In this document: piece by piece, positions 1 through 39,649 of the stretch | Layout: each line of letters begins with the position of its first letter | How positions within the stretch are numbered: the first letter of the stretch is position 1 | Source of the DNA: Gammaproteobacteria bacterium | Lineage (GTDB): Bacteria > Pseudomonadota > Gammaproteobacteria > UBA9214 | Direction of reading: 5' to 3' | DNA length: 39,649 nucleotides | Assembly: GCA_029881775.1 (NCBI GenBank) | Contig: JAOULY010000001.1 | Span: 1-39,649, forward strand | The notes under the pieces: generated by a model | Told to the model about the DNA's origin: nothing | The model's database searches: none | Seen by the model: the letters and a program-made list of their open reading frames with translations, nothing else | Translations under genes and position numbers: made by a program

Positions 1-135
1 ATCGCGGCAGTTATGGTGTAAATTCTGCAGAAAAGCGTATCCGGGGCGCGATTCGAATTTATTTCCCATATCCATTATATATGTACGGGTACAGGTCGAT
101 ATATTGATAATCAAGAGAGGTAACTAATCCCCGGC

Positions 136-1359
136 ATGTATTGGCTGTCATTCAAAAAGAAGCAGGAAAAACAAGTCACTGGCCTGATTCTGCCGGGCGG
201 CGGGGCGCGTAACGCCTATCAGGCAGGCGTGCTCAAGGCCATTGCCGACATGTTGCCCGAGGATACGGATAACCCGTTCGACGTCATTTGCGGATCATCT
301 TCCGGCGCACTCAATGCCGTACTCCTCGCCAGCTCGGCTACCCGCTTTCGCGAGGGGGTCGACCGCCTCTGGGGGATCTGGGCAAATTTCCATGTCGGCA
401 AGGTATTCAAGGTAGACAACTGGACGGCCATCAAGAGTGCATTTGGCTGGGGCGCAAATTTTCTGCTCGGCGGACTGATCAAGAGCCAGCCTCTTTCGGT
501 ACTGGATAATTCACCCCTGCGTGAATTGCTGGAACGCCATATCCGCTTCGCGCGTATTCAGCAGGCCATCGACTCCGGTGCATTGCGGGCTGTGTCGGTA
601 ACGGCTTCCGGTTACACCAGTGGCCTGTCGGTAACATTTTACCAGGGTATCAATGAACTGGTTCCCTGGCAGCGCACCCGGCGTACCGGTCAGCCGACAG
701 AGCTGACGATCAATCACCTGATGGCGTCATCGGCAATACCGGTGTTGTTTCCAGCCGTCAAGTTGCGCCACGAGTATTACGGTGACGGCTCTATGCGACA
801 AACCGCACCGCTGAGCCCGGCCCTGCATATGGGCGCTAATCGACTGTTGATTATCGGTGTCAGGAATCCCGGCCAGGACGCGCAGCCGGAAGATGATCGC
901 TACGTGAGATATCCTTCATTCGGCCAGATATCCGGCTACATTTTCGATACGTTGTTCATGGATAGTCTCGACGCAGATATTGAGCGTATGCGACGCATCA
1001 ATCATACGATTACCGAGACACGCAGCAAACGGGTTGAGTACAAGGACACGTCATTAAGGCAAATCGATTACCTGGTGATATCCCCCAGCGAGGATGTGCG
1101 GGAGATTGTTGCAAAATACGTGGGGAACTTTCCGCGTTCCGTACGCATTCTGCTTAAAGGGATCGGTGCACTGGCCCGCGAAGGCCGGCCATTGATGAGT
1201 TACCTGATGTTCGACGCGCCGTTCTGCAAGGAACTGATGGAACTTGGTTACCGTGACGGCCTGGCTGCCAGGGAGCAGATATTACACCTGCTTGGTCACG
1301 ATGAATTGCTGGGAGAACAGGACCAGGGGCAGATCACGGCTAAGGTTAGCGGTGACTGA
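136..1359 (+). CDS. patatin-like phospholipase (RssA/YchK type)
   Basis: 407-aa ORF with the three patatin hallmarks: oxyanion hole LPGGGARNAY, nucleophile elbow GSSSG (G-x-S-x-G), and catalytic Asp motif YGDGS. Confidence 0.85.
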   Translation: MYWLSFKKKQEKQVTGLILPGGGARNAYQAGVLKAIADMLPEDTDNPFDVICGSSSGALNAVLLASSATRFREGVDRLWGIWANFHVGKVFKVDNWTAIKSAFGWGANFLLGGLIKSQPLSVLDNSPLRELLERHIRFARIQQAIDSGALRAVSVTASGYTSGLSVTFYQGINELVPWQRTRRTGQPTELTINHLMASSAIPVLFPAVKLRHEYYGDGSMRQTAPLSPALHMGANRLLIIGVRNPGQDAQPEDDRYVRYPSFGQISGYIFDTLFMDSLDADIERMRRINHTITETRSKRVEYKDTSLRQIDYLVISPSEDVREIVAKYVGNFPRSVRILLKGIGALAREGRPLMSYLMFDAPFCKELMELGYRDGLAAREQILHLLGHDELLGEQDQGQITAKVSGD

Positions 1360-1488
1360 GACCCTCGGGATTGCGATTGTCCGTCAAGCTGCTTGTAGCG
1401 CAACGCCGCCAGTCGTGTCATTGATATCCCGGAATCGGCCGTGCGGCCTTTATCCGGACTGCGCAGGTACAGTCGTTAGCTGGTTCAG

Positions 1489-3144
1489 TTAACGGTGCAA
1501 GCGGTCCTGGCGGCGCCAGCGATCGACAATATCATCGACGTCAAGGTCATCCGGTCCGGTTGACCACTTGCGAAAGAAATCCACACTGTTACTGTTTGGC
1601 GGCGGGTCCGGCTTGTAAAGCTGTACCCGGGTCGGTAGTGGTACAGCCAGGCCCATGACCATGGCTTCGCCCTGACCCAGTGATGACAGGATATCGATGA
1701 AATCACGTTCCGCCTCGGGTACCAGGTCGCGGACATAGGCCTGATCGTCAGGGTTGGTCAGGCGCAGGCAAATAAAGGTGTTGCACTGTGCGAGCACGGT
1801 CTCGGATAGATCATGCGGACGCTGGGTCACGACGGCCAGTCCCACACCGTACTTGCGCCCTTCCTTTGCAATACGCTGCATGGTTTGCCGTGTCCCTTCA
1901 AACTGGTCGTTGCTCTCGCGCGGTATATAGGAATGTGCTTCTTCACAAACCAGCAGCAGCGGGAAATCCTTGAACTTCGGATTCCAGTAATTGAACTCGA
2001 ATGCAAGCCGGCCAACCTGCGCGGTTACTACCGGGCGAACATCAAAAGGTACCGAGCTGAGATCAATGATAGTGATCTGTGCCTTGGGTTCGCCCAGGCC
2101 AACGAAGTCTCGAAGCAAGCCTGGCAATGTGTCGGATGAGATCCGGTGTTTCGGGTTTAGCAGAAAATCATAACGCGTGTCTTTCATGCGGCTATGCAGG
2201 CGCATGATGAACTGGTCAAACAGGCCGGCCAGCGGTCCCTTGTCCTTGCCGAAGTTGGTCGAAGACTTGTTGGCTTCGACGAAATAATTGTAGAGATCAG
2301 TCAGGGAAAAATACACCGGTGAGTCGATGGAAATATCACCGATGCCGAGGTCCTTGTTGGCCTTGTTACGCAGTTCATGTACGGTATCGCGCAGGAAGGA
2401 AATCTGTGACGATGCGGAGCTGTCCGAGCGATCAATCAGCATGTCGACCAGCTCGGAGAACGTCATGAGCCAGTAGGGCATTTCCAGGTCACGGGCGTCG
2501 ATGTAACGCGTGGTTTTTTCATCAAACGCGCAGTGGCGCTTGCCGCTGTCGTCTTCCCAGCTGTATTCGCCGTGCAGGTCCAGCAGGACGATATGCGCTT
2601 TTGGCATCTTGCTGACAGCGCGCTGCAGTAAGTTTGTTACCGCCCAGGACTTGCCGGCGCCGGATTGACCGAGGATGGCGAAGTGACGGCCGAACAGTGC
2701 CGCCGGGTCCATGCAGATGTCGATTGATTCATCCATCATGGAATGACCGATAGCGTACCCCTGTGCCCGGAATTTAACGAATATGGATTCGATTTCCTGC
2801 TTGGTCACCATATGCACTTCCGCACCGGTAACCGGGTAGCTTTTCACGCCATTCTGGAATGTTCCGCCGGCGTTTATTTCACCGACCGGTATGAGTTGAA
2901 TGGTCCGTGTAGTACCGGATTCACCGGTGGAAGGCACGGCCTTGATCGAGGAAATGGACGCAAGGATTTTAATCTCGCCCTGGGTGATTGCGACATAACT
3001 GCCGGGCTGTCCTGTCATGTCCACATCGACGCGGCTTGATATGCGGGGGCGCTTGCCATCGCCGGGCTCGACCAGTCTGGCGGTCATGGCGCCGGCCTTG
3101 ACGCTGGTCAGGTGGCCGATCAGGGTTTGAGTGTACGGTGTCAT
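1489..3144 (-). CDS. HerA-like (DUF87-type) P-loop ATPase/helicase
   Basis: 551-aa ORF. It has an N-terminal barrel-like segment, Walker A GQSGAGKS, Walker B-like LLLVCEEAH, and a C-terminal VVTQRPHDLSETVLAQCNTFICLRLTNPDD block typical of HerA/FtsK-class ATPases. It converges on the patatin gene. Confidence 0.75.
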   Translation of the reverse strand: MTPYTQTLIGHLTSVKAGAMTARLVEPGDGKRPRISSRVDVDMTGQPGSYVAITQGEIKILASISSIKAVPSTGESGTTRTIQLIPVGEINAGGTFQNGVKSYPVTGAEVHMVTKQEIESIFVKFRAQGYAIGHSMMDESIDICMDPAALFGRHFAILGQSGAGKSWAVTNLLQRAVSKMPKAHIVLLDLHGEYSWEDDSGKRHCAFDEKTTRYIDARDLEMPYWLMTFSELVDMLIDRSDSSASSQISFLRDTVHELRNKANKDLGIGDISIDSPVYFSLTDLYNYFVEANKSSTNFGKDKGPLAGLFDQFIMRLHSRMKDTRYDFLLNPKHRISSDTLPGLLRDFVGLGEPKAQITIIDLSSVPFDVRPVVTAQVGRLAFEFNYWNPKFKDFPLLLVCEEAHSYIPRESNDQFEGTRQTMQRIAKEGRKYGVGLAVVTQRPHDLSETVLAQCNTFICLRLTNPDDQAYVRDLVPEAERDFIDILSSLGQGEAMVMGLAVPLPTRVQLYKPDPPPNSNSVDFFRKWSTGPDDLDVDDIVDRWRRQDRLHR

Positions 3145-3427
3145 TGCCGGTTGTCCCTCTGGGTGGTCAGTTCGGGTTCTGGCGCGTGATATCCGCAGTT
3201 ACGTTGACAGGTAACGCAGTAATGTCACGGCTAACTCTAGCATATAGCGGCATTTCAACCTTTATATTGAGGTTGTGCAGGAATGTGCTGAACCGTTTTC
3301 ACCAGCTGCTGTTGCCATGCTCGGCGTGAGAGTGCTTGCCGCCGTGTTTGCGCGCATATCCGGTTGATAATAAAAATAAATAGCTGTACTTGCACAGTCT
3401 TTTTCAGGTGGCGAAGCGGGTTTTCTT

Positions 3428-3679
3428 TTATGGGAAATACCTGAGGTCGCAATTCAGGGCGCAGGTCCACGGCAGTCCCGTTCCATCACGCCATTCACAG
3501 GAGTTTGTTCCAGCTTGCACCGCTTCGGTCATTTCGCCCTCGTAGCCGTTAACCAGGCTGCAGTCCTGGTGGTGTGCTTGCGGGAGCGCAGGTAAGGATG
3601 ACTGAGCCATATTCCTGTTGTCACCAGGTTCAAACCTGTCGACATGTGTCTTCCATGCAGCCCCGGATAAACTGGCCAA
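3428..3679 (-). pseudogene. degenerate remnant of a rhodanese C-terminal half
   Basis: The 83-aa ORF ends ...VNGYEGE..(19 aa)..GLPWTCALNCDLRYFP. This parallels the C-terminus of the rhodanese at 9785-10390 (...VDGYEGD..(20 aa)..GLPWTYSLDRDLMYFPE). The two share DNA patches (gggaaatac, aggtcgc, ggtccacgg, gccctcgta). The position aligned with the catalytic loop CRSGKRS has no Cys, and no N-terminal half is present. Confidence 0.35.
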
Positions 3680-3784
3680 CTTGCAACTGAATGCAAAATT
3701 GCGCGACTATGGTTGCTGCCTGCAACCGTTTACGTGTAAATCACCACCGGAGTCCCGGTTTATTTTCAAGCCGACAAAGTCGAG

Positions 3785-5935
3785 ATGAACAACAGTAAGC
3801 CCCGGAAGTACCTGCTCCTCATCAGCGTTCACGGCCTCATTCGAGGCAATAACCTGGAACTTGGCCGTGATGCCGATACCGGCGGACAGATCAAATACGT
3901 CGTTGATCTTGCCCGCGCGCTGGCCGAGCGGGATGACGTTGACCAGATCGACCTGGTTACGCGCAGGGTGATCGATCCTGCTGTCAGTGAGGACTACCGG
4001 GCGGCAGTGGAAAAACTCTCGGACAAGGTGAATATCATCCGCATCAATGCAGGGCCACCGGAATACCTGCCGAAGGAGCAACTCTGGGACCATCTCGACA
4101 GTTTCACCGACAATCTCGTCAACTGGCTGAAGGAACGGCCGCGCATGCCCGATTTTGTGCACAGCCACTATGCCGATGCCGGTTATGTCGGTGTGCGGCT
4201 GTCAAACCTGCTCGGGGTTCCGCTGATTCATACCGGCCATTCACTTGGTCGCGACAAGCGCAAACGGCTGCTCGCGCGCGGTCTGTCGCGTCAGGATATC
4301 GAATCAACCTACAATATCGAGCGTCGCATTGATGCTGAAGAGGAGATTCTCGCCAATGCTGACCTCGTGATTACCAGCACACATAACGAGATCGAGCAGC
4401 AATACGGTTTGTACAACTACTACGACCCGGCACGTATGACAGTCATTCCGCCCGGTACCGACCTGTTGCAGTTTCATCCACCGCAGGAAGACGAATCATT
4501 CGGTTTCCGTGCACAGGTGGACCGATTCCTGACCGATACCAGGAAACCGCTGGTTCTTGCATTGTCACGCCCCGATGAACGCAAGAACATCCTGACGCTG
4601 ATTGAGGCGTTTGGTGAGTCACAGGCGTTACGCCATGCCGCCAATCTGCTTGTCGTGGCCGGCAGTCGCGATGACATCCGCGACATGGAGAATGGCGCGC
4701 AGTCCGTCTTGACCAATATCCTGCTGCTGATTGATGCCTACGACCTTTACGGTCGCGTCGCGCTGCCGAAGAGCCACCGCGCCAGTGATGTACCTGAAAT
4801 ATACCGCCTGGTTGCGGCCAGTAAGGGTGTTTTCATCAATCCTGCGCTCACTGAACCGTTCGGGCTGACGCTGCTGGAAGCAGCCGCGAGCGGCCTGCCA
4901 ATCGTTGCTACCGAGAACGGTGGACCGGTCGACATCATTGCCAACTGCAACAATGGTGTACTTATTGACCCGCTGGACCATGAGGCCATCAGCGAGGCCC
5001 TGCTCAAGCTGATCCGCGACGATGAGGCGTGGAACACAGCATCACGCAACGGACTCGAAGGGGTGCGCAAGCACTATGCCTGGGAGGCGCATGCCATTGC
5101 CTATCTCGGCAAGATTGACACGCTGAGCGGAAAATACGAGCCGCTGCCGAGTGAGCGTGCTGCCGCACGCACGATCCGTTACCGTGACCGTGCGATTTTC
5201 ACTGATCTTGACCAGAACCTGATCGGCAACCCGGCTGCGCTTAAACAGTTTATTTCAACGATGCGCGAAAATCGCAAGTGCGTCACATTCGGTATCGCCA
5301 CCGGCCGGCGGATCGATTCTGCACTGGCGCTGATGAAGAAGCAGGGTATTCCGGCGCCGGATGTCCTGATCAGCAGCCTGGGTGCACGTATCCACTATGG
5401 CCATGCCCTCACCGAGGACAATTACTGGGCCGACCACATTGACCACCACTGGAATCCACAACAAATCCGCCGCGTTCTGAGCAGTCTGCCCGGTCTCAAG
5501 TTGCAGCCGAAAAAAGAGCAGACGCCGTTCAAGCTGTCGTATTTCTACGATCCACGCACGGCGCCGTCAGTCGACGAGATTGTCAAGATGATCCGCCAGG
5601 AGGAGCTTACAGCAAATGTGTTCAGTTCATTCGGGCAGTTCCTGGATATTGTGCCATCGCGCGCTTCGAAGGGGCAGGCGCTGCGCTATGTCGCGCAACG
5701 TCTCGATATGCCGGTCGAACAGATTCTGGCGGTTGGTGGTTCCGGTGCCGATGAAGACATGATGCGTGGTAACACGCTGGCAGTCGTGGTCGCCAATCGC
5801 CATCACGAAGAACTGTCACAACTGGTCGAACAGGACCGTATCTACTTTGCATCGCAGCCGCACGCGCTCGGTATTCTCGAAGCCATCGACCACTACGACT
5901 TTTTCGGCAGCTGCAATGTGCCGAAACCACAATGA
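3785..5935 (+). CDS. sps: sucrose-phosphate synthase (GT-B glycosyltransferase with C-terminal SPP-like HAD domain)
   Basis: 716 aa. N-terminus LLISVHGLIRG..ELGRDADTGGQ.KYV and the EPFGLTLLEAAASGLP motif are typical of SPS. The C-terminal roughly 250 aa is HAD-like (FTDLDQNL, GGSGADEDM). Confidence 0.9.
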   Translation: MNNSKPRKYLLLISVHGLIRGNNLELGRDADTGGQIKYVVDLARALAERDDVDQIDLVTRRVIDPAVSEDYRAAVEKLSDKVNIIRINAGPPEYLPKEQLWDHLDSFTDNLVNWLKERPRMPDFVHSHYADAGYVGVRLSNLLGVPLIHTGHSLGRDKRKRLLARGLSRQDIESTYNIERRIDAEEEILANADLVITSTHNEIEQQYGLYNYYDPARMTVIPPGTDLLQFHPPQEDESFGFRAQVDRFLTDTRKPLVLALSRPDERKNILTLIEAFGESQALRHAANLLVVAGSRDDIRDMENGAQSVLTNILLLIDAYDLYGRVALPKSHRASDVPEIYRLVAASKGVFINPALTEPFGLTLLEAAASGLPIVATENGGPVDIIANCNNGVLIDPLDHEAISEALLKLIRDDEAWNTASRNGLEGVRKHYAWEAHAIAYLGKIDTLSGKYEPLPSERAAARTIRYRDRAIFTDLDQNLIGNPAALKQFISTMRENRKCVTFGIATGRRIDSALALMKKQGIPAPDVLISSLGARIHYGHALTEDNYWADHIDHHWNPQQIRRVLSSLPGLKLQPKKEQTPFKLSYFYDPRTAPSVDEIVKMIRQEELTANVFSSFGQFLDIVPSRASKGQALRYVAQRLDMPVEQILAVGGSGADEDMMRGNTLAVVVANRHHEELSQLVEQDRIYFASQPHALGILEAIDHYDFFGSCNVPKPQ

Positions 5936-6795
5936 CGCAAAACCTGCTGATCTGTACCGACCTCGATCGCACCCTGCTTCCCAATGGACAGCAGCCGGAA
6001 TCCGGCAATGCACGCGAATACTTCCAGACGCTATGTCAGCGCCCGGAAGTCACTCTCGTCTTCGTCACCGGTCGACACCGCATATTGATTGAACAGGCAA
6101 TTGCGGATTATTGCCTGCCGGTACCTGACTATGCGATTGCCAATGTCGGTACGACCATCTACCGCGTCGGCCAGGAACACCTGTGGCAGCGCCAGACCGC
6201 CTGGGATGATGAGATTGCAGCTGACTGGGGGAAGCATACGCACAGTGACATCCTGTCGATGCTCAGTGACGTAGCTTCCCTGCGACTGCAGGAAAGCAAC
6301 AAGCAGGACAGGCACAAGCTCAGTTATTATGTGCCACTGCACAGTGACCGCGAGGCGCTTTCATCGATCATCGCGGAACGCCTGGTTGAGCAGCAGGTCA
6401 GCGCGCGCCTGATCTGGAGTGACGACGAACCTGCCGGTATTGGCCTGCTCGATGTGACGCCGCGCCGATCTTCCAAGTATCACGCGATCAAGGCGTTAAT
6501 GCGGGAGCTTGGTATGTCTGAGACACAAATCGTGTTTGCCGGCGACAGTGGTAACGACCTCGAGGTCATGGTCAGCGACATACCCTCGGTGCTGGTTGCC
6601 AACAGTCAGCCGCAGATCCGGGAACAGTCGATCCGGCAGGCTGCCGAGTCAGGTCACAGTGATAAACTTTACATCGCCAAAGGGGGGTTCAAGGGCATGA
6701 ACGGCAACTACGCAGCGGGCATCCTGGAAGGCATTGCGCACTACCACCCGGATATCATCGAATGGATGGGCCTCGCCGCAGGTTCTCATGAATAG
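5932..6795 (+). CDS. spp: sucrose-phosphate phosphatase (HAD-IIB)
   Basis: 287 aa. HAD motif I is CTDLDRTLL and motif IV is AGDSGNDLEV. The start overlaps the sps stop (ATGA), which indicates translational coupling. Confidence 0.85.
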   Translation: MTQNLLICTDLDRTLLPNGQQPESGNAREYFQTLCQRPEVTLVFVTGRHRILIEQAIADYCLPVPDYAIANVGTTIYRVGQEHLWQRQTAWDDEIAADWGKHTHSDILSMLSDVASLRLQESNKQDRHKLSYYVPLHSDREALSSIIAERLVEQQVSARLIWSDDEPAGIGLLDVTPRRSSKYHAIKALMRELGMSETQIVFAGDSGNDLEVMVSDIPSVLVANSQPQIREQSIRQAAESGHSDKLYIAKGGFKGMNGNYAAGILEGIAHYHPDIIEWMGLAAGSHE

Positions 6796-7672
6796 CAGTC
6801 GACCCTGTATCTTCGGTGAAGTCCTGTACGATCACTTCCCGGACGGCTCACGCGTGCTCGGTGGGGCGCCTTTCAATGTTGCCTGGCATCTGCAAGCGTT
6901 CGGACTGGCGCCACGCTTCATCAGTCGCGTCGGTGACGACGCCGAAGGCCGGCAGATACGCGCGGCGATGCAGTCCTTTGGTATGGAGACCGATGCCCTG
7001 CAGACCGACCCGGATCTGCCCACCGGACTGGTCAGTGTCGAGTTGCAGGACAATGAACCCAGCTATGACATCGTTTACCCTGCTGCCTATGATGCTATTG
7101 ACAGCTGTCACGCAGGCGACGGCTGCGGACTGCTCTACCACGGCAGCCTGGCAACGCGCGGCAGCACGTCGAGACAGGCACTGCGCGAGCTGATCGACGC
7201 CGAAGCACGCATGGTGTTCCTTGACGTGAATCTGCGCCCGCCATGGTGGCAGCTCGAACAGATTCTTGATCTGCTGAAATCCGCCGACTGGTTGAAAGTC
7301 AACGATGACGAGCTGCGTGCATTGCACCCGGCATGCCAGTCGGTCGACGACGGTGTTGCCCAACTGATCGGTACCTACGATCTGCAAGGCGTTGTGGTCA
7401 CGCACGGTGCAGCCGGAGCTTCGATGTACACCCGGGAAGGTAAATCCGGTACAGTGAAGCCCGGGGGAGGTGACGCCGTCGTCGATACCGTTGGTGCCGG
7501 CGATGCATTTTCTTCGGTGCTGATACTGGGCCTGATACGCCAGTGGCCATCGGCACTTATATTACAGCGTGCGCAGGCCTTCGCGTCGCGCATTGTTGCC
7601 AACCGCGGTGCATTAATGACCGATATTTCATCTTATCAGCCCTTCGTCGATGACTGGAAGCTGACCAACTGA
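6788..7672 (+). CDS. fructokinase (PfkB-family sugar kinase)
   Basis: PfkB signatures FGEVLYDHFPDG..LGGAPFNVA and DTVGAGDAF. I moved the start from the track's 6734 to ATG 6788 (MNSSRPCIFGE...), which overlaps the spp stop by 8 nt. Confidence 0.8.
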   Translation: MNSSRPCIFGEVLYDHFPDGSRVLGGAPFNVAWHLQAFGLAPRFISRVGDDAEGRQIRAAMQSFGMETDALQTDPDLPTGLVSVELQDNEPSYDIVYPAAYDAIDSCHAGDGCGLLYHGSLATRGSTSRQALRELIDAEARMVFLDVNLRPPWWQLEQILDLLKSADWLKVNDDELRALHPACQSVDDGVAQLIGTYDLQGVVVTHGAAGASMYTREGKSGTVKPGGGDAVVDTVGAGDAFSSVLILGLIRQWPSALILQRAQAFASRIVANRGALMTDISSYQPFVDDWKLTN

Positions 7673-7687
7673 GTTCTTATTAACGCT

Positions 7688-9649
7688 ATGTACGAACAGG
7701 TTTCTCACTCGCTGCTCAACCAGATACTCGATGAGCTTAAACCCGATATTCGCAAACGCGATCTGCGCCACTTCTACACGCGGCTCGGCGCAAATTTCTA
7801 TGCAATTTATTCGCTGTTTCACAATCTTTACGGCAAGCGTGATGACTTTGTCGCCCAGATGGTGCGCCTGGTTGAGGTCATGGCAACGCAGTACATCAAC
7901 CGTGCCAACGAACTGAAGAAGATCGACATCGAGCGTGAACAACATCACGACTGGTTTCTGAGCCAGGAGTGGGTTGGCATGGCGCTGTATGCGGACGGCT
8001 TTAACGGCAACATCGAAGGTCTGCGCGACAGAATAGGTTATTTGCAGGAACTCGGTATCAATATGCTGCACGTCATGCCGATTCTCGAGTGTCCCAGGGG
8101 TGCCAGTGACGGCGGCTATGCCGTCAGCGACTTCCGTAACGTGGACGACCGGATCGGCACGCTGGATGACGTGCGCCAGCTGGGTGCCGACATGCGTCGG
8201 CGCAACATGCTCCTGACTCTCGATGTGGTGGTCAATCACACATCCGACGAGCACGCATGGGCGCAACAGGCGCGCCAGGGCAGCAGGAAATACCAGGACT
8301 ACTACTACATATTTGACGACCGCTACGTGCCGGACATGTTTGAAGCAACCATGCCCGAGACCTTCCCGGAGACATCTCCCGGCAACTTCACCTATGACGA
8401 CGAGATGCAGAAATGGGTCATGACGGTGTTCAATAGCTACCAGTGGGACCTGAACTACAGCAACCCTGCCGTGTTTATAGAGATGCTTGATATCATCCTG
8501 TTCTGGGCCAACCAGGGTGCAGACATCGTGCGTCTGGATGCCGTGGCATTTCTGTGGAAAAAGATCGGTACGACCTGCCAGAACGAGCGCGAGGCACACC
8601 TCATCCTGCAGCTGATGAAAGACTGCAGCCAGGTGACTGCACCGGGGGTGCTGTTCATCGCCGAGGCAATTGTCGCGCCGGTCGAGATTATCAAGTACTT
8701 CGGCGAGGATGCGGTGATCGCCAAGGAATGCGAGATCGCCTACAACGCCACCTACATGGCCCTGCTGTGGGAGGCCGTTGCAACAAAGAACACCAAGCTG
8801 CTGAACCAGAGTATCCAGAGCCTGCCTGACAAGCTTGATCGTGCAACCTGGCTGAATTATGTGCGCTGCCACGACGACATCGGTCTCGGTTTCGACGATG
8901 CGGATATCGTGCGTTGCGGCTATGAGCCACAAGCACACCGACGTTTCCTGGTCGACTATTTCACCGGCGTGTATGACGATTCGCATGCGCGAGGCCAGCC
9001 GTTTGGCCGAAACGAGAAAACCGGGGACGCGCGGATATCGGGTTCGCTGGCCTCGCTTGCAGGTCTTGAGTACGCGCTGGAATCCGGCGACGAAACAGCG
9101 ATCGATGAGAGCATCGATGCCATCCTGCTGCTGCATGGCATGATCATGTCATTCGGCGGCATTCCGTTGCTGTACTATGGTGATGAAATAGGCACCTTGA
9201 ACGACAGCACGTTTCAGTTTGACGAGACCAAGGCAAATGACAACCGGTGGATGCACCGCCCTGGCATTGACTGGTCAAAGGCCGAGCAGCGCCGTCGCCA
9301 TGGTACTGTGGAACAGCGCATCTTCGATGGCCTGAAGCGCATGATCGCAGTACGAAAAAGCACGCCGGCCTTTGCCGACTATAACAATCGTGCCCTGATC
9401 GACACAGACAATACACATCTGTTTGTTTTCATCCGCAACAACCCGTCTGTGCCCAACGACAGAGTGCTGGTCGTTGCCAATTTCGATGGATCACCACAAT
9501 CACTGACGATCAGCGATCTGGGTAATCGTGGATATTTCGAATACGGTCAGTTGCGCGATCTCTATTCGGGCGAGGCGCCGCGTCAGTACAAGGACCAGCT
9601 GGTCGTACCGCCTTACCGTTTCTACTGGCTCACGGATTCAGGCCTGTAA
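7688..9649 (+). CDS. ams: amylosucrase (GH13 sucrose glucosyltransferase)
   Basis: 653 aa. GH13 regions I-IV are present: DVVVNHTSDEH, GADIVRLDAVAFLWK, FIAEAIV, YVRCHDDIG. It also has the N-terminal helical extension characteristic of amylosucrases. Confidence 0.85.
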   Translation: MYEQVSHSLLNQILDELKPDIRKRDLRHFYTRLGANFYAIYSLFHNLYGKRDDFVAQMVRLVEVMATQYINRANELKKIDIEREQHHDWFLSQEWVGMALYADGFNGNIEGLRDRIGYLQELGINMLHVMPILECPRGASDGGYAVSDFRNVDDRIGTLDDVRQLGADMRRRNMLLTLDVVVNHTSDEHAWAQQARQGSRKYQDYYYIFDDRYVPDMFEATMPETFPETSPGNFTYDDEMQKWVMTVFNSYQWDLNYSNPAVFIEMLDIILFWANQGADIVRLDAVAFLWKKIGTTCQNEREAHLILQLMKDCSQVTAPGVLFIAEAIVAPVEIIKYFGEDAVIAKECEIAYNATYMALLWEAVATKNTKLLNQSIQSLPDKLDRATWLNYVRCHDDIGLGFDDADIVRCGYEPQAHRRFLVDYFTGVYDDSHARGQPFGRNEKTGDARISGSLASLAGLEYALESGDETAIDESIDAILLLHGMIMSFGGIPLLYYGDEIGTLNDSTFQFDETKANDNRWMHRPGIDWSKAEQRRRHGTVEQRIFDGLKRMIAVRKSTPAFADYNNRALIDTDNTHLFVFIRNNPSVPNDRVLVVANFDGSPQSLTISDLGNRGYFEYGQLRDLYSGEAPRQYKDQLVVPPYRFYWLTDSGL

Positions 9650-9727
9650 GTACAAAAGCGGGCGGGACAGATCTGGCTACCCGTCCGGCCAGTCGCCGAA
9701 ATGTTGATGGCCTCGTCAGTGGCCCGT

Positions 9728-9760
9728 CCGTATGGGCAAAAAAAAGGGCTGCACATGTGC
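9728..9760. terminator. bidirectional rho-independent terminator between convergent amylosucrase and rhodanese genes
   Basis: Perfect 20-nt palindrome GGGCTGCACATGTGCAGCCC at 9736-9755. It is preceded by A8 and followed by TTT. Confidence 0.7.
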
Positions 9761-9784
9761 AGCCCTTTCGAGAGTTGAACCAGC

Positions 9785-10390
9785 TTATTCCGGGAAATAC
9801 ATCAGGTCGCGGTCCAGTGAGTAGGTCCACGGTAGGCCGGAGTTTTTCCAGCCGTTGACCACGCGCATGCCCTTGGTCTCGGGGTCCTTCGACTTGTCGC
9901 CCTCGTAACCATCCACCACGCTGTAAACTTTCGTATAGCCCGCATCGGCAAGCTTGTTCACAGCCGAAGCGCTGCGCTTGCCCGAGCGACACATCAGAAT
10001 CACGGTGTCTTCCTTTGTCAGGCCCTTTTTCTTTAGCCGTGCTTCAACATCTGCTACGAAGTTCTTGTTGTCAGCGCGTTTGTAACGGTGTTTCTTGTCA
10101 TCCCAGCCGGAAATATCCATCAGCACGAACGGGACATGTGCATCCATAATGGTCGCGGCACCCAGGTAGTTCAGCTCGGATGGCGTGCGAATGTCGAGGA
10201 ACAGTGTTTTGTCCATGTTGGCTATGGTGTGATCGTAGGCCTGTTGCGCGGTCATGTAGAGGCCGAGCTTTGTCTTTTTCTTCTCGTGTAATCCGGACCA
10301 GTCATCCGCGGCAATACCGGATGTACTGATGGTGAGTGCGGTCAGGCAGAAAAGCAGCCGCGTAAAATAGTTTCTTGCATCAAGTTTCAT
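9785..10390 (-). CDS. periplasmic single-domain rhodanese (sulfurtransferase)
   Basis: Start moved to ATG 10390, which has AGGAGG 6 nt upstream. Signal peptide MKLDARNYFTRLLFCLTALTISTSGIAA. Rhodanese active-site loop CRSGKRS. Confidence 0.8.
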   Translation of the reverse strand: MKLDARNYFTRLLFCLTALTISTSGIAADDWSGLHEKKKTKLGLYMTAQQAYDHTIANMDKTLFLDIRTPSELNYLGAATIMDAHVPFVLMDISGWDDKKHRYKRADNKNFVADVEARLKKKGLTKEDTVILMCRSGKRSASAVNKLADAGYTKVYSVVDGYEGDKSKDPETKGMRVVNGWKNSGLPWTYSLDRDLMYFPE

Positions 10391-10418
10391 GTTAAACCTC
10401 CTGGTGAAATAATCCTGT

Positions 10419-11075
10419 TCAGGATAATAAGAAATCGTTATCTGCAATCCGTTGGCAATGAATGTTTTGCCTGTCGCGCCAGCCGCTTTCAGCAGGTAGA
10501 TACCAGTTACGCTGGCTGCGTTTGTAGGGCGGTATGAAGAAGTCCAGCATGCTGCATTGCTTGCTTAGCGCGCGCAGTGCATGAATGTTGCCCTGTTCAG
10601 GCAGTAATGCTGCTGTGTCGCCAGCCTGCAGTGTGCGCCGGGATACGCGTTGCAGGACGCGGTCATGTTCGTCCTTGCCGCTTACGTCATTGAAATGCCA
10701 GACTTCAAGCGTGCCGCTGAGGACGCGCAGCATGCCGGTTGCCCCCGGGTGATCGTGCAACGGCACATCTTGTCCCCGTTCCACGTGCAATATGCCGCCC
10801 TGCAGGCCGTTTTCGTTGGCGAGTCGCTGCCACAGCCAGAAGCGGTTGCCCGATTCCCAGGTATTTTCCACTGCATCCCTGAAACCCGCCGAGTCGACAT
10901 CCAGGTGTTGCAGGGACTGCAGGCCCTGTTCCGCAATCGATGCGGGCGTGCAGGTGTCATTGTCGTAGGCATGCGCGAGCCGGTACATTTGTTGAAGAAA
11001 TGCCTGCCAGTCGGCTGAACCCGGTTGCGACAATGCGATGCCGGGGAGCAGCGGACTGCCCAGCATTGCCAGCAA
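10419..11075 (-). CDS. cupin-fold thiol (cysteine) dioxygenase-like protein, probably exported
   Basis: Cupin motif LHDHPGATGMLRVLSGTLEV parallels the cysteine dioxygenase motif IHDH..(8)..LxGxLxE. The second motif is GNIHALRAL. The track start is TTG 11075. The frame stays open to 11108 and encodes KRRSLLL just upstream, so the true start may be CTG 11096 (AAGGGG lies 7 nt upstream). Confidence 0.6.
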   Translation of the reverse strand: MLAMLGSPLLPGIALSQPGSADWQAFLQQMYRLAHAYDNDTCTPASIAEQGLQSLQHLDVDSAGFRDAVENTWESGNRFWLWQRLANENGLQGGILHVERGQDVPLHDHPGATGMLRVLSGTLEVWHFNDVSGKDEHDRVLQRVSRRTLQAGDTAALLPEQGNIHALRALSKQCSMLDFFIPPYKRSQRNWYLPAESGWRDRQNIHCQRIADNDFLLS

Positions 11076-11098
11076 TAATGAGCGTCGCTTGATCAGCT

Positions 11099-12583
11099 TT
11101 ATGCCCCTTCAGGTGCCGGTGAACTCAAATCGCCGCGATCCCGCTGACTATCTGTTGCGCGCTCTTTCCTGTCGCCGGATTGACTGCGAAAGCGCTCAAA
11201 GTACTTGATGGTCAGTTCATCGTTGGCATGTGTCATCAGGTCACGGAAGCTGAAGCCGGTCAGGCGCATGCCACGTTTCACGCTCCAGACCAGCAGGCCC
11301 ACAATCAATATGCCATAGGCGATGCCGACCATGGCCTGTACAGTCGGATCGTGACCGAACATGTCGGGCACATGCTTGATCCTGGAGATCGTGGTGTCGC
11401 GCGCGAGGTCTTCCCAGAAATCGACATACAGCGTGTAGGGCAGGTAACCGAGCAGGAAGCCCGGGAAGGCAGCCACGGCCGTCATGTAGCCGAGGCCGAG
11501 ACGCATATAGGTGCGAATCTCGCAGCCGATCATGGCAACCGATCCGAATCCCTGGCAGGCGGCGCCCAGCAGCAGTATCCAGGTCGGATTCATGCCCAGC
11601 GGCAGCTTGATGTCGAAGTACTGCCAGCCGATCATGATGGCGCCCCATAACATCAGGATTTCGATAAAGATTGCGGTAAACGGTGACATGGAGCGAAACA
11701 TCACGCGGGTGGAGCCGGGTATCAGCCATTTTTTCTCGAAGAAGTTTTCCTGGTGTTCCAGCCCCATGGAAACTTCGGGTGTCATGAAGGCGCACTCGGT
11801 ACCAAAGCCGGTCTTTGCCATGCCAATGCCGGCGACGATGCCGACCAGCAACAGCCAGATGGCGAGGCCCCAGCCGATGGAACTGATTGCGTAGTTCCAG
11901 CCGAACAGGCCGTCTTCGGTTCCGTAGACAAACGAGCCCACGATGGCGTTCATGAAAAATGCAAACATCAACACCAGGATCGAAACGCGCAGCCAGTCGC
12001 GCCGCGGGTTGTAATCACGACTTGCTACACAGGCGCGTCCGTCCAGCTCCATCTTGCCGCCAACCTTGCAACCGTATTCAGCGGTGGCCCGGTTTTCCTG
12101 GCCCTTGAAGACATAGCCGATGCGCATCTTGCTCATCAGGTAGAAGGTGAGGAATCCGGCAGGCAGGATGGTCGTCAGGTACAGCAGCGATGCGGTGGAC
12201 ATCGACGGCAGGCCGCCGAGGAAGTGGTGCGTGGTACAGCCGTGCGCCAGGCGTGTTCCGAAGCTGAATACAAAGCCGCCGACAAAGGCCAGCACCAGTT
12301 CCCTGGCAGGATACTTTACCCATCCCCGTGATTCGCGTTCGGCACGTGCAACCAGCCATGCGCCGACCACGACGCCGATAATGATCCAGTGTACGTTCGG
12401 ATCATATGCGCGCGACCACCAGTCAATGCCGGGTGCGACGGTTTGCTCCAGGGCTGCCGTCATTTCCACCAGGCCGGTCGTCAGGCCGATGGGTTTCTCC
12501 AGCACGATATAGTTCATGATTTCGGCTACGCCGACAAACACGCCGCTGATCCAGAATGGCCACTGTTTTCGCAGGCTCAACAT
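11099..12583 (-). CDS. YeeE/YedE-family sulfur-compound (thiosulfate-type) transporter, two-domain form
   Basis: 494-aa polytopic membrane protein with YeeE/YedE-style Cys-containing re-entrant motifs (LAHGCTTHHFLGG, GFGTECAF, MIGCEIRTY). AAGGGGGGA SD precedes the ATG. It carries a Cys-containing central insert and a charged C-terminal tail. Confidence 0.75.
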   Translation of the reverse strand: MLSLRKQWPFWISGVFVGVAEIMNYIVLEKPIGLTTGLVEMTAALEQTVAPGIDWWSRAYDPNVHWIIIGVVVGAWLVARAERESRGWVKYPARELVLAFVGGFVFSFGTRLAHGCTTHHFLGGLPSMSTASLLYLTTILPAGFLTFYLMSKMRIGYVFKGQENRATAEYGCKVGGKMELDGRACVASRDYNPRRDWLRVSILVLMFAFFMNAIVGSFVYGTEDGLFGWNYAISSIGWGLAIWLLLVGIVAGIGMAKTGFGTECAFMTPEVSMGLEHQENFFEKKWLIPGSTRVMFRSMSPFTAIFIEILMLWGAIMIGWQYFDIKLPLGMNPTWILLLGAACQGFGSVAMIGCEIRTYMRLGLGYMTAVAAFPGFLLGYLPYTLYVDFWEDLARDTTISRIKHVPDMFGHDPTVQAMVGIAYGILIVGLLVWSVKRGMRLTGFSFRDLMTHANDELTIKYFERFRSQSGDRKERATDSQRDRGDLSSPAPEGA

Positions 12584-12620
12584 GAGTATCCCCCCTTGCG
12601 TCCGTTACGGACTTCTGGAA

Positions 12621-12884
12621 TCAGCAGCCGCCTTCCTCGGAAATTCGAACGACGATCTTCTCGAACTTGCGCCAGGCATCCATGTTTTCGGCGTCCTGCT
12701 TGATGGCGTTGCGGTAGGCTTCCAGTGCCAGTGACAGCTTGCGCTTCTTGGTCAGCAGGTCACCCTTGGTCATGCAGTCGTCAAATGACGAGCAGTCAAC
12801 CTGGAATTCCTTGGTGTATCCGGGTTGCGCGAGTGCAATTCCGGTAATCAGCAGTGTGGCTGACATTGTTCGGATCAATGACAT
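12621..12884 (-). CDS. small secreted protein ending in Gly-Gly-Cys
   Basis: 87 aa. AGGAGA SD lies 5 nt upstream. Signal peptide MSLIRTMSATLLITGIALA. The mature part is about 66 aa with one TPR-like helix pair, and the last residues are ...EEGGC-stop. It sits 37 nt upstream of yeeE-like. Confidence 0.6.
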   Translation of the reverse strand: MSLIRTMSATLLITGIALAQPGYTKEFQVDCSSFDDCMTKGDLLTKKRKLSLALEAYRNAIKQDAENMDAWRKFEKIVVRISEEGGC

Positions 12885-13090
12885 GGTCTATCTCCTGTGA
12901 TAATGCCGGTCGTCTCGTCACGGGCGAGCAGCGGTCAGAAAAGTCTAGGGGGGCGATGGGTGCTGTTTATTGATGGATATCAATTGAAGGCAAAAAGCGC
13001 ATCGCTTAAAAACAATATTATTCGGGGGGGATTGGTGCTGATGAAGGTAGCCCCCACCTGGCAGGCAGGCGGGGGCAGGGTATTGCGAGG

Positions 13091-13699
13091 CTAGAAACGT
13101 GCCCGTCGGTCAGGATAAAACAATTCCCGGAAATGATTGCGGTAGTGGACCACGGCACTGTTGCCGCCGGCCTTAACGTCAAATATTTTCCAGTCTCCTT
13201 CACGCCGGTAGAAGCGGAACTCGAGACGTGTCGGAATGCCGTTCGGCTGCATAATCCAGGCGCTGACACGGACATCGTTGCCGCCTTGGCCGCGCGGTGT
13301 GAAATAGCGGATTTCCTGGTTGGTATAGGTGACCAGTTTCTCGGCCAGGGTGTTCATAAAGGCTTGTTTCAGCTTGCTTTGTACGGCAGCACGTTGTTGC
13401 GGCGACATGCGACGCCAGGCCGGGCCGGCTGCCCAGCGGGTCATGTACTCGAAGTCGAAATAGGGTTCGATCTCGGTCGCCATGAATGCCATGGCCTGTT
13501 CACTATTCTGGGCGCGTCCGCTTTTGATGAAGCGCTGCAGCTTGCCTATGCCGTCTTTTACAATCGCACCGGGATGCGTTGAAACGGCTTTATCCGGTGA
13601 CGGGCCACGGTAATAACCCGGGCCATAGGGCGTTGCATTGACGGTTTGTGACAGTGTGGTTACCAGCAGGAGAAATACGGCCAGGGTCTTCGCTTTCAT
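13091..13699 (-). CDS. MlaC/Ttg2D-like periplasmic phospholipid-binding protein
   Basis: 202 aa with a signal peptide (MKAKTLAVFLLLVTTLSQTVNA). The MlaC-like pattern is IEPYFDFEYMTRWAAGPAWRRMSPQQR...WKIFDVKAGGNSAV. AGAGGT SD is present. Confidence 0.65.
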   Translation of the reverse strand: MKAKTLAVFLLLVTTLSQTVNATPYGPGYYRGPSPDKAVSTHPGAIVKDGIGKLQRFIKSGRAQNSEQAMAFMATEIEPYFDFEYMTRWAAGPAWRRMSPQQRAAVQSKLKQAFMNTLAEKLVTYTNQEIRYFTPRGQGGNDVRVSAWIMQPNGIPTRLEFRFYRREGDWKIFDVKAGGNSAVVHYRNHFRELFYPDRRARF

Positions 13700-13726
13700 G
13701 GCTACCTCTGTAATTTTTCCGGGTTG

Positions 13727-13770
13727 AAAAAAAAAGAACGGCAGGCGGTGAAATCACGCGCCTGCCGTTC
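13727..13770 (-). terminator. rho-independent terminator of the Gly/Tyr-rich protein gene
   Basis: Hairpin GAACGGCAGGCG-N11-CGCCTGCCGTTC at 13736-13770. On the minus strand it is followed by a U9 tract (A-run 13727-13735). Confidence 0.7.
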
Positions 13771-13876
13771 TGTTTTATACAGTAGAGGGCCGGGTGTTAC
13801 CACCCGGCCTTAAGTCTTGCACATCCGTGTGCAGCAACGTCCGTGTTGATCCTTTATTTCCTGCAGGGAGCGGGGC

Positions 13877-14284
13877 TTACTCGCTCTTGGCTGCCGGTGC
13901 AGCCGGAGCTGCTGGTGCTACGGGTGCGCCGTAAGGGGCGTAGCCGTAGCCCGGGTAACCACCGTAGCCATAGCCCGGATAGCCACCGTAGCCGTAGCCC
14001 GGGTAACCGTAACCATAACCCGGGTAGTAGCCACCATAGTGACGGTTATAGCCTCTGCCATAGCCGGAACCACGACCACTGCCGCGGCCGCTGAAGTTCA
14101 TGCCGAAGCTGCCGTCCATGTCGCCATCACCCCAGCCATCACCCCAGCCGTCATTGCCCCAGCCGTCATTACCCCAGCCGTTGTTCCATGGACCCCAACC
14201 ACCCCAGGCGTGGGCGGAAGTCATTGGCAGTGCGGCCAGGCCGGCAATCGCTGCGGCAGCCAGTGTAACTTTCAGTGTCTTCAT
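13877..14284 (-). CDS. secreted Gly/Tyr/Trp-rich low-complexity structural protein, sulfur-globule-envelope-protein-like
   Basis: Start moved to ATG 14284 (GGAGGA SD upstream). Signal peptide MKTLKVTLAAAAIAGLAALPMTSAHA. The mature part is about 109 aa with 37 Gly, 17 Tyr and 7 Trp, arranged as GWGND/GWGDG and GYPGYGYG repeats with an AP-rich tail. This composition resembles the Sgp proteins of purple sulfur bacteria. Confidence 0.55.
   Translation of the reverse strand: MKTLKVTLAAAAIAGLAALPMTSAHAWGGWGPWNNGWGNDGWGNDGWGDGWGDGDMDGSFGMNFSGRGSGRGSGYGRGYNRHYGGYYPGYGYGYPGYGYGGYPGYGYGGYPGYGYAPYGAPVAPAAPAAPAAKSE
13940..14035. repeat. 24-bp coding tandem repeat (about 4 copies) inside the Gly/Tyr-rich gene
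   Basis: The units are GTAGCCGTAGCCCGGGTAACCACC / GTAGCCATAGCCCGGATAGCCACC / GTAGCCGTAGCCCGGGTAACCGTA / a degenerate fourth copy. A second set of 12- and 15-bp units (CCATCACCCCAG x2, CCGTCATTRCCCCAG x2) lies at about 14123-14185. Confidence 0.85.
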
Positions 14285-14493
14285 TTGCTTCTTCCTCCTG
14301 TGCAATATTGCAGTGTCAATTATAGACAAAAATATTTTGACGCTTCACCCGGTATCGATTATTGACCTGAGTCAATATCGCTCTTGAAACCTGGTTATAT
14401 TTTAATTCACGTATTATTACCCTGTAATTATTACGGTTACATAAGAGTATAGTTTGCACCTGTGACAGCTTGCGAGTCGTTAGGGATATTAAT

Positions 14494-15531
14494 ATGCATC
14501 TGATTGTATTTATTTTTTTACTGCTGCTATCCGGGGCCAGCGTCGCTGCACCGGATGGCAGGGGGTTGTACGTCGCGCACTGTTCTGCCTGCCATGGTGA
14601 CACAGGTCGGGGCGGTGTCGGTGTGCCGCTGGCGTTGCCAGCGTTTCTGGAGAGTGTCGATGACCACTTTCTTGCCCGTACGATTCGCCTCGGCCGGCCT
14701 GGCCGGGTTATGCCGGCTTTCGACAAGCTCAGTGATGCCCAGATAGAGGCAATTGTCAGGTATTTACGCAGTTGGTCAGATAAGCCTGCGCCGAAATACT
14801 CAATGGCAACAATCAAGGGAGATGCCAGGCACGGCGCTGAATTATTCGCCAAGCACTGTAAAACCTGTCACGGGGAAAACGGCACCGGCGGAAAAGGTAC
14901 CGGCGTGACATTTTCGCGCAGGCGCGAGTTGCCGATCATTGCGCCGGCCCTGAACAATTCCGGATTCCTTGCGGCAGCCTCGGATGAAATGATTCGCCAG
15001 ACCCTGCAACAGGGGCGTGAAGGTACACCGATGGGCTCGTTCCTGGTGCAGGGGCTGACTGAGCGTGATATCGATGATGTGGTCAGCTACGTGCGCTCAT
15101 TCGAGCAGCTGGAGCGGCGCGAGGTCACCAATGAAGCAAGGCATGAAGACAAGATCATCTCCATGGAATCGAGTTATTCCCTGCAAGAGACCGTGGACAA
15201 TCTCAAGGATGCAATTGTCAGCCAGAACTTTATCCTGATCAGGACGGACCTGCTTGAACACGGCCTGGTCAAGGAGGGTGAGGAAAACCCCAAGCAGGTT
15301 ATATTGCATTTTTGCAATTTCAAGTTTCTGTTTGAAGCACTTACGGTCGACCCGCGTGTCGGCATGTTTTTGCCTTGCCGTGTGACAGTCACGGAGACCG
15401 ATGCCGGCGTCACCGTCAGCACGATTAACCCGAAGTATATGAGTCATTTATTCAACAACGCGGAACTCGATCAATTCTGCAACAGGATGACCGAGGTTTA
15501 CCGGGCGATTATAGAGGATGCCACGTTATGA
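14494..15531 (+). CDS. periplasmic dihaem cytochrome c fused to a C-terminal DUF302-like domain
   Basis: Start moved to ATG 14494 (MHLIVFIFLLLLSGASVAA signal). It has two class-I haem sites, CSACHG and CKTCHG. The C-terminal roughly 125 aa (SLQETVDNLKDAI...ILHFCNFKF...MFLPCRVTVTE) follows the DUF302 pattern. Confidence 0.7.
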   Translation: MHLIVFIFLLLLSGASVAAPDGRGLYVAHCSACHGDTGRGGVGVPLALPAFLESVDDHFLARTIRLGRPGRVMPAFDKLSDAQIEAIVRYLRSWSDKPAPKYSMATIKGDARHGAELFAKHCKTCHGENGTGGKGTGVTFSRRRELPIIAPALNNSGFLAAASDEMIRQTLQQGREGTPMGSFLVQGLTERDIDDVVSYVRSFEQLERREVTNEARHEDKIISMESSYSLQETVDNLKDAIVSQNFILIRTDLLEHGLVKEGEENPKQVILHFCNFKFLFEALTVDPRVGMFLPCRVTVTETDAGVTVSTINPKYMSHLFNNAELDQFCNRMTEVYRAIIEDATL

Positions 15532-15983
15532 AGCGGCGCTTGCTATTGCTGTTTGCAGTCTTCATCTTCCAGCATACGCAGTTCGTGGGTGCGGAACAGA
15601 TCATTATGACGCGCTCCACGCTGCCGTTCCCGGAAGCCATGCTGGCGCTGCAGGAATCAATTCGTGACCACGGCTACACGGTCTCCCGTGTACAGCGGAT
15701 TGATATCGGCCTGACCGGAATGGGCTACAAGACAGATAAATACCGTATCGTATTCGCCGGCAAGATCGATGAAATACGGGAAATGACCCGGCGCTCTCCA
15801 CAGCTTGCTGCCTACCTGCCACCGAAAATTTCCATTTTTGCTGAAAGCGGGCACACGGTGCTTGTTTCCATGAACCCGGAAATTTTTGCAGAAATAGCCG
15901 GGGATGCGATCGACCCGGTTATTTTTGATCGCTGGAGCAGTGACCTGCGCTCGATATTTCACGACGTTAATACGGCCAATTAG
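15528..15983 (+). CDS. secreted DUF302-like protein
   Basis: 151 aa. ATGA start/stop overlap with the upstream gene. It has a signal peptide, and the pattern YRIVFAGK...YLPPKISIFAESGHTVLVSMNPE parallels the C-terminal domain of the upstream protein. Confidence 0.6.
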   Translation: MKRRLLLLFAVFIFQHTQFVGAEQIIMTRSTLPFPEAMLALQESIRDHGYTVSRVQRIDIGLTGMGYKTDKYRIVFAGKIDEIREMTRRSPQLAAYLPPKISIFAESGHTVLVSMNPEIFAEIAGDAIDPVIFDRWSSDLRSIFHDVNTAN

Positions 15984-16011
15984 CCGTACGCGGAGTTGTT
16001 GCTTAAAAGGC

Positions 16012-16038
16012 AAAAAAACGCGGACCAAGGAGTCCGCG
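16012..16038 (-). terminator. putative rho-independent terminator of the Sel1/ankyrin operon
   Basis: Stem CGCGGAC/GTCCGCG (7 bp, 6-nt loop). On the minus strand it is followed by U7 (A-run 16012-16018). It lies about 90 nt past the stop codon. Confidence 0.45.
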
Positions 16039-16129
16039 AAGTGTGGGAGTCGGTGGGCGTTCGCCCGAAGAATCTATCCTGGTAGAGATTCAAGCATTAG
16101 CCGTTCATTTTGTCATTGATGTAAATCAA

Positions 16130-18172
16130 CTAGCGAAGTTTATTCAGCCAGCCCTGGTTTTCATCATGTCTGTCGAGAAGTAACAGGATGTCTGTCTGCC
16201 CCGCAGCGGCCGCGATATCGCGAACACGTTCGCGCCGGTTATTCCTGATCCGCGTATCGGCGCCGGCCTGGAGCAGCATTGCAACGGTATCTGCGTGACC
16301 GTTGGCTGCAGCCAGCATCAGCGATGTTTCGCCCAGGTTATTTGCAGCATCAATTTCAGCCCCGGCCTTTAGTAATTGGCCGACAATTCCTTGCCGCCCC
16401 TTGTTTGCGGCCAGCATCAGTGATGAGTTCCCGTCGCCGGTACGGGTGTTCACGTCGGCCTGGTGTGAGATCAATTGCTTGACGATCTTCCCGTAACCTT
16501 TTTCAGTAGCATGCATCAAGACCGTGCGACTGTTGTGGTCGCTTGTCGAGACAGTGGCGCCGCTGTCGAGCAACAATCTGGTGTTTTTGTCCAGGCCGCT
16601 GCCGACTGCATACCACAGGGCGGTATGCTTGTTGTGGTCAGCCTGGTTTACACGGGCCGTGCCGGCGAGGAGCAATTTTAGTAACTTGCTATTATTGTTT
16701 TCTGCGGCCAGCATCAAAACAGTAACGCCGGACCTGTCCTGCTGATTCTGGTTGGTCTTGCGCTGTAGCAGGAGTCTGACAATATCCAGGTTGCCATCGC
16801 GCACTGCAATGCACAAGGCGCTGCACCCCTCATTATCCTGGTGGTTGATTGCTGCAGTAACAAGCAGCAGCTTTACGATTCCAGGTTCACCGGAGCGTAC
16901 GCCCCACATCAATGTGCTCGAGCCATCATCGGTCACATCAGCTTTGGCACCGGCGTCCAGCAGGAATTTGACAAGAACACCGTGTCCCTTGTGGGCTGCG
17001 AGTGATAATGCTGTGTGGCCTTCATTGTTCCTGATGTTTATATCGGTGCCGCGCTTGATGATTTCGCGGACAATCTCCTCCTGACCCCGCCATGCAGCTT
17101 CGAGCAACGGCGGCATGCCGGATGATCCGTATGTGTCCTGTTTTTTATCGTGTAATGAAAGAAGTTTGCCGGCAGATGCGGTGGATCGTTTAACGGATGC
17201 TTTCGGTATCGCATTGTGTTTCGCCAGTAATGCGAGAATATTCCTGTGGTTCTTCCTGGCTGCAATGTCTGCTGCAGTCAGGCCATCCCTGTTCGCTATG
17301 TTGAGCCTGGCGCCGTTGGCAATCAATATATCCAGTACGCGTGCATCATCCTTGCCTGCAGCGATCATGGCTGCTGAGTCGCCATTGCGATCTACCAGGT
17401 TGACGGACGCCTTGTTTCGCAGAAGTAGCCTGACGATATCGCCATGTGCGTGCTTCGTTGCGATGTGCAGTGCGCTTTCTCCGCCGTCATTCTGCGCATC
17501 CGGCAAGTGAGAGTCCAAGAGTAGCGCTTCGATTACTTTCGCATTGCCGATTTCCGCGGCCTGCATAAGTGGCGTGTTGTGATAGTCGTCACGTGCGTCG
17601 ATATTGGCGCCTGCAGCGAGCGCCTGGCGGACTTTGTTGTGGTCAGATTTTATGATGGCATGCCGCAGCAGTTCATCGAGTGTCCCGCTTGCAGCGGGCT
17701 GTGGCTCCGATTCGGATGCCGAGACCTTCTTTTGTGCCATCCTGTGACCATTGCCTGCTGCACGTTTAAACCAGTGCAGGGCGTTTTCATAACTGATGTC
17801 GGTTCCCCAGCCATTCTCATACATGACGCCGAGGTTATACTGCGCCTGTGCATGTTCCTGTCTGGCGGCCTTTTGCAGCCAGTCAAAGGCGGCTTTGTGA
17901 TTGCGCGGTACGCCACGGCCGGAGCGGTGCAGTGCTGCAAGCTGGTACTGTGCTTCCGGGTTTCCCGATTTGGCGAGTGGCACAAGTATCGCAACTGCCT
18001 TGTCCATATCACGCATGCGCACGGCGGTGTTGAAATCGCCAAGTACCTCGTTATCTGACGCTGCCGGCAAGCCGGGCGAGATGCAGGCCAGGCCCAGCGC
18101 GGCAGTAAGAGCCAGCATGCGCAGCAGCACTGTTGCGCATAGTCGCAGCTTTCCGGATTCAGGCTGTTCCAT
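16130..18172 (-). CDS. secreted Sel1-repeat plus ankyrin-repeat protein
   Basis: 680 aa. Signal-like N-terminus LRMLALTAALGLACISPGLPAAS. It has 2-3 Sel1 repeats (GNPEAQYQLAALHRSGRGVPRN..., AQAQYNLGVMYENGWG...). About 14 ankyrin repeats follow (recurrent G.T.LM.AA..G....V..LL..GA..N). Confidence 0.85.
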   Translation of the reverse strand: MEQPESGKLRLCATVLLRMLALTAALGLACISPGLPAASDNEVLGDFNTAVRMRDMDKAVAILVPLAKSGNPEAQYQLAALHRSGRGVPRNHKAAFDWLQKAARQEHAQAQYNLGVMYENGWGTDISYENALHWFKRAAGNGHRMAQKKVSASESEPQPAASGTLDELLRHAIIKSDHNKVRQALAAGANIDARDDYHNTPLMQAAEIGNAKVIEALLLDSHLPDAQNDGGESALHIATKHAHGDIVRLLLRNKASVNLVDRNGDSAAMIAAGKDDARVLDILIANGARLNIANRDGLTAADIAARKNHRNILALLAKHNAIPKASVKRSTASAGKLLSLHDKKQDTYGSSGMPPLLEAAWRGQEEIVREIIKRGTDINIRNNEGHTALSLAAHKGHGVLVKFLLDAGAKADVTDDGSSTLMWGVRSGEPGIVKLLLVTAAINHQDNEGCSALCIAVRDGNLDIVRLLLQRKTNQNQQDRSGVTVLMLAAENNNSKLLKLLLAGTARVNQADHNKHTALWYAVGSGLDKNTRLLLDSGATVSTSDHNSRTVLMHATEKGYGKIVKQLISHQADVNTRTGDGNSSLMLAANKGRQGIVGQLLKAGAEIDAANNLGETSLMLAAANGHADTVAMLLQAGADTRIRNNRRERVRDIAAAAGQTDILLLLDRHDENQGWLNKLR

Positions 18173-19472
18173 ATTTTGTCTCTACTTCGATACCGGTATT
18201 TTTCAGGAAAGGAGTGGGTAATACGCCGCCGGCACAAATGATGACAGCGTCATTATCAAGTTCGAGAATATTGCCCTGTTGTTCGATTTTCACTGTTTTG
18301 TCGCAGATTGCTTTTACATTGGATGACATGAGGATTTTCAGGTTGCCTGTTTCGCCCAGTGACGCTATGCGTTGACGGTTCTTTTCCTTTGCGCGCGAGA
18401 ATGATTCGCTTCTGTACGAGATAGTTACCGTGGTGTCTGGTAATTCGGCAATACTTGCCGCTGCCTCAAGTGCGCTGTCGCCGCCACCCACAACCAGGAC
18501 ATGTTGGTTGCGATATTGTTCCGGATCGATAAGGCGATAGACAACTTTGTTTGACTCTTCGCCGGGAACTCCAAGTGTGCGTGGCGTTCCCCTCCGGCCT
18601 ATCGCAAGCAAGACAGATGATGTCCGGTACTCGTTGCTGGACGTTTTTACAATGAAGCCGTCTTCAATACCGTCGATAGTATCCACGCGTTCGCCGTAAT
18701 TGATTTTGATGCCGGTCTTTACAATCACGTCCTGCCAGAACTCCAGTAATTCCTCTTTTGATACTTCCCTGAAATTCATTTTTCCGACGATGGGCAGCTT
18801 GATCGGCGCCGTCATGACAAGCTTGCCGCGCGGGAAGTGGGCGACGGTACCTCCCAGTGAATCCTGATCAACGGCGACGTAGTCCAGTTTGCTTTCATGT
18901 GCAGCCAGGGTGGCGGCGATCCCCGCAGGGCCTGAGCCGATTATCACTACGTCCAGGTAACCACCCGGTGACTTTCGACCAGACCTGATGATGGACTCCA
19001 TGGCCTGGCGGCCCTGTTCTGTTGCGTTCCTGATCAGGCCCATGCCGCCGAGTTCCCCGGCTATGTAAATACCCGCTACGTTGGTTTCAAAGTCCGGTGA
19101 CACCAATGGAATATCGACGCCGCGCTCGGCAGTGCCGAACACCAGGGTGATGGCATCCATCGGGCAGGCTGTCTTGCATGCGCCATGCCCGATGCAGTGG
19201 CTGGGATTGATCAACTCCGCCTTGTCACGGATCAGTCCAAGCACGTTTTTCTCAGGGCAGGCGCTGATGCAGGAACGGCAGCCAATACACGCGGTGGCGT
19301 CAATGACGGGATGCAATGAGGCGGGTTGCATGAGGCCTGCATCACGCGCTTGTTTGAGTTCCCTGTAGGCATGACGTTGCGTGCGCTGACGTTTAGCCAG
19401 GTATGTGCCCCATATGATTAAAAACAGCGCTATGTATATAAAAGTATATTTATCAAACATATACAAAATCAT
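18159..19472 (-). CDS. membrane-anchored 2x[4Fe-4S] ferredoxin-domain / FAD-NAD(P) pyridine-nucleotide-disulfide-family oxidoreductase
   Basis: 437 aa. N-terminal TM helix FIYIALFLIIWGTYLA. Two ferredoxin motifs, CIGCRSCISACP and CIGHGACKTACP. Two Rossmann motifs, VIIGSGPAG and VVGGGDSALE, in a thioredoxin-reductase-like arrangement. It overlaps the downstream ankyrin gene by 14 nt. Confidence 0.8.
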   Translation of the reverse strand: MILYMFDKYTFIYIALFLIIWGTYLAKRQRTQRHAYRELKQARDAGLMQPASLHPVIDATACIGCRSCISACPEKNVLGLIRDKAELINPSHCIGHGACKTACPMDAITLVFGTAERGVDIPLVSPDFETNVAGIYIAGELGGMGLIRNATEQGRQAMESIIRSGRKSPGGYLDVVIIGSGPAGIAATLAAHESKLDYVAVDQDSLGGTVAHFPRGKLVMTAPIKLPIVGKMNFREVSKEELLEFWQDVIVKTGIKINYGERVDTIDGIEDGFIVKTSSNEYRTSSVLLAIGRRGTPRTLGVPGEESNKVVYRLIDPEQYRNQHVLVVGGGDSALEAAASIAELPDTTVTISYRSESFSRAKEKNRQRIASLGETGNLKILMSSNVKAICDKTVKIEQQGNILELDNDAVIICAGGVLPTPFLKNTGIEVETKYGTA

Positions 19473-19860
19473 TACCAGTTCATGACAGTGATTAACGGGC
19501 GCAATTACCTGTATTTAGTGCCGGTGTGAGTTTAGTTGCTTTCGGTAAAATATGGGAATATATTCCCAATAATTAGAAATGGGTCACAGTTGCCTCCCTG
19601 TTGATCTGGTCTCCTTATGTCGCATCACCGGGTCAGGCGTTGTGGACTGGCGGTTGCAGCAATGCATACGGCCGGCGGTGATTCATCTTTAAACAAAGAC
19701 TATGGGCGAATCCTGATGGAAAGAAATGTGACTGGTTTGGCAGTTGTTAAAGAATGCTGCTGCATTGGCAAAGATCGTAGCTATTTCACAGACATAGTGC
19801 GATATGCGTGACAGTGTCAGTACCACTGAATCAGCAGATGAAATTTATGCAGGCATCGGT

Positions 19861-20556
19861 ATGAAGACAACGGCAGTTTTGGCTTTGATTATCCCTTTGG
19901 CGACGGTTGGTTTTTACTTGCTGATGGATGACAGGCAGTTGAATGACAGTGACCTGCACTCAGGCAGCGCTGACATGCCGCCGGCATCCTCGCCATCGCC
20001 GGTTAATGCGGTAAAGCCACTGCCAAGAGTCGAAGATATGCTGGGTAAGCTTGAGGCCAGGCTAGAGTCAGACCCGGATGATGCGAGTGGCTGGAACCTG
20101 CTTGGCAAATCCTATGAATATCTTGGCCGACCAGATGCAGCTGAAAAGGCCTTCAATCGGGCCAGGGCGCTTGGTTATTCAGATGACGCAACAAGCGTCA
20201 ATACAGGCAGGCGTATAAAAGTAATCGCCAGCATTGAACCTTCGCTGGTAGATGCCGTATCGATGACCGACACCGTTTTCGTATTTGCACGGGCCGTGAA
20301 TGGACCGCGCATACCATTAGCCACGCTAAGGAAGCAGGCCTCTGAGCTGCCTTTTGAGTTTGAGCTGGATGATTCAATGGCGGTGTCGCCGTTCGCGAAG
20401 CTATCAGATTACGAGAAAATTATTATCGGTGTGCGTGTATCGCGTAGCGGAGAAACATTCGCCAGGGAAGGTGACCTGGAAGGTTTTAGTGGGCTTGTCT
20501 CGCCAGGTGCTGCAGATGTAGTGCCTGTCATTGTCAGTCAGGCTGTCATCAGGTAG
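19861..20556 (+). CDS. CcmI/CycH-like apocytochrome c chaperone (single TM, TPR and C-terminal domain)
   Basis: Start moved to ATG 19861 (MKTTAVLALIIPLATVGFYLLM anchor). LEARLESDPDDASGWNLLGKSYEYLGRPDAAEKAF and the C-terminal TVFVFARAVNGPRIPLATLRKQASELPFEFELDDSMAV..VRVSRSG match the conserved C-terminal module of CcmI. Confidence 0.65.
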   Translation: MKTTAVLALIIPLATVGFYLLMDDRQLNDSDLHSGSADMPPASSPSPVNAVKPLPRVEDMLGKLEARLESDPDDASGWNLLGKSYEYLGRPDAAEKAFNRARALGYSDDATSVNTGRRIKVIASIEPSLVDAVSMTDTVFVFARAVNGPRIPLATLRKQASELPFEFELDDSMAVSPFAKLSDYEKIIIGVRVSRSGETFAREGDLEGFSGLVSPGAADVVPVIVSQAVIR

Positions 20557-20566
20557 TTCCATAATT

Positions 20567-21499
20567 ATGAATGCCGTTACCAGGGAAATGAATGCAGCAT
20601 CGGATGGTGATTTTGGAAATGCCGATAATGCGCAAAGGTTAAAGCGTTTGCGTGCCCTGATTGCAGGCGGGCCACGCACCCTGATGATGTATATGACTGT
20701 GATCGCCATTCTTTACGCGGGATGGAGCAGACGGGGTGATGTTTACCTCTCCCCCGAAGAAGGCCTTGGCTATGCGCTGGGTATTACTGGCGGCCTTATG
20801 ATGTTGTCATTGTTGTTGTATCCGTTACGCAAGCATAAAAAATGGGCGCGCATCCTCGGTGGTGTGCGCAACTGGTTCAGGATGCATATGGTTCTGGGTG
20901 TAATCGGGCCTGTCTGCATTCTCTACCACTGTAATTTCCAGCTGGGTTCAATGAACGGAAATGTAGCTCTCTTCAGTATGCTGCTGGTGGCATCGAGTGG
21001 CTTGATAGGTCGCTATTTTTACGGGCGTGTTCATTACGGCCTGCACGGATCTAAAGCCGATCTGGAGAATCTGGGTAGCGACGCAGCTGCACTCAGGGGC
21101 TGTATGAAATATATCTTCGAAGAATCACCGTCTATGCAGAAGAGGCTTGACGGGCTGGATGCTAAAACGCGAAATCTCCCGGATGGCTTTGTTGCCAGTT
21201 TCATACATGTCATTTACATATCAATGCTTACAAGGTGGGCCCGGTTGGCAACAGCCAGGGATTTGCGCCTTGCTATCAATGCTATACATGCGAAAAACAG
21301 GATGGACAGACAGACGCTGGGTTCTCTTGATGAGGTCAGTCGGTTCTACCTGAAAACTTACCTCGAAGCGATCAAGCGCGTAGCCGGCTTCAGCTTTTAT
21401 GAGCGGCTATTTTCACTTTGGCATTTATTGCATATGCCATTGTTCATGATGCTGCTGGTTACAGGCACCATTCATGTGCTTGCCGTGCATATGTATTGA
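20567..21499 (+). CDS. polytopic inner-membrane protein with conserved-looking intramembrane histidines (candidate b-type haem / quinone-interacting subunit)
   Basis: Start moved to ATG 20567, 10 nt after the upstream stop. Five predicted TM helices. His residues sit in helices 3 and 5 (WFRMHMVLGVIGPVCILYH; LWHLLHMPLFMMLLVTGTIHVLAVH). A soluble helical insert of about 120 aa lies between TM4 and TM5. I did not recognise a family. Confidence 0.55.
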   Translation: MNAVTREMNAASDGDFGNADNAQRLKRLRALIAGGPRTLMMYMTVIAILYAGWSRRGDVYLSPEEGLGYALGITGGLMMLSLLLYPLRKHKKWARILGGVRNWFRMHMVLGVIGPVCILYHCNFQLGSMNGNVALFSMLLVASSGLIGRYFYGRVHYGLHGSKADLENLGSDAAALRGCMKYIFEESPSMQKRLDGLDAKTRNLPDGFVASFIHVIYISMLTRWARLATARDLRLAINAIHAKNRMDRQTLGSLDEVSRFYLKTYLEAIKRVAGFSFYERLFSLWHLLHMPLFMMLLVTGTIHVLAVHMY

Positions 21500-21507
21500 T
21501 TCAGTGA

Positions 21508-23085
21508 ATGATTGCCGTAAGCATGAAACCGGTTTGTCCGTGCGTCCTTGTATTTTTTGTCACGATGTTGGCATTAACGGCAAATGTGCAGGCGCGCAGC
21601 CTTGAATCGCTGATCATGCCAGGCAAGCTGATCGAAGGGCATGCCAAGTATGAGGATGAATGTAATCAGTGCCACCGTCCGTTCAGCAAGGAAAGCCAGA
21701 ATGTTCTGTGTCTCGATTGCCATGAACAGGTTGCAGAAGATGTTGACGGCAAGAAAGGGTTTCATGGGCTCAGTCGTCTTGGCGAGTATGAATGTAGTAC
21801 ATGTCATGAAGATCACAAGGGACGGGATGCGCAGGTGATGCAATTCAGTACCGATACATTTGACCATGATTTGACTGATTACCCGTTAAAGGGGATGCAT
21901 GGTGTTGTGGTTTGTAATGCCTGTCACAAGAGCGGGGACAAGTACAGGGAAGCACCGGGCGAATGTTTTGACTGTCATGAGGCTGATGACATGCACAAGG
22001 GTAATCTCGGCAAGAAGTGTTCGGATTGCCACAGCGTCAAGGGCTGGCGGGAAGAACAGAAGTTTGAGCACGATGAAACAGACTTCAAGCTGCTTGGAAA
22101 GCATGAGGATGTCGAGTGCGACAGTTGTCATGCCAGCCAGCGTTATGAAAACACACCCATGGAATGCAGTACCTGTCACCGGTTCAATGATGTGCATGCA
22201 GGTAATTACGGCACGGACTGCGGCAACTGTCATCGTGAGGAAGGCTGGAAAAAAATCCGCTTCAATCACGACAAGACGGATTTTCCATTGACCGGGAACC
22301 ATCGCGATGTGAAATGCGATACATGTCACGGTGGTGACGTGCTGGCGGATAACCTGGGGACAGACTGCGTGTCATGTCACAAGGGTGACGACGAACACAA
22401 GGGTCAGTATGGAAAGAAGTGCGAATCCTGTCATAAGACCAGTGGCTGGGACAAGGTAAAGTTTGATCATGACAAAGAGACTGATTTCCCGCTGCGCGGC
22501 AAGCATATCGATCAGCAATGTAGCGCATGCCATCGGGGAGAACTTGGTAATGAGTCGCTGGCTAGAAAATGCATCGACTGTCACAAGGCCAATGATGTTC
22601 ATGCAGGCGAGCAGGGCGAGACATGTGATCAATGCCACGGCGAGAAAGGCTGGGCGACGAAAGTGCGTTTTGAGCATGATATGACGAGTTTTCCCCTGAT
22701 CGGCATGCATGGCGTCGCACCCTGCGAGGAATGTCATTTGTCCGCAGTGTTTTCGGATGCGCGGGCTGAATGTGATGCCTGCCATGCAGGTGATGATGTG
22801 CATGAGAAGAAGCTCGGGCCGGCTTGCGAGGCGTGTCATAACCCGAATGCATGGACATTGTGGGAATTTGATCACAATAACCGGACAGATTTCACGCTGG
22901 ACGGGAGTCACGTCGGTATCGATTGTCACGCTTGCCACAAGCAGCCCGTGAAGAAAAAGATCAAGCAGAGCGGTGCATGTGGTAGCTGCCACAGGGATGA
23001 CGATGTGCATGACGGCGGGTTCGGACGATTCTGTACGCGCTGTCATAACACGAAATCATTCGGTGCCATCGAGATAAACAGGTAG
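21508..23085 (+). CDS. periplasmic 21-haem c-type cytochrome (seven c7/c3-type trihaem modules)
   Basis: 525 aa with a signal peptide (alternative start ATG 21523). I counted 21 CxxCH motifs, spaced as 7 repeats of about 70 aa. Each repeat has the pattern F.HD.TDF.L.G.H....C..CH ... C..CH..DD.H.G..G..C..CH....W. Confidence 0.9.
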   Translation: MIAVSMKPVCPCVLVFFVTMLALTANVQARSLESLIMPGKLIEGHAKYEDECNQCHRPFSKESQNVLCLDCHEQVAEDVDGKKGFHGLSRLGEYECSTCHEDHKGRDAQVMQFSTDTFDHDLTDYPLKGMHGVVVCNACHKSGDKYREAPGECFDCHEADDMHKGNLGKKCSDCHSVKGWREEQKFEHDETDFKLLGKHEDVECDSCHASQRYENTPMECSTCHRFNDVHAGNYGTDCGNCHREEGWKKIRFNHDKTDFPLTGNHRDVKCDTCHGGDVLADNLGTDCVSCHKGDDEHKGQYGKKCESCHKTSGWDKVKFDHDKETDFPLRGKHIDQQCSACHRGELGNESLARKCIDCHKANDVHAGEQGETCDQCHGEKGWATKVRFEHDMTSFPLIGMHGVAPCEECHLSAVFSDARAECDACHAGDDVHEKKLGPACEACHNPNAWTLWEFDHNNRTDFTLDGSHVGIDCHACHKQPVKKKIKQSGACGSCHRDDDVHDGGFGRFCTRCHNTKSFGAIEINR

Positions 23086-23094
23086 GCGAAAAGC

Positions 23095-26000
23095 ATGGAT
23101 GCGCATATGCAGTGCGCTGCGAGAATCGTTATGAAAAATAGCAGGATAAACAAACGTGCACTGACAGTTTTCAGTACGGGCATCACCGCGCAGGTCATGG
23201 CGGCCTTGCTGGTCATCATGTCAGCTGTCCTGGTGAGCGTATCTGGCGAGGTTAACGCGGCGCAGCCCGCAGCAGAATCCGGGTATGTTATTCGGCTGGC
23301 ATCCTCATCGGCGCGTGATTTCTCTGCCGCCGATGTTCATGGCGCCGGGATCCATGCGGAACAGGCATTTTATTCAACCCGATTCAACAGGAGCGGTAAG
23401 CAGTGGCGCCAGTTACGCCTGGGTTTCTTCAGGACGCGGGCAGAGGCTGAATCGGTATTGAAAAAGCTGGCGAAGCACTATCCCGGCGCCCAGGTAGCCC
23501 GGGCGACATCTGCCGATATTCGCTATGCGTCCAGTGAGCCCGTGGGCGCCCCGGCAGTTGTGACTCGCCAGCCTGTGAACAAGGCCGCCAAAGCCGGGAC
23601 GTCTGCAGAAAGTATGATAACAACCACGCAGGAGCCTTCAATAACTGGCGGGTTGAGCCGGCTGTCGCCGACCAGCTGGTTTAAGCGAAACAGGGAAAAG
23701 GATGTGCCCGAAGCCGGGCAAGCCGTGCGGCCGGCAAATCAGCTTGTCAGTACGGCAGAGACGAATAGCGCGCCTGTGAAGACTGTTGATGAAGCGCCTC
23801 GCTTGTCACATAAAGTCGCTGGGCCTGTAATCCAGGAAAGTGGTGGTGCAGTTACCTTGCCTGCAGGTGCCGTGGGGAATGACGACAAGCCCCTGTTATC
23901 CATGTTTGGGAAGCTGTCACCTGCGAAATGGTTTTCCGGAAACGACCGGGCCGGCCCGGATTCCGGTAGTAAAGCCTTGCAGATTGCCGCTGTTGACTCG
24001 ACGGCTGTTGCTGCAACGGTAAAACAGCCAGCTGGAGGTTTTGACCACCTTTCTACCGGTTTCGCGCTGGACGGCGCGCATGCGGATGCGGATTGTTCCA
24101 GCTGCCATTTGCAGGGTGTCTTCGAAGGCACGCCCTCGGAGTGCAGCAACTGTCATGGCGTAGGTAGCCGGATGTCGGGTGAAACCATGTCATCGGACCA
24201 TATCAAGACCATGCCGCTATGCGAGGAATGCCATACAGCGCAACTGTGGTCGCCGTTGAGCAGGATGAATCATGATGTGGTGACCGGTAGTTGCGGTAGT
24301 TGCCATGACGGGCGGAAAGCCACCGGCAAGTCGCCGGGGCATATTCAGAGTGCTGACACCTGTGATGACTGCCACAATACCGCGACCTGGCGCGCCTCGG
24401 CATTTGATCACAGTGGTGTAGCGACGGGTAGCTGTTTCAGTTGTCATAATGGCAGTACCGCTACCGGCAAGGTTGCAAACCATGTTGCCAGCAGCAATAC
24501 CTGTGATGATTGCCACACTGTCAATGGCTGGATACCGGCGTTATTTGACCACAGTGGCGTGTCAGGTAATTGCGCGTCCTGCCACAACGGTACCACGGCT
24601 ACCGGGAGGAGTGCTGCGCATATCAGTACGACCAGCAGCTGTGAGTCGTGCCATGTTACGAGTTTATGGACGCCGGTACAGCGGCCGGATCACACGCAGG
24701 TACTGGGTACCTGCTTCAGCTGCCACAACGGCAGCACGGCATCCGGCAAGTCGGGCAGCCACATTACCAGCGGTAATACCTGCGACGATTGTCATAGCAC
24801 GGTGTCATGGACGAATGCGACGTTTGATCACAGTGGCGTAAGCGGGAATTGCGCGTCCTGCCACAACGGTACCACGGCAACCGGCAAGAACGGCACGCAC
24901 ATCCAGACCACGAACACCTGCGAGGACTGTCACAATTCGACGGTGTGGCGTCCGGTTAGCCGTGTCGATCATGCCGCAGTACTGGGTACCTGCTTCAGCT
25001 GCCACAACGGCAGCACGGCATCCGGCAAGTCGGGCAGCCACATTACCAGCGGTAATACCTGCGACGATTGTCATAGCACGGTGTCATGGACGAATGCGAC
25101 GTTTGATCACAGTGGCGTAAGCGGGAATTGCGCGTCCTGCCACAACGGTACCACGGCAACCGGCAAGAACGGCACGCACATCCAGACCACGAACACCTGC
25201 GAGGACTGTCATGGCACCAGCCTATGGCGCCCGGTCATTCGCGTCGACCATGTTGCGGTGATCGGTACCTGTTTCAGTTGCCATAACGGGTCCACGGCCA
25301 GTGGCAAGACGCCGAACCATATAAGCAGTGGCAACACCTGCGATGATTGTCACAGTACCAGCGGCTGGATCCCGGCCGTGTTCGATCACAGTACGGTGAG
25401 TGGCAGTTGTTTTTCCTGCCACAATGGTACGACGGCGACCGGCAAGAACGGCACGCATATCCAGACAACGAATCTGTGCGAGGATTGCCACAATTCGACG
25501 CTGTGGCGTCCGGTTACCCGTGTCGATCATGCCGATGTAATTGGTACCTGTTTCAGTTGCCATAACGGAACGACGGCCAGTGGAAAAACACCGAATCACG
25601 TTGCCAGTGGTAATACCTGTGATGATTGTCATAGCACCAATGGCTGGATACCGGCGGTTTTCGATCACAGCGCCGTCTCGCCAGGGACTTGCAGTACCTG
25701 TCACAACGGCAGTACGGCGACAGGCAAGCCGGGAAATCATGTGCAGACCACTGGACAGTGCGACAACTGTCACTCGACCATCGCCTGGTTACCGGCAACG
25801 TTCGATCACAACAATGTGTCGCCCGGCACCTGTTCTGGTTGTCATAACGGCAATACGGCAACCGGTAAGCCGGGCGGGCATTTCGTTACAACATTGCAAT
25901 GTGATGATTGCCATTCGGTAAATAACTGGCTATCGGTCGTCTATCAGCATGTGTCCGGCGCCTACCCGGGTGATCACAGCGGGAATCCGGTCTGTACCCA

Positions 26001-26190
26001 GTGTCATACGGCTAACAGCCAGGTCATGAACTGGCCTGCGCCAGCCTACCAGCCTGACTGTGCCGGTTGTCACGCCAGTGACTACAAGGCGGGTGTGGAC
26101 AAACACCAGAGTCTCAGCCTGGATCGTAATTGTGCCGGTTCCTGTCACCAGGCCAGTCCGGAGCACAGCGTGAACAGCAGGGAATGGTAA
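23095..26190 (+). CDS. 29-haem c-type cytochrome with N-terminal membrane anchor/signal, SPOR-like domain and low-complexity linker
   Basis: 1031 aa (alternative start ATG 23131). Hydrophobic segment ITAQVMAALLVIMSAVLVSVSG. SPOR-like domain at aa 63-142. Ala/Pro/Ser/Gly-rich linker at aa 143-333. From aa 334 to the end there are 29 CxxCH motifs plus one CAGSCH, in tandem dihaem units of the doubled-CXXCH type. Confidence 0.9.
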   Translation: MDAHMQCAARIVMKNSRINKRALTVFSTGITAQVMAALLVIMSAVLVSVSGEVNAAQPAAESGYVIRLASSSARDFSAADVHGAGIHAEQAFYSTRFNRSGKQWRQLRLGFFRTRAEAESVLKKLAKHYPGAQVARATSADIRYASSEPVGAPAVVTRQPVNKAAKAGTSAESMITTTQEPSITGGLSRLSPTSWFKRNREKDVPEAGQAVRPANQLVSTAETNSAPVKTVDEAPRLSHKVAGPVIQESGGAVTLPAGAVGNDDKPLLSMFGKLSPAKWFSGNDRAGPDSGSKALQIAAVDSTAVAATVKQPAGGFDHLSTGFALDGAHADADCSSCHLQGVFEGTPSECSNCHGVGSRMSGETMSSDHIKTMPLCEECHTAQLWSPLSRMNHDVVTGSCGSCHDGRKATGKSPGHIQSADTCDDCHNTATWRASAFDHSGVATGSCFSCHNGSTATGKVANHVASSNTCDDCHTVNGWIPALFDHSGVSGNCASCHNGTTATGRSAAHISTTSSCESCHVTSLWTPVQRPDHTQVLGTCFSCHNGSTASGKSGSHITSGNTCDDCHSTVSWTNATFDHSGVSGNCASCHNGTTATGKNGTHIQTTNTCEDCHNSTVWRPVSRVDHAAVLGTCFSCHNGSTASGKSGSHITSGNTCDDCHSTVSWTNATFDHSGVSGNCASCHNGTTATGKNGTHIQTTNTCEDCHGTSLWRPVIRVDHVAVIGTCFSCHNGSTASGKTPNHISSGNTCDDCHSTSGWIPAVFDHSTVSGSCFSCHNGTTATGKNGTHIQTTNLCEDCHNSTLWRPVTRVDHADVIGTCFSCHNGTTASGKTPNHVASGNTCDDCHSTNGWIPAVFDHSAVSPGTCSTCHNGSTATGKPGNHVQTTGQCDNCHSTIAWLPATFDHNNVSPGTCSGCHNGNTATGKPGGHFVTTLQCDDCHSVNNWLSVVYQHVSGAYPGDHSGNPVCTQCHTANSQVMNWPAPAYQPDCAGCHASDYKAGVDKHQSLSLDRNCAGSCHQASPEHSVNSREW
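23281..23520 (+). other. SPOR-like (peptidoglycan-binding) domain of the 29-haem cytochrome
   Basis: GYVIRLASSS...YSTRFNRSGKQWRQLRLGFFRTRAEAESVLKKLAKHYPGAQVA follows the SPOR pattern: an unconserved beta strand, then yRvrvGpF.s..eA..v...l....p.a.v. Confidence 0.6.
24700..25211. repeat. perfect 233-bp direct repeat (two copies, 279-bp period) inside the 29-haem gene
   Basis: 24700-24932 is base-for-base identical to 24979-25211; I checked this by reading both copies. Each copy encodes VLGTCFSCHNGSTASGKSGSHITSGNTCDDCHSTVSWTNATFDHSGVSGNCASCHNGTTATGKNGTHIQTTNTCEDCH. Confidence 0.95.
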
Positions 26191-26316
26191 TGGCTGTAGC
26201 GGCGTGTTATCGACCGGAGAAAGAGCATTACCTGGTTGCCAATGCCGTCCGGATACCGCATCGATTGCATCCGGCGTGAAGATAAACCTGTTCAATCAGC
26301 AGAAGAATTCGGGAAT

Positions 26317-28788
26317 ATGAATACACACAATCGTATTGGCAACAGCCTGGTGGCAATCTTGTTTATGCTGGCGATGTCAGCCGTTGCATCGGTTGCACAT
26401 GCGCAGATAGATGTGCTGGATGCCATTGATGTCAGCCATGCTGACGACTACTCGACTATCAGTATAAATCTGAATGTCCCCGTGCATTACAAGTCGCATG
26501 TCCCGCAGAAATCCGGTGATGTGCTGCGTATTCGCGTCGATCCGGTGCTGACCCTGGGAACTGAAAACGACATCCTGTTCGGTAATGAATTTCTCCAGTG
26601 GAGTCCGGACAAACAGGTGCCCTTGTCAGAGGTTACCTACCAGAGTTCCGGGCCATCGACAGCGACGATTATTTTGCAATTCGAGGAAAGCGTTGAATTC
26701 GAGGTGCCTAAAAGCCCGAACTCAAGGCGTCTTGTCGTCAGGGTGAAACACCCGGAAGCACATACGCGGGAGAAACGGCTGCAGTCGCTGTCCTATGCGA
26801 TCAACCTGGCATCCTCGACGACGCCGTTCACTGACGAAGAGATACCACAGGTCGATGCCATGCTCTCCTATCGCCTGTATACGACAGAATTCATGAAGAA
26901 CGGCAAGCAGTGGACGCGCCTGCGACTCGGTTTCTTTGATAATCAGCAGGAGGCGAGGAGTGTGCTTAATTCGCTGAAGGCGAATTACCCGAGGGCCTGG
27001 GTCGTGTCGGTTCCGGCGGAAGAGGTGAGTAGCTCGGCGAATTCGATTTACAGCGACCGGCGGCGCCGTGAGAAAACCATGCCGGATCAGGCGCAGCAGG
27101 CGCCTGTGCCACCCGCGTTCGATATACCGGCAGACAGGCCGGCCGGCGCTGCAGACATGGAAAAAGTCGCGGCCCTGATGAAAGAGGCCGGCCAGTTAAT
27201 GACCGACAGGTTATACGACCGGGCAATTCAGTTGTATACCAAGGTGCTCGAGTATCCCGAGAGTGAGTCTAGTCCTGCTGCCCTGGAATTTCTCGGCCTG
27301 GCGCGCGAGCGCAAGGGACAGCTGGCCCAGGCGAAATCTGTTTATGGCCAGTACCTGGAGCAGTACCCGGAAGGTGAAGATGCAGAACGGGTCCGCCAGC
27401 GGCTTGCCGGCCTGGTGACTGCAAGCAAGACACCGAAAGACCGTCTGAAATCCGCGAAATCGCGCAGCAGGACAGGTGCAGACTGGGATGTATTCGGAGG
27501 TTTTTCCCAGTTCTTCCGGCGCGATGAAAATACCACCGAGGTCAACAACGCGAACCAGACGACCCTGGTGACACAGAAGTCACTGTCGTCTGATCTTGAT
27601 ATTACCGGCCGCCTGAGAACGGCGGACTATGACATGCGGACCCGCCTGACCGGCGGTTACCTGCATGACTTTCTAAACAACGGTGATGATAGCGAATCGA
27701 CTGTCAGTTCCCTGTATTTCGATGCCAGGGACAGCAGGCGCAACCTGGGTTTGCGGTTGGGGCGGCAATCACGCAGTACCGGTGGCGTGCTCGGCCGTTT
27801 CGATGGGCTGCTGGTAGATCTGCCGGTAACACAGTCCATCGGTTTTTCGGTTGTTGGCGGTTTTCCGGTCAACTCGTCGCGGGACGGTTTCAATAACGAG
27901 AAATACTTTTACGGTGCCGGCCTGGAGTTCGAGGACTTTGCCAGAGGGTGGGATGCGAATGCGTTTCTGATTGAGCAGCAGGTGGAAAGTATTATTGACC
28001 GGCGTGCAGTGGGTGGTGAGCTTCGCTATTTCGACTCGAGCAGGTCGCTGTTTGTGCTTGCCGATTACGATATTTTCTACAATGCCCTGAACACGGCTCA
28101 AATACTCGGTAACTGGACGACAGACGACAAGACCACCTTCAATATTGTGCTCGATTACAGGAACAGCCCGATCCTGACAACCAGCAATGCCCTTCAGGGC
28201 GAGCCGGTTCTGACCACGATTGAGCAGCTGCTGACAAGCTTCACCGAAGACCAGGTCTATGGATTTGCTGAAGACCGGACGGCGAGCAGTAAACTGGCCA
28301 CGTTTGGCGTAACACGGCCGGTGAGTGAAAAATTGCAGCTCAGTGGCGATCTGACATGGTCAAAATTATCTGACACGGTAGCTTCAGGTAATGTGACTAT
28401 CCCAAATCCGGGTACAGACAACGAGTGGTTCTACAATCTCCAGCTGATAGGCAGTAATCTGCTGAAAGAAGGCGATATAACCATCCTTGGCCTGCGCTTT
28501 ATCGATGCAACTGTCTCCAATACAACATCCCTGTCGATTAATTCCCGTTACCCGGTTACTAAAGACTTTCGCGTCAATCCAAGGTTCCAGGTCGATTACA
28601 GACAAAATCAAACGGACGGCAGCGAGCAAATGATTTATCGACCGACAGCGCGGTTGACCTACAGTATCCAGCGGCGTTTCCGGCTGGAGGCCGAGCTGGG
28701 TGGTGAATGGTCGGACCGGGAGATTGTTACCGGCACGACCCAGTCAGAGAGCTACTTCGTCAACCTTGGTTACCGGGCGGATTTCTAG
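26317..28788 (+). CDS. outer-membrane protein: AMIN-like, SPOR-like and TPR segments followed by a C-terminal beta-barrel
   Basis: Start moved to ATG 26317 (MNTHNRIGNSLVAILFMLAMSAVASVAHA signal). Mature aa about 1-120 is AMIN-like (IDVSHADDYSTISINLNVPVHY...RRLVVRV). Next come a SPOR-like domain and TPR helices (YDRAIQLYTKVLEYPES...AKSVYGQYLEQYPEGEDAERV). The last roughly 440 aa has an amphipathic beta-strand pattern and ends ...YFVNLGYRADF, a typical OMP C-terminal Phe signature. Confidence 0.75.
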   Translation: MNTHNRIGNSLVAILFMLAMSAVASVAHAQIDVLDAIDVSHADDYSTISINLNVPVHYKSHVPQKSGDVLRIRVDPVLTLGTENDILFGNEFLQWSPDKQVPLSEVTYQSSGPSTATIILQFEESVEFEVPKSPNSRRLVVRVKHPEAHTREKRLQSLSYAINLASSTTPFTDEEIPQVDAMLSYRLYTTEFMKNGKQWTRLRLGFFDNQQEARSVLNSLKANYPRAWVVSVPAEEVSSSANSIYSDRRRREKTMPDQAQQAPVPPAFDIPADRPAGAADMEKVAALMKEAGQLMTDRLYDRAIQLYTKVLEYPESESSPAALEFLGLARERKGQLAQAKSVYGQYLEQYPEGEDAERVRQRLAGLVTASKTPKDRLKSAKSRSRTGADWDVFGGFSQFFRRDENTTEVNNANQTTLVTQKSLSSDLDITGRLRTADYDMRTRLTGGYLHDFLNNGDDSESTVSSLYFDARDSRRNLGLRLGRQSRSTGGVLGRFDGLLVDLPVTQSIGFSVVGGFPVNSSRDGFNNEKYFYGAGLEFEDFARGWDANAFLIEQQVESIIDRRAVGGELRYFDSSRSLFVLADYDIFYNALNTAQILGNWTTDDKTTFNIVLDYRNSPILTTSNALQGEPVLTTIEQLLTSFTEDQVYGFAEDRTASSKLATFGVTRPVSEKLQLSGDLTWSKLSDTVASGNVTIPNPGTDNEWFYNLQLIGSNLLKEGDITILGLRFIDATVSNTTSLSINSRYPVTKDFRVNPRFQVDYRQNQTDGSEQMIYRPTARLTYSIQRRFRLEAELGGEWSDREIVTGTTQSESYFVNLGYRADF
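26791..27024 (+). other. SPOR-like domain of the outer-membrane protein, paralogous to 23281-23520
   Basis: SYAINLASST...YTTEFMKNGKQWTRLRLGFFDNQQEARSVLNSLKANYPRAWVV aligns without gaps over GKQW..LRLGFF....EA.SVL..L...YP.A.V with the cytochrome's domain. Confidence 0.6.
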
Positions 28789-28892
28789 CCAGCGTACTCG
28801 ATTATCAATCGTTTGTTGTTGCATTGCCGATAATTTGAATTGCGGCCCGGCTATTGTGGTATATATAATTTGGGAATTTTTTTCCAAATACG

Positions 28893-29702
28893 ATGCCTGA
28901 AAAAATCACTAAATCCTTGAATACAGCAGTCCTGCGGATAATGCGTCCGCTGGTGCGCATTATGTTGCGCAACGGAATCGCCTACGGCACGTTCGCCGGC
29001 CTGGTCAGACAGGTCTACGTGGACGTTGCTTTTGCGGAGTTTACAACCGAGGGGCGCAAGCAAACTGTATCGAGGGTGTCCGCACTGACCGGCCTCACCC
29101 GTAAAGAGGTGAAACGGTTGCTCGAGCTGGACTCAACACCCGAATCGGAAGGACAGGCCCGCTTCAGCCGGGGGGTGCGTGTTGTCAGTGGCTGGATGAA
29201 TGACAGTCAATTTCACGACAGCAAGGGCAAGCCGGCAAATTTGCCTGTTGAAGGCAAGCACAAGTCGTTTACCGCGCTGGTCAGGAAATACAGCGGCGAC
29301 ATCACCATGCGTGCAATGCTGACCATGCTGGAAGAGGGAGGCACGGTCCGGGTGAAGAATGACGCTGTTCACCTCGTCCGTCACGCGTATATACCCGGCG
29401 GGGATGATGTTGAAAAAATCGCGATACTCGGCAGTGATGTCAGTGAATTGATTGCAACGATTGACCATAACATCGTTGCTGACCCGGAAGAGTTGTGGTT
29501 TCAGCGCAAGGTATCCTACGACAACGTGGCGCCGGAACATCTCGACAAGCTCAGGAAAATCTCGGCCAGGAAGGCGCAGGCATTGCTGGAATCGCTGGAC
29601 AGGCAATATTCGGATCATGAGCTTGACGTGGAAAAAAGGCAGGGGCGTCTGGTCAGTTTCGGTATTTACTACCATGAGCACGATACGCCGGGAGAGCAGT
29701 AG
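28893..29702 (+). CDS. cytoplasmic hypothetical protein with a helix-turn-helix-like segment
   Basis: 269 aa with no signal peptide. The candidate HTH is QTVSRVSALTGLTRKEVKRLLE. An AT-rich 104-nt upstream spacer has TTGAAT-N18/19-TATATA(AT). Its stop is 2 nt before the next start. Confidence 0.55.
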   Translation: MPEKITKSLNTAVLRIMRPLVRIMLRNGIAYGTFAGLVRQVYVDVAFAEFTTEGRKQTVSRVSALTGLTRKEVKRLLELDSTPESEGQARFSRGVRVVSGWMNDSQFHDSKGKPANLPVEGKHKSFTALVRKYSGDITMRAMLTMLEEGGTVRVKNDAVHLVRHAYIPGGDDVEKIAILGSDVSELIATIDHNIVADPEELWFQRKVSYDNVAPEHLDKLRKISARKAQALLESLDRQYSDHELDVEKRQGRLVSFGIYYHEHDTPGEQ

Positions 29703-29704
29703 CG

Positions 29705-31171
29705 ATGCGATTCACTAACATCAAATTCAGCACTGTTTTCTCTGCCCTGCTTGTGTCCCTGGTGGTTGCCTGTGGCGATGAACAACTCGCCGGCGGCGGA
29801 ATCGGTGGCACCGGCATTACATCCGGCACCGTTACGGGGTTCGGCAGCGTGTTCGTGAACGGCGTTGAGTTCGACACCAGCGGTGCTGCGCGCATGGTTG
29901 ATGATGTCGCGTCCGTCAGTAATGGCTTCGACGACATTACCGTTATGAAGCAGGGGATGGTCGTCACTGTCACTGGCACGGTAAACCCGGATGGGGTGAC
30001 GGGCACGGCTACTTCGGTAGATTTCGATGAGGTTATTGAAGGCCCGATTGGTACTGTGCCGGTTGAGGATGCTGACATGATCCTGAAAACGTTCGATATC
30101 CTGGGTACCAATGTAATCGTTAACAGGAATACCACGGTGTTTGTTGATACCGACTATGTGTCGATTACGCATGATGACGTGATCGAAGTGAGTGGTTTCT
30201 TCGATGCATCCGGCAACCTGGTTGCCACGCTGGTGGACAAGGAAGGCGTTTTGTCTCCGGGTTCAACCGTAGAGGTGCATGGCGTTGTTAGCGGGTTTAA
30301 CGGTATTGATACCTTCAAGCTGGGTCCGGTGACCGTTGTCTATGACGGTATTACGGTGTTCGACAAGTTGCCGGGCACCGTGAGTGACGGACAGTTTGTT
30401 GAAGCCAGCGGCACATTGACCGGCGCGAGAATGATAAACGCTGCGCGTATCGAGCTGGAGGATGACGCGCTGATACAGGCTGGCCCGGTCAGCCTGGAAG
30501 GTATTGTCACCCGGTTTGGTTCTACGGCGGATTTCATGGTCGGCGGCCAGCAGGTCAACGCGTCTGCGGCCGTGTTCGTACCGGTAACACTGGCTGCAAC
30601 CATCGACAAGGACAGCCGCGTAGAAATCACTGGAACAGTCGCCGGGACCGTGTTGACGGCAGCAGTTGTGGAGGATCGTGGTGGTGCGGTCAAGGTCGGC
30701 GGGCGTGTCAATTCTGTCGATACGCAGTACATGACCGTGGACGTAGAGGTCGTATCGGGCGAGCCATTCGTGCGGATCAATATCAACACAAGAACCCAGC
30801 TGGAAGATGAGCTGGGAGGGCCGCAACCGTTTACGCTGTCCAGCCTGCGGCAGGGTGATGAAGTTATTATCGAGGGCTTGAGTGGTGCCGGTAACAGTGT
30901 TGATGCGAAGCAACTCAAGCGCAAGGTGCTCGACAAATATGAACTCAAGGCAATGACGCAGTCCGCAACGGGTGACAACTCATCAGGTGCTGTTACCCTG
31001 CTCGGTGTGACATTCTCGACTAACGGCTCGACCCGGTTTGAAGACAGCAATGACCAGACGTTTCCAAATGGAGGCGATGATTTCTACAGCCTGGTTCGCC
31101 CGGGAGACATCCTCGAGGTTGAAGACCACAAGCCGGTGAATGGAATTGCTGACGAGGTTGAATTGAAGTAA
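29705..31171 (+). CDS. lipoprotein built from about 6 repeated beta-rich (DUF5666-like / OB-like) modules
   Basis: 488 aa. Lipobox LVVAC-G. Modules recur, such as VEVHGVVSGFNGIDTFKLGPVTVVYDGITVF, VSLEGIVTRFGSTADFMVGGQQVNASAAVF and GTVTGFGSVFVNGVEFDTSG. Confidence 0.65.
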   Translation: MRFTNIKFSTVFSALLVSLVVACGDEQLAGGGIGGTGITSGTVTGFGSVFVNGVEFDTSGAARMVDDVASVSNGFDDITVMKQGMVVTVTGTVNPDGVTGTATSVDFDEVIEGPIGTVPVEDADMILKTFDILGTNVIVNRNTTVFVDTDYVSITHDDVIEVSGFFDASGNLVATLVDKEGVLSPGSTVEVHGVVSGFNGIDTFKLGPVTVVYDGITVFDKLPGTVSDGQFVEASGTLTGARMINAARIELEDDALIQAGPVSLEGIVTRFGSTADFMVGGQQVNASAAVFVPVTLAATIDKDSRVEITGTVAGTVLTAAVVEDRGGAVKVGGRVNSVDTQYMTVDVEVVSGEPFVRININTRTQLEDELGGPQPFTLSSLRQGDEVIIEGLSGAGNSVDAKQLKRKVLDKYELKAMTQSATGDNSSGAVTLLGVTFSTNGSTRFEDSNDQTFPNGGDDFYSLVRPGDILEVEDHKPVNGIADEVELK

Positions 31172-31235
31172 ACCGGAGTCCGGAGTCCGGCGTTCGGTTG
31201 AGCGACTGTTTCGTGCTAGCGTGACTTGCTGCAGT

Positions 31236-31886
31236 TCAGTTCCCGCTCAGGCGAAACACATGCTCCTGGAGTCTCTGCAGGCCGCGTTCCCTGAAAGCAG
31301 GCTGTGTGTCGAGAATATCCGCTGACTGTAAATGTTCCAGTGTGAATGCTGTGCCGAGCAGCGCCCGGACCTCGGCCGGTGGCACAGAGAATGGCGGGCC
31401 ATCCATGTGTGACTGTTCGTATTCCATGGTCACCAGCAGCCCGTTCGCATGTGATGGCAGGAGTTCGCCCAGGTGTTCGACATAGGCCGGGCGCAGGTGT
31501 GCTGGCATGGCAATCAGCGCAGCCCGGTCATAAAAGGCGTCAACCGTGCCGATCTCTTTGGCCGTCAGTGTGAAAAAATCACCGCAGTAAAGGTCAATGC
31601 CGCTAACAGACCAGCGGGAATAGCCCGGTGCATCATGGCGTGTCGGATGCAGACCGGCTTCCGCGAAGAAGGCTTCGATGGCCAGCGGACTCACTTCGAT
31701 ACCCGCGATCGCATGGCCCTGTTGTCGCAACCAGTGCATGTCCAGGCTTTTCCCGCACAGGGGCACCAGGATGCGGCTGTCCTGTGCCGGTGCACGCCAG
31801 AATTGCTGAAGATAATTGTTCGTTGTTTGCTGGTGGAAGCCAATCTGGTTGGCTGCCCAGCGGTTATGCCAGAAATCAGGATCCAT
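31236..31886 (-). CDS. tpm: thiopurine S-methyltransferase family (Tpm)
   Basis: 216 aa. FWHNRWAANQIGFH and the SAM-binding VPLCGKSLDMHWL motif are typical of bacterial TPMT. Confidence 0.85.
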   Translation of the reverse strand: MDPDFWHNRWAANQIGFHQQTTNNYLQQFWRAPAQDSRILVPLCGKSLDMHWLRQQGHAIAGIEVSPLAIEAFFAEAGLHPTRHDAPGYSRWSVSGIDLYCGDFFTLTAKEIGTVDAFYDRAALIAMPAHLRPAYVEHLGELLPSHANGLLVTMEYEQSHMDGPPFSVPPAEVRALLGTAFTLEHLQSADILDTQPAFRERGLQRLQEHVFRLSGN

Positions 31887-31977
31887 TGCGTGTGCGGGGG
31901 GCGTTCAGCCTGCGTCCATGAGAAACAACGAGTATATAATGGTACGGCCGAAGCGGAATTGTTATATCGAGGCGGGC

Positions 31978-32421
31978 ATGAGTAAACAGGTAATCAGTGA
32001 ATTTCACGGCGCATTCAAGGGGCGATTTGAAAACGTTCTGCGCTGGGAGCAGCTCGATGATCTGCGCAACACGCTCGAGGCTGATGCAGGGGCGGGCTGG
32101 TATATCTATGCGGTCGGTGATACGCCGCCAATCGAACCGGCCGACGGCGAGCGGGTGCGGAAATTTTTAGGCGAAATTATGCTGTTATTACGCAAGGAAC
32201 ATGATGAGGATTACTGCGGCATCGTCTATACGGACTCCATGCAGCAACCCGGATTCGTGAAATTCTTCGACCCGAATAATCTCGGTGTATCCTGCGGCTT
32301 CAGCGACAACCCGCCTCTGCCGGGGTGGATTCTTTCCAAGATTGCACCACAGGAGCTGGGCAGTGCGGCGCCGCTGCCTGGAAACCGGCGTCGCTGGTGG
32401 CAACGACTGCTTGGACGTTGA
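31978..32421 (+). CDS. conserved-looking hypothetical protein
   Basis: Start moved to ATG 31978 (GAGG 6 nt upstream). 147 aa, soluble, with an Arg/Trp-rich C-terminus. No family recognised. Confidence 0.5.
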   Translation: MSKQVISEFHGAFKGRFENVLRWEQLDDLRNTLEADAGAGWYIYAVGDTPPIEPADGERVRKFLGEIMLLLRKEHDEDYCGIVYTDSMQQPGFVKFFDPNNLGVSCGFSDNPPLPGWILSKIAPQELGSAAPLPGNRRRWWQRLLGR

Positions 32422-32564
32422 TTAAAATAAGCCATTGAATAATAACGATTAACAATGTTTAACTTGCCGAATTTCATATTTATCTAATATACTCGCCTGC
32501 AAACTTTCGGACGCTTGAGCGGATTGAAAGACACGATTCATGTCATGTTGATGGAGTCAATACA

Positions 32565-32867
32565 ATGAAAAATGTAGCAAGTGTGGTTATTTCATGTGTC
32601 CTGCTGGCCGCGAGCGGGTCAGTGCTGGCCGGTGATGCGGAAGCTGGCAAGGCAAAGGCAGCCAGCTGTGCCGGTTGTCACGGTGCGAATGGTGTCAGCA
32701 GTAACCCGATGTGGCCGAACCTGGCTGGTCAGCAATCCGGCTACCTGGCCAAGCAGATGAAGGCGTTTCGTGACGGTACCCGTACCGACCCTATGATGAG
32801 CCCTATGGCCAAGCCGCTGACTGACGCGGACATCGACAACATCGCCGCTTACTACAGCGGCCTGTAA
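32565..32867 (+). CDS. monohaem class-I cytochrome c (c-552/c4-half type)
   Basis: 100 aa with a signal peptide. Haem site CAGCHG. MWPNLAGQQSGYLAKQMKAFRDGTR...MM is typical of this class, and a Met-rich distal-ligand region is present. Confidence 0.85.
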   Translation: MKNVASVVISCVLLAASGSVLAGDAEAGKAKAASCAGCHGANGVSSNPMWPNLAGQQSGYLAKQMKAFRDGTRTDPMMSPMAKPLTDADIDNIAAYYSGL

Positions 32868-32882
32868 GTCGTTTGAATAAAA

Positions 32883-32917
32883 CCCGCACCGGTATAGCTA
32901 CCGGTGCGGGTTTTTTT
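32883..32917. terminator. bidirectional rho-independent terminator (cytochrome c / ctaA, convergent)
   Basis: 12-bp stem CCCGCACCGGTA/TACCGGTGCGGG with loop TAGC. T7 lies downstream and an A-run upstream. It overlaps the ctaA stop codon. Confidence 0.8.
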
Positions 32918-33944
32918 ATGCCTGTGACATGCGCTGGCGGAGGAACACCGCGGCAGTGAACAGCAGCAGGGCACCGGCCTGGTGAATAGCCGCCAGGGGT
33001 ACCGGTACATGCAGCAGTAGTGTCGAGATGCCGAGCGCCACCTGCAGTATCATGGCAGCCAACAGCAGGTGCAGCCCGATCCTGATGCGCGGCGGCAGTT
33101 GCTGGCGCAGCGAGACCAGCCACAGCGCGCTGACCGACAGGAATACCAGCAGGGCGAGCAGGCGGTGATCAAATTGTACGGTCGCTATGTTTTCAAAAAA
33201 GTTACGCCATACCGGTTCCTGCATGAACATAACCTGCGGTACCCAGTGGCCATCCATAAGCGGGAATGTATTGTAGGCATGGCCGGCCTTAAGGCCGGCA
33301 ACGAAACCACCTGACAGGATAGTAATGAATAGCAGCCCTGTCAGCAGGCCAGTCGCCCGTTTCAGCCGCAGCGGAATTGCGCCGGATTCTGCACGACCGA
33401 ACCACAGGCCGATGGCGATATGCAGCATCCAGGCATAAATCAAGACGGCCAGTCCCAGGTGCGCCGTTAACCGGTACTGGCTGACGTGCGGGTTGTCGAC
33501 CAGTCCGCTCTTCACCATGTACCAGCCAAGCAGTCCCTGCAGGCCACCCAGCACAAACAGGGCCGCCAGTTTCGGCACCAGCGGTCGTCGTACAAAACCC
33601 CGGAAAAGAAAATACAGGAACGGAAGCAGAAATACGGTACCGATCATCCGGCCGAGCACACGGTGCGCATATTCAAACCAGTAGATTTGCTTGAATCCGT
33701 GCAAGTCCATGGTGAAGTTTACTTTCTGGAATTCAGGTGACTGCCGGTACAGCTCGAACGTGTCGTTCCACTCGGCCTCGCTCAGGGGCGGTATCACACC
33801 GAAAATGGGATCCCATTGCACCATGGACAGTCCCGATCCGGTCAGCCGGGTTACGCCACCGAGTATTACCATCGAGAAGACCATCAGGCAGCAGATCAGC
33901 AGCCAGGCTGCAATCTGCCGATCATGTTGTGTTTCATTTTTCAT
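32916..33944 (-). CDS. ctaA: haem A synthase (COX15/CtaA)
   Basis: Polytopic protein with the COX15 signature GGVTRLTGSGLSMVQW and paired His-containing helices. I chose the ATG 33944 start (MKNETQHDRQIAAWLL...). The track's TTG 34007 is an alternative. Confidence 0.85.
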   Translation of the reverse strand: MKNETQHDRQIAAWLLICCLMVFSMVILGGVTRLTGSGLSMVQWDPIFGVIPPLSEAEWNDTFELYRQSPEFQKVNFTMDLHGFKQIYWFEYAHRVLGRMIGTVFLLPFLYFLFRGFVRRPLVPKLAALFVLGGLQGLLGWYMVKSGLVDNPHVSQYRLTAHLGLAVLIYAWMLHIAIGLWFGRAESGAIPLRLKRATGLLTGLLFITILSGGFVAGLKAGHAYNTFPLMDGHWVPQVMFMQEPVWRNFFENIATVQFDHRLLALLVFLSVSALWLVSLRQQLPPRIRIGLHLLLAAMILQVALGISTLLLHVPVPLAAIHQAGALLLFTAAVFLRQRMSQA

Positions 33945-34087
33945 TGTGACAGGAAGGCTAATTCCGTAATTCCCGGGCAAGCAATATTGTACCTGAAAAC
34001 TTTTCAACGGTCGGCAGTTTGTCTTGTGTTTGCACGGGATTAAAGGACTGCGCTAACATCAATTCCGGATATCAGGCGGGGAACAGT

Positions 34088-34588
34088 ATGCATCGGCTAA
34101 TTATTTTAGCAGCCCTGGCAACGGCATTACTTGCGTTTATATACAGCGATCAGCTCGGTATGGATTTTGCACCGGCGCCCGAGAGCGTAACAGCCGCTGA
34201 TGGTAAAACGCTTGATGCTACCAAACTGCCGGAACGCGCGGTACTGGATATCACCGTGCATACCGTTGAAGAGCTCCAGGTGTTGTTCGAGCGGGCAGAG
34301 ACGCTCGCGCAAACGCCGCGTGTGAATGAAGATAACGCCAGGGTCGTGCTGGTACTGCATGGTCCCGAGGTGGAGTTTTTCTCCACGCGCAACTATGACC
34401 GCTACCGGGAGATTGTCGATCGGGCTGCGCATCTTGATGCGCTTGATATTGTCGATGTCAGGATTTGCCAGACCATGATGGCAGCGCGCGGTATTGCGCG
34501 TGACGATATTCCGCCATTTATTGAGCAGGTACCCGTTGGAACGGTGGAAGTCGAGCGCTTGCTTGGCGAAGGGTATGTCTATTTCTAG
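34088..34588 (+). CDS. DsrE/DsrF-like family protein with N-terminal anchor/signal
   Basis: Start moved to ATG 34088. The pattern VVLVLHGPEVEFF...DVRICQTMMAARGI..DDIPPFIEQVPVGTVEVERLLGEGYVYF matches the small DsrE-like fold family (hG..v.f ... C...m...gi ... vp.g..e...L...GY.Y). Confidence 0.5.
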   Translation: MHRLIILAALATALLAFIYSDQLGMDFAPAPESVTAADGKTLDATKLPERAVLDITVHTVEELQVLFERAETLAQTPRVNEDNARVVLVLHGPEVEFFSTRNYDRYREIVDRAAHLDALDIVDVRICQTMMAARGIARDDIPPFIEQVPVGTVEVERLLGEGYVYF

Positions 34589-34664
34589 GGAACGTCTGGT
34601 TAATTACCGGTACGCCGCCAGTGCGCTCCTCGCAACGACGAATCAGTCATGGTTGCGGGCGGGG

Positions 34665-34919
34665 TCAAACCACTTCTGTTCGAGTGACCTGGCCGTTATT
34701 ATCGAGGTAAAGGTGTAACTGTCCGCGGCAGGGAATGCGTTCACCGTCACGGTTCGCGCATTCCAGCAGCAACTCGTCGAACTCTACTTCAACAAACAGT
34801 TCGTTGCCGGTTTCCAGTATTATGTTGTAGCGCAATGACTGGTTGTCTATCAGTCCGTTCTGCGAACAGAAGCGCGACAGCTCCCTGCAGGACATCAGGA
34901 ATGTTTCAAGGGATGACAT
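34665..34919 (-). CDS. hypothetical small protein (84 aa, 4 Cys)
   Basis: The ORF has protein-like composition, but no SD was seen and no family recognised. Confidence 0.35.
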   Translation of the reverse strand: MSSLETFLMSCRELSRFCSQNGLIDNQSLRYNIILETGNELFVEVEFDELLLECANRDGERIPCRGQLHLYLDNNGQVTRTEVV

Positions 34920-34937
34920 GATGACGTGTCGGATACC

Positions 34938-35153
34938 CTATGCGGGCTGGTTGTTGCGGGCGTCCCTGCTGTTTCCGTTATTCTGTTGCAGGTAAGTCAG
35001 CCGCGTTGCCTCCGATTCGAAATAGATCTTGACCGCGAGACGGCCACTTCCCTCTATGACGAACGGTTTGGATGCCAGGCTTTGCAGCGGCTCCCCGGTG
35101 ACCGGGTCGGTTGTTGTAATTATCAATGTTGCCCCTCCCTTAACCTGATGCAT
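34938..35153 (-). CDS. hypothetical small protein (71 aa)
   Basis: The ORF has protein-like composition and sits 18 nt upstream of the 84-aa ORF. No SD was seen and no family recognised. Confidence 0.35.
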   Translation of the reverse strand: MHQVKGGATLIITTTDPVTGEPLQSLASKPFVIEGSGRLAVKIYFESEATRLTYLQQNNGNSRDARNNQPA

Positions 35154-35252
35154 TTATGAAACGCGACAAACGGATAAGAATGGCTTTTTTCGAGTATAGG
35201 ATATCTGGCGCATGATGCAATGCAGCCGGGGGGCGTGAGCAGATGTGGAATT

Positions 35253-35285
35253 GTTAACCGGGCAGCAGGCAGCTGCCCGGTTAAC
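35253..35285 (-). terminator. strong hairpin downstream of prk (possible terminator or attenuator)
   Basis: 14-bp perfect stem GTTAACCGGGCAGC/GCTGCCCGGTTAAC with loop AGGCA, 18 nt past the prk stop. No clear U-tract follows. Confidence 0.45.
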
Positions 35286-35302
35286 AGGGGTGGTCGGGCG
35301 TG

Positions 35303-36175
35303 TTAGCCGCGTTCCTTCATCATGCGTTCAATAATTGGCGCCAGGATGATTTCCATGGCAAAACCCATCTTGCCCGCCGGTACGACAATGGTATTACGGC
35401 GCGACATAAACGAGTCATCCAGCATATTGAGCAGGTAGGGGAAGTCGATATCCAGGCTATTCGGGTCGCGGAAGCGAATGACCACGAAGCTTTCGTCGGG
35501 TGTCGGGATATCGCGTGCAATGAACGGATTGGATGTATCGACTGTCGGTACGCGCTGGAAATTGATATCCGTGCGTGAAAACTGCGGTGTAATGTAATGC
35601 ACGTAGTCATGCATCCGTCGCAGGATCGTGTCGGTCACAACATCGGCGGAATAACCGCGTTGTTCGCAGTCGCGGTGAATTTTCTGAATCCATTCCAGGT
35701 TGACGATAGGCACTACGCCGATCAGTAGATCAACATGCTTGGCAACATCAGCATCGTCCGTAACGATGCCGCCGTGCAGACCTTCGTAGAACAGCAGGTC
35801 AGTGCCTTCGCCTACTTTTTCCCAGGATGTGAACTCGCCGGGGTTTTGGCCAAATGGTTCCGCCTCTTCAACACTATGCAGGTAGTAACGGCGATCGCAG
35901 GCGCCGGTATCGCCGTAGCTTTTGAAAGTATCCTCGAGCTTGTCGAAAACATTCGCTTCGGGACCAAAGTGGCTGAAATTCGTATTGCCCTGTTCTTCTG
36001 CCTCGGCCATGGCTTTTTTCATGGCAGCGCGGTCGTAACGGTGATAGCTGTCACCCTCGATCACAACCGGGTTGACGCCTTCGCGCAGGAAGATGTGCTC
36101 AAATGCGACCTTGACGGTCGTGGTGCCCGCGCCGGATGAACCGGTCACCGCGATAATCGGATGTTTTTTGGACAT
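35303..36175 (-). CDS. prk: phosphoribulokinase
   Basis: 290 aa. MSKKHPIIAVTGSSGAGTTT P-loop followed by VIEGDSYHRYDR, typical of bacterial octameric PRK (CbbP). Confidence 0.92.
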   Translation of the reverse strand: MSKKHPIIAVTGSSGAGTTTVKVAFEHIFLREGVNPVVIEGDSYHRYDRAAMKKAMAEAEEQGNTNFSHFGPEANVFDKLEDTFKSYGDTGACDRRYYLHSVEEAEPFGQNPGEFTSWEKVGEGTDLLFYEGLHGGIVTDDADVAKHVDLLIGVVPIVNLEWIQKIHRDCEQRGYSADVVTDTILRRMHDYVHYITPQFSRTDINFQRVPTVDTSNPFIARDIPTPDESFVVIRFRDPNSLDIDFPYLLNMLDDSFMSRRNTIVVPAGKMGFAMEIILAPIIERMMKERG

Positions 36176-36568
36176 TTGGAAGCTCCTGGCCCTGTCTGAT
36201 TGTTTGTTTGTGGTCGCAGAGTCCCTTGCGCCGACAGATCAGCCGACCGGTCACCTGTGGATGCTGCGTATGCTTTCGAGCAGCGTATTGAACCATTATT
36301 ACGATGCCGGACTCAAGCCACCATTGCTTACCTCGAAGAGAAGACGAAAATAACGGTACGAAACATCCAGATATTTTTATATGTGGGTATAGATTATTTA
36401 TATGAGGCAAGTCTGGCGGGAGACCGGCACGGCAGCCGGTATTTTTTAAATTTTATTACGGTAATCAGGGCACAGTATTTCAGCTCTGTCGTATTTCTGC
36501 ATATAATGAAGAGTTTCTGGCAGCGCGAAAACAGCGCAGACAATTTTTCAAGGAATTCGCACTATCCA

Positions 36569-38329
36569 ATGAGTATATCTACGACGACTGAAAGATGGCG
36601 GGAGCACTTCCTGCCTTTCATGAGCTGGATCGGCGAACTTAAAAAACCCGGTGTGGTGCGTGCCGACATTATTGCCGGCATAACCGTGGCACTGGTGCTG
36701 GTTCCCCAGTCGATGGCGTATGCGCAGCTCGCCGGCCTGCCACCCTATTACGGTCTGTATGCCTCGTTCCTGCCCGGCATCATCGCGGCGTTGTTCGGGT
36801 CATCACGCCAGTTGGCAACCGGTCCGGTTGCCGTGGTGTCGTTGATGACGGCTTCGGCGCTGGAGCCGATTGCCGGCGCCAACCAGGAACTCTACATTGC
36901 CTACGCCATCATGCTCGCGCTGATGGTCGGTATTTTCCAGTTGAGCCTCGGCCTGCTGCGCCTGGGTGTGCTGGTGAACTTTCTTTCGCACCCGGTGGTG
37001 GTTGGTTTTACCAATGCAGCTGCCATCATTATCGGCACCTCGCAACTCGGCAAACTGTTCGGTGTGTCGGTTGAAAAGGCCGATCACACCTATGAGACAG
37101 TATTCAACACGCTGGTCGAGGCGACGCGCAGTACGCACATGGAAACGCTGTTAATGGCAATTCTCGCGCTCGGCATCATGATCCTGCTGAAGCGTTACTT
37201 GCGAAAAATACCGAATGTACTGACGGCAGTTGCCGTAACCACGGTCATTTCGTGGCAGATCGGTTTCGAGGGTATGGGCGGCCAGGTGGTTGGTGCAATT
37301 CCGGCCGGGTTACCGCCGCTGGCATTGCCGACCATTGATTTCCAGGTAATGACCCAGCTACTCAGTGTTGCCGCGGTGGTCTCCATTATCGGCTTTATGG
37401 AAGCGATTTCGATTGCCAAGGCGATGGCGGCGCGTACGCGCCAGCGGCTGGATGCCAACCAGGAGCTGGTTGGCCAGGGCCTGGGTAATATCATATCCAG
37501 TTTTTCCGGCGGCTATGCAGTATCCGGTTCATTCTCACGCTCTGCTGTCAATATCAGTGCCGGTGCCGTTACCGGCTTTTCCGCAGTCGTTACCGGTATC
37601 GTTGTGGCTATTGCGCTGATTGCACTGACGCCGCTGTTGTATTACCTGCCGCAGGCAACACTGGCTGCCGTTATTATCATGGCGGTCATCAACCTCGTAA
37701 AAATCGATCCCATCAAGCATGCCTGGAAAGTACAGCGTCATGATGCGGTTGTCGCGGTAATAACCTTTTTCCTCACCCTGGTGTGGGCGCCGCACCTCGA
37801 CAAGGGCATCCTGGTCGGAGTGATGCTGTCACTGGCGTTGTTCCTTTATCGCACCATGGCGCCGCGCATCGCTGTGTTGTCACGTGACCCGGACGGAACT
37901 TTGCGTGATGCCGAGGTGCGTAGATTACAAACCTGCCGGAATATTTCCCTGATCCGCTTTGACGGTCCGCTGTATTTTGCCAATACCGGTTATTTCGAGG
38001 ACAAGGTGCTGGAGCGTGTTGCGCTCAAGCCTGATCTCAAGTTCGTCATCATCGACGCAGAAGGAATTAACGAGATCGACGCCACCGGTGAGGAAATGCT
38101 GCATAACCTTATCGGGCGCCTCAAGGAGTCCGGCATTGAGCTGATTATTGCGCGCGCGAAGAAACAGTTATGGGATACCTTCGAGCGTACCAAGCTGCTG
38201 GAAGCGCTCGGTTCGGATCACATGTTTGCCTTGCGGACACAGGCATTCAACTACGCCTGGGACCGGCTCGGCGACAATCACGCCGAGACTTGCCCGCTAC
38301 GGGTGCCGCAACCGATCGAGCAGGGGTGA
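36569..38329 (+). CDS. SulP-family anion (sulfate/bicarbonate-type) transporter with C-terminal STAS domain
   Basis: SulP signature AGITVALVLVPQSMAYAQLAGLPPYYGLY. STAS-like LIRFDGPLYFANTGYFED...IIDAEGINEIDATGEEML. I chose ATG 36569; ATG 36506 is also possible. The track's 36200 start adds an implausible 123-aa leader. Confidence 0.85.
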   Translation: MSISTTTERWREHFLPFMSWIGELKKPGVVRADIIAGITVALVLVPQSMAYAQLAGLPPYYGLYASFLPGIIAALFGSSRQLATGPVAVVSLMTASALEPIAGANQELYIAYAIMLALMVGIFQLSLGLLRLGVLVNFLSHPVVVGFTNAAAIIIGTSQLGKLFGVSVEKADHTYETVFNTLVEATRSTHMETLLMAILALGIMILLKRYLRKIPNVLTAVAVTTVISWQIGFEGMGGQVVGAIPAGLPPLALPTIDFQVMTQLLSVAAVVSIIGFMEAISIAKAMAARTRQRLDANQELVGQGLGNIISSFSGGYAVSGSFSRSAVNISAGAVTGFSAVVTGIVVAIALIALTPLLYYLPQATLAAVIIMAVINLVKIDPIKHAWKVQRHDAVVAVITFFLTLVWAPHLDKGILVGVMLSLALFLYRTMAPRIAVLSRDPDGTLRDAEVRRLQTCRNISLIRFDGPLYFANTGYFEDKVLERVALKPDLKFVIIDAEGINEIDATGEEMLHNLIGRLKESGIELIIARAKKQLWDTFERTKLLEALGSDHMFALRTQAFNYAWDRLGDNHAETCPLRVPQPIEQG

Positions 38330-38358
38330 TAGCGGGGCTCGTGTTGTTTTGTTGTACC

Positions 38359-38442
38359 GTCATTGCGGGCCTGGCGCGGCAATCCGGTAATTCAGGATCA
38401 ATTGTTTAAGGATTGCCGCGTCACTTCGTTCCGCGCAATGAC
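38359..38442. repeat. nested imperfect palindromic element (REP/MITE-like) between convergent SulP and trmB
   Basis: The outer arms GTCATTGCG (38359-38367) and CGCAATGAC (38434-38442) pair. The inner arms CGCGGCAATCC (38375-38385) and GGATTGCCGCG (38410-38420) also pair. Confidence 0.6.
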
Positions 38443-38458
38443 ACCGTCGGCATAGTCT

Positions 38459-39154
38459 TTATTCATCAACTTGTCTGCGTTCGAACAGCAGGTCCCAGAC
38501 CCCGTGGCCGAGCCGCTGACCGCGCTGCTCGAATTTTGTCAACGGCCGGTATTCCGGCTTCACCGAGTAGTTGCCATCACCCGCGCAATTCCTGAATGAG
38601 GCTGACGCCTGCAGCACGGCCAGTGCATGTTCCGCGTAGTCCTGCCAGTCGGTTGCCATATGAAATATGCCGCCCGGCCGCAGTTTGCGTGCGATCAGCT
38701 GAACAAATCCGGGTTGTACGATGCGACGCTTGTGGTGGCGTTTCTTGTGCCAGGGGTCGGGGAAAAACAGCAGCAGCCTGTCGAGGCTGTTATCCGGTAT
38801 ACAATCCGTTAACACCTTGACCGCATCCGTGTTGCAGATGCGAACATTATTGATACCGCGTTTCTGCAGTAACTGCAGCAGGTGACCCACGCCGGGTCGA
38901 TGGACCTCGATACCGATGAAGTCATGTTCAGGCTGCTGTGCGGCGATCTCTGCGAGTGCTTCGCCATTGCCAAAGCCGATTTCGAGTGTGCGCGGTGCGG
39001 TACGGCCAAACAACGCGTCGAGGTCCACGGGTGAGTCAGGCGTTATGCCGTATAGCGGCCATAACTCATCGAGTGCGCGTTGCTGGCCACGCGTGATGCG
39101 TCCCTCGCGCTTGACGAATGACTGGATAGTGCGGTGGTGACGTTCTTCGTTCAA
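38459..39154 (-). CDS. trmB: tRNA (guanine-N7)-methyltransferase
   Basis: 231 aa. [12 protein letters not shown] motif and [14 protein letters not shown], diagnostic of TrmB. Confidence 0.9.
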
Positions 39155-39199
39155 GGCATCGCTCTTCAGCTTGTGATTCCGGGGTATTTCAATGATCCG

Positions 39200-39307
39200 C
39201 TGATTGATTCGTCATTGCGAGCGCGATGTGCATGGCCCGGGCCAGCCGCTCACTCGCGATGCAAGTTCACCCTCTTCATGTCGCCGTCGCAATGACGAAT
39301 CAATCAG
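39200..39307. repeat. 108-bp MITE-like element with perfect 21-bp terminal inverted repeats
   Basis: CTGATTGATTCGTCATTGCGA (39200-39220) is the exact reverse complement of TCGCAATGACGAATCAATCAG (39287-39307). It shares the GTCATTGCG core with the element at 38359-38442. Confidence 0.65.
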
Positions 39308-39359
39308 ACTGTCCTTAGGTGTTATTATCGGCTGACAATACAGCATAGGTGGGGTGCTT

Positions 39360-39649
39360 ATGGAGTTTTCACTGGAAGCGTTGCAGGGCCTGGTATCGCG
39401 GATTTCCGAATACGCAACGATGGAAACGGGTTTGCAACTTGCGGTGGTTGCCGCTGCGCTGCTGGTGGCCGGTTTTATTCATCGCCCGGCTGACAGGGTA
39501 TTGTCTGCACGACTGGACCGGACTGCCCTGAAACTGCCGGGCGAGGTGGTGCTGCGACTTGCCCGGCGACTGGTCTTCCCGCTGGCTGCCTTGCTGGCCG
39601 TGTTGCTCGGCCTGTTTGTTTTCCGCGTTCTCGGTTACCCGGTCGGCTT
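39360..39649 (+). CDS. 5' part of a membrane protein gene running off the window (possibly mechanosensitive-channel family)
   Basis: This frame is not in the ORF track. It is open from ATG 39360 to the window end: MEFSLEALQGLVSRISEYATMETGLQLAVVAAALLVAGFIH...LVFPLAALLAVLLGLFVF, with two TM helices. The product guess is weak. Confidence 0.45.
   Translation, partial: MEFSLEALQGLVSRISEYATMETGLQLAVVAAALLVAGFIHRPADRVLSARLDRTALKLPGEVVLRLARRLVFPLAALLAVLLGLFVFRVLGYPVG

Follow-up and report, generated by a model that had tools for sequence, protein, structure and literature searches.

Genes of the cluster

The window, as we term the whole 39,649-nt stretch of gammaproteobacterial DNA analysed here (GCA_029881775.1, JAOULY010000001.1:1-39649), holds five + strand genes at 19861-28788. 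With the start codons of the original prediction the genes are separated by 10, 8, 9 and 126 nt, and the ORF coordinates agree with the co-directional arrangement it described. An accessory pair follows on the same strand (28893-31171), namely genes for a DUF6502 protein (28893-29702; Pfam, 3.4e-72) and a DUF5666-repeat lipoprotein (29705-31171; Pfam, 1.3e-26); the pair is present in 14 loci, and in 13 of these it is directly 3' of the barrel gene. Since the window also includes sulfur-globule protein, phosphoribulokinase, rhodanese and sulfur-transport genes, it is plausible that the host is a sulfur-oxidising autotroph.

Gene 1 (19861-20556) encodes a single N-terminal helix, a TPR segment and an Ig_CycH domain. 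The Ig_CycH match (Pfam, 5.6e-28, 97 bits) agrees with the earlier assignment of a CcmI-like chaperone, but the score against the TPR_CcmH_CycH model, 29.3 bits, is under the cut-off of 42, and there is one helix where the CcmI/CycH chaperone has a two-helix membrane part along with its periplasmic TPR and C-terminal Ig-like domain. Moreover, a CcmI-like gene lies directly 5' of the membrane gene in only 12 of 49 loci, some of which are simply the housekeeping ccmFGHI operon. At loci L021 and L040 the counterpart of gene 1, about twice its length, is a complete CcmI that closes a ccmFGH operon. The stand-alone CcmI/CycH C-terminal-like protein is an accessory member of the cluster, and is probably an optional apocytochrome chaperone.

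The 310-aa product of gene 2 (20567-21499) has five hydrophobic helices and conserved His pairs, in keeping with the predicted five-helix membrane protein with intramembrane His residues. WX3HX13H motifs are found at aa 103-121 (nt 20873-20929) and 285-303 (nt 21419-21475), an SGxxG motif, SGLIG, is at aa 144-148, and a cytoplasmic helical domain of ~130 aa lies between helices 4 and 5. Among 44 homologs H107, H121 and H289 are invariant, and H303 is at least 90% conserved. Taken by themselves, the motifs suggest a dihaem protein with two b haems. No Pfam or NCBIfam match was found for gene 2 at E ≤ 0.01, and the family, with 2738 members, has no Pfam model. A mediocre AlphaFold2 model (pLDDT 71) gave no significant PDB match with Foldseek, cytochrome b561 appearing only at a probability of ~0.2.

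Gene 3 (21508-23085; 525 aa) encodes the secreted cytochrome that had been predicted, with a signal peptide and 21 CxxCH motifs arranged in seven tandem c7-type trihaem modules of ~67 aa each. Pfam Cytochrome_C7 matches it in seven stretches (7.7e-30), and at E ≤ 0.001 no sequence in the PDB matches it. Homologs carry exactly 21 CxxCH motifs in 37 of 48 loci.

Gene 4 (23095-26190; 1031 aa) likewise shows the predicted parts: a signal/anchor segment (23095-23259), a SPOR domain (23278-23496), a long linker (23497-24069) and a haem region (24070-26187) with 29 CxxCH motifs, to which a CxxxCH at aa 1013 can be added. The N-terminal hydrophobic segment has a possible cleavage site between VNA and AQ; neither a lipobox nor a secretion signature was found in the protein. 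The SPOR domain (aa 62-134) scores 23.2 bits (PF05036 cut-off, 21) and shares 38% identity with that of gene 5 (E 9e-14). The linker, ~190 aa rich in A, S, V, G, P and T, has two conserved LSPxxWF motifs (nt 23662-23682 and 23914-23934). The haem region has 23.5 aa per haem and contains 60 His, exactly two for each of 30 sites, and gene 3 has 43 His for 21 sites; these ratios suggest that all haems of both proteins are bis-His and that gene 4 has a 30th haem. When residues of the two cytochromes were shuffled, the mean was 0.2-0.3 CxxCH and the maximum 3. A tandem array of 279-bp units (24695-25670, + strand) lies within gene 4, with 3.1-3.5 copies of 81-82% identity; each unit codes for 93 aa and 4 haems, and the repeats are also evident at the protein level. 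The array is the likely source of the variation in haem number, which ranges from 9 to 73 among gene 4 homologs.

The 823-aa protein of gene 5 (26317-28788) begins with a signal peptide (26317-26403). The AlphaFold2 model (mean pLDDT 84) then shows a beta-sandwich (aa 34-144; nt 26416-26748), a SPOR domain (aa 159-243; nt 26791-27045), a CpoB/YbgF-like TPR segment (aa 278-368; nt 27148-27420) and a C-terminal barrel of 22 strands (aa 391-822; nt 27487-28782) with a conserved YRxDF at its end. The SPOR assignment also has a Pfam match (PF05036, 3.4e-8, 34.2 bits against the cut-off of 21), and the predicted secondary structure of residues 159-243 fits the beta-alpha-beta-beta-alpha-beta fold, so that the SPOR-like, TPR and barrel segments described earlier stand. 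The AMIN-like segment does not: PF24837 matches at only 12.5 bits (E 0.16; cut-off, 27), and the segment is therefore presented as a beta-sandwich fold only.

SPOR domains are septal peptidoglycan-binding modules, and those of genes 4 and 5 are predicted to bind peptidoglycan. For the barrel protein a SPOR domain is the norm of its family, which comprises at least 1077 proteins in 360 species genomes: SPOR is present in 66 of 85 barrel ORFs, and the full beta-sandwich-SPOR-TPR-barrel architecture in 53. On the large cytochrome, SPOR and linker are confined to the window, L001 and L009, the last two being close relatives.

A divergent flavoprotein and ankyrin gene pair

Two - strand genes upstream, omitted from the five-gene boundary first proposed, belong to the conserved set. 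The one nearest the cluster (18159-19472), divergent from it, encodes a membrane-anchored Fe-S flavoprotein of 437 aa. Its single N-terminal helix is followed by KRQRTQR, which implies that the bulk of the protein should be cytoplasmic. Next come motifs for two [4Fe-4S] clusters, then a TrxR-like FNR/YpdA FAD/NAD(P) domain that lacks CxxC. The second gene (16130-18172) begins within the last 14 nt of the flavoprotein gene, and a terminator-like hairpin follows on the - strand at 16038-16019. Its 680-aa product has a signal-like, secretory N-terminal segment, ~14 ankyrin repeats (Pfam Ank_2, 8.6e-88) and Sel1 repeats (1.5e-20), and probably serves in the periplasm as a scaffold or an assembly factor.

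Co-conservation of the pair was assessed in the best 80 of 360 genomes, a set without the betaproteobacterial archetypes. Of 47 assessable loci, 44 have the flavoprotein (54-79% identity), and in 40 of these its gene is adjacent and divergent. Directly 3' of this gene, 32 of the 36 loci that could be assessed have a Sel1/ankyrin homolog, relocated pairs included. Is the association with the membrane protein more than one of neighbourhood? Among the 150 best flavoprotein representatives, 41 are natural fusions with a membrane module that matches the gene 2 family HMM (E 1e-7 to 1e-25), and in 38 of the 41 the WX3HX13H motif is present twice. The flavoprotein part may precede or follow the membrane module, and the topology of either arrangement is compatible with a cytoplasmic location for it. 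The fusion gene directly abuts multihaem cytochrome genes in two of the contexts examined; at L085, the cytochrome genes just 3' of the fusion gene carry 20 and 10 CxxCH motifs.

Conservation and membership in PCC3

The original prediction held the architecture to be unfamiliar. That claim fails, because a system of the same architecture, PCC3, had already been described, computationally, as a predicted envelope-spanning electron conduit, first by He et al. 2017 (PMC5566968) and again by Hoover et al. 2023 (PMC10734462). He, Barco, Emerson and Roden listed Sideroxydans (clusters Slit_0867-0870 and Slit_1446-1449), Leptothrix, Amphritea atlantica and tubeworm symbionts as carriers, and defined PCC3 by a barrel porin, two large multihaem cytochromes and a membrane protein of ~300 aa in conserved organisation. 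The membrane protein has five helices, the third and fifth bearing WX3HX13H and the fourth SGxxG; the periplasmic cytochrome, of ~21 haems, is built of sequence repeats; and the second cytochrome, predicted to be extracellular, has many haems, a low residue-to-haem ratio and a sequence rich in S, T, A and G (PMC5566968).

The window's gene set matches this organisation: membrane protein, 21-haem cytochrome, large variable cytochrome and barrel. Gene 2 has the five helices and both kinds of motif, gene 3 the 21 haems in repeated modules (a Riftia-symbiont PCC3 cytochrome has 7 repeats of 66 aa), and gene 4 the many closely spaced haems, with S, T and G as its commonest residues. In Amphritea atlantica DSM 18887 (L045), homologs of genes 1-5 are 36-54% identical and keep their order, and the cytochromes have 21 and 63 CxxCH motifs, equal to the 21 and 63 haems published for this strain (PMC5566968). 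From the sequences, the locus is a PCC3-type porin-cytochrome cluster.

The conservation of the neighbourhood is extensive. Gene order is identical in 48 of the 49 loci holding the membrane gene, and genes 2-5 are syntenic wherever the flank suffices, in Gammaproteobacteria, Nitrospirota, Desulfuromonadaceae, Binatia, Nitrospinaceae and Omnitrophota. The predicted five-gene unit is thus upheld for genes 2-5, which travel together across phyla, but not for the accessory CcmI-like gene. The stand-alone short CcmI-like gene, and the SPOR and linker of the large cytochrome, are lineage-specific additions to PCC3. Whereas the PCC3 of the literature consists of four genes with a proposed quinone link, the window has a co-conserved flavoprotein and Sel1/ankyrin unit.

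Comparison with other electron conduits

MtrCAB, MtoAB and PioAB resemble the cluster in plan, with one multihaem cytochrome in the periplasm, a barrel in the outer membrane and a further, distal cytochrome. The parts themselves are unlike theirs, or Cyc2, as had been surmised. TIGR03508, the MtrA/DmsE decahaem model, scores 117 bits on gene 4 and 19 on gene 3 against a cut-off of 192; the barrel region of gene 5 has no Pfam or NCBIfam match, to the MtrB/PioB porin or any other family, and MtrB is absent from its top 50 Foldseek matches. The barrel has 22 strands rather than 26 as in MtrB/PioB, the distal cytochrome, without a lipobox, is not a lipoprotein like MtrC, and the inner-membrane partner is not CymA-like. 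Cyc2 is a fused monohaem cytochrome-porin, whereas gene 5 lacks CxxCH and has only one Cys. No homology to Geobacter OmaB/OmbB/OmcB was detected. Gene 3, as a chain of c7-type trihaem modules, recalls the Geobacter c7-polymer 'nanowire' cytochromes of the GSU1996 type, though these have four modules and gene 3 seven, and NCBIfam nanowire_3heme scores 24.6 bits on gene 3, under the cut-off of 40.

PCC4 includes a membrane protein of five helices that bears the motifs of gene 2, yet overall the sequences of the two membrane-protein groups are not significantly similar. Its periplasmic cytochromes are three in number and small (4, 5 and 10 haems), and it lacks a large distal one. In PCC4 subgroup II an Fe-S protein gene adjoins the membrane-protein gene, and the two are sometimes annotated as a fusion (PMC5566968), a pairing that parallels that of flavoprotein and membrane protein in the window. 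A further likeness is to the NOX/FRE/MsrQ proteins, in which two His pairs, 13 residues apart on two helices, are placed for two stacked b haems, and a cytoplasmic flavin/NAD(P)H module, fused or split in nature, supplies the electrons. Those proteins have six helices instead of five, and the window's putative dehydrogenase is TrxR-like with two predicted 4Fe-4S clusters, not FNR-type. Gene 2 has no Pfam (Ferric_reduct) or significant Foldseek match to the ferric-reductase-domain superfamily; the His spacing, His conservation and flavoprotein fusions do fit.

Discussion

How might electrons traverse the envelope through such a cluster? A component for every envelope layer, as in porin-cytochrome conduits, had been predicted; the data fit, and the literature independently reached the same interpretation for the gene family. 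We think it probable, though well short of certain, that the locus is a PCC3-type trans-envelope conduit with NAD(P)H-linked flavoprotein entry and a peptidoglycan-pinned barrel. Observed PCC3 homology, synteny, motifs, domain architecture and natural fusions underlie this working order; from them we infer cofactor binding and protein-protein contacts. The flavoprotein, at the cytoplasmic face, would exchange electrons with NAD(P)H by way of FAD and two [4Fe-4S] clusters; from there the electrons would move on to a stack of two b haems within the five-helix protein, perhaps with H107/H289 as the inner and H121/H303 as the outer ligand pair. Flavoprotein and membrane protein would together form a split NOX/ferric-reductase-like unit. 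The 21-haem protein may be a rod of fixed length, ~20 nm by analogy with the c7-polymer cytochromes, that spans the periplasm. The 22-strand barrel would be the passage through the outer membrane, pinned to peptidoglycan by SPOR, beta-sandwich and TPR, and the variable-length, all-bis-His cytochrome, of 29-30 haems here, would act as a distal wire or store. In the window's lineage the large cytochrome would also be leashed to peptidoglycan by its own SPOR and ~190-aa linker. Because SPOR places at least the N-terminus of gene 4 in the periplasm, extracellular exposure of this cytochrome is uncertain. Outward flow is the more likely direction, since electrons leaving through a helix bundle with two haems would move with the membrane potential.

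The model in the literature differs at the point of entry. It takes the five-helix protein as a cytochrome-b-like quinol/quinone oxidoreductase that conveys electrons from an external donor or Fe(II) to the quinone pool, a proposal founded on the HX13H motifs common to cytochrome b and ferric-reductase domains (PMC5566968) and in accord with the frequency of PCC3 among iron oxidisers (PMC10734462). We give it a lesser, though appreciable, chance. The near-universal adjacency of the Fe-S flavoprotein gene, and its fusions with the membrane module, point instead to a cytoplasmic, NAD(P)H-linked and split NOX-like entry, although the flavoprotein could alternatively be a YpdA-type thiol-disulfide reductase. 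No quinone-site motif was identified in gene 2, all haems of the window appear to be bis-His, and most of the PCC3 carriers found here are not known iron oxidisers. Experimental data on PCC3 also argue against Fe(II) oxidation in Sideroxydans: compared with thiosulfate, Fe(II) led to down-regulation of both clusters in strain ES-1 (PMC8788666). A study with magnetite mostly failed to detect the proteins of one of these clusters; those of the other cluster varied little in level from sample to sample, except for its 'extracellular' cytochrome, which was not detected (PMC12016527).

That last result would suit a periplasmic electron store or capacitor, with both cytochromes tethered to peptidoglycan and buffering sulfur oxidation or redox balance, and the barrel serving as envelope anchor. 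So would a SPOR domain, which binds a periplasmic polymer, on both gene 4 and gene 5, a large cytochrome devoid of lipobox and secretion signature, and the highly variable haem number, as expected for storage capacity. We nevertheless find the store doubtful: a dedicated 22-strand barrel is strictly syntenic with the cytochromes across phyla, the large cytochrome lacks SPOR in most loci, and the fixed 21-haem length of the first cytochrome suggests that it spans a distance. One might also suppose that the barrel/TPR/SPOR protein has a separate task and that the cytochromes are mere neighbours. It could, for instance, export polysaccharide, as do AlgE-AlgK, PelB or PgaA, or tether the envelope at the division site, as the septal affinity of SPOR would allow. 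Foldseek matched the barrel only to generic porins, ushers and AlgE, with PelBC also among the matches, and the TPR segment resembles CpoB/YbgF and BamD. But the cytochrome genes are directly 5' of the barrel gene in all but one of the 49 membrane-gene loci, and the cluster contains no glycosyltransferase or export genes, so that we consider an independent role very improbable.

What, then, does the proposed conduit with flavoprotein entry and pinned barrel add to PCC3? We found no mention of SPOR or peptidoglycan in Hoover et al. 2023 (PMC10734462), nor of TPR, ankyrin, Sel1, ferredoxin, FAD, 4Fe-4S or thioredoxin reductase in the text of He et al. 2017 (PMC5566968), and a literature search gave no paper combining 'SPOR domain', 'multiheme' and 'cytochrome'. 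The new elements are that PCC3 appears to be wired at both ends: at its membrane entry point with a cytoplasmic iron-sulfur flavoprotein, and at its outer-membrane part with the cell wall.

The predicted electron conduit cluster

The ORF map places five co-directional genes on the + strand at 19861-28788, and both the gene spacing and the haem counts of the original prediction are confirmed. Gene 1 (19861-20556) encodes a CcmI-like protein with an Ig_CycH domain (5.6e-28) and TPR repeats, and gene 2 (20567-21499) a five-helix membrane protein to which no family is assigned. Genes 3 (21508-23085) and 4 (23095-26190) encode cytochromes built of c7/c3-type repeats, the first with 21 CxxCH motifs and the second, the large cytochrome, with 29 CxxCH, a single CxxxCH at aa 1013, and a SPOR domain at aa 62-134. 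Gene 5 (26317-28788) combines SPOR, a CpoB/YbgF-like TPR segment and a barrel. With the start codons as originally chosen, the gaps are 10, 8, 9 and 126 nt. Shuffling the residues of genes 3 and 4 yields a mean of 0.2-0.3 haem motifs and a maximum of 3. It is the short gaps only that argue for co-transcription. A promoter scan gave fewer sites than shuffled sequence, no convincing + strand terminator was found inside or just past the operon, and the window contains no tRNA genes or Rfam families.

The domain calls match the earlier description of the five proteins, with one exception: the AMIN-like label on gene 5 is without sequence support and is rejected as a sequence assignment, and at that position the AlphaFold2 model (mean pLDDT 84) has a beta-sandwich. 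The order in the model is signal peptide, beta-sandwich (34-144), SPOR (159-243), TPR (278-368) and barrel (391-822), the last modelled with 22 strands and a C-terminal end that is aromatic and conserved. Gene 3 is made of seven trihaem modules of ~67 aa each. With 43 histidines to 21 sites in the first cytochrome and 60 to 30 sites in the second, the counts support the reading that all the haems are bis-His. A 279-bp tandem array in the large cytochrome of the window, with four haems per unit, about three copies and ~82% identity, shows how the haem number of this protein changes.

Membership in the PCC3 family

It is clear that the cluster is non-random, and its functional logic, that of an envelope conduit, had been read correctly. 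The architecture had been called unfamiliar; it is that of an already described, still uncharacterised family, the predicted porin-cytochrome cluster PCC3. In the definition of He et al. 2017 (PMC5566968), PCC3 joins a porin to two multihaem cytochromes, one "extracellular" (median 34 haems) and the other periplasmic (median 21), and to an inner-membrane protein of ~300 aa. The latter is a five-helix protein in which helices 3 and 5 carry WX3HX13H and helix 4 carries SGxxG. Gene 2 bears exactly these features, with WX3HX13H at aa 103 and 285 and SGxxG at aa 144, and the motif residues are invariant or nearly so among 44 homologs. The same paper names Amphritea atlantica DSM 18887 as a PCC3 carrier with cytochromes of 63 and 21 haems; in the locus analysed from this strain (L045) the homologous genes have the same arrangement, and the CxxCH counts of its cytochrome ORFs are exactly 21 and 63. 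The supplement of PMC5566968 describes a Riftia-symbiont PCC3 cytochrome of 7 x 66 repeats, much like the seven modules of gene 3. On these sequence features of gene 2, the haem counts and gene order of L045, and the repeat structure of gene 3, the membership of the window cluster in PCC3 is secure. The window adds nothing categorically new to the family and is not a new architecture.

Other assignments fared poorly. Membership in MtrCAB, Cyc2 or Geobacter Pcc was rejected by the family scores. A PDB sequence search with both cytochromes gave no match at E <= 0.001, and one with the membrane protein gave nothing useful, the best match being LptG at E 0.34. Foldseek found no match below E 0.1 for the membrane-protein model, so an FRD-like fold was not confirmed, and its matches to the barrel protein, all of them generic barrels at TM-scores no higher than about 0.5, are uninformative on function. 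NCBI names gene 2 (20567-21499) a "transcriptional regulator", and the same name is found on at least one related cluster (P0131); for a putative haem-binding five-helix protein this is very likely a misannotation.

Conserved and lineage-specific parts

What belongs to the core of the family? Relatives of the barrel protein number at least 1077 in a metagenomic protein collection, and 360 GTDB species genomes encode it. The window proteins were compared with 84 loci, namely the 80 best of the 360 genome loci and four metagenomic ones, a set outside which the Sideroxydans archetype loci fall. Wherever there is sufficient upstream DNA, these loci keep the order membrane protein, ~525-aa cytochrome, large cytochrome, barrel. 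The gammaproteobacterial carriers of this order are Thiohalobacter, Thiogranum, Sedimenticola, Amphritea, Woeseiaceae and Chromatiaceae, and beyond the class it is seen in Nitrospirota, Desulfuromonadaceae, Binatia, Nitrospinaceae and Omnitrophota. Of 48 loci, 37 encode a first cytochrome with 21 CxxCH; in the second, the number runs from 9 to 73.

SPOR is present on 66 of 85 barrel ORFs, and peptidoglycan-binding modules are, as judged from these domain predictions, a PCC3 family trait. On the large cytochrome, SPOR with a long linker is confined to the window and its close relatives L001 and L009, and this domain is a paralogue of the barrel SPOR (38% identity, E 9e-14). The gene 4 linker is otherwise divergent and disordered around two LSPxxWF motifs (23662-23682 and 23914-23934) that are kept in the window, L001 and L009, and the motif is found in no other + strand ORF of the 84 loci. 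The two motifs may serve to dock a partner of the TPR, Sel1 or ankyrin kind.

About 50 of the 84 related loci have a separate small gene (150-190 aa) for the beta-sandwich domain alone, the domain that forms the N-terminus of the barrel protein; the window has no such gene. It lies between the large cytochrome and barrel genes, often overlapping the latter, as at 9986-10456 in L045 and 738-1226 in another related locus, L003. In 12 of 49 loci the CcmI-like gene immediately precedes the membrane gene. At two loci, L021 and L040, the housekeeping ccmF-ccmG-ccmH-ccmI operon stands immediately before the PCC3 cluster, and the CcmI-like gene there is true CcmI, an arrangement that suggests a possible origin of the dedicated short CcmI-like gene of other lineages. 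The barrel gene is followed in the window (28893-31171) by genes for a DUF6502 protein, in which there is an HTH-like stretch, and for a lipoprotein that contains four repeats of DUF5666. This pair is present in 14 loci, immediately after the barrel gene in 13, and may be an accessory regulator/lipoprotein pair.

A flavoprotein and an ankyrin-repeat protein accompany the cluster

Upstream of the cluster, and divergent from it, is a gene (18159-19472, - strand) for a flavoprotein of 437 aa, which is present in 44 of 47 assessable loci. A single N-terminal helix and then a basic stretch precede two 4Fe-4S motifs; the FAD/NAD(P) domain is thioredoxin-reductase-like, belongs to the YpdA / TrxR-type ferredoxin-NADP reductase kind, and has no CxxC. 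The homologs are 54-79% identical, and in 40 of the 44 positive loci the gene is adjacent and divergent. Overlapping its 3' end by 14 nt is the gene (16130-18172, - strand) for a secreted Sel1 and ankyrin-repeat protein of 680 aa, found in 32 of 36 assessable loci. One might take such a protein for a symbiont effector. We reject this, since several phyla have free-living lineages in which the protein and the flavoprotein are conserved together. Given this co-conservation, and as the two genes also stay together where the pair is relocated, the protein belongs to the conserved gene set.

A HMMER scan of 1.84 billion representative proteins with the flavoprotein gave 852 matches at E <= 1e-30. 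Among the best 150 of these 852, 41 are naturally fused to a module recognised by the gene 2 family HMM (E 1e-7 to 1e-25), and 38 of the 41 have two WX3HX13H motifs. Both domain orders are seen, flavoprotein-membrane module and membrane module-flavoprotein, and the odd helix number together with the flavoprotein's own helix is predicted to keep the flavoprotein cytoplasmic in either order. Four fusion-gene contexts were looked up. In two, multihaem cytochrome genes directly abut the fusion gene, as in L085, where the cytochrome genes that come immediately after it have 20 and 10 CxxCH; for the other two, the contig was either too short or truncated at its end for the neighbours to be judged. 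These fusions are Rosetta-stone evidence that the flavoprotein and the five-helix protein make up one predicted electron-transfer unit which, in architecture, is a split analogue of the NOX/ferric reductases.

Homologs of 950-1380 aa (P0250, P0253, P0258, P0264 and others) form a second class, without the membrane module. Flavoprotein-ankyrin fusion was considered for these long proteins and rejected, phmmer finding no ankyrin similarity; the three inspected (P0250, P0258 and P0264) have a proline-rich linker and then a C-terminal helical-repeat domain.

Source and direction of electrons

The evidence for the cluster consists of homology, synteny, motifs, domain architecture and fusions. What path might the electrons take? 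From cytoplasmic NAD(P)H they would enter the flavoprotein, pass its FAD and two [4Fe-4S] clusters, and reach two stacked b haems in the membrane protein. They would then move along the fixed-length 21-haem periplasmic rod and through the peptidoglycan-pinned 22-strand barrel to the all-bis-His distal cytochrome, a wire of variable length. The predicted SPOR domain fixes the N-terminus of the large cytochrome in the periplasm, so that the haem domain would either reach through the barrel, with the ~190-aa linker as its leash, or stay in the periplasm as a store. The peptidoglycan-binding modules might also direct the machine to the septum or pole.

The proposal of 2017 links the system to quinones. 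The fusion evidence favours NAD(P)H, or another cytoplasmic link, over that one. From established bioenergetics we would favour outward flow, since electron export through a transmembrane dihaem goes with the membrane potential. For electrons to run inward to NAD(P)+, a very low-potential donor would be required. In Sideroxydans ES-1, both PCC3 clusters (Slit_0867-0870 and Slit_1446-1449) are down-regulated on Fe(II) relative to thiosulfate, and the authors concluded that the clusters take no part in Fe(II) oxidation under the conditions used (PMC8788666). In the work on magnetite, most proteins of one cluster escaped detection; the Slit_1446-1449 proteins were at similar levels in all samples, and the predicted extracellular cytochrome of this cluster was undetected (PMC12016527). 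Taken as a whole, the reading of PCC3 as an envelope-spanning NADPH-oxidase analogue for quinone-independent electron export, rather than a quinone-linked iron oxidase, is a tentative one that we hold to be somewhat short of probable.

Other genes of the window

With further genes for a sulfur-globule protein, a sulfur-transport protein, rhodanese and phosphoribulokinase, the window fits a sulfur-oxidising autotroph as host. The sulfur-related genes, at 9785-12583 (- strand) and 13877-15983, are for rhodanese, a PCO/ADO-type thiol dioxygenase, the sulfur-transport protein and the sulfur-globule protein; among them is a dihaem cytochrome c fused to DUF302, adjoining a second DUF302 gene. At 3785-9649 is a sucrose cluster, in a sulfur oxidiser, with genes for a fused sucrose-phosphate synthase/phosphatase and one more phosphatase, for a PfkB kinase and for an alpha-amylase that resembles amylosucrase; its probable function is in the metabolism of compatible solutes or of storage compounds.

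Implications for the PCC3 family

PCC3 is a bioinformatic prediction that has been called "functionally unverified" (bioRxiv 10.1101/2025.02.27.639646), and it has been modelled with AlphaFold2 (Hoover et al. 2023). Hoover 2023 does not mention peptidoglycan, nor SPOR in a relevant way; He 2017 makes no mention of TPR, ankyrin, Sel1, ferredoxin, FAD, 4Fe-4S or thioredoxin reductase; and our literature search found no paper joining "SPOR domain", "multiheme" and "cytochrome". Added here are the extended gene set, the fusion evidence for a flavoprotein-coupled entry module, and peptidoglycan-binding as a family trait. With a barrel family of >1000 protein clusters and 360 species genomes, PCC3 is among the most widespread predicted electron conduits, and its role in sulfur and iron oxidisers is in question because the Sideroxydans expression data misfit iron oxidation.

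The flavoprotein partner, backed by natural fusions, alters the predicted energetics and the likely direction of flow. The peptidoglycan-binding modules predict where the complex is located and how rigidly it is held, and for the conserved ankyrin/Sel1 protein of the periplasm the candidate roles are those of a scaffold or an assembly factor. Amphritea atlantica DSM 18887, a cultured carrier with the complete cluster and a flavoprotein gene whose 5' end is lost at the edge of the locus, could be a model. If the NADPH-oxidase reading is true, hundreds of species in several phyla would have a quinone-independent electron-export machine, with possible uses in redox balancing, in reducing extracellular acceptors in anaerobic sulfur metabolism, and in extracellular superoxide production.

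Follow-up and report, generated by a model that had tools for sequence, protein, structure and literature searches.

The window analysed here, a 39,649-nucleotide stretch of gammaproteobacterial DNA, carries an operon whose sequence features place it among the already described PCC3 porin–cytochrome clusters and not in an unknown system. Two adjacent products of this operon, a large multihaem cytochrome and an outer-membrane porin, bear related SPOR-type domains, and these putative wall-binding modules are the new part of what is otherwise a known conduit. Taking sequence and structural models together, we lean towards the reading that the modules on the two proteins provide the conduit with peptidoglycan tethering and co-localisation. 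The host is an uncultured autotrophic gammaproteobacterium, a sulfur bacterium.

Two paralogous SPOR-type domains

A first-pass annotation of the window had proposed a SPOR-like module on a giant multihaem cytochrome (23281–23520) and a paralogous copy in the adjacent outer-membrane protein (26791–27024), and the coordinates and sequences held up on re-examination; the first of the two stretches covers residues 63–142 of the 1031-residue cytochrome ORF. We place the cytochrome domain at residues 62–142 (23278–23520, forward strand; Pfam SPOR over residues 62–134) and the porin domain at residues 159–232, counted from the ATG (26791–27012, forward strand). When the whole cytochrome was compared with the whole porin by BLASTP, only the SPOR segments aligned, with 30 of 79 residues identical (38%, E 4e-12). 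The alignment contains a lone single-residue gap near its N-terminal end, and the core is gapless, as the annotation had it.

The SPOR fold is RNP-like, with two helices packed against a four-stranded antiparallel sheet, and SPOR domains elsewhere bind peptidoglycan glycan strands stripped of their peptide stems. Against the Pfam SPOR model (PF05036; gathering score 21 bits), the cytochrome segment scored 23.2 bits within the full protein and 28.3–29.2 bits when excised, while the porin segment scored 34.2 and 36.9 bits; the same model matched all 55 members of our family alignment (A2). The profile made from this alignment also matched the SPOR domain of DamX (2LFV, E 1.1e-5), in register over beta-1 (HYTLQLSSS in DamX, rYvinLaSS in the profile) and over the Trp strand. 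DamX was reached by the family profile only: as single sequences searched against PDB sequences, neither the cytochrome segment (top match ribosomal protein eL13, E 0.25) nor the porin segment (top match DamX, E 0.21) gave anything significant. No NCBIfam model matched either segment.

The AF2 model of the cytochrome segment (mean pLDDT 75.7) shows the order beta-alpha-beta-beta-alpha-beta, with strands at 10–17, 37–45, 48–58 and 79–82 and helices at 24–28 and 61–71; the porin segment has the same order in the full-length porin model. In Foldseek, the best PDB matches of the cytochrome model were the RlpA SPOR structures 6I09 and 6I05 (target-normalised TM 0.77, rmsd 2.5 Å), at an E of just 0.014. 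Other ferredoxin-like folds reached a target-normalised TM of at most 0.45, and the query-normalised values were 0.62–0.63 for RlpA versus at most 0.45 for the other folds. The HMM search and the structure prediction that the annotation had recommended thus both came out in its favour, and we regard the two segments, by family match and by modelled fold, as mutually paralogous SPOR-type domains with a predicted RNP fold.

The operon is a PCC3 cluster

The operon (19804–28788, forward strand) encodes, in this order, a maturation-type protein, an inner-membrane protein, a 21-haem cytochrome, the large cytochrome and the porin. The first gene (19804–20556, +) specifies a protein that resembles CycH/CcmI and contains TPR and Ig-like domains (Pfam Ig_CycH 5.6e-28, with a weaker TPR_CcmH_CycH match) and occupies the equal position in the related loci L001, L002 and L003; its product is probably a helper of cytochrome c maturation. 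The second, a 322-residue ORF (20531–21499, +; likely start ATG 20567), has two WX3HX13H motifs (W115, W297) and SGLIG at residue 156, and is predicted to be a ferric-reductase-domain-like binder of two b haems. Published PCC3 inner-membrane proteins have ~300 residues, two WX3HX13H motifs, an SGXXG motif and five transmembrane helices (PMC5566968). The third gene (21508–23085, +) encodes the PCC3 'periplasmic' multihaem cytochrome of 525 residues and 21 CxxCH motifs (Pfam Cytochrome_C7/c3), in which Pfam found no SPOR domain; a 21-haem protein lies at the equivalent position in nearly all related loci. The large cytochrome (1031-residue ORF, 23095–26190, +; likely start ATG 23131) and the porin (823 residues from the ATG, 26317–28788, +; frame open back to TTG 26236, 850 residues) complete the set.

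The PCC3 gene order is thus present at 20531–28788 and recurs in ~45 related loci. The likeness to published PCC3 systems (PMC5566968; Hoover et al. 2023, PMC10734462) covers the gene order, the inner-membrane motifs, a homologous porin and Ser/Thr/Gly-rich repeats in the large cytochrome, and the haem counts of 21 and 29–30 compare with published medians of 21 and 34 (He et al. 2017, PMC5566968). The porin aligned over residues 9–823 with the genome of Amphritea atlantica DSM 18887 (tblastn, E 1e-169), at a locus with 21 and 63 haems, which are the counts published for the two PCC3 cytochromes of that strain (PMC5566968). The TPR-plus-barrel layout of the porin had also brought to mind a pilus/secretin system and a cellulose or Pel-type exporter; both ideas were given up when the inner-membrane motifs, together with the haem counts and the homology to Amphritea, pointed to PCC3.

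Downstream of the operon lie a DUF6502 gene (28893–29702, +) and a DUF5666 gene (29705–31171, +), both assigned by Pfam and both conserved neighbours in the closest loci (synteny in L001–L003). Divergent from it is a pair on the reverse strand, a 4Fe-4S dicluster and FAD/NAD(P) oxidoreductase protein (18159–19472) and a Sel1/ankyrin-repeat protein (16130–18172), again by Pfam, which is a possible cytoplasmic redox partner of the conduit. The Fe-S flavoprotein is kept beside the operon in L001, L002, L003 and L005. On its partner gene, Sel1/ankyrin matches are recorded for the window and L001 only; in L002, L003 and L005, no Pfam match is on record for the gene in this place.

Architecture of the large cytochrome

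The ORF at 23095–26190 contains 29 CxxCH motifs and one CxxxCH and matches Pfam Cytochrome_C7 (8.4e-43) in addition to SPOR, and is therefore a giant multihaem cytochrome, as first annotated. Its translation begins with a predicted Sec signal peptide (23131–23259, +), read as a hydrophobic core followed by ...GEVNA and then AQ. The SPOR domain starts ~8 residues further on, so it could reach the wall only if the signal peptide were cleaved off. Behind the domain comes a linker of ~170–180 residues (23521–24033, +), rich in Ala, Ser, Pro and Gly, which is variable in length and poorly conserved except for two short islands in an alignment of five orthologues (A4). The first, LSRLSPTSWF (23653–23682, +), is kept in the window, L001, L003, L010 and the database proteins P0131 and P0136, and the second, MFGKLSPAKWF (23902–23934, +), in the window, L001, L003, L010 and P0136.

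The haem domain, delimited by the CxxCH positions, runs from a conserved GFDHLSTGF motif to the end of the protein (24034–26187, +). It includes a tandem repeat (24695–25670) of ~3.1–3.5 copies of a 279-nt unit, which encodes 93 residues with four haems, and its composition is 12.6% Ser, 12.4% Thr and 10.3% Gly. In PCC3 large cytochromes that lack the SPOR domain, such as that of L005, the protein starts at the GFDHLSTGF motif right after the signal peptide.

A rival reading holds that the fusion of SPOR, linker and haem domain is an artefact, arising from a chimeric contig or a miscalled start, or a decaying remnant devoid of function. The window's cytochrome is absent from the protein database though the adjacent porin is present, the related contigs L001 and L002 contain frameshifts, and repeats such as those of the haem region are easily mis-assembled. 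Against this, the same order occurs in six loci besides the window: it is seen across the frameshifts in L001 and L002, and SPOR, linker and CxxCH motifs share one frame in L003 (GCA_041395565.1), L010, L059, L074 and the database proteins P0136 and P0157. All of these fusions come from metagenome assemblies. Among orthologues, the cytochrome SPOR is 52–79% identical with invariant core residues, whereas the adjoining linker has diverged, which indicates purifying selection on the domain. We therefore consider an artefact or remnant extremely improbable.

Architecture of the porin

The protein database contains an identical copy of the porin, P0010, entitled 'MAG: SPOR domain-containing protein [Gammaproteobacteria bacterium]'. 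The full AF2 model of the porin (mean pLDDT 83.5) shows, in order, a beta-sandwich, the SPOR domain, a disordered stretch, a TPR module and a barrel. The N-terminal, presumptively periplasmic beta-sandwich (26416–26748, +; AF2 strands across residues 34–144) had no Pfam match, and the Foldseek search with the full porin model yielded no family for it; its homologue in L005 is a free-standing 148-residue protein (E 5e-10), the gene of which precedes that of the porin. The TPR module beneath the barrel (27148–27423, +; AF2 helices, residues 278–369) matches Pfam TPR_6 and related families, with weak YbgF/CpoB (33.8 bits, cutoff 90) and BamD-like matches.

The C-terminal domain (27487–28785, +), which ends in ...GYRADF, is modelled as a 22-strand beta-barrel with a helical insert at 28180–28275, so the ORF at 26236–28788 encodes an outer-membrane protein. 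Foldseek with the full porin returned only generic outer-membrane barrels (OprD-like porins, AlgE, FimD, PelBC) and no specific family. The TPR module and the barrel form the invariant core of the porin family.

Distribution of the SPOR modules

At least 518 species genomes, that of Amphritea atlantica DSM 18887 among them, encode a relative of the porin. The loci surveyed come from the best 80 of these at least 518 genomes, a set biased towards close relatives of the window. The porin carries one to three SPOR-like domains in 79 of 86 related loci (range zero to three tandem copies), ahead of the TPR module and the predicted 22-strand barrel. We view the porin SPOR, on comparative sequence grounds, as an old, near-universal accessory module. 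A free-standing secreted SPOR protein of 137 residues is encoded in L059.

The large cytochrome, by comparison, has a SPOR domain in seven of ~45 complete loci and lacks it in 38, and the domain was found on none of the 120 best haem-domain homologues. Since most PCC3 large cytochromes are without it, the domain must be dispensable for their core function. The fusions include a protein of 1754 residues with 57 CxxCH motifs in L010. The cytochrome SPORs fall into three sequence groups, with 52–84% identity within a group; across groups, the reported comparisons give at most 42% identity, versus 41–51% to porin SPORs. Because cytochrome SPORs of different groups are no closer to each other than to porin SPORs, the comparison suggests that the domain was gained repeatedly, in three groups. 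The cytochrome SPOR thus appears to be kin to the porin-type module and to have been added at the N-terminus in particular lineages.

The annotation's remark that SPOR domains on cytochromes are unfamiliar is borne out, as the combination is absent from the searchable literature and rare in databases. A profile of the cytochrome-type SPOR produced 670 matches among 1.84 billion representative proteins, and in these SPOR and CxxCH occurred together only in P0136, P0157 and fragments. The top-ranked P0130 and P0204 proved to be spurious Ig-like repeat giants, and most of the other matches were unrelated tandem-SPOR proteins. No paper combining 'SPOR domain' with 'multiheme cytochrome' was retrieved, and a looser search gave nothing relevant among the matches listed, as far as their titles and the openings of their abstracts show.

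Glycan-contact residues and the docking alternative

Denuded glycan is contacted by Q251, S254, W283 and R285 in FtsN and by Q270 and R309 in RlpA (PMC6895207). The FtsN positions were mapped visually, with the conserved Gly and the Trp as anchors, and the conserved columns of the porin SPORs were taken from alignment A1. At the mapped contacts the porin SPOR has N163, S166, W199 and R201, three of the four identical to FtsN and the remaining one a change from Gln to Asn; it also has the invariant R203 and a Trp in beta-4 (W228). The N,S,W,R pattern occurs in 63 of 86 porin SPOR-like domains. The cytochrome SPOR, with R67, S70, W104 and Q106, is identical to FtsN at two of the four positions. 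Its Arg stands at the Q251 position and its Gln at the R285 position, which amounts to a Gln/Arg swap, and it combines the invariant R108 with Q133 in beta-4, where porin SPORs have a near-invariant Trp. Because the contact positions and the beta-4 Trp have changed, the ligand of the cytochrome SPOR could differ. On the other hand, the RlpA counterparts of Q251 and R285 contact the same NAM lactyl carboxylate in the RlpA complex (PMC6895207), so the swap could preserve glycan binding. The cytochrome SPOR is in either case a natural Gln/Arg swap variant for the study of glycan recognition.

These substitutions bear on a different reading, in which the sheet face has been repurposed and the modules serve protein–protein docking, the cytochrome copy pairing with the porin SPOR, the TPR module or the beta-sandwich so that the complex assembles. 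Three sheet-face residues conserved in the porin type are changed in the cytochrome copy (Gln/Asn to Arg, Arg to Gln, Trp to Gln), as docking would have it, and the module was only ever added to partners of the same operon. In addition, the linker offers two conserved short motifs, and short peptides are the typical ligands of TPR domains; the variety of folds among the Foldseek matches illustrates how versatile RNP/ferredoxin-like folds are. However, the porin copy keeps the contact pattern, all members match Pfam SPOR, and the two exchanged residues of the cytochrome copy map to positions that share one NAM carboxylate in RlpA. Furthermore, most porins carry SPOR domains while their cytochromes do not, so paired docking cannot be the general function. 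We regard docking as an unlikely explanation of the modules.

A proposed wall tether for the conduit

Could the SPOR modules fix this large redox machine to the cell wall? Electrons would be moved across the envelope by the PCC3-type conduit, with the porin SPOR, on its flexible stalk, most likely holding the barrel to the sacculus by its periplasmic base. The cytochrome SPOR, together with its disordered linker of ~180 residues, would most likely tether the N-terminus of the cytochrome to the wall beside the porin, on the periplasmic side. It is plausible from the shared module that both domains dock at a common wall site, as first annotated. If the SPOR tethers the protein to the wall, the N-terminus of the 'extracellular' cytochrome must be periplasmic; the haem domain may then either stay in the periplasm or reach outside while leashed from within.

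In the published PCC3 model, the upstream 21-haem cytochrome spans the periplasm and the large cytochrome is predicted to be extracellular (PMC5566968). This placement counts against a tether, because there is no peptidoglycan outside the cell, though both the extracellular electron transfer of PCC3 and the outside location of the large cytochrome are predictions in that literature. The SPOR fusion, conversely, argues against a wholly extracellular large cytochrome in this lineage. The annotation's picture of a SPOR-docked haem wire across the wall beneath the barrel calls for correction here: the published wire is the 21-haem cytochrome (21508–23085), which is without SPOR, and as the SPOR-bearing cytochrome is the one predicted to be extracellular, that picture does not follow directly.

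A bolder reading is that the tether reveals the true topology of PCC3 in this lineage: the large cytochrome would be threaded through its own 22-strand barrel, with the SPOR domain on peptidoglycan inside, the LSPxxWF motifs of the linker on the TPR module through or alongside the pore, and the 30-haem wire outside. We consider this arrangement doubtful. If it were true, it would be a cell-wall-anchored extracellular nanowire, undescribed for any electron conduit, and the repeated gains of the tether would reflect selection to keep an otherwise sheddable wire.

Binding of denuded glycans might alternatively serve to target newly made porin and cytochrome to the septum or new pole, as with FtsN, DamX, DedD and RlpA, and not to anchor them permanently. 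In PMC6895207 and in abstracts of other papers, characterised SPOR domains are described as septal targeting modules, since the septum is rich in denuded glycans. The open wall there would let a very long haem protein thread, and the complex would be inherited by both daughters. The conserved contact residues of the porin agree with this possibility, and its TPR module weakly resembles CpoB, a Tol-Pal partner, although the likeness is a generic TPR similarity only. No sequence feature separates transient targeting from stable tethering, but the tandem arrays of two or three SPOR domains suggest avidity for stable attachment, and we hold targeting to be quite unlikely as the main role.

The preferred reading, a wall tether, points to a way in which so large a redox machine, spanning the envelope, is kept in place on the sacculus, or possibly directed to places where the wall lies open. 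PCC3 clusters are widespread, in iron oxidisers, sulfur oxidisers and animal symbionts, where they are invoked as electron conduits. A SPOR domain on most of their porins, and repeatedly on the cytochrome assumed to be extracellular, is a directly testable constraint on topology.

Comparison with known systems

Published accounts of PCC3 (PMC5566968, PMC10734462) mention no SPOR, TPR or peptidoglycan for any component. What sets the large cytochrome of the window apart from those described is a linker preceded by an N-terminal SPOR domain, which is hard to square with a location entirely outside the cell, and the barrel is modelled here with 22 strands versus up to 42 predicted transmembrane segments for some PCC3 porins in the 2017 paper (PMC5566968).

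The conduit resembles MtrCAB, MtoAB and PioAB in that a multihaem cytochrome sheathed by a barrel takes electrons across the outer membrane, and MtrCAB has a second cytochrome on the outside. There is, however, no family-level homology: the MtrA/DmsE model TIGR03508 gave 117.1 bits, below its cutoff of 192.2, the porin had no MtrB-type match in Pfam or NCBIfam, and no MtrCAB entry was present among the 50 Foldseek matches listed. The cytochromes here are also two to three times larger. The large cytochrome has a plain signal peptide, unlike MtrC, which is exported as a lipoprotein through type II secretion; wall-binding domains are not known to us from the Mtr, Mto or Pio proteins.

An outer-membrane barrel whose periplasmic parts extend to the wall or to partner proteins is also found in PilQ secretins with AMIN domains, OmpA/Pal-type proteins, AlgK–AlgE, PelB, BcsC and PgaA. 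AlgE and PelBC were among the Foldseek barrel matches, which were generic (target-normalised TM 0.29–0.41). The exporter barrels (AlgK–AlgE, PelB, BcsC, PgaA) have 16–18 strands; the porin differs from such TPR-barrel exporters by its 22 strands and haem-protein cargo, and membership of their sequence families was not found.

Gram-positive electrogens such as Thermincola reportedly have wall-embedded multihaem cytochromes, to our knowledge without any reported SPOR domain. The likeness lies in a multihaem cytochrome in or on peptidoglycan that carries electrons across the wall, although the envelope type differs.

The domains themselves share their Pfam family and predicted fold with the canonical SPOR proteins FtsN, DamX, DedD, RlpA and CwlC, which are division or wall-remodelling factors. 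Both copies retain the Ser and Trp contacts, and the porin copy additionally has the Arg and an amide residue, whereas the cytochrome copy has its Gln and Arg contact positions exchanged. In FtsN, DamX and DedD, an inner-membrane anchor is followed by a long linker and then, at the C-terminal end, by the SPOR domain, whereas here the domain is N-terminal and precedes the linker. Neither redox proteins nor integral outer-membrane barrels are known to us among them. RlpA, likewise, is attached to the outer membrane and has a SPOR domain, and the present proteins extend the domain from division and wall-remodelling factors to redox proteins and integral outer-membrane barrels.

Two paralogous SPOR domains in one gene cluster

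The translations quoted by the first-pass annotation for 23281–23520 and 26791–27024 match the DNA exactly. The first segment comprises residues 63–142 of a 1031-residue ORF (23095–26190, + strand), and the second lies within the ORF at 26236–28788 (+ strand), which probably starts at the ATG at 26317. When the two complete proteins were compared by BLASTP, these segments were the sole part that aligned, with 30 of 79 columns identical (E = 4e-12), which bears out the proposed paralogy. The core is free of gaps, as had been claimed, and a single one-residue gap falls near the N-terminal end.

Both segments exceed the gathering score (21 bits) of the Pfam SPOR family, PF05036: the cytochrome copy at 23.2 bits in the whole protein and 28.3–29.2 bits on the segment, and the porin copy at 34.2 and 36.9 bits. 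Furthermore, PF05036 individually matched all 55 SPOR domains of the family alignment. Single-sequence searches of both segments against PDB sequences returned nothing significant; the profile of the 55 members retrieved the SPOR domain of DamX (2LFV, E = 1.1e-5); in that alignment, strand one and the Trp strand are in register. The AlphaFold2 model of the cytochrome copy (pLDDT 75.7) has the beta-alpha-beta-beta-alpha-beta order, and its top two PDB matches were structures of the SPOR domain of Pseudomonas RlpA, one in complex with denuded glycan and one free (6I09 and 6I05; target-normalised TM 0.77, rmsd 2.5 Å). Against other ferredoxin-like folds, TM was at most 0.45 on either normalisation. 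The porin copy shows the same order within the full-length model. As far as prediction can, the profile scores and the RNP-type order of both models support the SPOR fold assigned in the first-pass annotation. Two components of this PCC3 cluster, a type of porin–cytochrome c gene cluster (He et al. 2017, PMC5566968), carry paralogous SPOR-type modules.

Architecture of the SPOR-bearing cytochrome

The protein encoded at 23095–26190 was rightly labelled a giant multihaem cytochrome, as it contains 29 CxxCH motifs and one CxxxCH motif and gives strong Pfam matches to Cytochrome_C7/c3. Its probable signal peptide ends at residue 55 (GEVNA/AQ), and the SPOR domain (residues 62–142, PF05036) begins ~8 residues after the hydrophobic core. 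An Ala/Ser/Pro/Gly-rich linker of ~180 residues separates it from the haem domain, which begins at a conserved GFDHLSTGF motif. In the SPOR-less large cytochrome of a related locus (L005), the GF(D/N)H motif directly follows the signal peptide, which indicates that SPOR and linker form a discrete N-terminal add-on. Linker length differs among five orthologues, and conservation is confined to two short islands, LSRLSPTSWF (23653–23682) and MFGKLSPAKWF (23902–23934) in the window. The motif (L/F)xxLSPxxWF recurs in the window, in loci L003 and L010, and in database proteins P0131 and P0136; that the porin TPR module might be its partner is speculation. In locus L074, the linkers between SPOR copies bear another repeated motif, LSGFVSGI(I/L)SSYK.

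Ser and Thr each make up ~12% of the haem region, which includes a 279-nt tandem repeat (24695–25670) encoding 93 residues and four haems, in ~3.1–3.5 copies of 81–82% identity. Haem number differs among orthologues, from 29 to 57 or more, and hence changes by repeat expansion; since short-read assemblies may collapse such repeat-rich regions, these counts are minimum values. The window's SPOR-cytochrome was not returned by either protein-database search, and the adjacent porin is present as database entry P0010; the source annotation may have missed the cytochrome gene or classed it as a pseudogene.

Architecture of the porin

The "outer-membrane protein" label also proved correct: the porin ends in GYRADF, and its AlphaFold2 model (mean pLDDT 83.5) has a C-terminal 22-strand barrel. 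Numbered from the ATG, a signal peptide (residues 1–27) is followed by a modelled beta-sandwich (34–144; window 26416–26748, + strand), the SPOR domain (159–232), a disordered stretch (248–274), TPR helices (278–369) and the barrel (391–822), with a helical insert at 622–653. A Foldseek search with the full model returned generic barrels only. The porin is identical to P0010, named 'MAG: SPOR domain-containing protein [Gammaproteobacteria bacterium]' at NCBI, and this automatic product name is the only prior trace of SPOR in PCC3. In some loci, a free-standing secreted protein of ~150 residues lies directly upstream of the porin (L005, 9555–10001; L004, 738–1226). This protein and the N-terminal beta-sandwich of the porin are homologues (E = 5e-10), and their fold may be AMIN-like.

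Distribution of the modules

How widespread are the two modules? Scanned with one genome per species, porin relatives occur in at least 518 genomes, including Amphritea atlantica DSM 18887. We searched all reading frames of 86 loci with an HMM made from the family SPOR columns; this survey took in the best 80 of the at least 518 related genomes and is skewed to relatives of the window. Of the 86 loci, 79 have a porin with one or more SPOR-like domains, six of these with two or three tandem copies; seven porins lack the domain. The Amphritea porin keeps SPOR and has no beta-sandwich, and one porin consists of TPR and barrel alone. These variants indicate that TPR plus barrel is the core and SPOR a common accessory.

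SPOR is present on the large cytochrome in 7 of the ~45 loci where both cytochromes are visible, and all seven fusions stem from metagenome-assembled genomes (MAGs). Five are gammaproteobacterial (the window, L001, L002, L003 and L010, the last with 57 haems). The others are L059, a "Deltaproteobacteria" MAG whose cytochrome has 37 haems, and L074, where three tandem SPORs go with 29 haems. Could the fusion be an artefact or a decayed remnant? In L003, L010, L059 and L074 one open frame spans the fusion, which is therefore not an assembly artefact; the frameshifts of L001 and L002 are of a kind typical for those assemblies. With the same architecture in six other loci, and a domain strongly conserved relative to its linker, we regard an artefact or remnant as highly improbable.

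Two clusters have further SPOR proteins. In L059, a free-standing secreted protein of 137 residues (6110–6520; signal peptide plus SPOR) lies between the 21-haem cytochrome and the SPOR-cytochrome, giving this cluster three SPOR-bearing proteins. In L029, a 353-residue SPOR and Sel1-like repeat protein without haem motifs (1063–2121) occupies the large-cytochrome position, flanked by a partial 21-haem-type cytochrome and the porin.

Database searches agree with the locus survey that SPOR domains on cytochromes are rare, as the first reading had suspected. For the cytochrome N-terminal region, only two syntenic relatives turned up among 5.8 billion proteins; PF05036 was found on none of the 120 best haem-domain homologues; and among the top 147 matches to the cytochrome-type SPOR profile from 1.84 billion representative proteins, only P0136, P0157 and fragments combine SPOR with CxxCH. 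About 118 of these 147 (P0139–P0274) are neither porins nor cytochromes. Many are 250–560 residues long with two tandem SPOR-like domains, and P0224 and P0264 are proline-rich proteins of ~1200 residues with a SPOR-like domain at each end. The top-ranking matches P0130 and P0204 were rejected as spurious (Ig-like repeats).

The cytochrome SPORs form three groups. Identity within a group is 52–84%. Across groups it is at most 42% in the reported comparisons, so that cytochrome SPORs of different groups resemble each other no more than they resemble porin SPORs (41–51%). This pattern fits at least three independent acquisitions by the cytochrome from porin-type modules, within the limited resolution of an 80-residue domain. 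We see in the cytochrome module a self-contained N-terminal extension, joined by a flexible linker, that seems to have been gained more than once.

Glycan-contact residues

In FtsN, septal localisation and glycan binding need Q251, S254, W283, R285 and I313, and Q251 and R285 (Q270 and R309 in RlpA) contact the lactyl carboxylate exposed by stem-peptide removal (PMC6895207). Four of these positions could be mapped, by eye, around the conserved Trp and Gly. Porin-type SPORs read N, S, W, R there in 63 of 86 domains; the porin module is present in almost all loci, and its contact residues are conserved. In the gammaproteobacterial cytochrome type, all five SPORs read R, S, W, Q, with the Gln and Arg positions exchanged (R67 and Q106; window 23290–23292 and 23410–23412), and Gln also stands where porins almost always have a beta-4 Trp (GAQV versus AW[IV]). 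The L059 cytochrome SPOR has the porin pattern; in L074 the residues are N, S, W and G. The Gln/Arg exchange could be compensatory, as the two residues contact one and the same carboxylate; judged from the residues, it could equally reflect a changed ligand. The altered sheet face of the cytochrome copy would also suit modules that serve as protein–protein docking domains, which we consider unlikely, as most porins have SPOR while their cytochromes do not.

A proposed tether to the cell wall

We lean somewhat towards a tether that co-localises porin and cytochrome. The porin stalk (beta-sandwich, SPOR, disordered stretch and TPR) would reach the sacculus and pin the barrel there. Given how close the cytochrome SPOR lies to the hydrophobic core, signal-peptide cleavage would have to free it from the membrane before it could reach the wall; once free, it would hold the N-terminal end of the cytochrome on peptidoglycan near the porin. 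Alternatively, binding of denuded glycan by the modules might serve to direct assembly to the septum or new pole, and not to provide a permanent anchor. This is consistent with the role of SPOR elsewhere and is not separable from anchoring by sequence, and we rate it as decidedly improbable.

Neighbouring genes and host

A divergent pair on the − strand (16130–19472), conserved in L001, L002, L003 and L005, adjoins the operon. One gene encodes a 4Fe-4S dicluster and FAD/NAD(P) oxidoreductase domain protein, the other a Sel1/ankyrin-repeat protein, for which Sel1/ankyrin matches are recorded in the window and L001 alone. Together with the ferric-reductase-like dihaem inner-membrane protein, the flavoprotein, as the partner on the cytoplasmic side, could form a split NOX/FRE-like chain; the accessible PCC3 literature does not mention it. 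Downstream of the porin lie DUF6502 and DUF5666 genes (28893–31171, + strand), an order seen in the window and L001–L003 and not in L005.

The host is an uncultured gammaproteobacterium. The window holds phosphoribulokinase (35303–36175) and sulfur-transport genes, including a SulP transporter (36200–38329), as well as COX15 (32916–34007) and sucrose-phosphate synthase/phosphatase fusion genes (3785–6795), probably for compatible-solute synthesis. This gene set fits a marine or saline autotroph. Related contigs contain DsrC and DsrE.

Comparison with known PCC3 systems

Upstream of the SPOR-cytochrome, the + strand encodes a CycH/CcmI-like protein (19804–20556), a 322-residue membrane protein without a Pfam match (20531–21499) and a 525-residue cytochrome with 21 haems and no SPOR (21508–23085). 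PCC3 was defined bioinformatically, and the accessible text of that study (PMC5566968) describes the following components. The inner-membrane protein has ~300 residues, SGXXG and two WX3HX13H motifs, which fall at S156 and at W115 and W297 in the window's protein. The periplasmic cytochrome has a median haem number of 21, which is exactly the number here. The much larger cytochrome is low-complexity, internally repeated and predicted to be extracellular (here 29+1 haems, Ser/Thr-rich, with the four-haem repeat). A porin completes the cluster and is likewise encoded in the operon. For Amphritea atlantica DSM 18887, the same text quotes 21 and 63 haems, the numbers we found upstream of its porin (L055). 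The motifs, the haem counts and this agreement identify the window's system as a known, experimentally uncharacterised PCC3, and two later papers still treat PCC3 as functionally unverified. SPOR, TPR and peptidoglycan are not mentioned in the accessible PCC3 literature, and the combination of "SPOR domain" and "multiheme cytochrome" was not found in the literature searched. The modules supply, for a widespread and uncharacterised electron conduit, a first constraint on structure and topology that is open to direct test, and SPOR domains are extended to redox proteins and outer-membrane barrels.

Since a periplasmic wall-binding domain would make little sense on a wholly external protein, the fusion speaks for a periplasmic location of the "extracellular" cytochrome, or at least of its N-terminus, in the SPOR-fusion lineages. 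The cytochrome could be wholly periplasmic, or its linker could run through or alongside the barrel and leave the haem wire outside. The initial picture of this cytochrome as a haem wire directly beneath the barrel needs amending, as the published PCC3 model places the SPOR-less 21-haem protein there and draws the cytochrome type that bears SPOR here outside the cell.

What the first reader, a model, noticed from the sequence alone, without database searches (positions are those of the whole stretch)
24094..26190. 29-haem array built from alternating A/B dihaem units forming 93-aa tetrahaem super-repeats, about one haem per 24 residues
From aa 334 onward I count 29 CxxCH motifs. They are regularly arranged. 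Unit A is CxSCHNG(S/T)TA(S/T)GK..(S/N)H(I/V).(S/T)(G/S)NTCDDCH(S/T)...W(I/T)(P/N)A.FDHS.VSG. Unit B is CxSCHNGTTATGKNGTHIQTTN.CEDCH....WRPV.RVDH..V(L/I)GT. Each dihaem unit contains four His (two in CxxCH motifs plus two others), enough for bis-His ligation of every haem. Such haem density and modularity recall the doubled-CXXCH repeat cytochromes and polymeric wire-like cytochromes of Geobacter. Here the array is attached to an N-terminal anchor and a linker of about 190 aa. It could therefore act as a tethered molecular wire long enough to cross the periplasm.
Basis: partly seen in the sequence, partly recalled or inferred. Interest (0 to 1): 0.65.

Follow-up and report, generated by a model that had tools for sequence, protein, structure and literature searches.

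The report
Peptidoglycan-tethered 30-haem PCC3 cytochrome wire
The gene encodes the large multihaem cytochrome of a known but untested "PCC3" porin-cytochrome gene cluster, and its only unusual feature is an N-terminal SPOR (peptidoglycan-binding) domain that should hold one end of the haem wire inside the periplasm.

Summary
ORF 23095..26190 (+), 1031 aa, carries 29 CxxCH motifs plus one C-terminal CX3CH. The motifs are 23-24 residues apart, in dihaem units with four invariant His, and these form 93-aa (279-nt) tetrahaem super-repeats.

It is not a new kind of protein. The cluster matches every sequence-level hallmark of the "PCC3" porin-cytochrome cluster of He et al. 2017:
- a ~310-aa inner-membrane protein with two WX3HX13H motifs;
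- a 21-haem cytochrome;
- this large cytochrome;
- a beta-barrel outer-membrane protein.

Its parts are homologous to a Leptothrix PCC3 locus. Across 80 related loci the large cytochrome has 19-89 haems at about 23 aa per haem, mostly with the same 93-aa period. The neighbouring cytochrome almost always has 21 haems.

This fusion occurs in a minority of lineages and seems to have arisen at least three times. The porin carries a SPOR domain in nearly all loci. I found no mention of either in the searchable literature.

The SPOR domain argues that the N-terminus is periplasmic, against the published "extracellular" label, which rests on software prediction only. No function has been shown.

The parts
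23095..26190 (+). Whole gene: large multihaem cytochrome of the PCC3 cluster, 1031 aa. The start codon is ambiguous (M1 at 23095, M5 at 23107, M13 at 23131).
   Evidence: ORF list, motif count, upstream sequence. P0001 was called from M5.
23131..23259 (+). Signal peptide, or less likely a signal anchor: a basic n-region (KNSRINKR), a hydrophobic core and VNA|AQ.
   Evidence: Hydropathy segment aa 22-56. AF2 helix 20-45. Relatives also have small residues at -3/-1 after the hydrophobic stretch. Cleavage is inferred, not tested.
23278..23502 (+). SPOR domain (aa 62-136), the putative peptidoglycan-binding tether.
   Evidence: Pfam PF05036 at 23.2 bits, cut-off 21. AF2 beta-alpha-beta-beta-alpha-beta topology with pLDDT 62-89. 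Profile hit to the DamX SPOR 2lfv, E 1.1e-4. Foldseek lists RlpA SPOR 6i05 (TM 0.60, not significant) and DamX. phmmer E 1.3e-11 to the SPOR of the window's own porin.
23503..24036 (+). Disordered linker of about 180 aa. It holds two copies of a G(K/R)LSPxxWF motif at nt 23650-23685 and 23902-23937.
   Evidence: AF2 pLDDT about 25 with no secondary structure at aa 146-314. Both motif copies are conserved in L003/P0010 and L084.
24037..24285 (+). Conserved head of the array (FDHxxTGFxLxGxH... and haems 1-3). It resembles one module of the 21-haem neighbour.
   Evidence: H318, C350-H354, H369, C376-H380 and H393 are invariant in 47 homologues. The head motif is found in most large cytochromes. 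Module comparison.
24286..25932 (+). Twelve dihaem units of 46-47 aa (haems 4-27). Consensus: GxCxSCHNGxTAxGKxxxHxxxxxxCxDCHxxxxWxxxxxDHxxV.
   Evidence: Unit listing. Alignment A4 of 11 of the units (the duplicate of the aa 540 A unit was left out) has invariant C/H/G/W columns.
24433..25548 (+). Four tandem 279-nt (93-aa) tetrahaem super-repeats, alternating A and B units. A fifth, degenerate copy follows at 25549-25827.
   Evidence: TRF period 279, the repeat finder D1, pairwise identities. The 93-aa period is family-wide.
25933..26187 (+). Conserved C-terminal cap: haems 28-29 plus a CX3CH site (nt 26131-26148). It ends in an aromatic residue (..SREW).
   Evidence: CX3-4CH is conserved in relatives. 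Consensus.
21508..23085 (+). Partner gene: 21-haem cytochrome of 525 aa, made of seven trihaem modules of about 67 aa. This is the "periplasmic MHC" of PCC3.
   Evidence: It has 21 haems in nearly all related loci.
20567..21499 (+). Partner gene: PCC3 inner-membrane protein with two WX3HX13H motifs and SGxxG (putative dihaem b-type cytochrome).
   Evidence: Motifs at aa 115, 297 and 156 of the 322-aa ORF. Start as called in L001. Homologue in 41 loci.
26317..28788 (+). Partner gene: outer-membrane protein of 823 aa. Domains: signal peptide; beta-sandwich; SPOR (nt 26794-27009); TPR (27148-27459); beta-barrel of about 22 strands (27487-28785), ending ..RADF.
   Evidence: Pfam SPOR and TPR. AF2 mean pLDDT 82. 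Foldseek hits to OM barrels at E about 1e-10. More than 350 homologues.
19804..20556 (+). Upstream gene: membrane-anchored CcmH/CycH-like TPR plus Ig protein, probably an apocytochrome chaperone.
   Evidence: Pfam PF23892 and PF23914. Present upstream of the inner-membrane protein in 13 other loci.
16130..19472 (-). Two syntenic genes, probably part of the system. One is a membrane-anchored 2x[4Fe-4S] plus FAD/NAD(P) oxidoreductase (18159-19472). The other is a secreted Sel1/ankyrin-repeat protein (16130-18172).
   Evidence: Pfam, sequences. Adjacent to the inner-membrane protein in 36 and 29 related loci, and co-directional in L037, L053 and L076.

Best explanation
The gene encodes the large, variable-length multihaem c-type cytochrome of a PCC3-type porin-cytochrome conduit.

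Shown from the sequence:
- After Sec export and haem attachment, the mature protein would carry 30 haems (29 CxxCH plus 1 CX3CH), each with a conserved second His.
- The haems sit in 46/47-aa dihaem units, about 23.8 residues per haem.
- The gene sits between a 21-haem cytochrome gene and a SPOR-TPR-beta-barrel outer-membrane protein gene, downstream of a putative dihaem-b inner-membrane protein gene.

Inferred:
- The haems form one continuous bis-His chain. At the pitch of MtrA (about 10 haems per 8-10 nm) it would be roughly 24-30 nm long and would relay electrons between the periplasmic 21-haem rod and the cell exterior.
- The N-terminal SPOR domain binds peptidoglycan glycan strands. Through the ~180-aa flexible linker it keeps the N-terminal head of the wire in the periplasm, beside the porin, which carries its own SPOR domain.
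- The wire then passes through the ~22-strand barrel in the manner of MtrA in MtrB, and its variable-length distal part projects outside.
- The direction of electron flow (uptake from reduced minerals or Fe(II), or export) is not determined.

My probabilities for the separate steps:
- PCC3 large cytochrome: about 0.9.
- N-terminus periplasmic and bound to peptidoglycan: about 0.6.
- Threaded through the barrel with the distal end outside: about 0.4.
For: Haem motifs, spacing and ligand His.

PCC3 hallmarks in the window:
- Inner-membrane protein with 2x WX3HX13H plus SGxxG, against the definition in He et al. 2017.
- 21-haem cytochrome.
- Beta-barrel outer-membrane protein.

Conserved order and homology:
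- The order inner-membrane protein, 21-haem cytochrome, large cytochrome, porin holds in about 45 related loci from many taxa.
- The Leptothrix sp. BB-4 locus has homologues of all parts: target E 1.6e-84, porin E 6e-65, inner-membrane protein E 5e-50. The literature names PCC3 in Leptothrix.

SPOR domain.
- The same SP-SPOR-linker-array architecture recurs in L003, L084 and L085 (Gammaproteobacteria) and in L037 (three SPOR copies), L053 and L076 (Thermodesulfobacteriota and Deltaproteobacteria MAGs).
- Each cytochrome's SPOR is closer to porin SPORs than to the cytochrome SPORs of the other lineages, which suggests repeated independent fusion.

Threading analogy:
- The large cytochrome gene always lies immediately upstream of the porin gene, often abutting or overlapping it, as mtrA does with mtrB. 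That comparison rests on established knowledge.
- aa 329-545 align to the DmsE/MtrA decahaem profile over positions 32-249, at 117 bits for the whole protein.

Length argument: the neighbour has a near-constant 21 haems and the target family has 19-89.
Against: - No experiment exists for any PCC3 protein. It was still called "functionally unverified" in 2025.
- The AF2 model of the array is low-confidence (pLDDT about 45), so a linear rod shape is not shown here.
- No solved structure matches by sequence.
- The SPOR match is near Pfam's threshold, and the glutamine of DamX/FtsN that I recall as important for binding is R/N here. Binding to peptidoglycan is therefore unproven.
- Most family members lack the SPOR domain, so it is not essential to the system.
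- The published localisation of this subunit is "extracellular", though only from CELLO/PSORTb.
- The barrel resembles generic 18-24-strand OM barrels, and MtrB is not among the top 50 Foldseek matches.
- No RNA data were found, so expression is not shown.
- MtrA-family membership fails its cut-off (117 bits against 192).
Confidence: 0.72

Rival explanations
1. The cytochrome is wholly periplasmic and acts as an electron store or distributor. It stays tethered to the peptidoglycan layer by SPOR and works as a capacitor or lateral relay. The 21-haem protein is the one that engages the porin.
For: The SPOR domain places at least the N-terminus in the periplasm. Hoover et al. raise a capacitor role for high haem numbers. 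Variable length (19-89 haems) also fits storage capacity.
Against: The large cytochrome gene, not the 21-haem gene, always abuts the porin gene. A 21-haem rod of fixed length fits the gap between inner membrane and porin better than insertion in a barrel. An 89-haem rod would be hard to house in a periplasm.
Confidence: 0.2
2. The cytochrome is wholly extracellular, as in the published PCC3 cartoon, playing the part of MtrC. The mature protein is exported across the outer membrane, and the SPOR-like domain binds something other than peptidoglycan, such as an exopolysaccharide or the porin.
For: CELLO/PSORTb predictions in He et al. 2017. Most family members have no SPOR. The SPOR subfamily here is divergent, with a W.RLRLGFF signature.
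Against: The same SPOR subtype sits in the periplasmic part of the porin, upstream of its TPR and barrel. There is no lipobox and no secretion-system gene in the cluster. Software localisation of repetitive cytochromes is weak evidence.
Confidence: 0.12
3. The repeat number is an assembly artefact and the true gene has 25 haems, or some other number. The 93-aa units are then mis-counted in this window.
For: Two 99%-identical contigs have one unit fewer. Short-read unitigs break up between 24597 and 25182.
Against: A junction unique to the 29-haem form (24903-25155) is present without mismatch in three independent runs. Either count leaves the interpretation unchanged.
Confidence: 0.15

Closest known systems
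PCC3 porin-cytochrome cluster, "extracellular MHC" subunit (He et al. 2017, Front Microbiol 8:1584; Hoover et al. 2023)
   Same: Same gene neighbourhood: inner-membrane protein with 2x WX3HX13H, 21-haem cytochrome, large repeat-rich cytochrome and beta-barrel. Same low residue-to-haem ratio and S/T/G/A-rich composition. The parts are homologous to the Leptothrix cluster.
   Different: This lineage adds an N-terminal SPOR domain and a ~180-aa linker. None of the PCC3 papers I read mentions this, and it conflicts with a purely extracellular location.
MtrA/MtoA/PioA (DmsE-family decahaem cytochromes inserted in the MtrB/MtoB/PioB porin)
   Same: A dense run of bis-His c-haems, encoded immediately upstream of its porin. 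aa 329-545 align to profile positions 32-249 of TIGR03508.
   Different: It has 30 haems rather than 10. The score of 117 bits is below the family cut-off of 192. No PDB sequence hit, MtrA included. The barrel is about 22 strands and carries SPOR and TPR domains, whereas MtrB has 26 strands (from established knowledge). MtrB is not among the top 50 Foldseek matches.
Geobacter c7-type polymer cytochromes (GSU1996 type, TIGR04257 "nanowire_3heme")
   Same: One polypeptide built from tandem small haem modules and read as a nanowire. Pfam Cytochrome_C7 matches 10 stretches.
   Different: The module here is a dihaem unit, or a 93-aa tetrahaem, not a trihaem. TIGR04257 scores 27 bits against a cut-off of 40. 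The upstream 21-haem neighbour, with seven trihaem modules, is the closer analogue.
Cytochrome filaments OmcS / OmcE / OmcZ
   Same: A long, continuous haem chain for long-range electron transfer.
   Different: Those are polymers of small 4-8-haem subunits. Here the chain is a single polypeptide, and there is no sequence similarity to any PDB chain.
SPOR-domain proteins FtsN, DamX, RlpA
   Same: The N-terminal domain has the beta-alpha-beta-beta-alpha-beta fold and matches the DamX SPOR profile. RlpA SPOR gives the best TM-score among the weak fold hits.
   Different: Those are cell-division or lytic-transglycosylase proteins. I found no report of a SPOR domain fused to a multihaem cytochrome.

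Membership tests
PCC3 porin-cytochrome cluster (He et al. 2017) | Inner-membrane protein of about 300 aa with two WX3HX13H motifs and SGXXG | tested here: met
   WX3HX13H at aa 115 and 297 and SGLIG at aa 156 of ORF 20531..21499. Definition.
PCC3 porin-cytochrome cluster (He et al. 2017) | "Periplasmic" multihaem cytochrome with about 21 haem sites | tested here: met
   ORF 21508..23085 has 21 CxxCH. The count is 21 in most related loci.
PCC3 porin-cytochrome cluster (He et al. 2017) | Large repeat-rich multihaem cytochrome with a very low residue-to-haem ratio | tested here: met
   29+1 sites at 23.8 aa per haem. The family range is 19-89 haems at about 23 aa spacing.
PCC3 porin-cytochrome cluster (He et al. 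2017) | Adjacent outer-membrane beta-barrel (porin) | tested here: met
   AF2 gives a barrel of about 22 strands with pLDDT above 90. Foldseek prob 1.0 to OM barrels. The C-terminus ends ..RADF.
PCC3 porin-cytochrome cluster (He et al. 2017) | Homology to a cluster in a genus where PCC3 was named | tested here: met
   Leptothrix sp. BB-4 locus L086: target homologue P0088 (E 1.6e-84), porin E 6e-65 and inner-membrane protein E 5e-50. PCC3 is described in Leptothrix.
PCC3 porin-cytochrome cluster (He et al. 2017) | Extracellular location of the large cytochrome, and electron transfer across the envelope | not testable with these tools
   The published location rests on CELLO/PSORTb only. The SPOR domain argues for a periplasmic N-terminus. 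Function is unverified in the literature.
DmsE/MtrA decahaem family (TIGR03508) | Score above the curated cut-off, and ten haems | tested here: not met
   117.1 bits against a cut-off of 192.2. 29-30 haems.
c7-type trihaem-domain "nanowire" cytochromes (TIGR04257) | Trihaem c7 domain above the cut-off | tested here: not met
   27.0 bits against 40. The repeat unit is a dihaem.
Doubled CXXCH (Paired_CXXCH_1: PF09699 / TIGR01905) | Match to the doubled-CXXCH model above threshold | tested here: inconclusive
   Pfam gives 38 bits against a cut-off of 20.6, but for one stretch only. NCBIfam TIGR01905 gives 17.2 against 25.2.
SPOR domain (PF05036) | Sequence match above the gathering score | tested here: met
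   23.2 bits against 21 at aa 62-134. A profile of this subfamily hits the DamX SPOR 2lfv at E 1.1e-4.
SPOR domain (PF05036) | Beta-alpha-beta-beta-alpha-beta (RNP-like) fold | tested here: met
   AF2 elements E64-70, H78-84, E92-99, E102-112, H115-125, E133-136 with pLDDT 62-89. RlpA SPOR TM 0.60 (the E-value is not significant).
SPOR domain (PF05036) | Binding to denuded peptidoglycan glycan strands | not testable with these tools
   Needs a sacculus pull-down. S and W are conserved, but the Gln position is R/N. The identity of the key residues is recalled from memory.
Cytochrome filaments (OmcS/OmcE/OmcZ) | Sequence similarity to filament subunits, and polymerisation | tested here: not met
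   No PDB chain matched the protein or its unit profile. Polymerisation itself was not testable.

The most novel reading that the evidence does not exclude
PCC3 is not an MtrCAB look-alike with a free extracellular cytochrome. It is a peptidoglycan-anchored machine spanning the whole envelope.
- The porin (in nearly all loci) and the large cytochrome (in several lineages, by independent fusions) both carry the same SPOR subtype. This would fix the conduit to the sacculus, perhaps at sites of denuded glycan.
- The large cytochrome is threaded through the barrel with its N-terminus inside.
- On the cytoplasmic side, the dihaem-b membrane protein pairs with a syntenic membrane-anchored 2x[4Fe-4S]-flavoprotein, like a split NOX/FRE. 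That would wire NAD(P)H or ferredoxin, not only quinol, to the outside.
Probability: 0.3. Interest if true: 0.7.

Novelty: new variant of a known kind. Interest (0 to 1): 0.45.

Why it matters
PCC3 clusters are widespread. The taxa include lucinid and tubeworm-type symbiont relatives, Woeseiaceae, Sedimenticola, Leptothrix, Thermodesulfobacteriota, Nitrospirota and Omnitrophota. These clusters are suspected to drive iron or mineral oxidation or other extracellular electron transfer, yet nothing about them has been tested.

The SPOR-tethered variant gives a concrete handle on the unsettled topology. A peptidoglycan-binding domain on the "extracellular" subunit predicts a periplasmic N-terminus, and that can be checked with simple accessibility and sacculus-binding assays.

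The constant 21-haem partner against the variable 19-89-haem subunit suggests which protein measures the periplasm and which one reaches outward. The extra syntenic FeS-flavoprotein and ankyrin genes would enlarge the system's parts list.

As a bare observation, a 29-haem repeat cytochrome is ordinary for this family.

Tried and rejected
1. AF2 of the full protein with a 47-sequence alignment gave a mean pLDDT of 46.7. Only the SPOR domain was confident, and the array scored about 45-55. The Foldseek search on that model therefore says nothing about the array, and no match reached E <= 0.001.
2. Sequence searches against the PDB found nothing useful, either with the whole protein or with a profile of the dihaem unit.
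3. NCBIfam has no model that this protein passes.
4. I tried to settle the repeat copy number with public runs. Only k-mer unitigs were available. They break up in 24597-25182, so they support the 29-haem junction but cannot exclude a co-existing 25-haem form.
5. No RNA runs hold the sequence, so there is no expression evidence.
6. The promoter and terminator scans over the cluster gave no more promoter-like sites than the shuffled controls and only slightly more terminator-like sites (18 against a mean of 11.8, sd 3.6), so I used neither.
7. A database search with the SPOR-linker-head segment returned only 8 proteins. Two led to frameshifted long-read contigs with the same architecture. It did not list the identical P0001, so its sensitivity is doubtful and I did not use it to estimate frequency.
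8. I considered and rejected these readings:
- a Geobacter c7 polymer (threshold not met; the unit is a dihaem);
- a filament-forming cytochrome (no similarity; single polypeptide);
- the minus-strand ORFs overlapping the array, such as 25222..25773, as real genes (they are by-products of the repeat composition).

Full report
**Observation.**
- The finding lies in one ORF, window 23095..26190 (+), 1031 aa.
- A motif count gives 29 CxxCH. The first is at aa 334 (nt 24094, the finding's start) and the last at aa 989. The spacing settles to 23/24 residues from the third haem onward.
A CX3-4CH is conserved at that position in relatives.
- Shuffling the protein's own residues yields a mean of 0.24 motifs, with a maximum of 3 in 2000 shuffles.
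- The array (aa 318-1031) has 23.8 residues per haem and is rich in S, T, G, A and N.
- The haem-by-haem listing confirms the alternating A and B dihaem units for haems 6-23.
- Tandem Repeats Finder reports a 279-nt period, 3.1-3.5 copies, 81-82% matches.
- An alignment of 11 dihaem units has invariant C, H, G and W columns, including two non-motif His per unit. Across 47 homologues the non-motif His are invariant or at least 90% conserved. With 61 His for 30 haems, bis-His ligation throughout is possible. It is not shown.

**History of the repeats.**
- The units at aa 540 and 633 are 92% identical in DNA.
- The other pairs are 65-76% identical, and 40-50% of the codons for identical residues differ. 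So there are old repeats held by selection plus one recent duplication.
- Two metagenome contigs 99% identical to the window (L001, L002) lack exactly one 279-nt unit and encode a 25-haem protein, P0001.
- Unitigs from three independent sediment runs contain, without mismatch, the junction 24903-25155. That junction exists only in the 29-haem form.
- The short-read data break up inside the repeats, so they cannot tell whether the shorter form is a real allele or a collapse.

**What the locus is.** The neighbours are as follows.
- 19804..20556: a CcmH/CycH-like TPR plus Ig protein.
- 20567..21499: a membrane protein with no family hit that carries WX3HX13H twice (aa 115 and 297) and SGxxG.
- 21508..23085: a 525-aa cytochrome with 21 CxxCH.
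- The target.
- 26317..28788: an 823-aa protein with SPOR and TPR domains. Its C-terminal 430 residues fold, at pLDDT above 90, into a barrel of about 22 strands. The barrel matches outer-membrane barrels (OccK, BenF, AlgE, FimD) at E about 1e-10.

This matches the sequence-level definition of the "PCC3" cluster of He et al. 2017 (PMC5566968):
- a porin;
- an "extracellular" cytochrome with a median of 34 haems;
- a "periplasmic" cytochrome with a median of 21 haems;
- a ~300-aa inner-membrane protein with two WX3HX13H motifs and SGXXG.

That paper already reported low residue-to-haem ratios, S/T/A/G-rich repeat sequences and a "molecular wire" reading.

Homology supports the assignment.
- The target's homologue P0088 (E 1.6e-84) sits in the same position in Leptothrix sp. 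BB-4.
- It lies between a 24-haem cytochrome and a porin that is homologous to the window's porin (E 6e-65). Downstream of it... the inner-membrane protein gene lies upstream, homologous at E 5e-50 and with both WX3HX13H motifs.
- PCC3 was defined in Leptothrix among others.

**The family.**
I kept 80.
- Wherever enough upstream DNA is present, the order is [CycH-like], inner-membrane protein, 21-haem cytochrome, large cytochrome, porin.
- The taxa include Sedimenticola, Ca. Thiodiazotropha (67 haems), Woeseiaceae (about 39), Thiohalobacterales, Thermodesulfobacteriota, Nitrospirota and an Omnitrophota MAG (89 haems).
- The best porin identity to the window is 63%, and the sequence is found in sediment metagenomes. 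The host is therefore an uncultured gammaproteobacterium.
- The large cytochromes have 19-89 CxxCH, a median spacing of 23, and mostly an odd CxxCH count plus a terminal CX3-4CH.
- In 21 of the 34 large cytochromes with at least 25 CxxCH, the strongest self-similarity is at a shift of 93 residues. The 93-aa tetrahaem super-repeat and the haem density are therefore family traits, not peculiarities of this gene.
- The upstream partner is almost always 21 haems. It is built from seven trihaem modules of about 67 aa with a c7-like pattern.

**What is unusual here.**
- Before the array come a hydrophobic N-terminus, a SPOR domain and a disordered linker.
- SPOR evidence:
  - Pfam gives 23.2 bits against a cut-off of 21 at aa 62-134.
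  - AF2 gives a beta-alpha-beta-beta-alpha-beta unit with pLDDT 62-89.
  - A profile of this subfamily hits the DamX SPOR structure at E 1.1e-4.
  - Among weak fold matches, RlpA SPOR has the best target TM-score, 0.60.
  - phmmer links the domain to the SPOR of the window's own porin at E 1.3e-11.
- The linker (aa 146-314) has pLDDT of about 25. It holds two G(K/R)LSPxxWF motifs that are conserved in two related species.
- The N-terminal hydrophobic stretch is followed by VNA|AQ, and relatives likewise have small residues at -3/-1. I read it as a cleavable signal peptide, but no predictor was available.

**Distribution of the SPOR domain.**
- The porin carries a SPOR domain in nearly every locus, including Leptothrix.
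- The large cytochrome carries one only in the window's clade (L001-L003, L084, L085), in L037 (three copies) and in L053/L076.
- Each cytochrome's SPOR is closer to porin SPORs (40-55% identity) than to the cytochrome SPORs of the other lineages (29-37%). This suggests at least three independent fusions, though the domain is short and the inference is soft.
- He et al. 2017 never mention SPOR or peptidoglycan, and their "extracellular" label comes from CELLO/PSORTb.
- Full-text searches for SPOR together with multihaem cytochrome or porin terms found nothing relevant. Only the open-access library could be searched.

**Mechanism.**
- Shown: the motif set, the ligand His, the domain order and the conserved gene neighbourhood.
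- Inferred from established knowledge of MtrCAB and related conduits: the haems form one chain that relays electrons across the envelope. At an MtrA-like pitch (about 10 haems per 8-10 nm; He et al. quote about 100 Å for MtrA), 30 haems would span roughly 24-30 nm.
- Three arguments shape the topology I favour:
  - SPOR domains bind peptidoglycan glycan strands (established for FtsN, DamX and RlpA), so the N-terminus should be periplasmic.
  - The large cytochrome gene always abuts the porin gene, as mtrA abuts mtrB, and aa 329-545 align to the MtrA/DmsE profile, although below its cut-off.
  - The 21-haem partner has a fixed length, as expected for a spacer between inner membrane and porin. 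The large cytochrome varies almost five-fold, as expected for a part with a free outer end.
- Hence my preferred path runs in five steps:
  1. the inner-membrane dihaem-b protein;
  2. the 21-haem rod;
  3. the head of the large cytochrome, held near the sacculus by SPOR;
  4. the barrel;
  5. the variable distal array outside the cell.
- The direction of electron flow is open.
- Rivals are a wholly periplasmic capacitor and the published wholly extracellular model. Both remain possible.

**Comparison with known families.**
- The protein is a member of the PCC3 large-cytochrome family.
- It fails the curated thresholds of the MtrA/DmsE family (117 bits against 192) and of the Geobacter trihaem "nanowire" domain (27 against 40).
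- It matches the doubled-CXXCH model only marginally.
- It resembles no solved structure by sequence.
- It works like those wires by inference, but it does not belong to them.

**Verdict.** The kind of protein is already described, although no PCC3 protein has been tested experimentally. The SPOR-linker tether is a new variant that bears on the unresolved topology of PCC3.

Noticed in passing
window 16130-19472 (-): Two genes lie next to the PCC3 inner-membrane protein gene in most related loci. One is a membrane-anchored 2x[4Fe-4S] plus FAD/NAD(P) oxidoreductase (437 aa), found in 36 loci. The other is a secreted Sel1/ankyrin-repeat protein (680 aa), found in 29 loci. They are co-directional with the operon in L037, L053 and L076. 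They may belong to the system, for example as a split NOX/FRE-like module with the dihaem-b protein. The main text of He et al. 2017, where searched for PCC3, does not list them among the PCC3 components.
   Followed up: partly
window 26794-27009 (porin SPOR); L004-L083, L086: The PCC3 outer-membrane protein is more than a barrel. It has a signal peptide, a beta-sandwich domain, a SPOR domain, a linker, three TPR pairs resembling CpoB/YbgF, and a barrel of about 22 strands with a helical insert. The SPOR domain is present in nearly all loci, including Leptothrix.
   Followed up: yes
window 21508-23085: The 21-haem partner is made of seven trihaem c7-like modules of about 67 aa (spacing 16-18, 18, 33). 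It keeps 21 haems across phyla, which suggests a length-constrained periplasmic ruler.
   Followed up: partly
window 24712-25269 vs L001/L002: Contigs 99% identical to the window differ by exactly one 279-nt tetrahaem unit (29 against 25 haems). This is either copy-number polymorphism or an assembly collapse.
   Followed up: partly
window 23650-23685 and 23902-23937: A short motif, G(K/R)LSPxxWF, occurs twice in the disordered linker. Both copies are conserved in L003 and L084. It could be a docking peptide, for example for the porin's TPR domain. I have no explanation that I could test.
   Followed up: no
window 19804-20556: A CcmH/CycH (CcmI-like) TPR plus Ig protein is encoded just upstream of the cluster, here and in 13 other loci. 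It may be a dedicated apocytochrome chaperone for the giant cytochromes.
   Followed up: partly
L072 2969-9415; L036, L052, L055, L068, L080: Some relatives are giants: an 89-CxxCH cytochrome of 2148 aa in an Omnitrophota MAG, with 77% self-identity at a 93-aa shift, and 67-haem versions in Ca. Thiodiazotropha (lucinid symbionts).
   Followed up: partly
window 28893-31171: A DUF6502 plus DUF5666 gene pair follows the porin gene. It is conserved only in the closest relatives (L004-L007, L084, L085), so it is probably not a core part of the system.
   Followed up: partly
window 3785-9649: A sucrose-metabolism block: a sucrose-phosphate synthase/phosphatase fusion, a second phosphatase, a PfkB kinase and an amylosucrase-like glycosidase. 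Phosphoribulokinase lies at 35303-36175. Together these suggest an osmoadapted autotroph.
   Followed up: no
window 24217-25921 (-) and other frames: Several ORFs of 90-180 aa overlap the array on the opposite strand or in other frames. They look like by-products of the repetitive, GC-rich coding sequence and have no support as genes.
   Followed up: no
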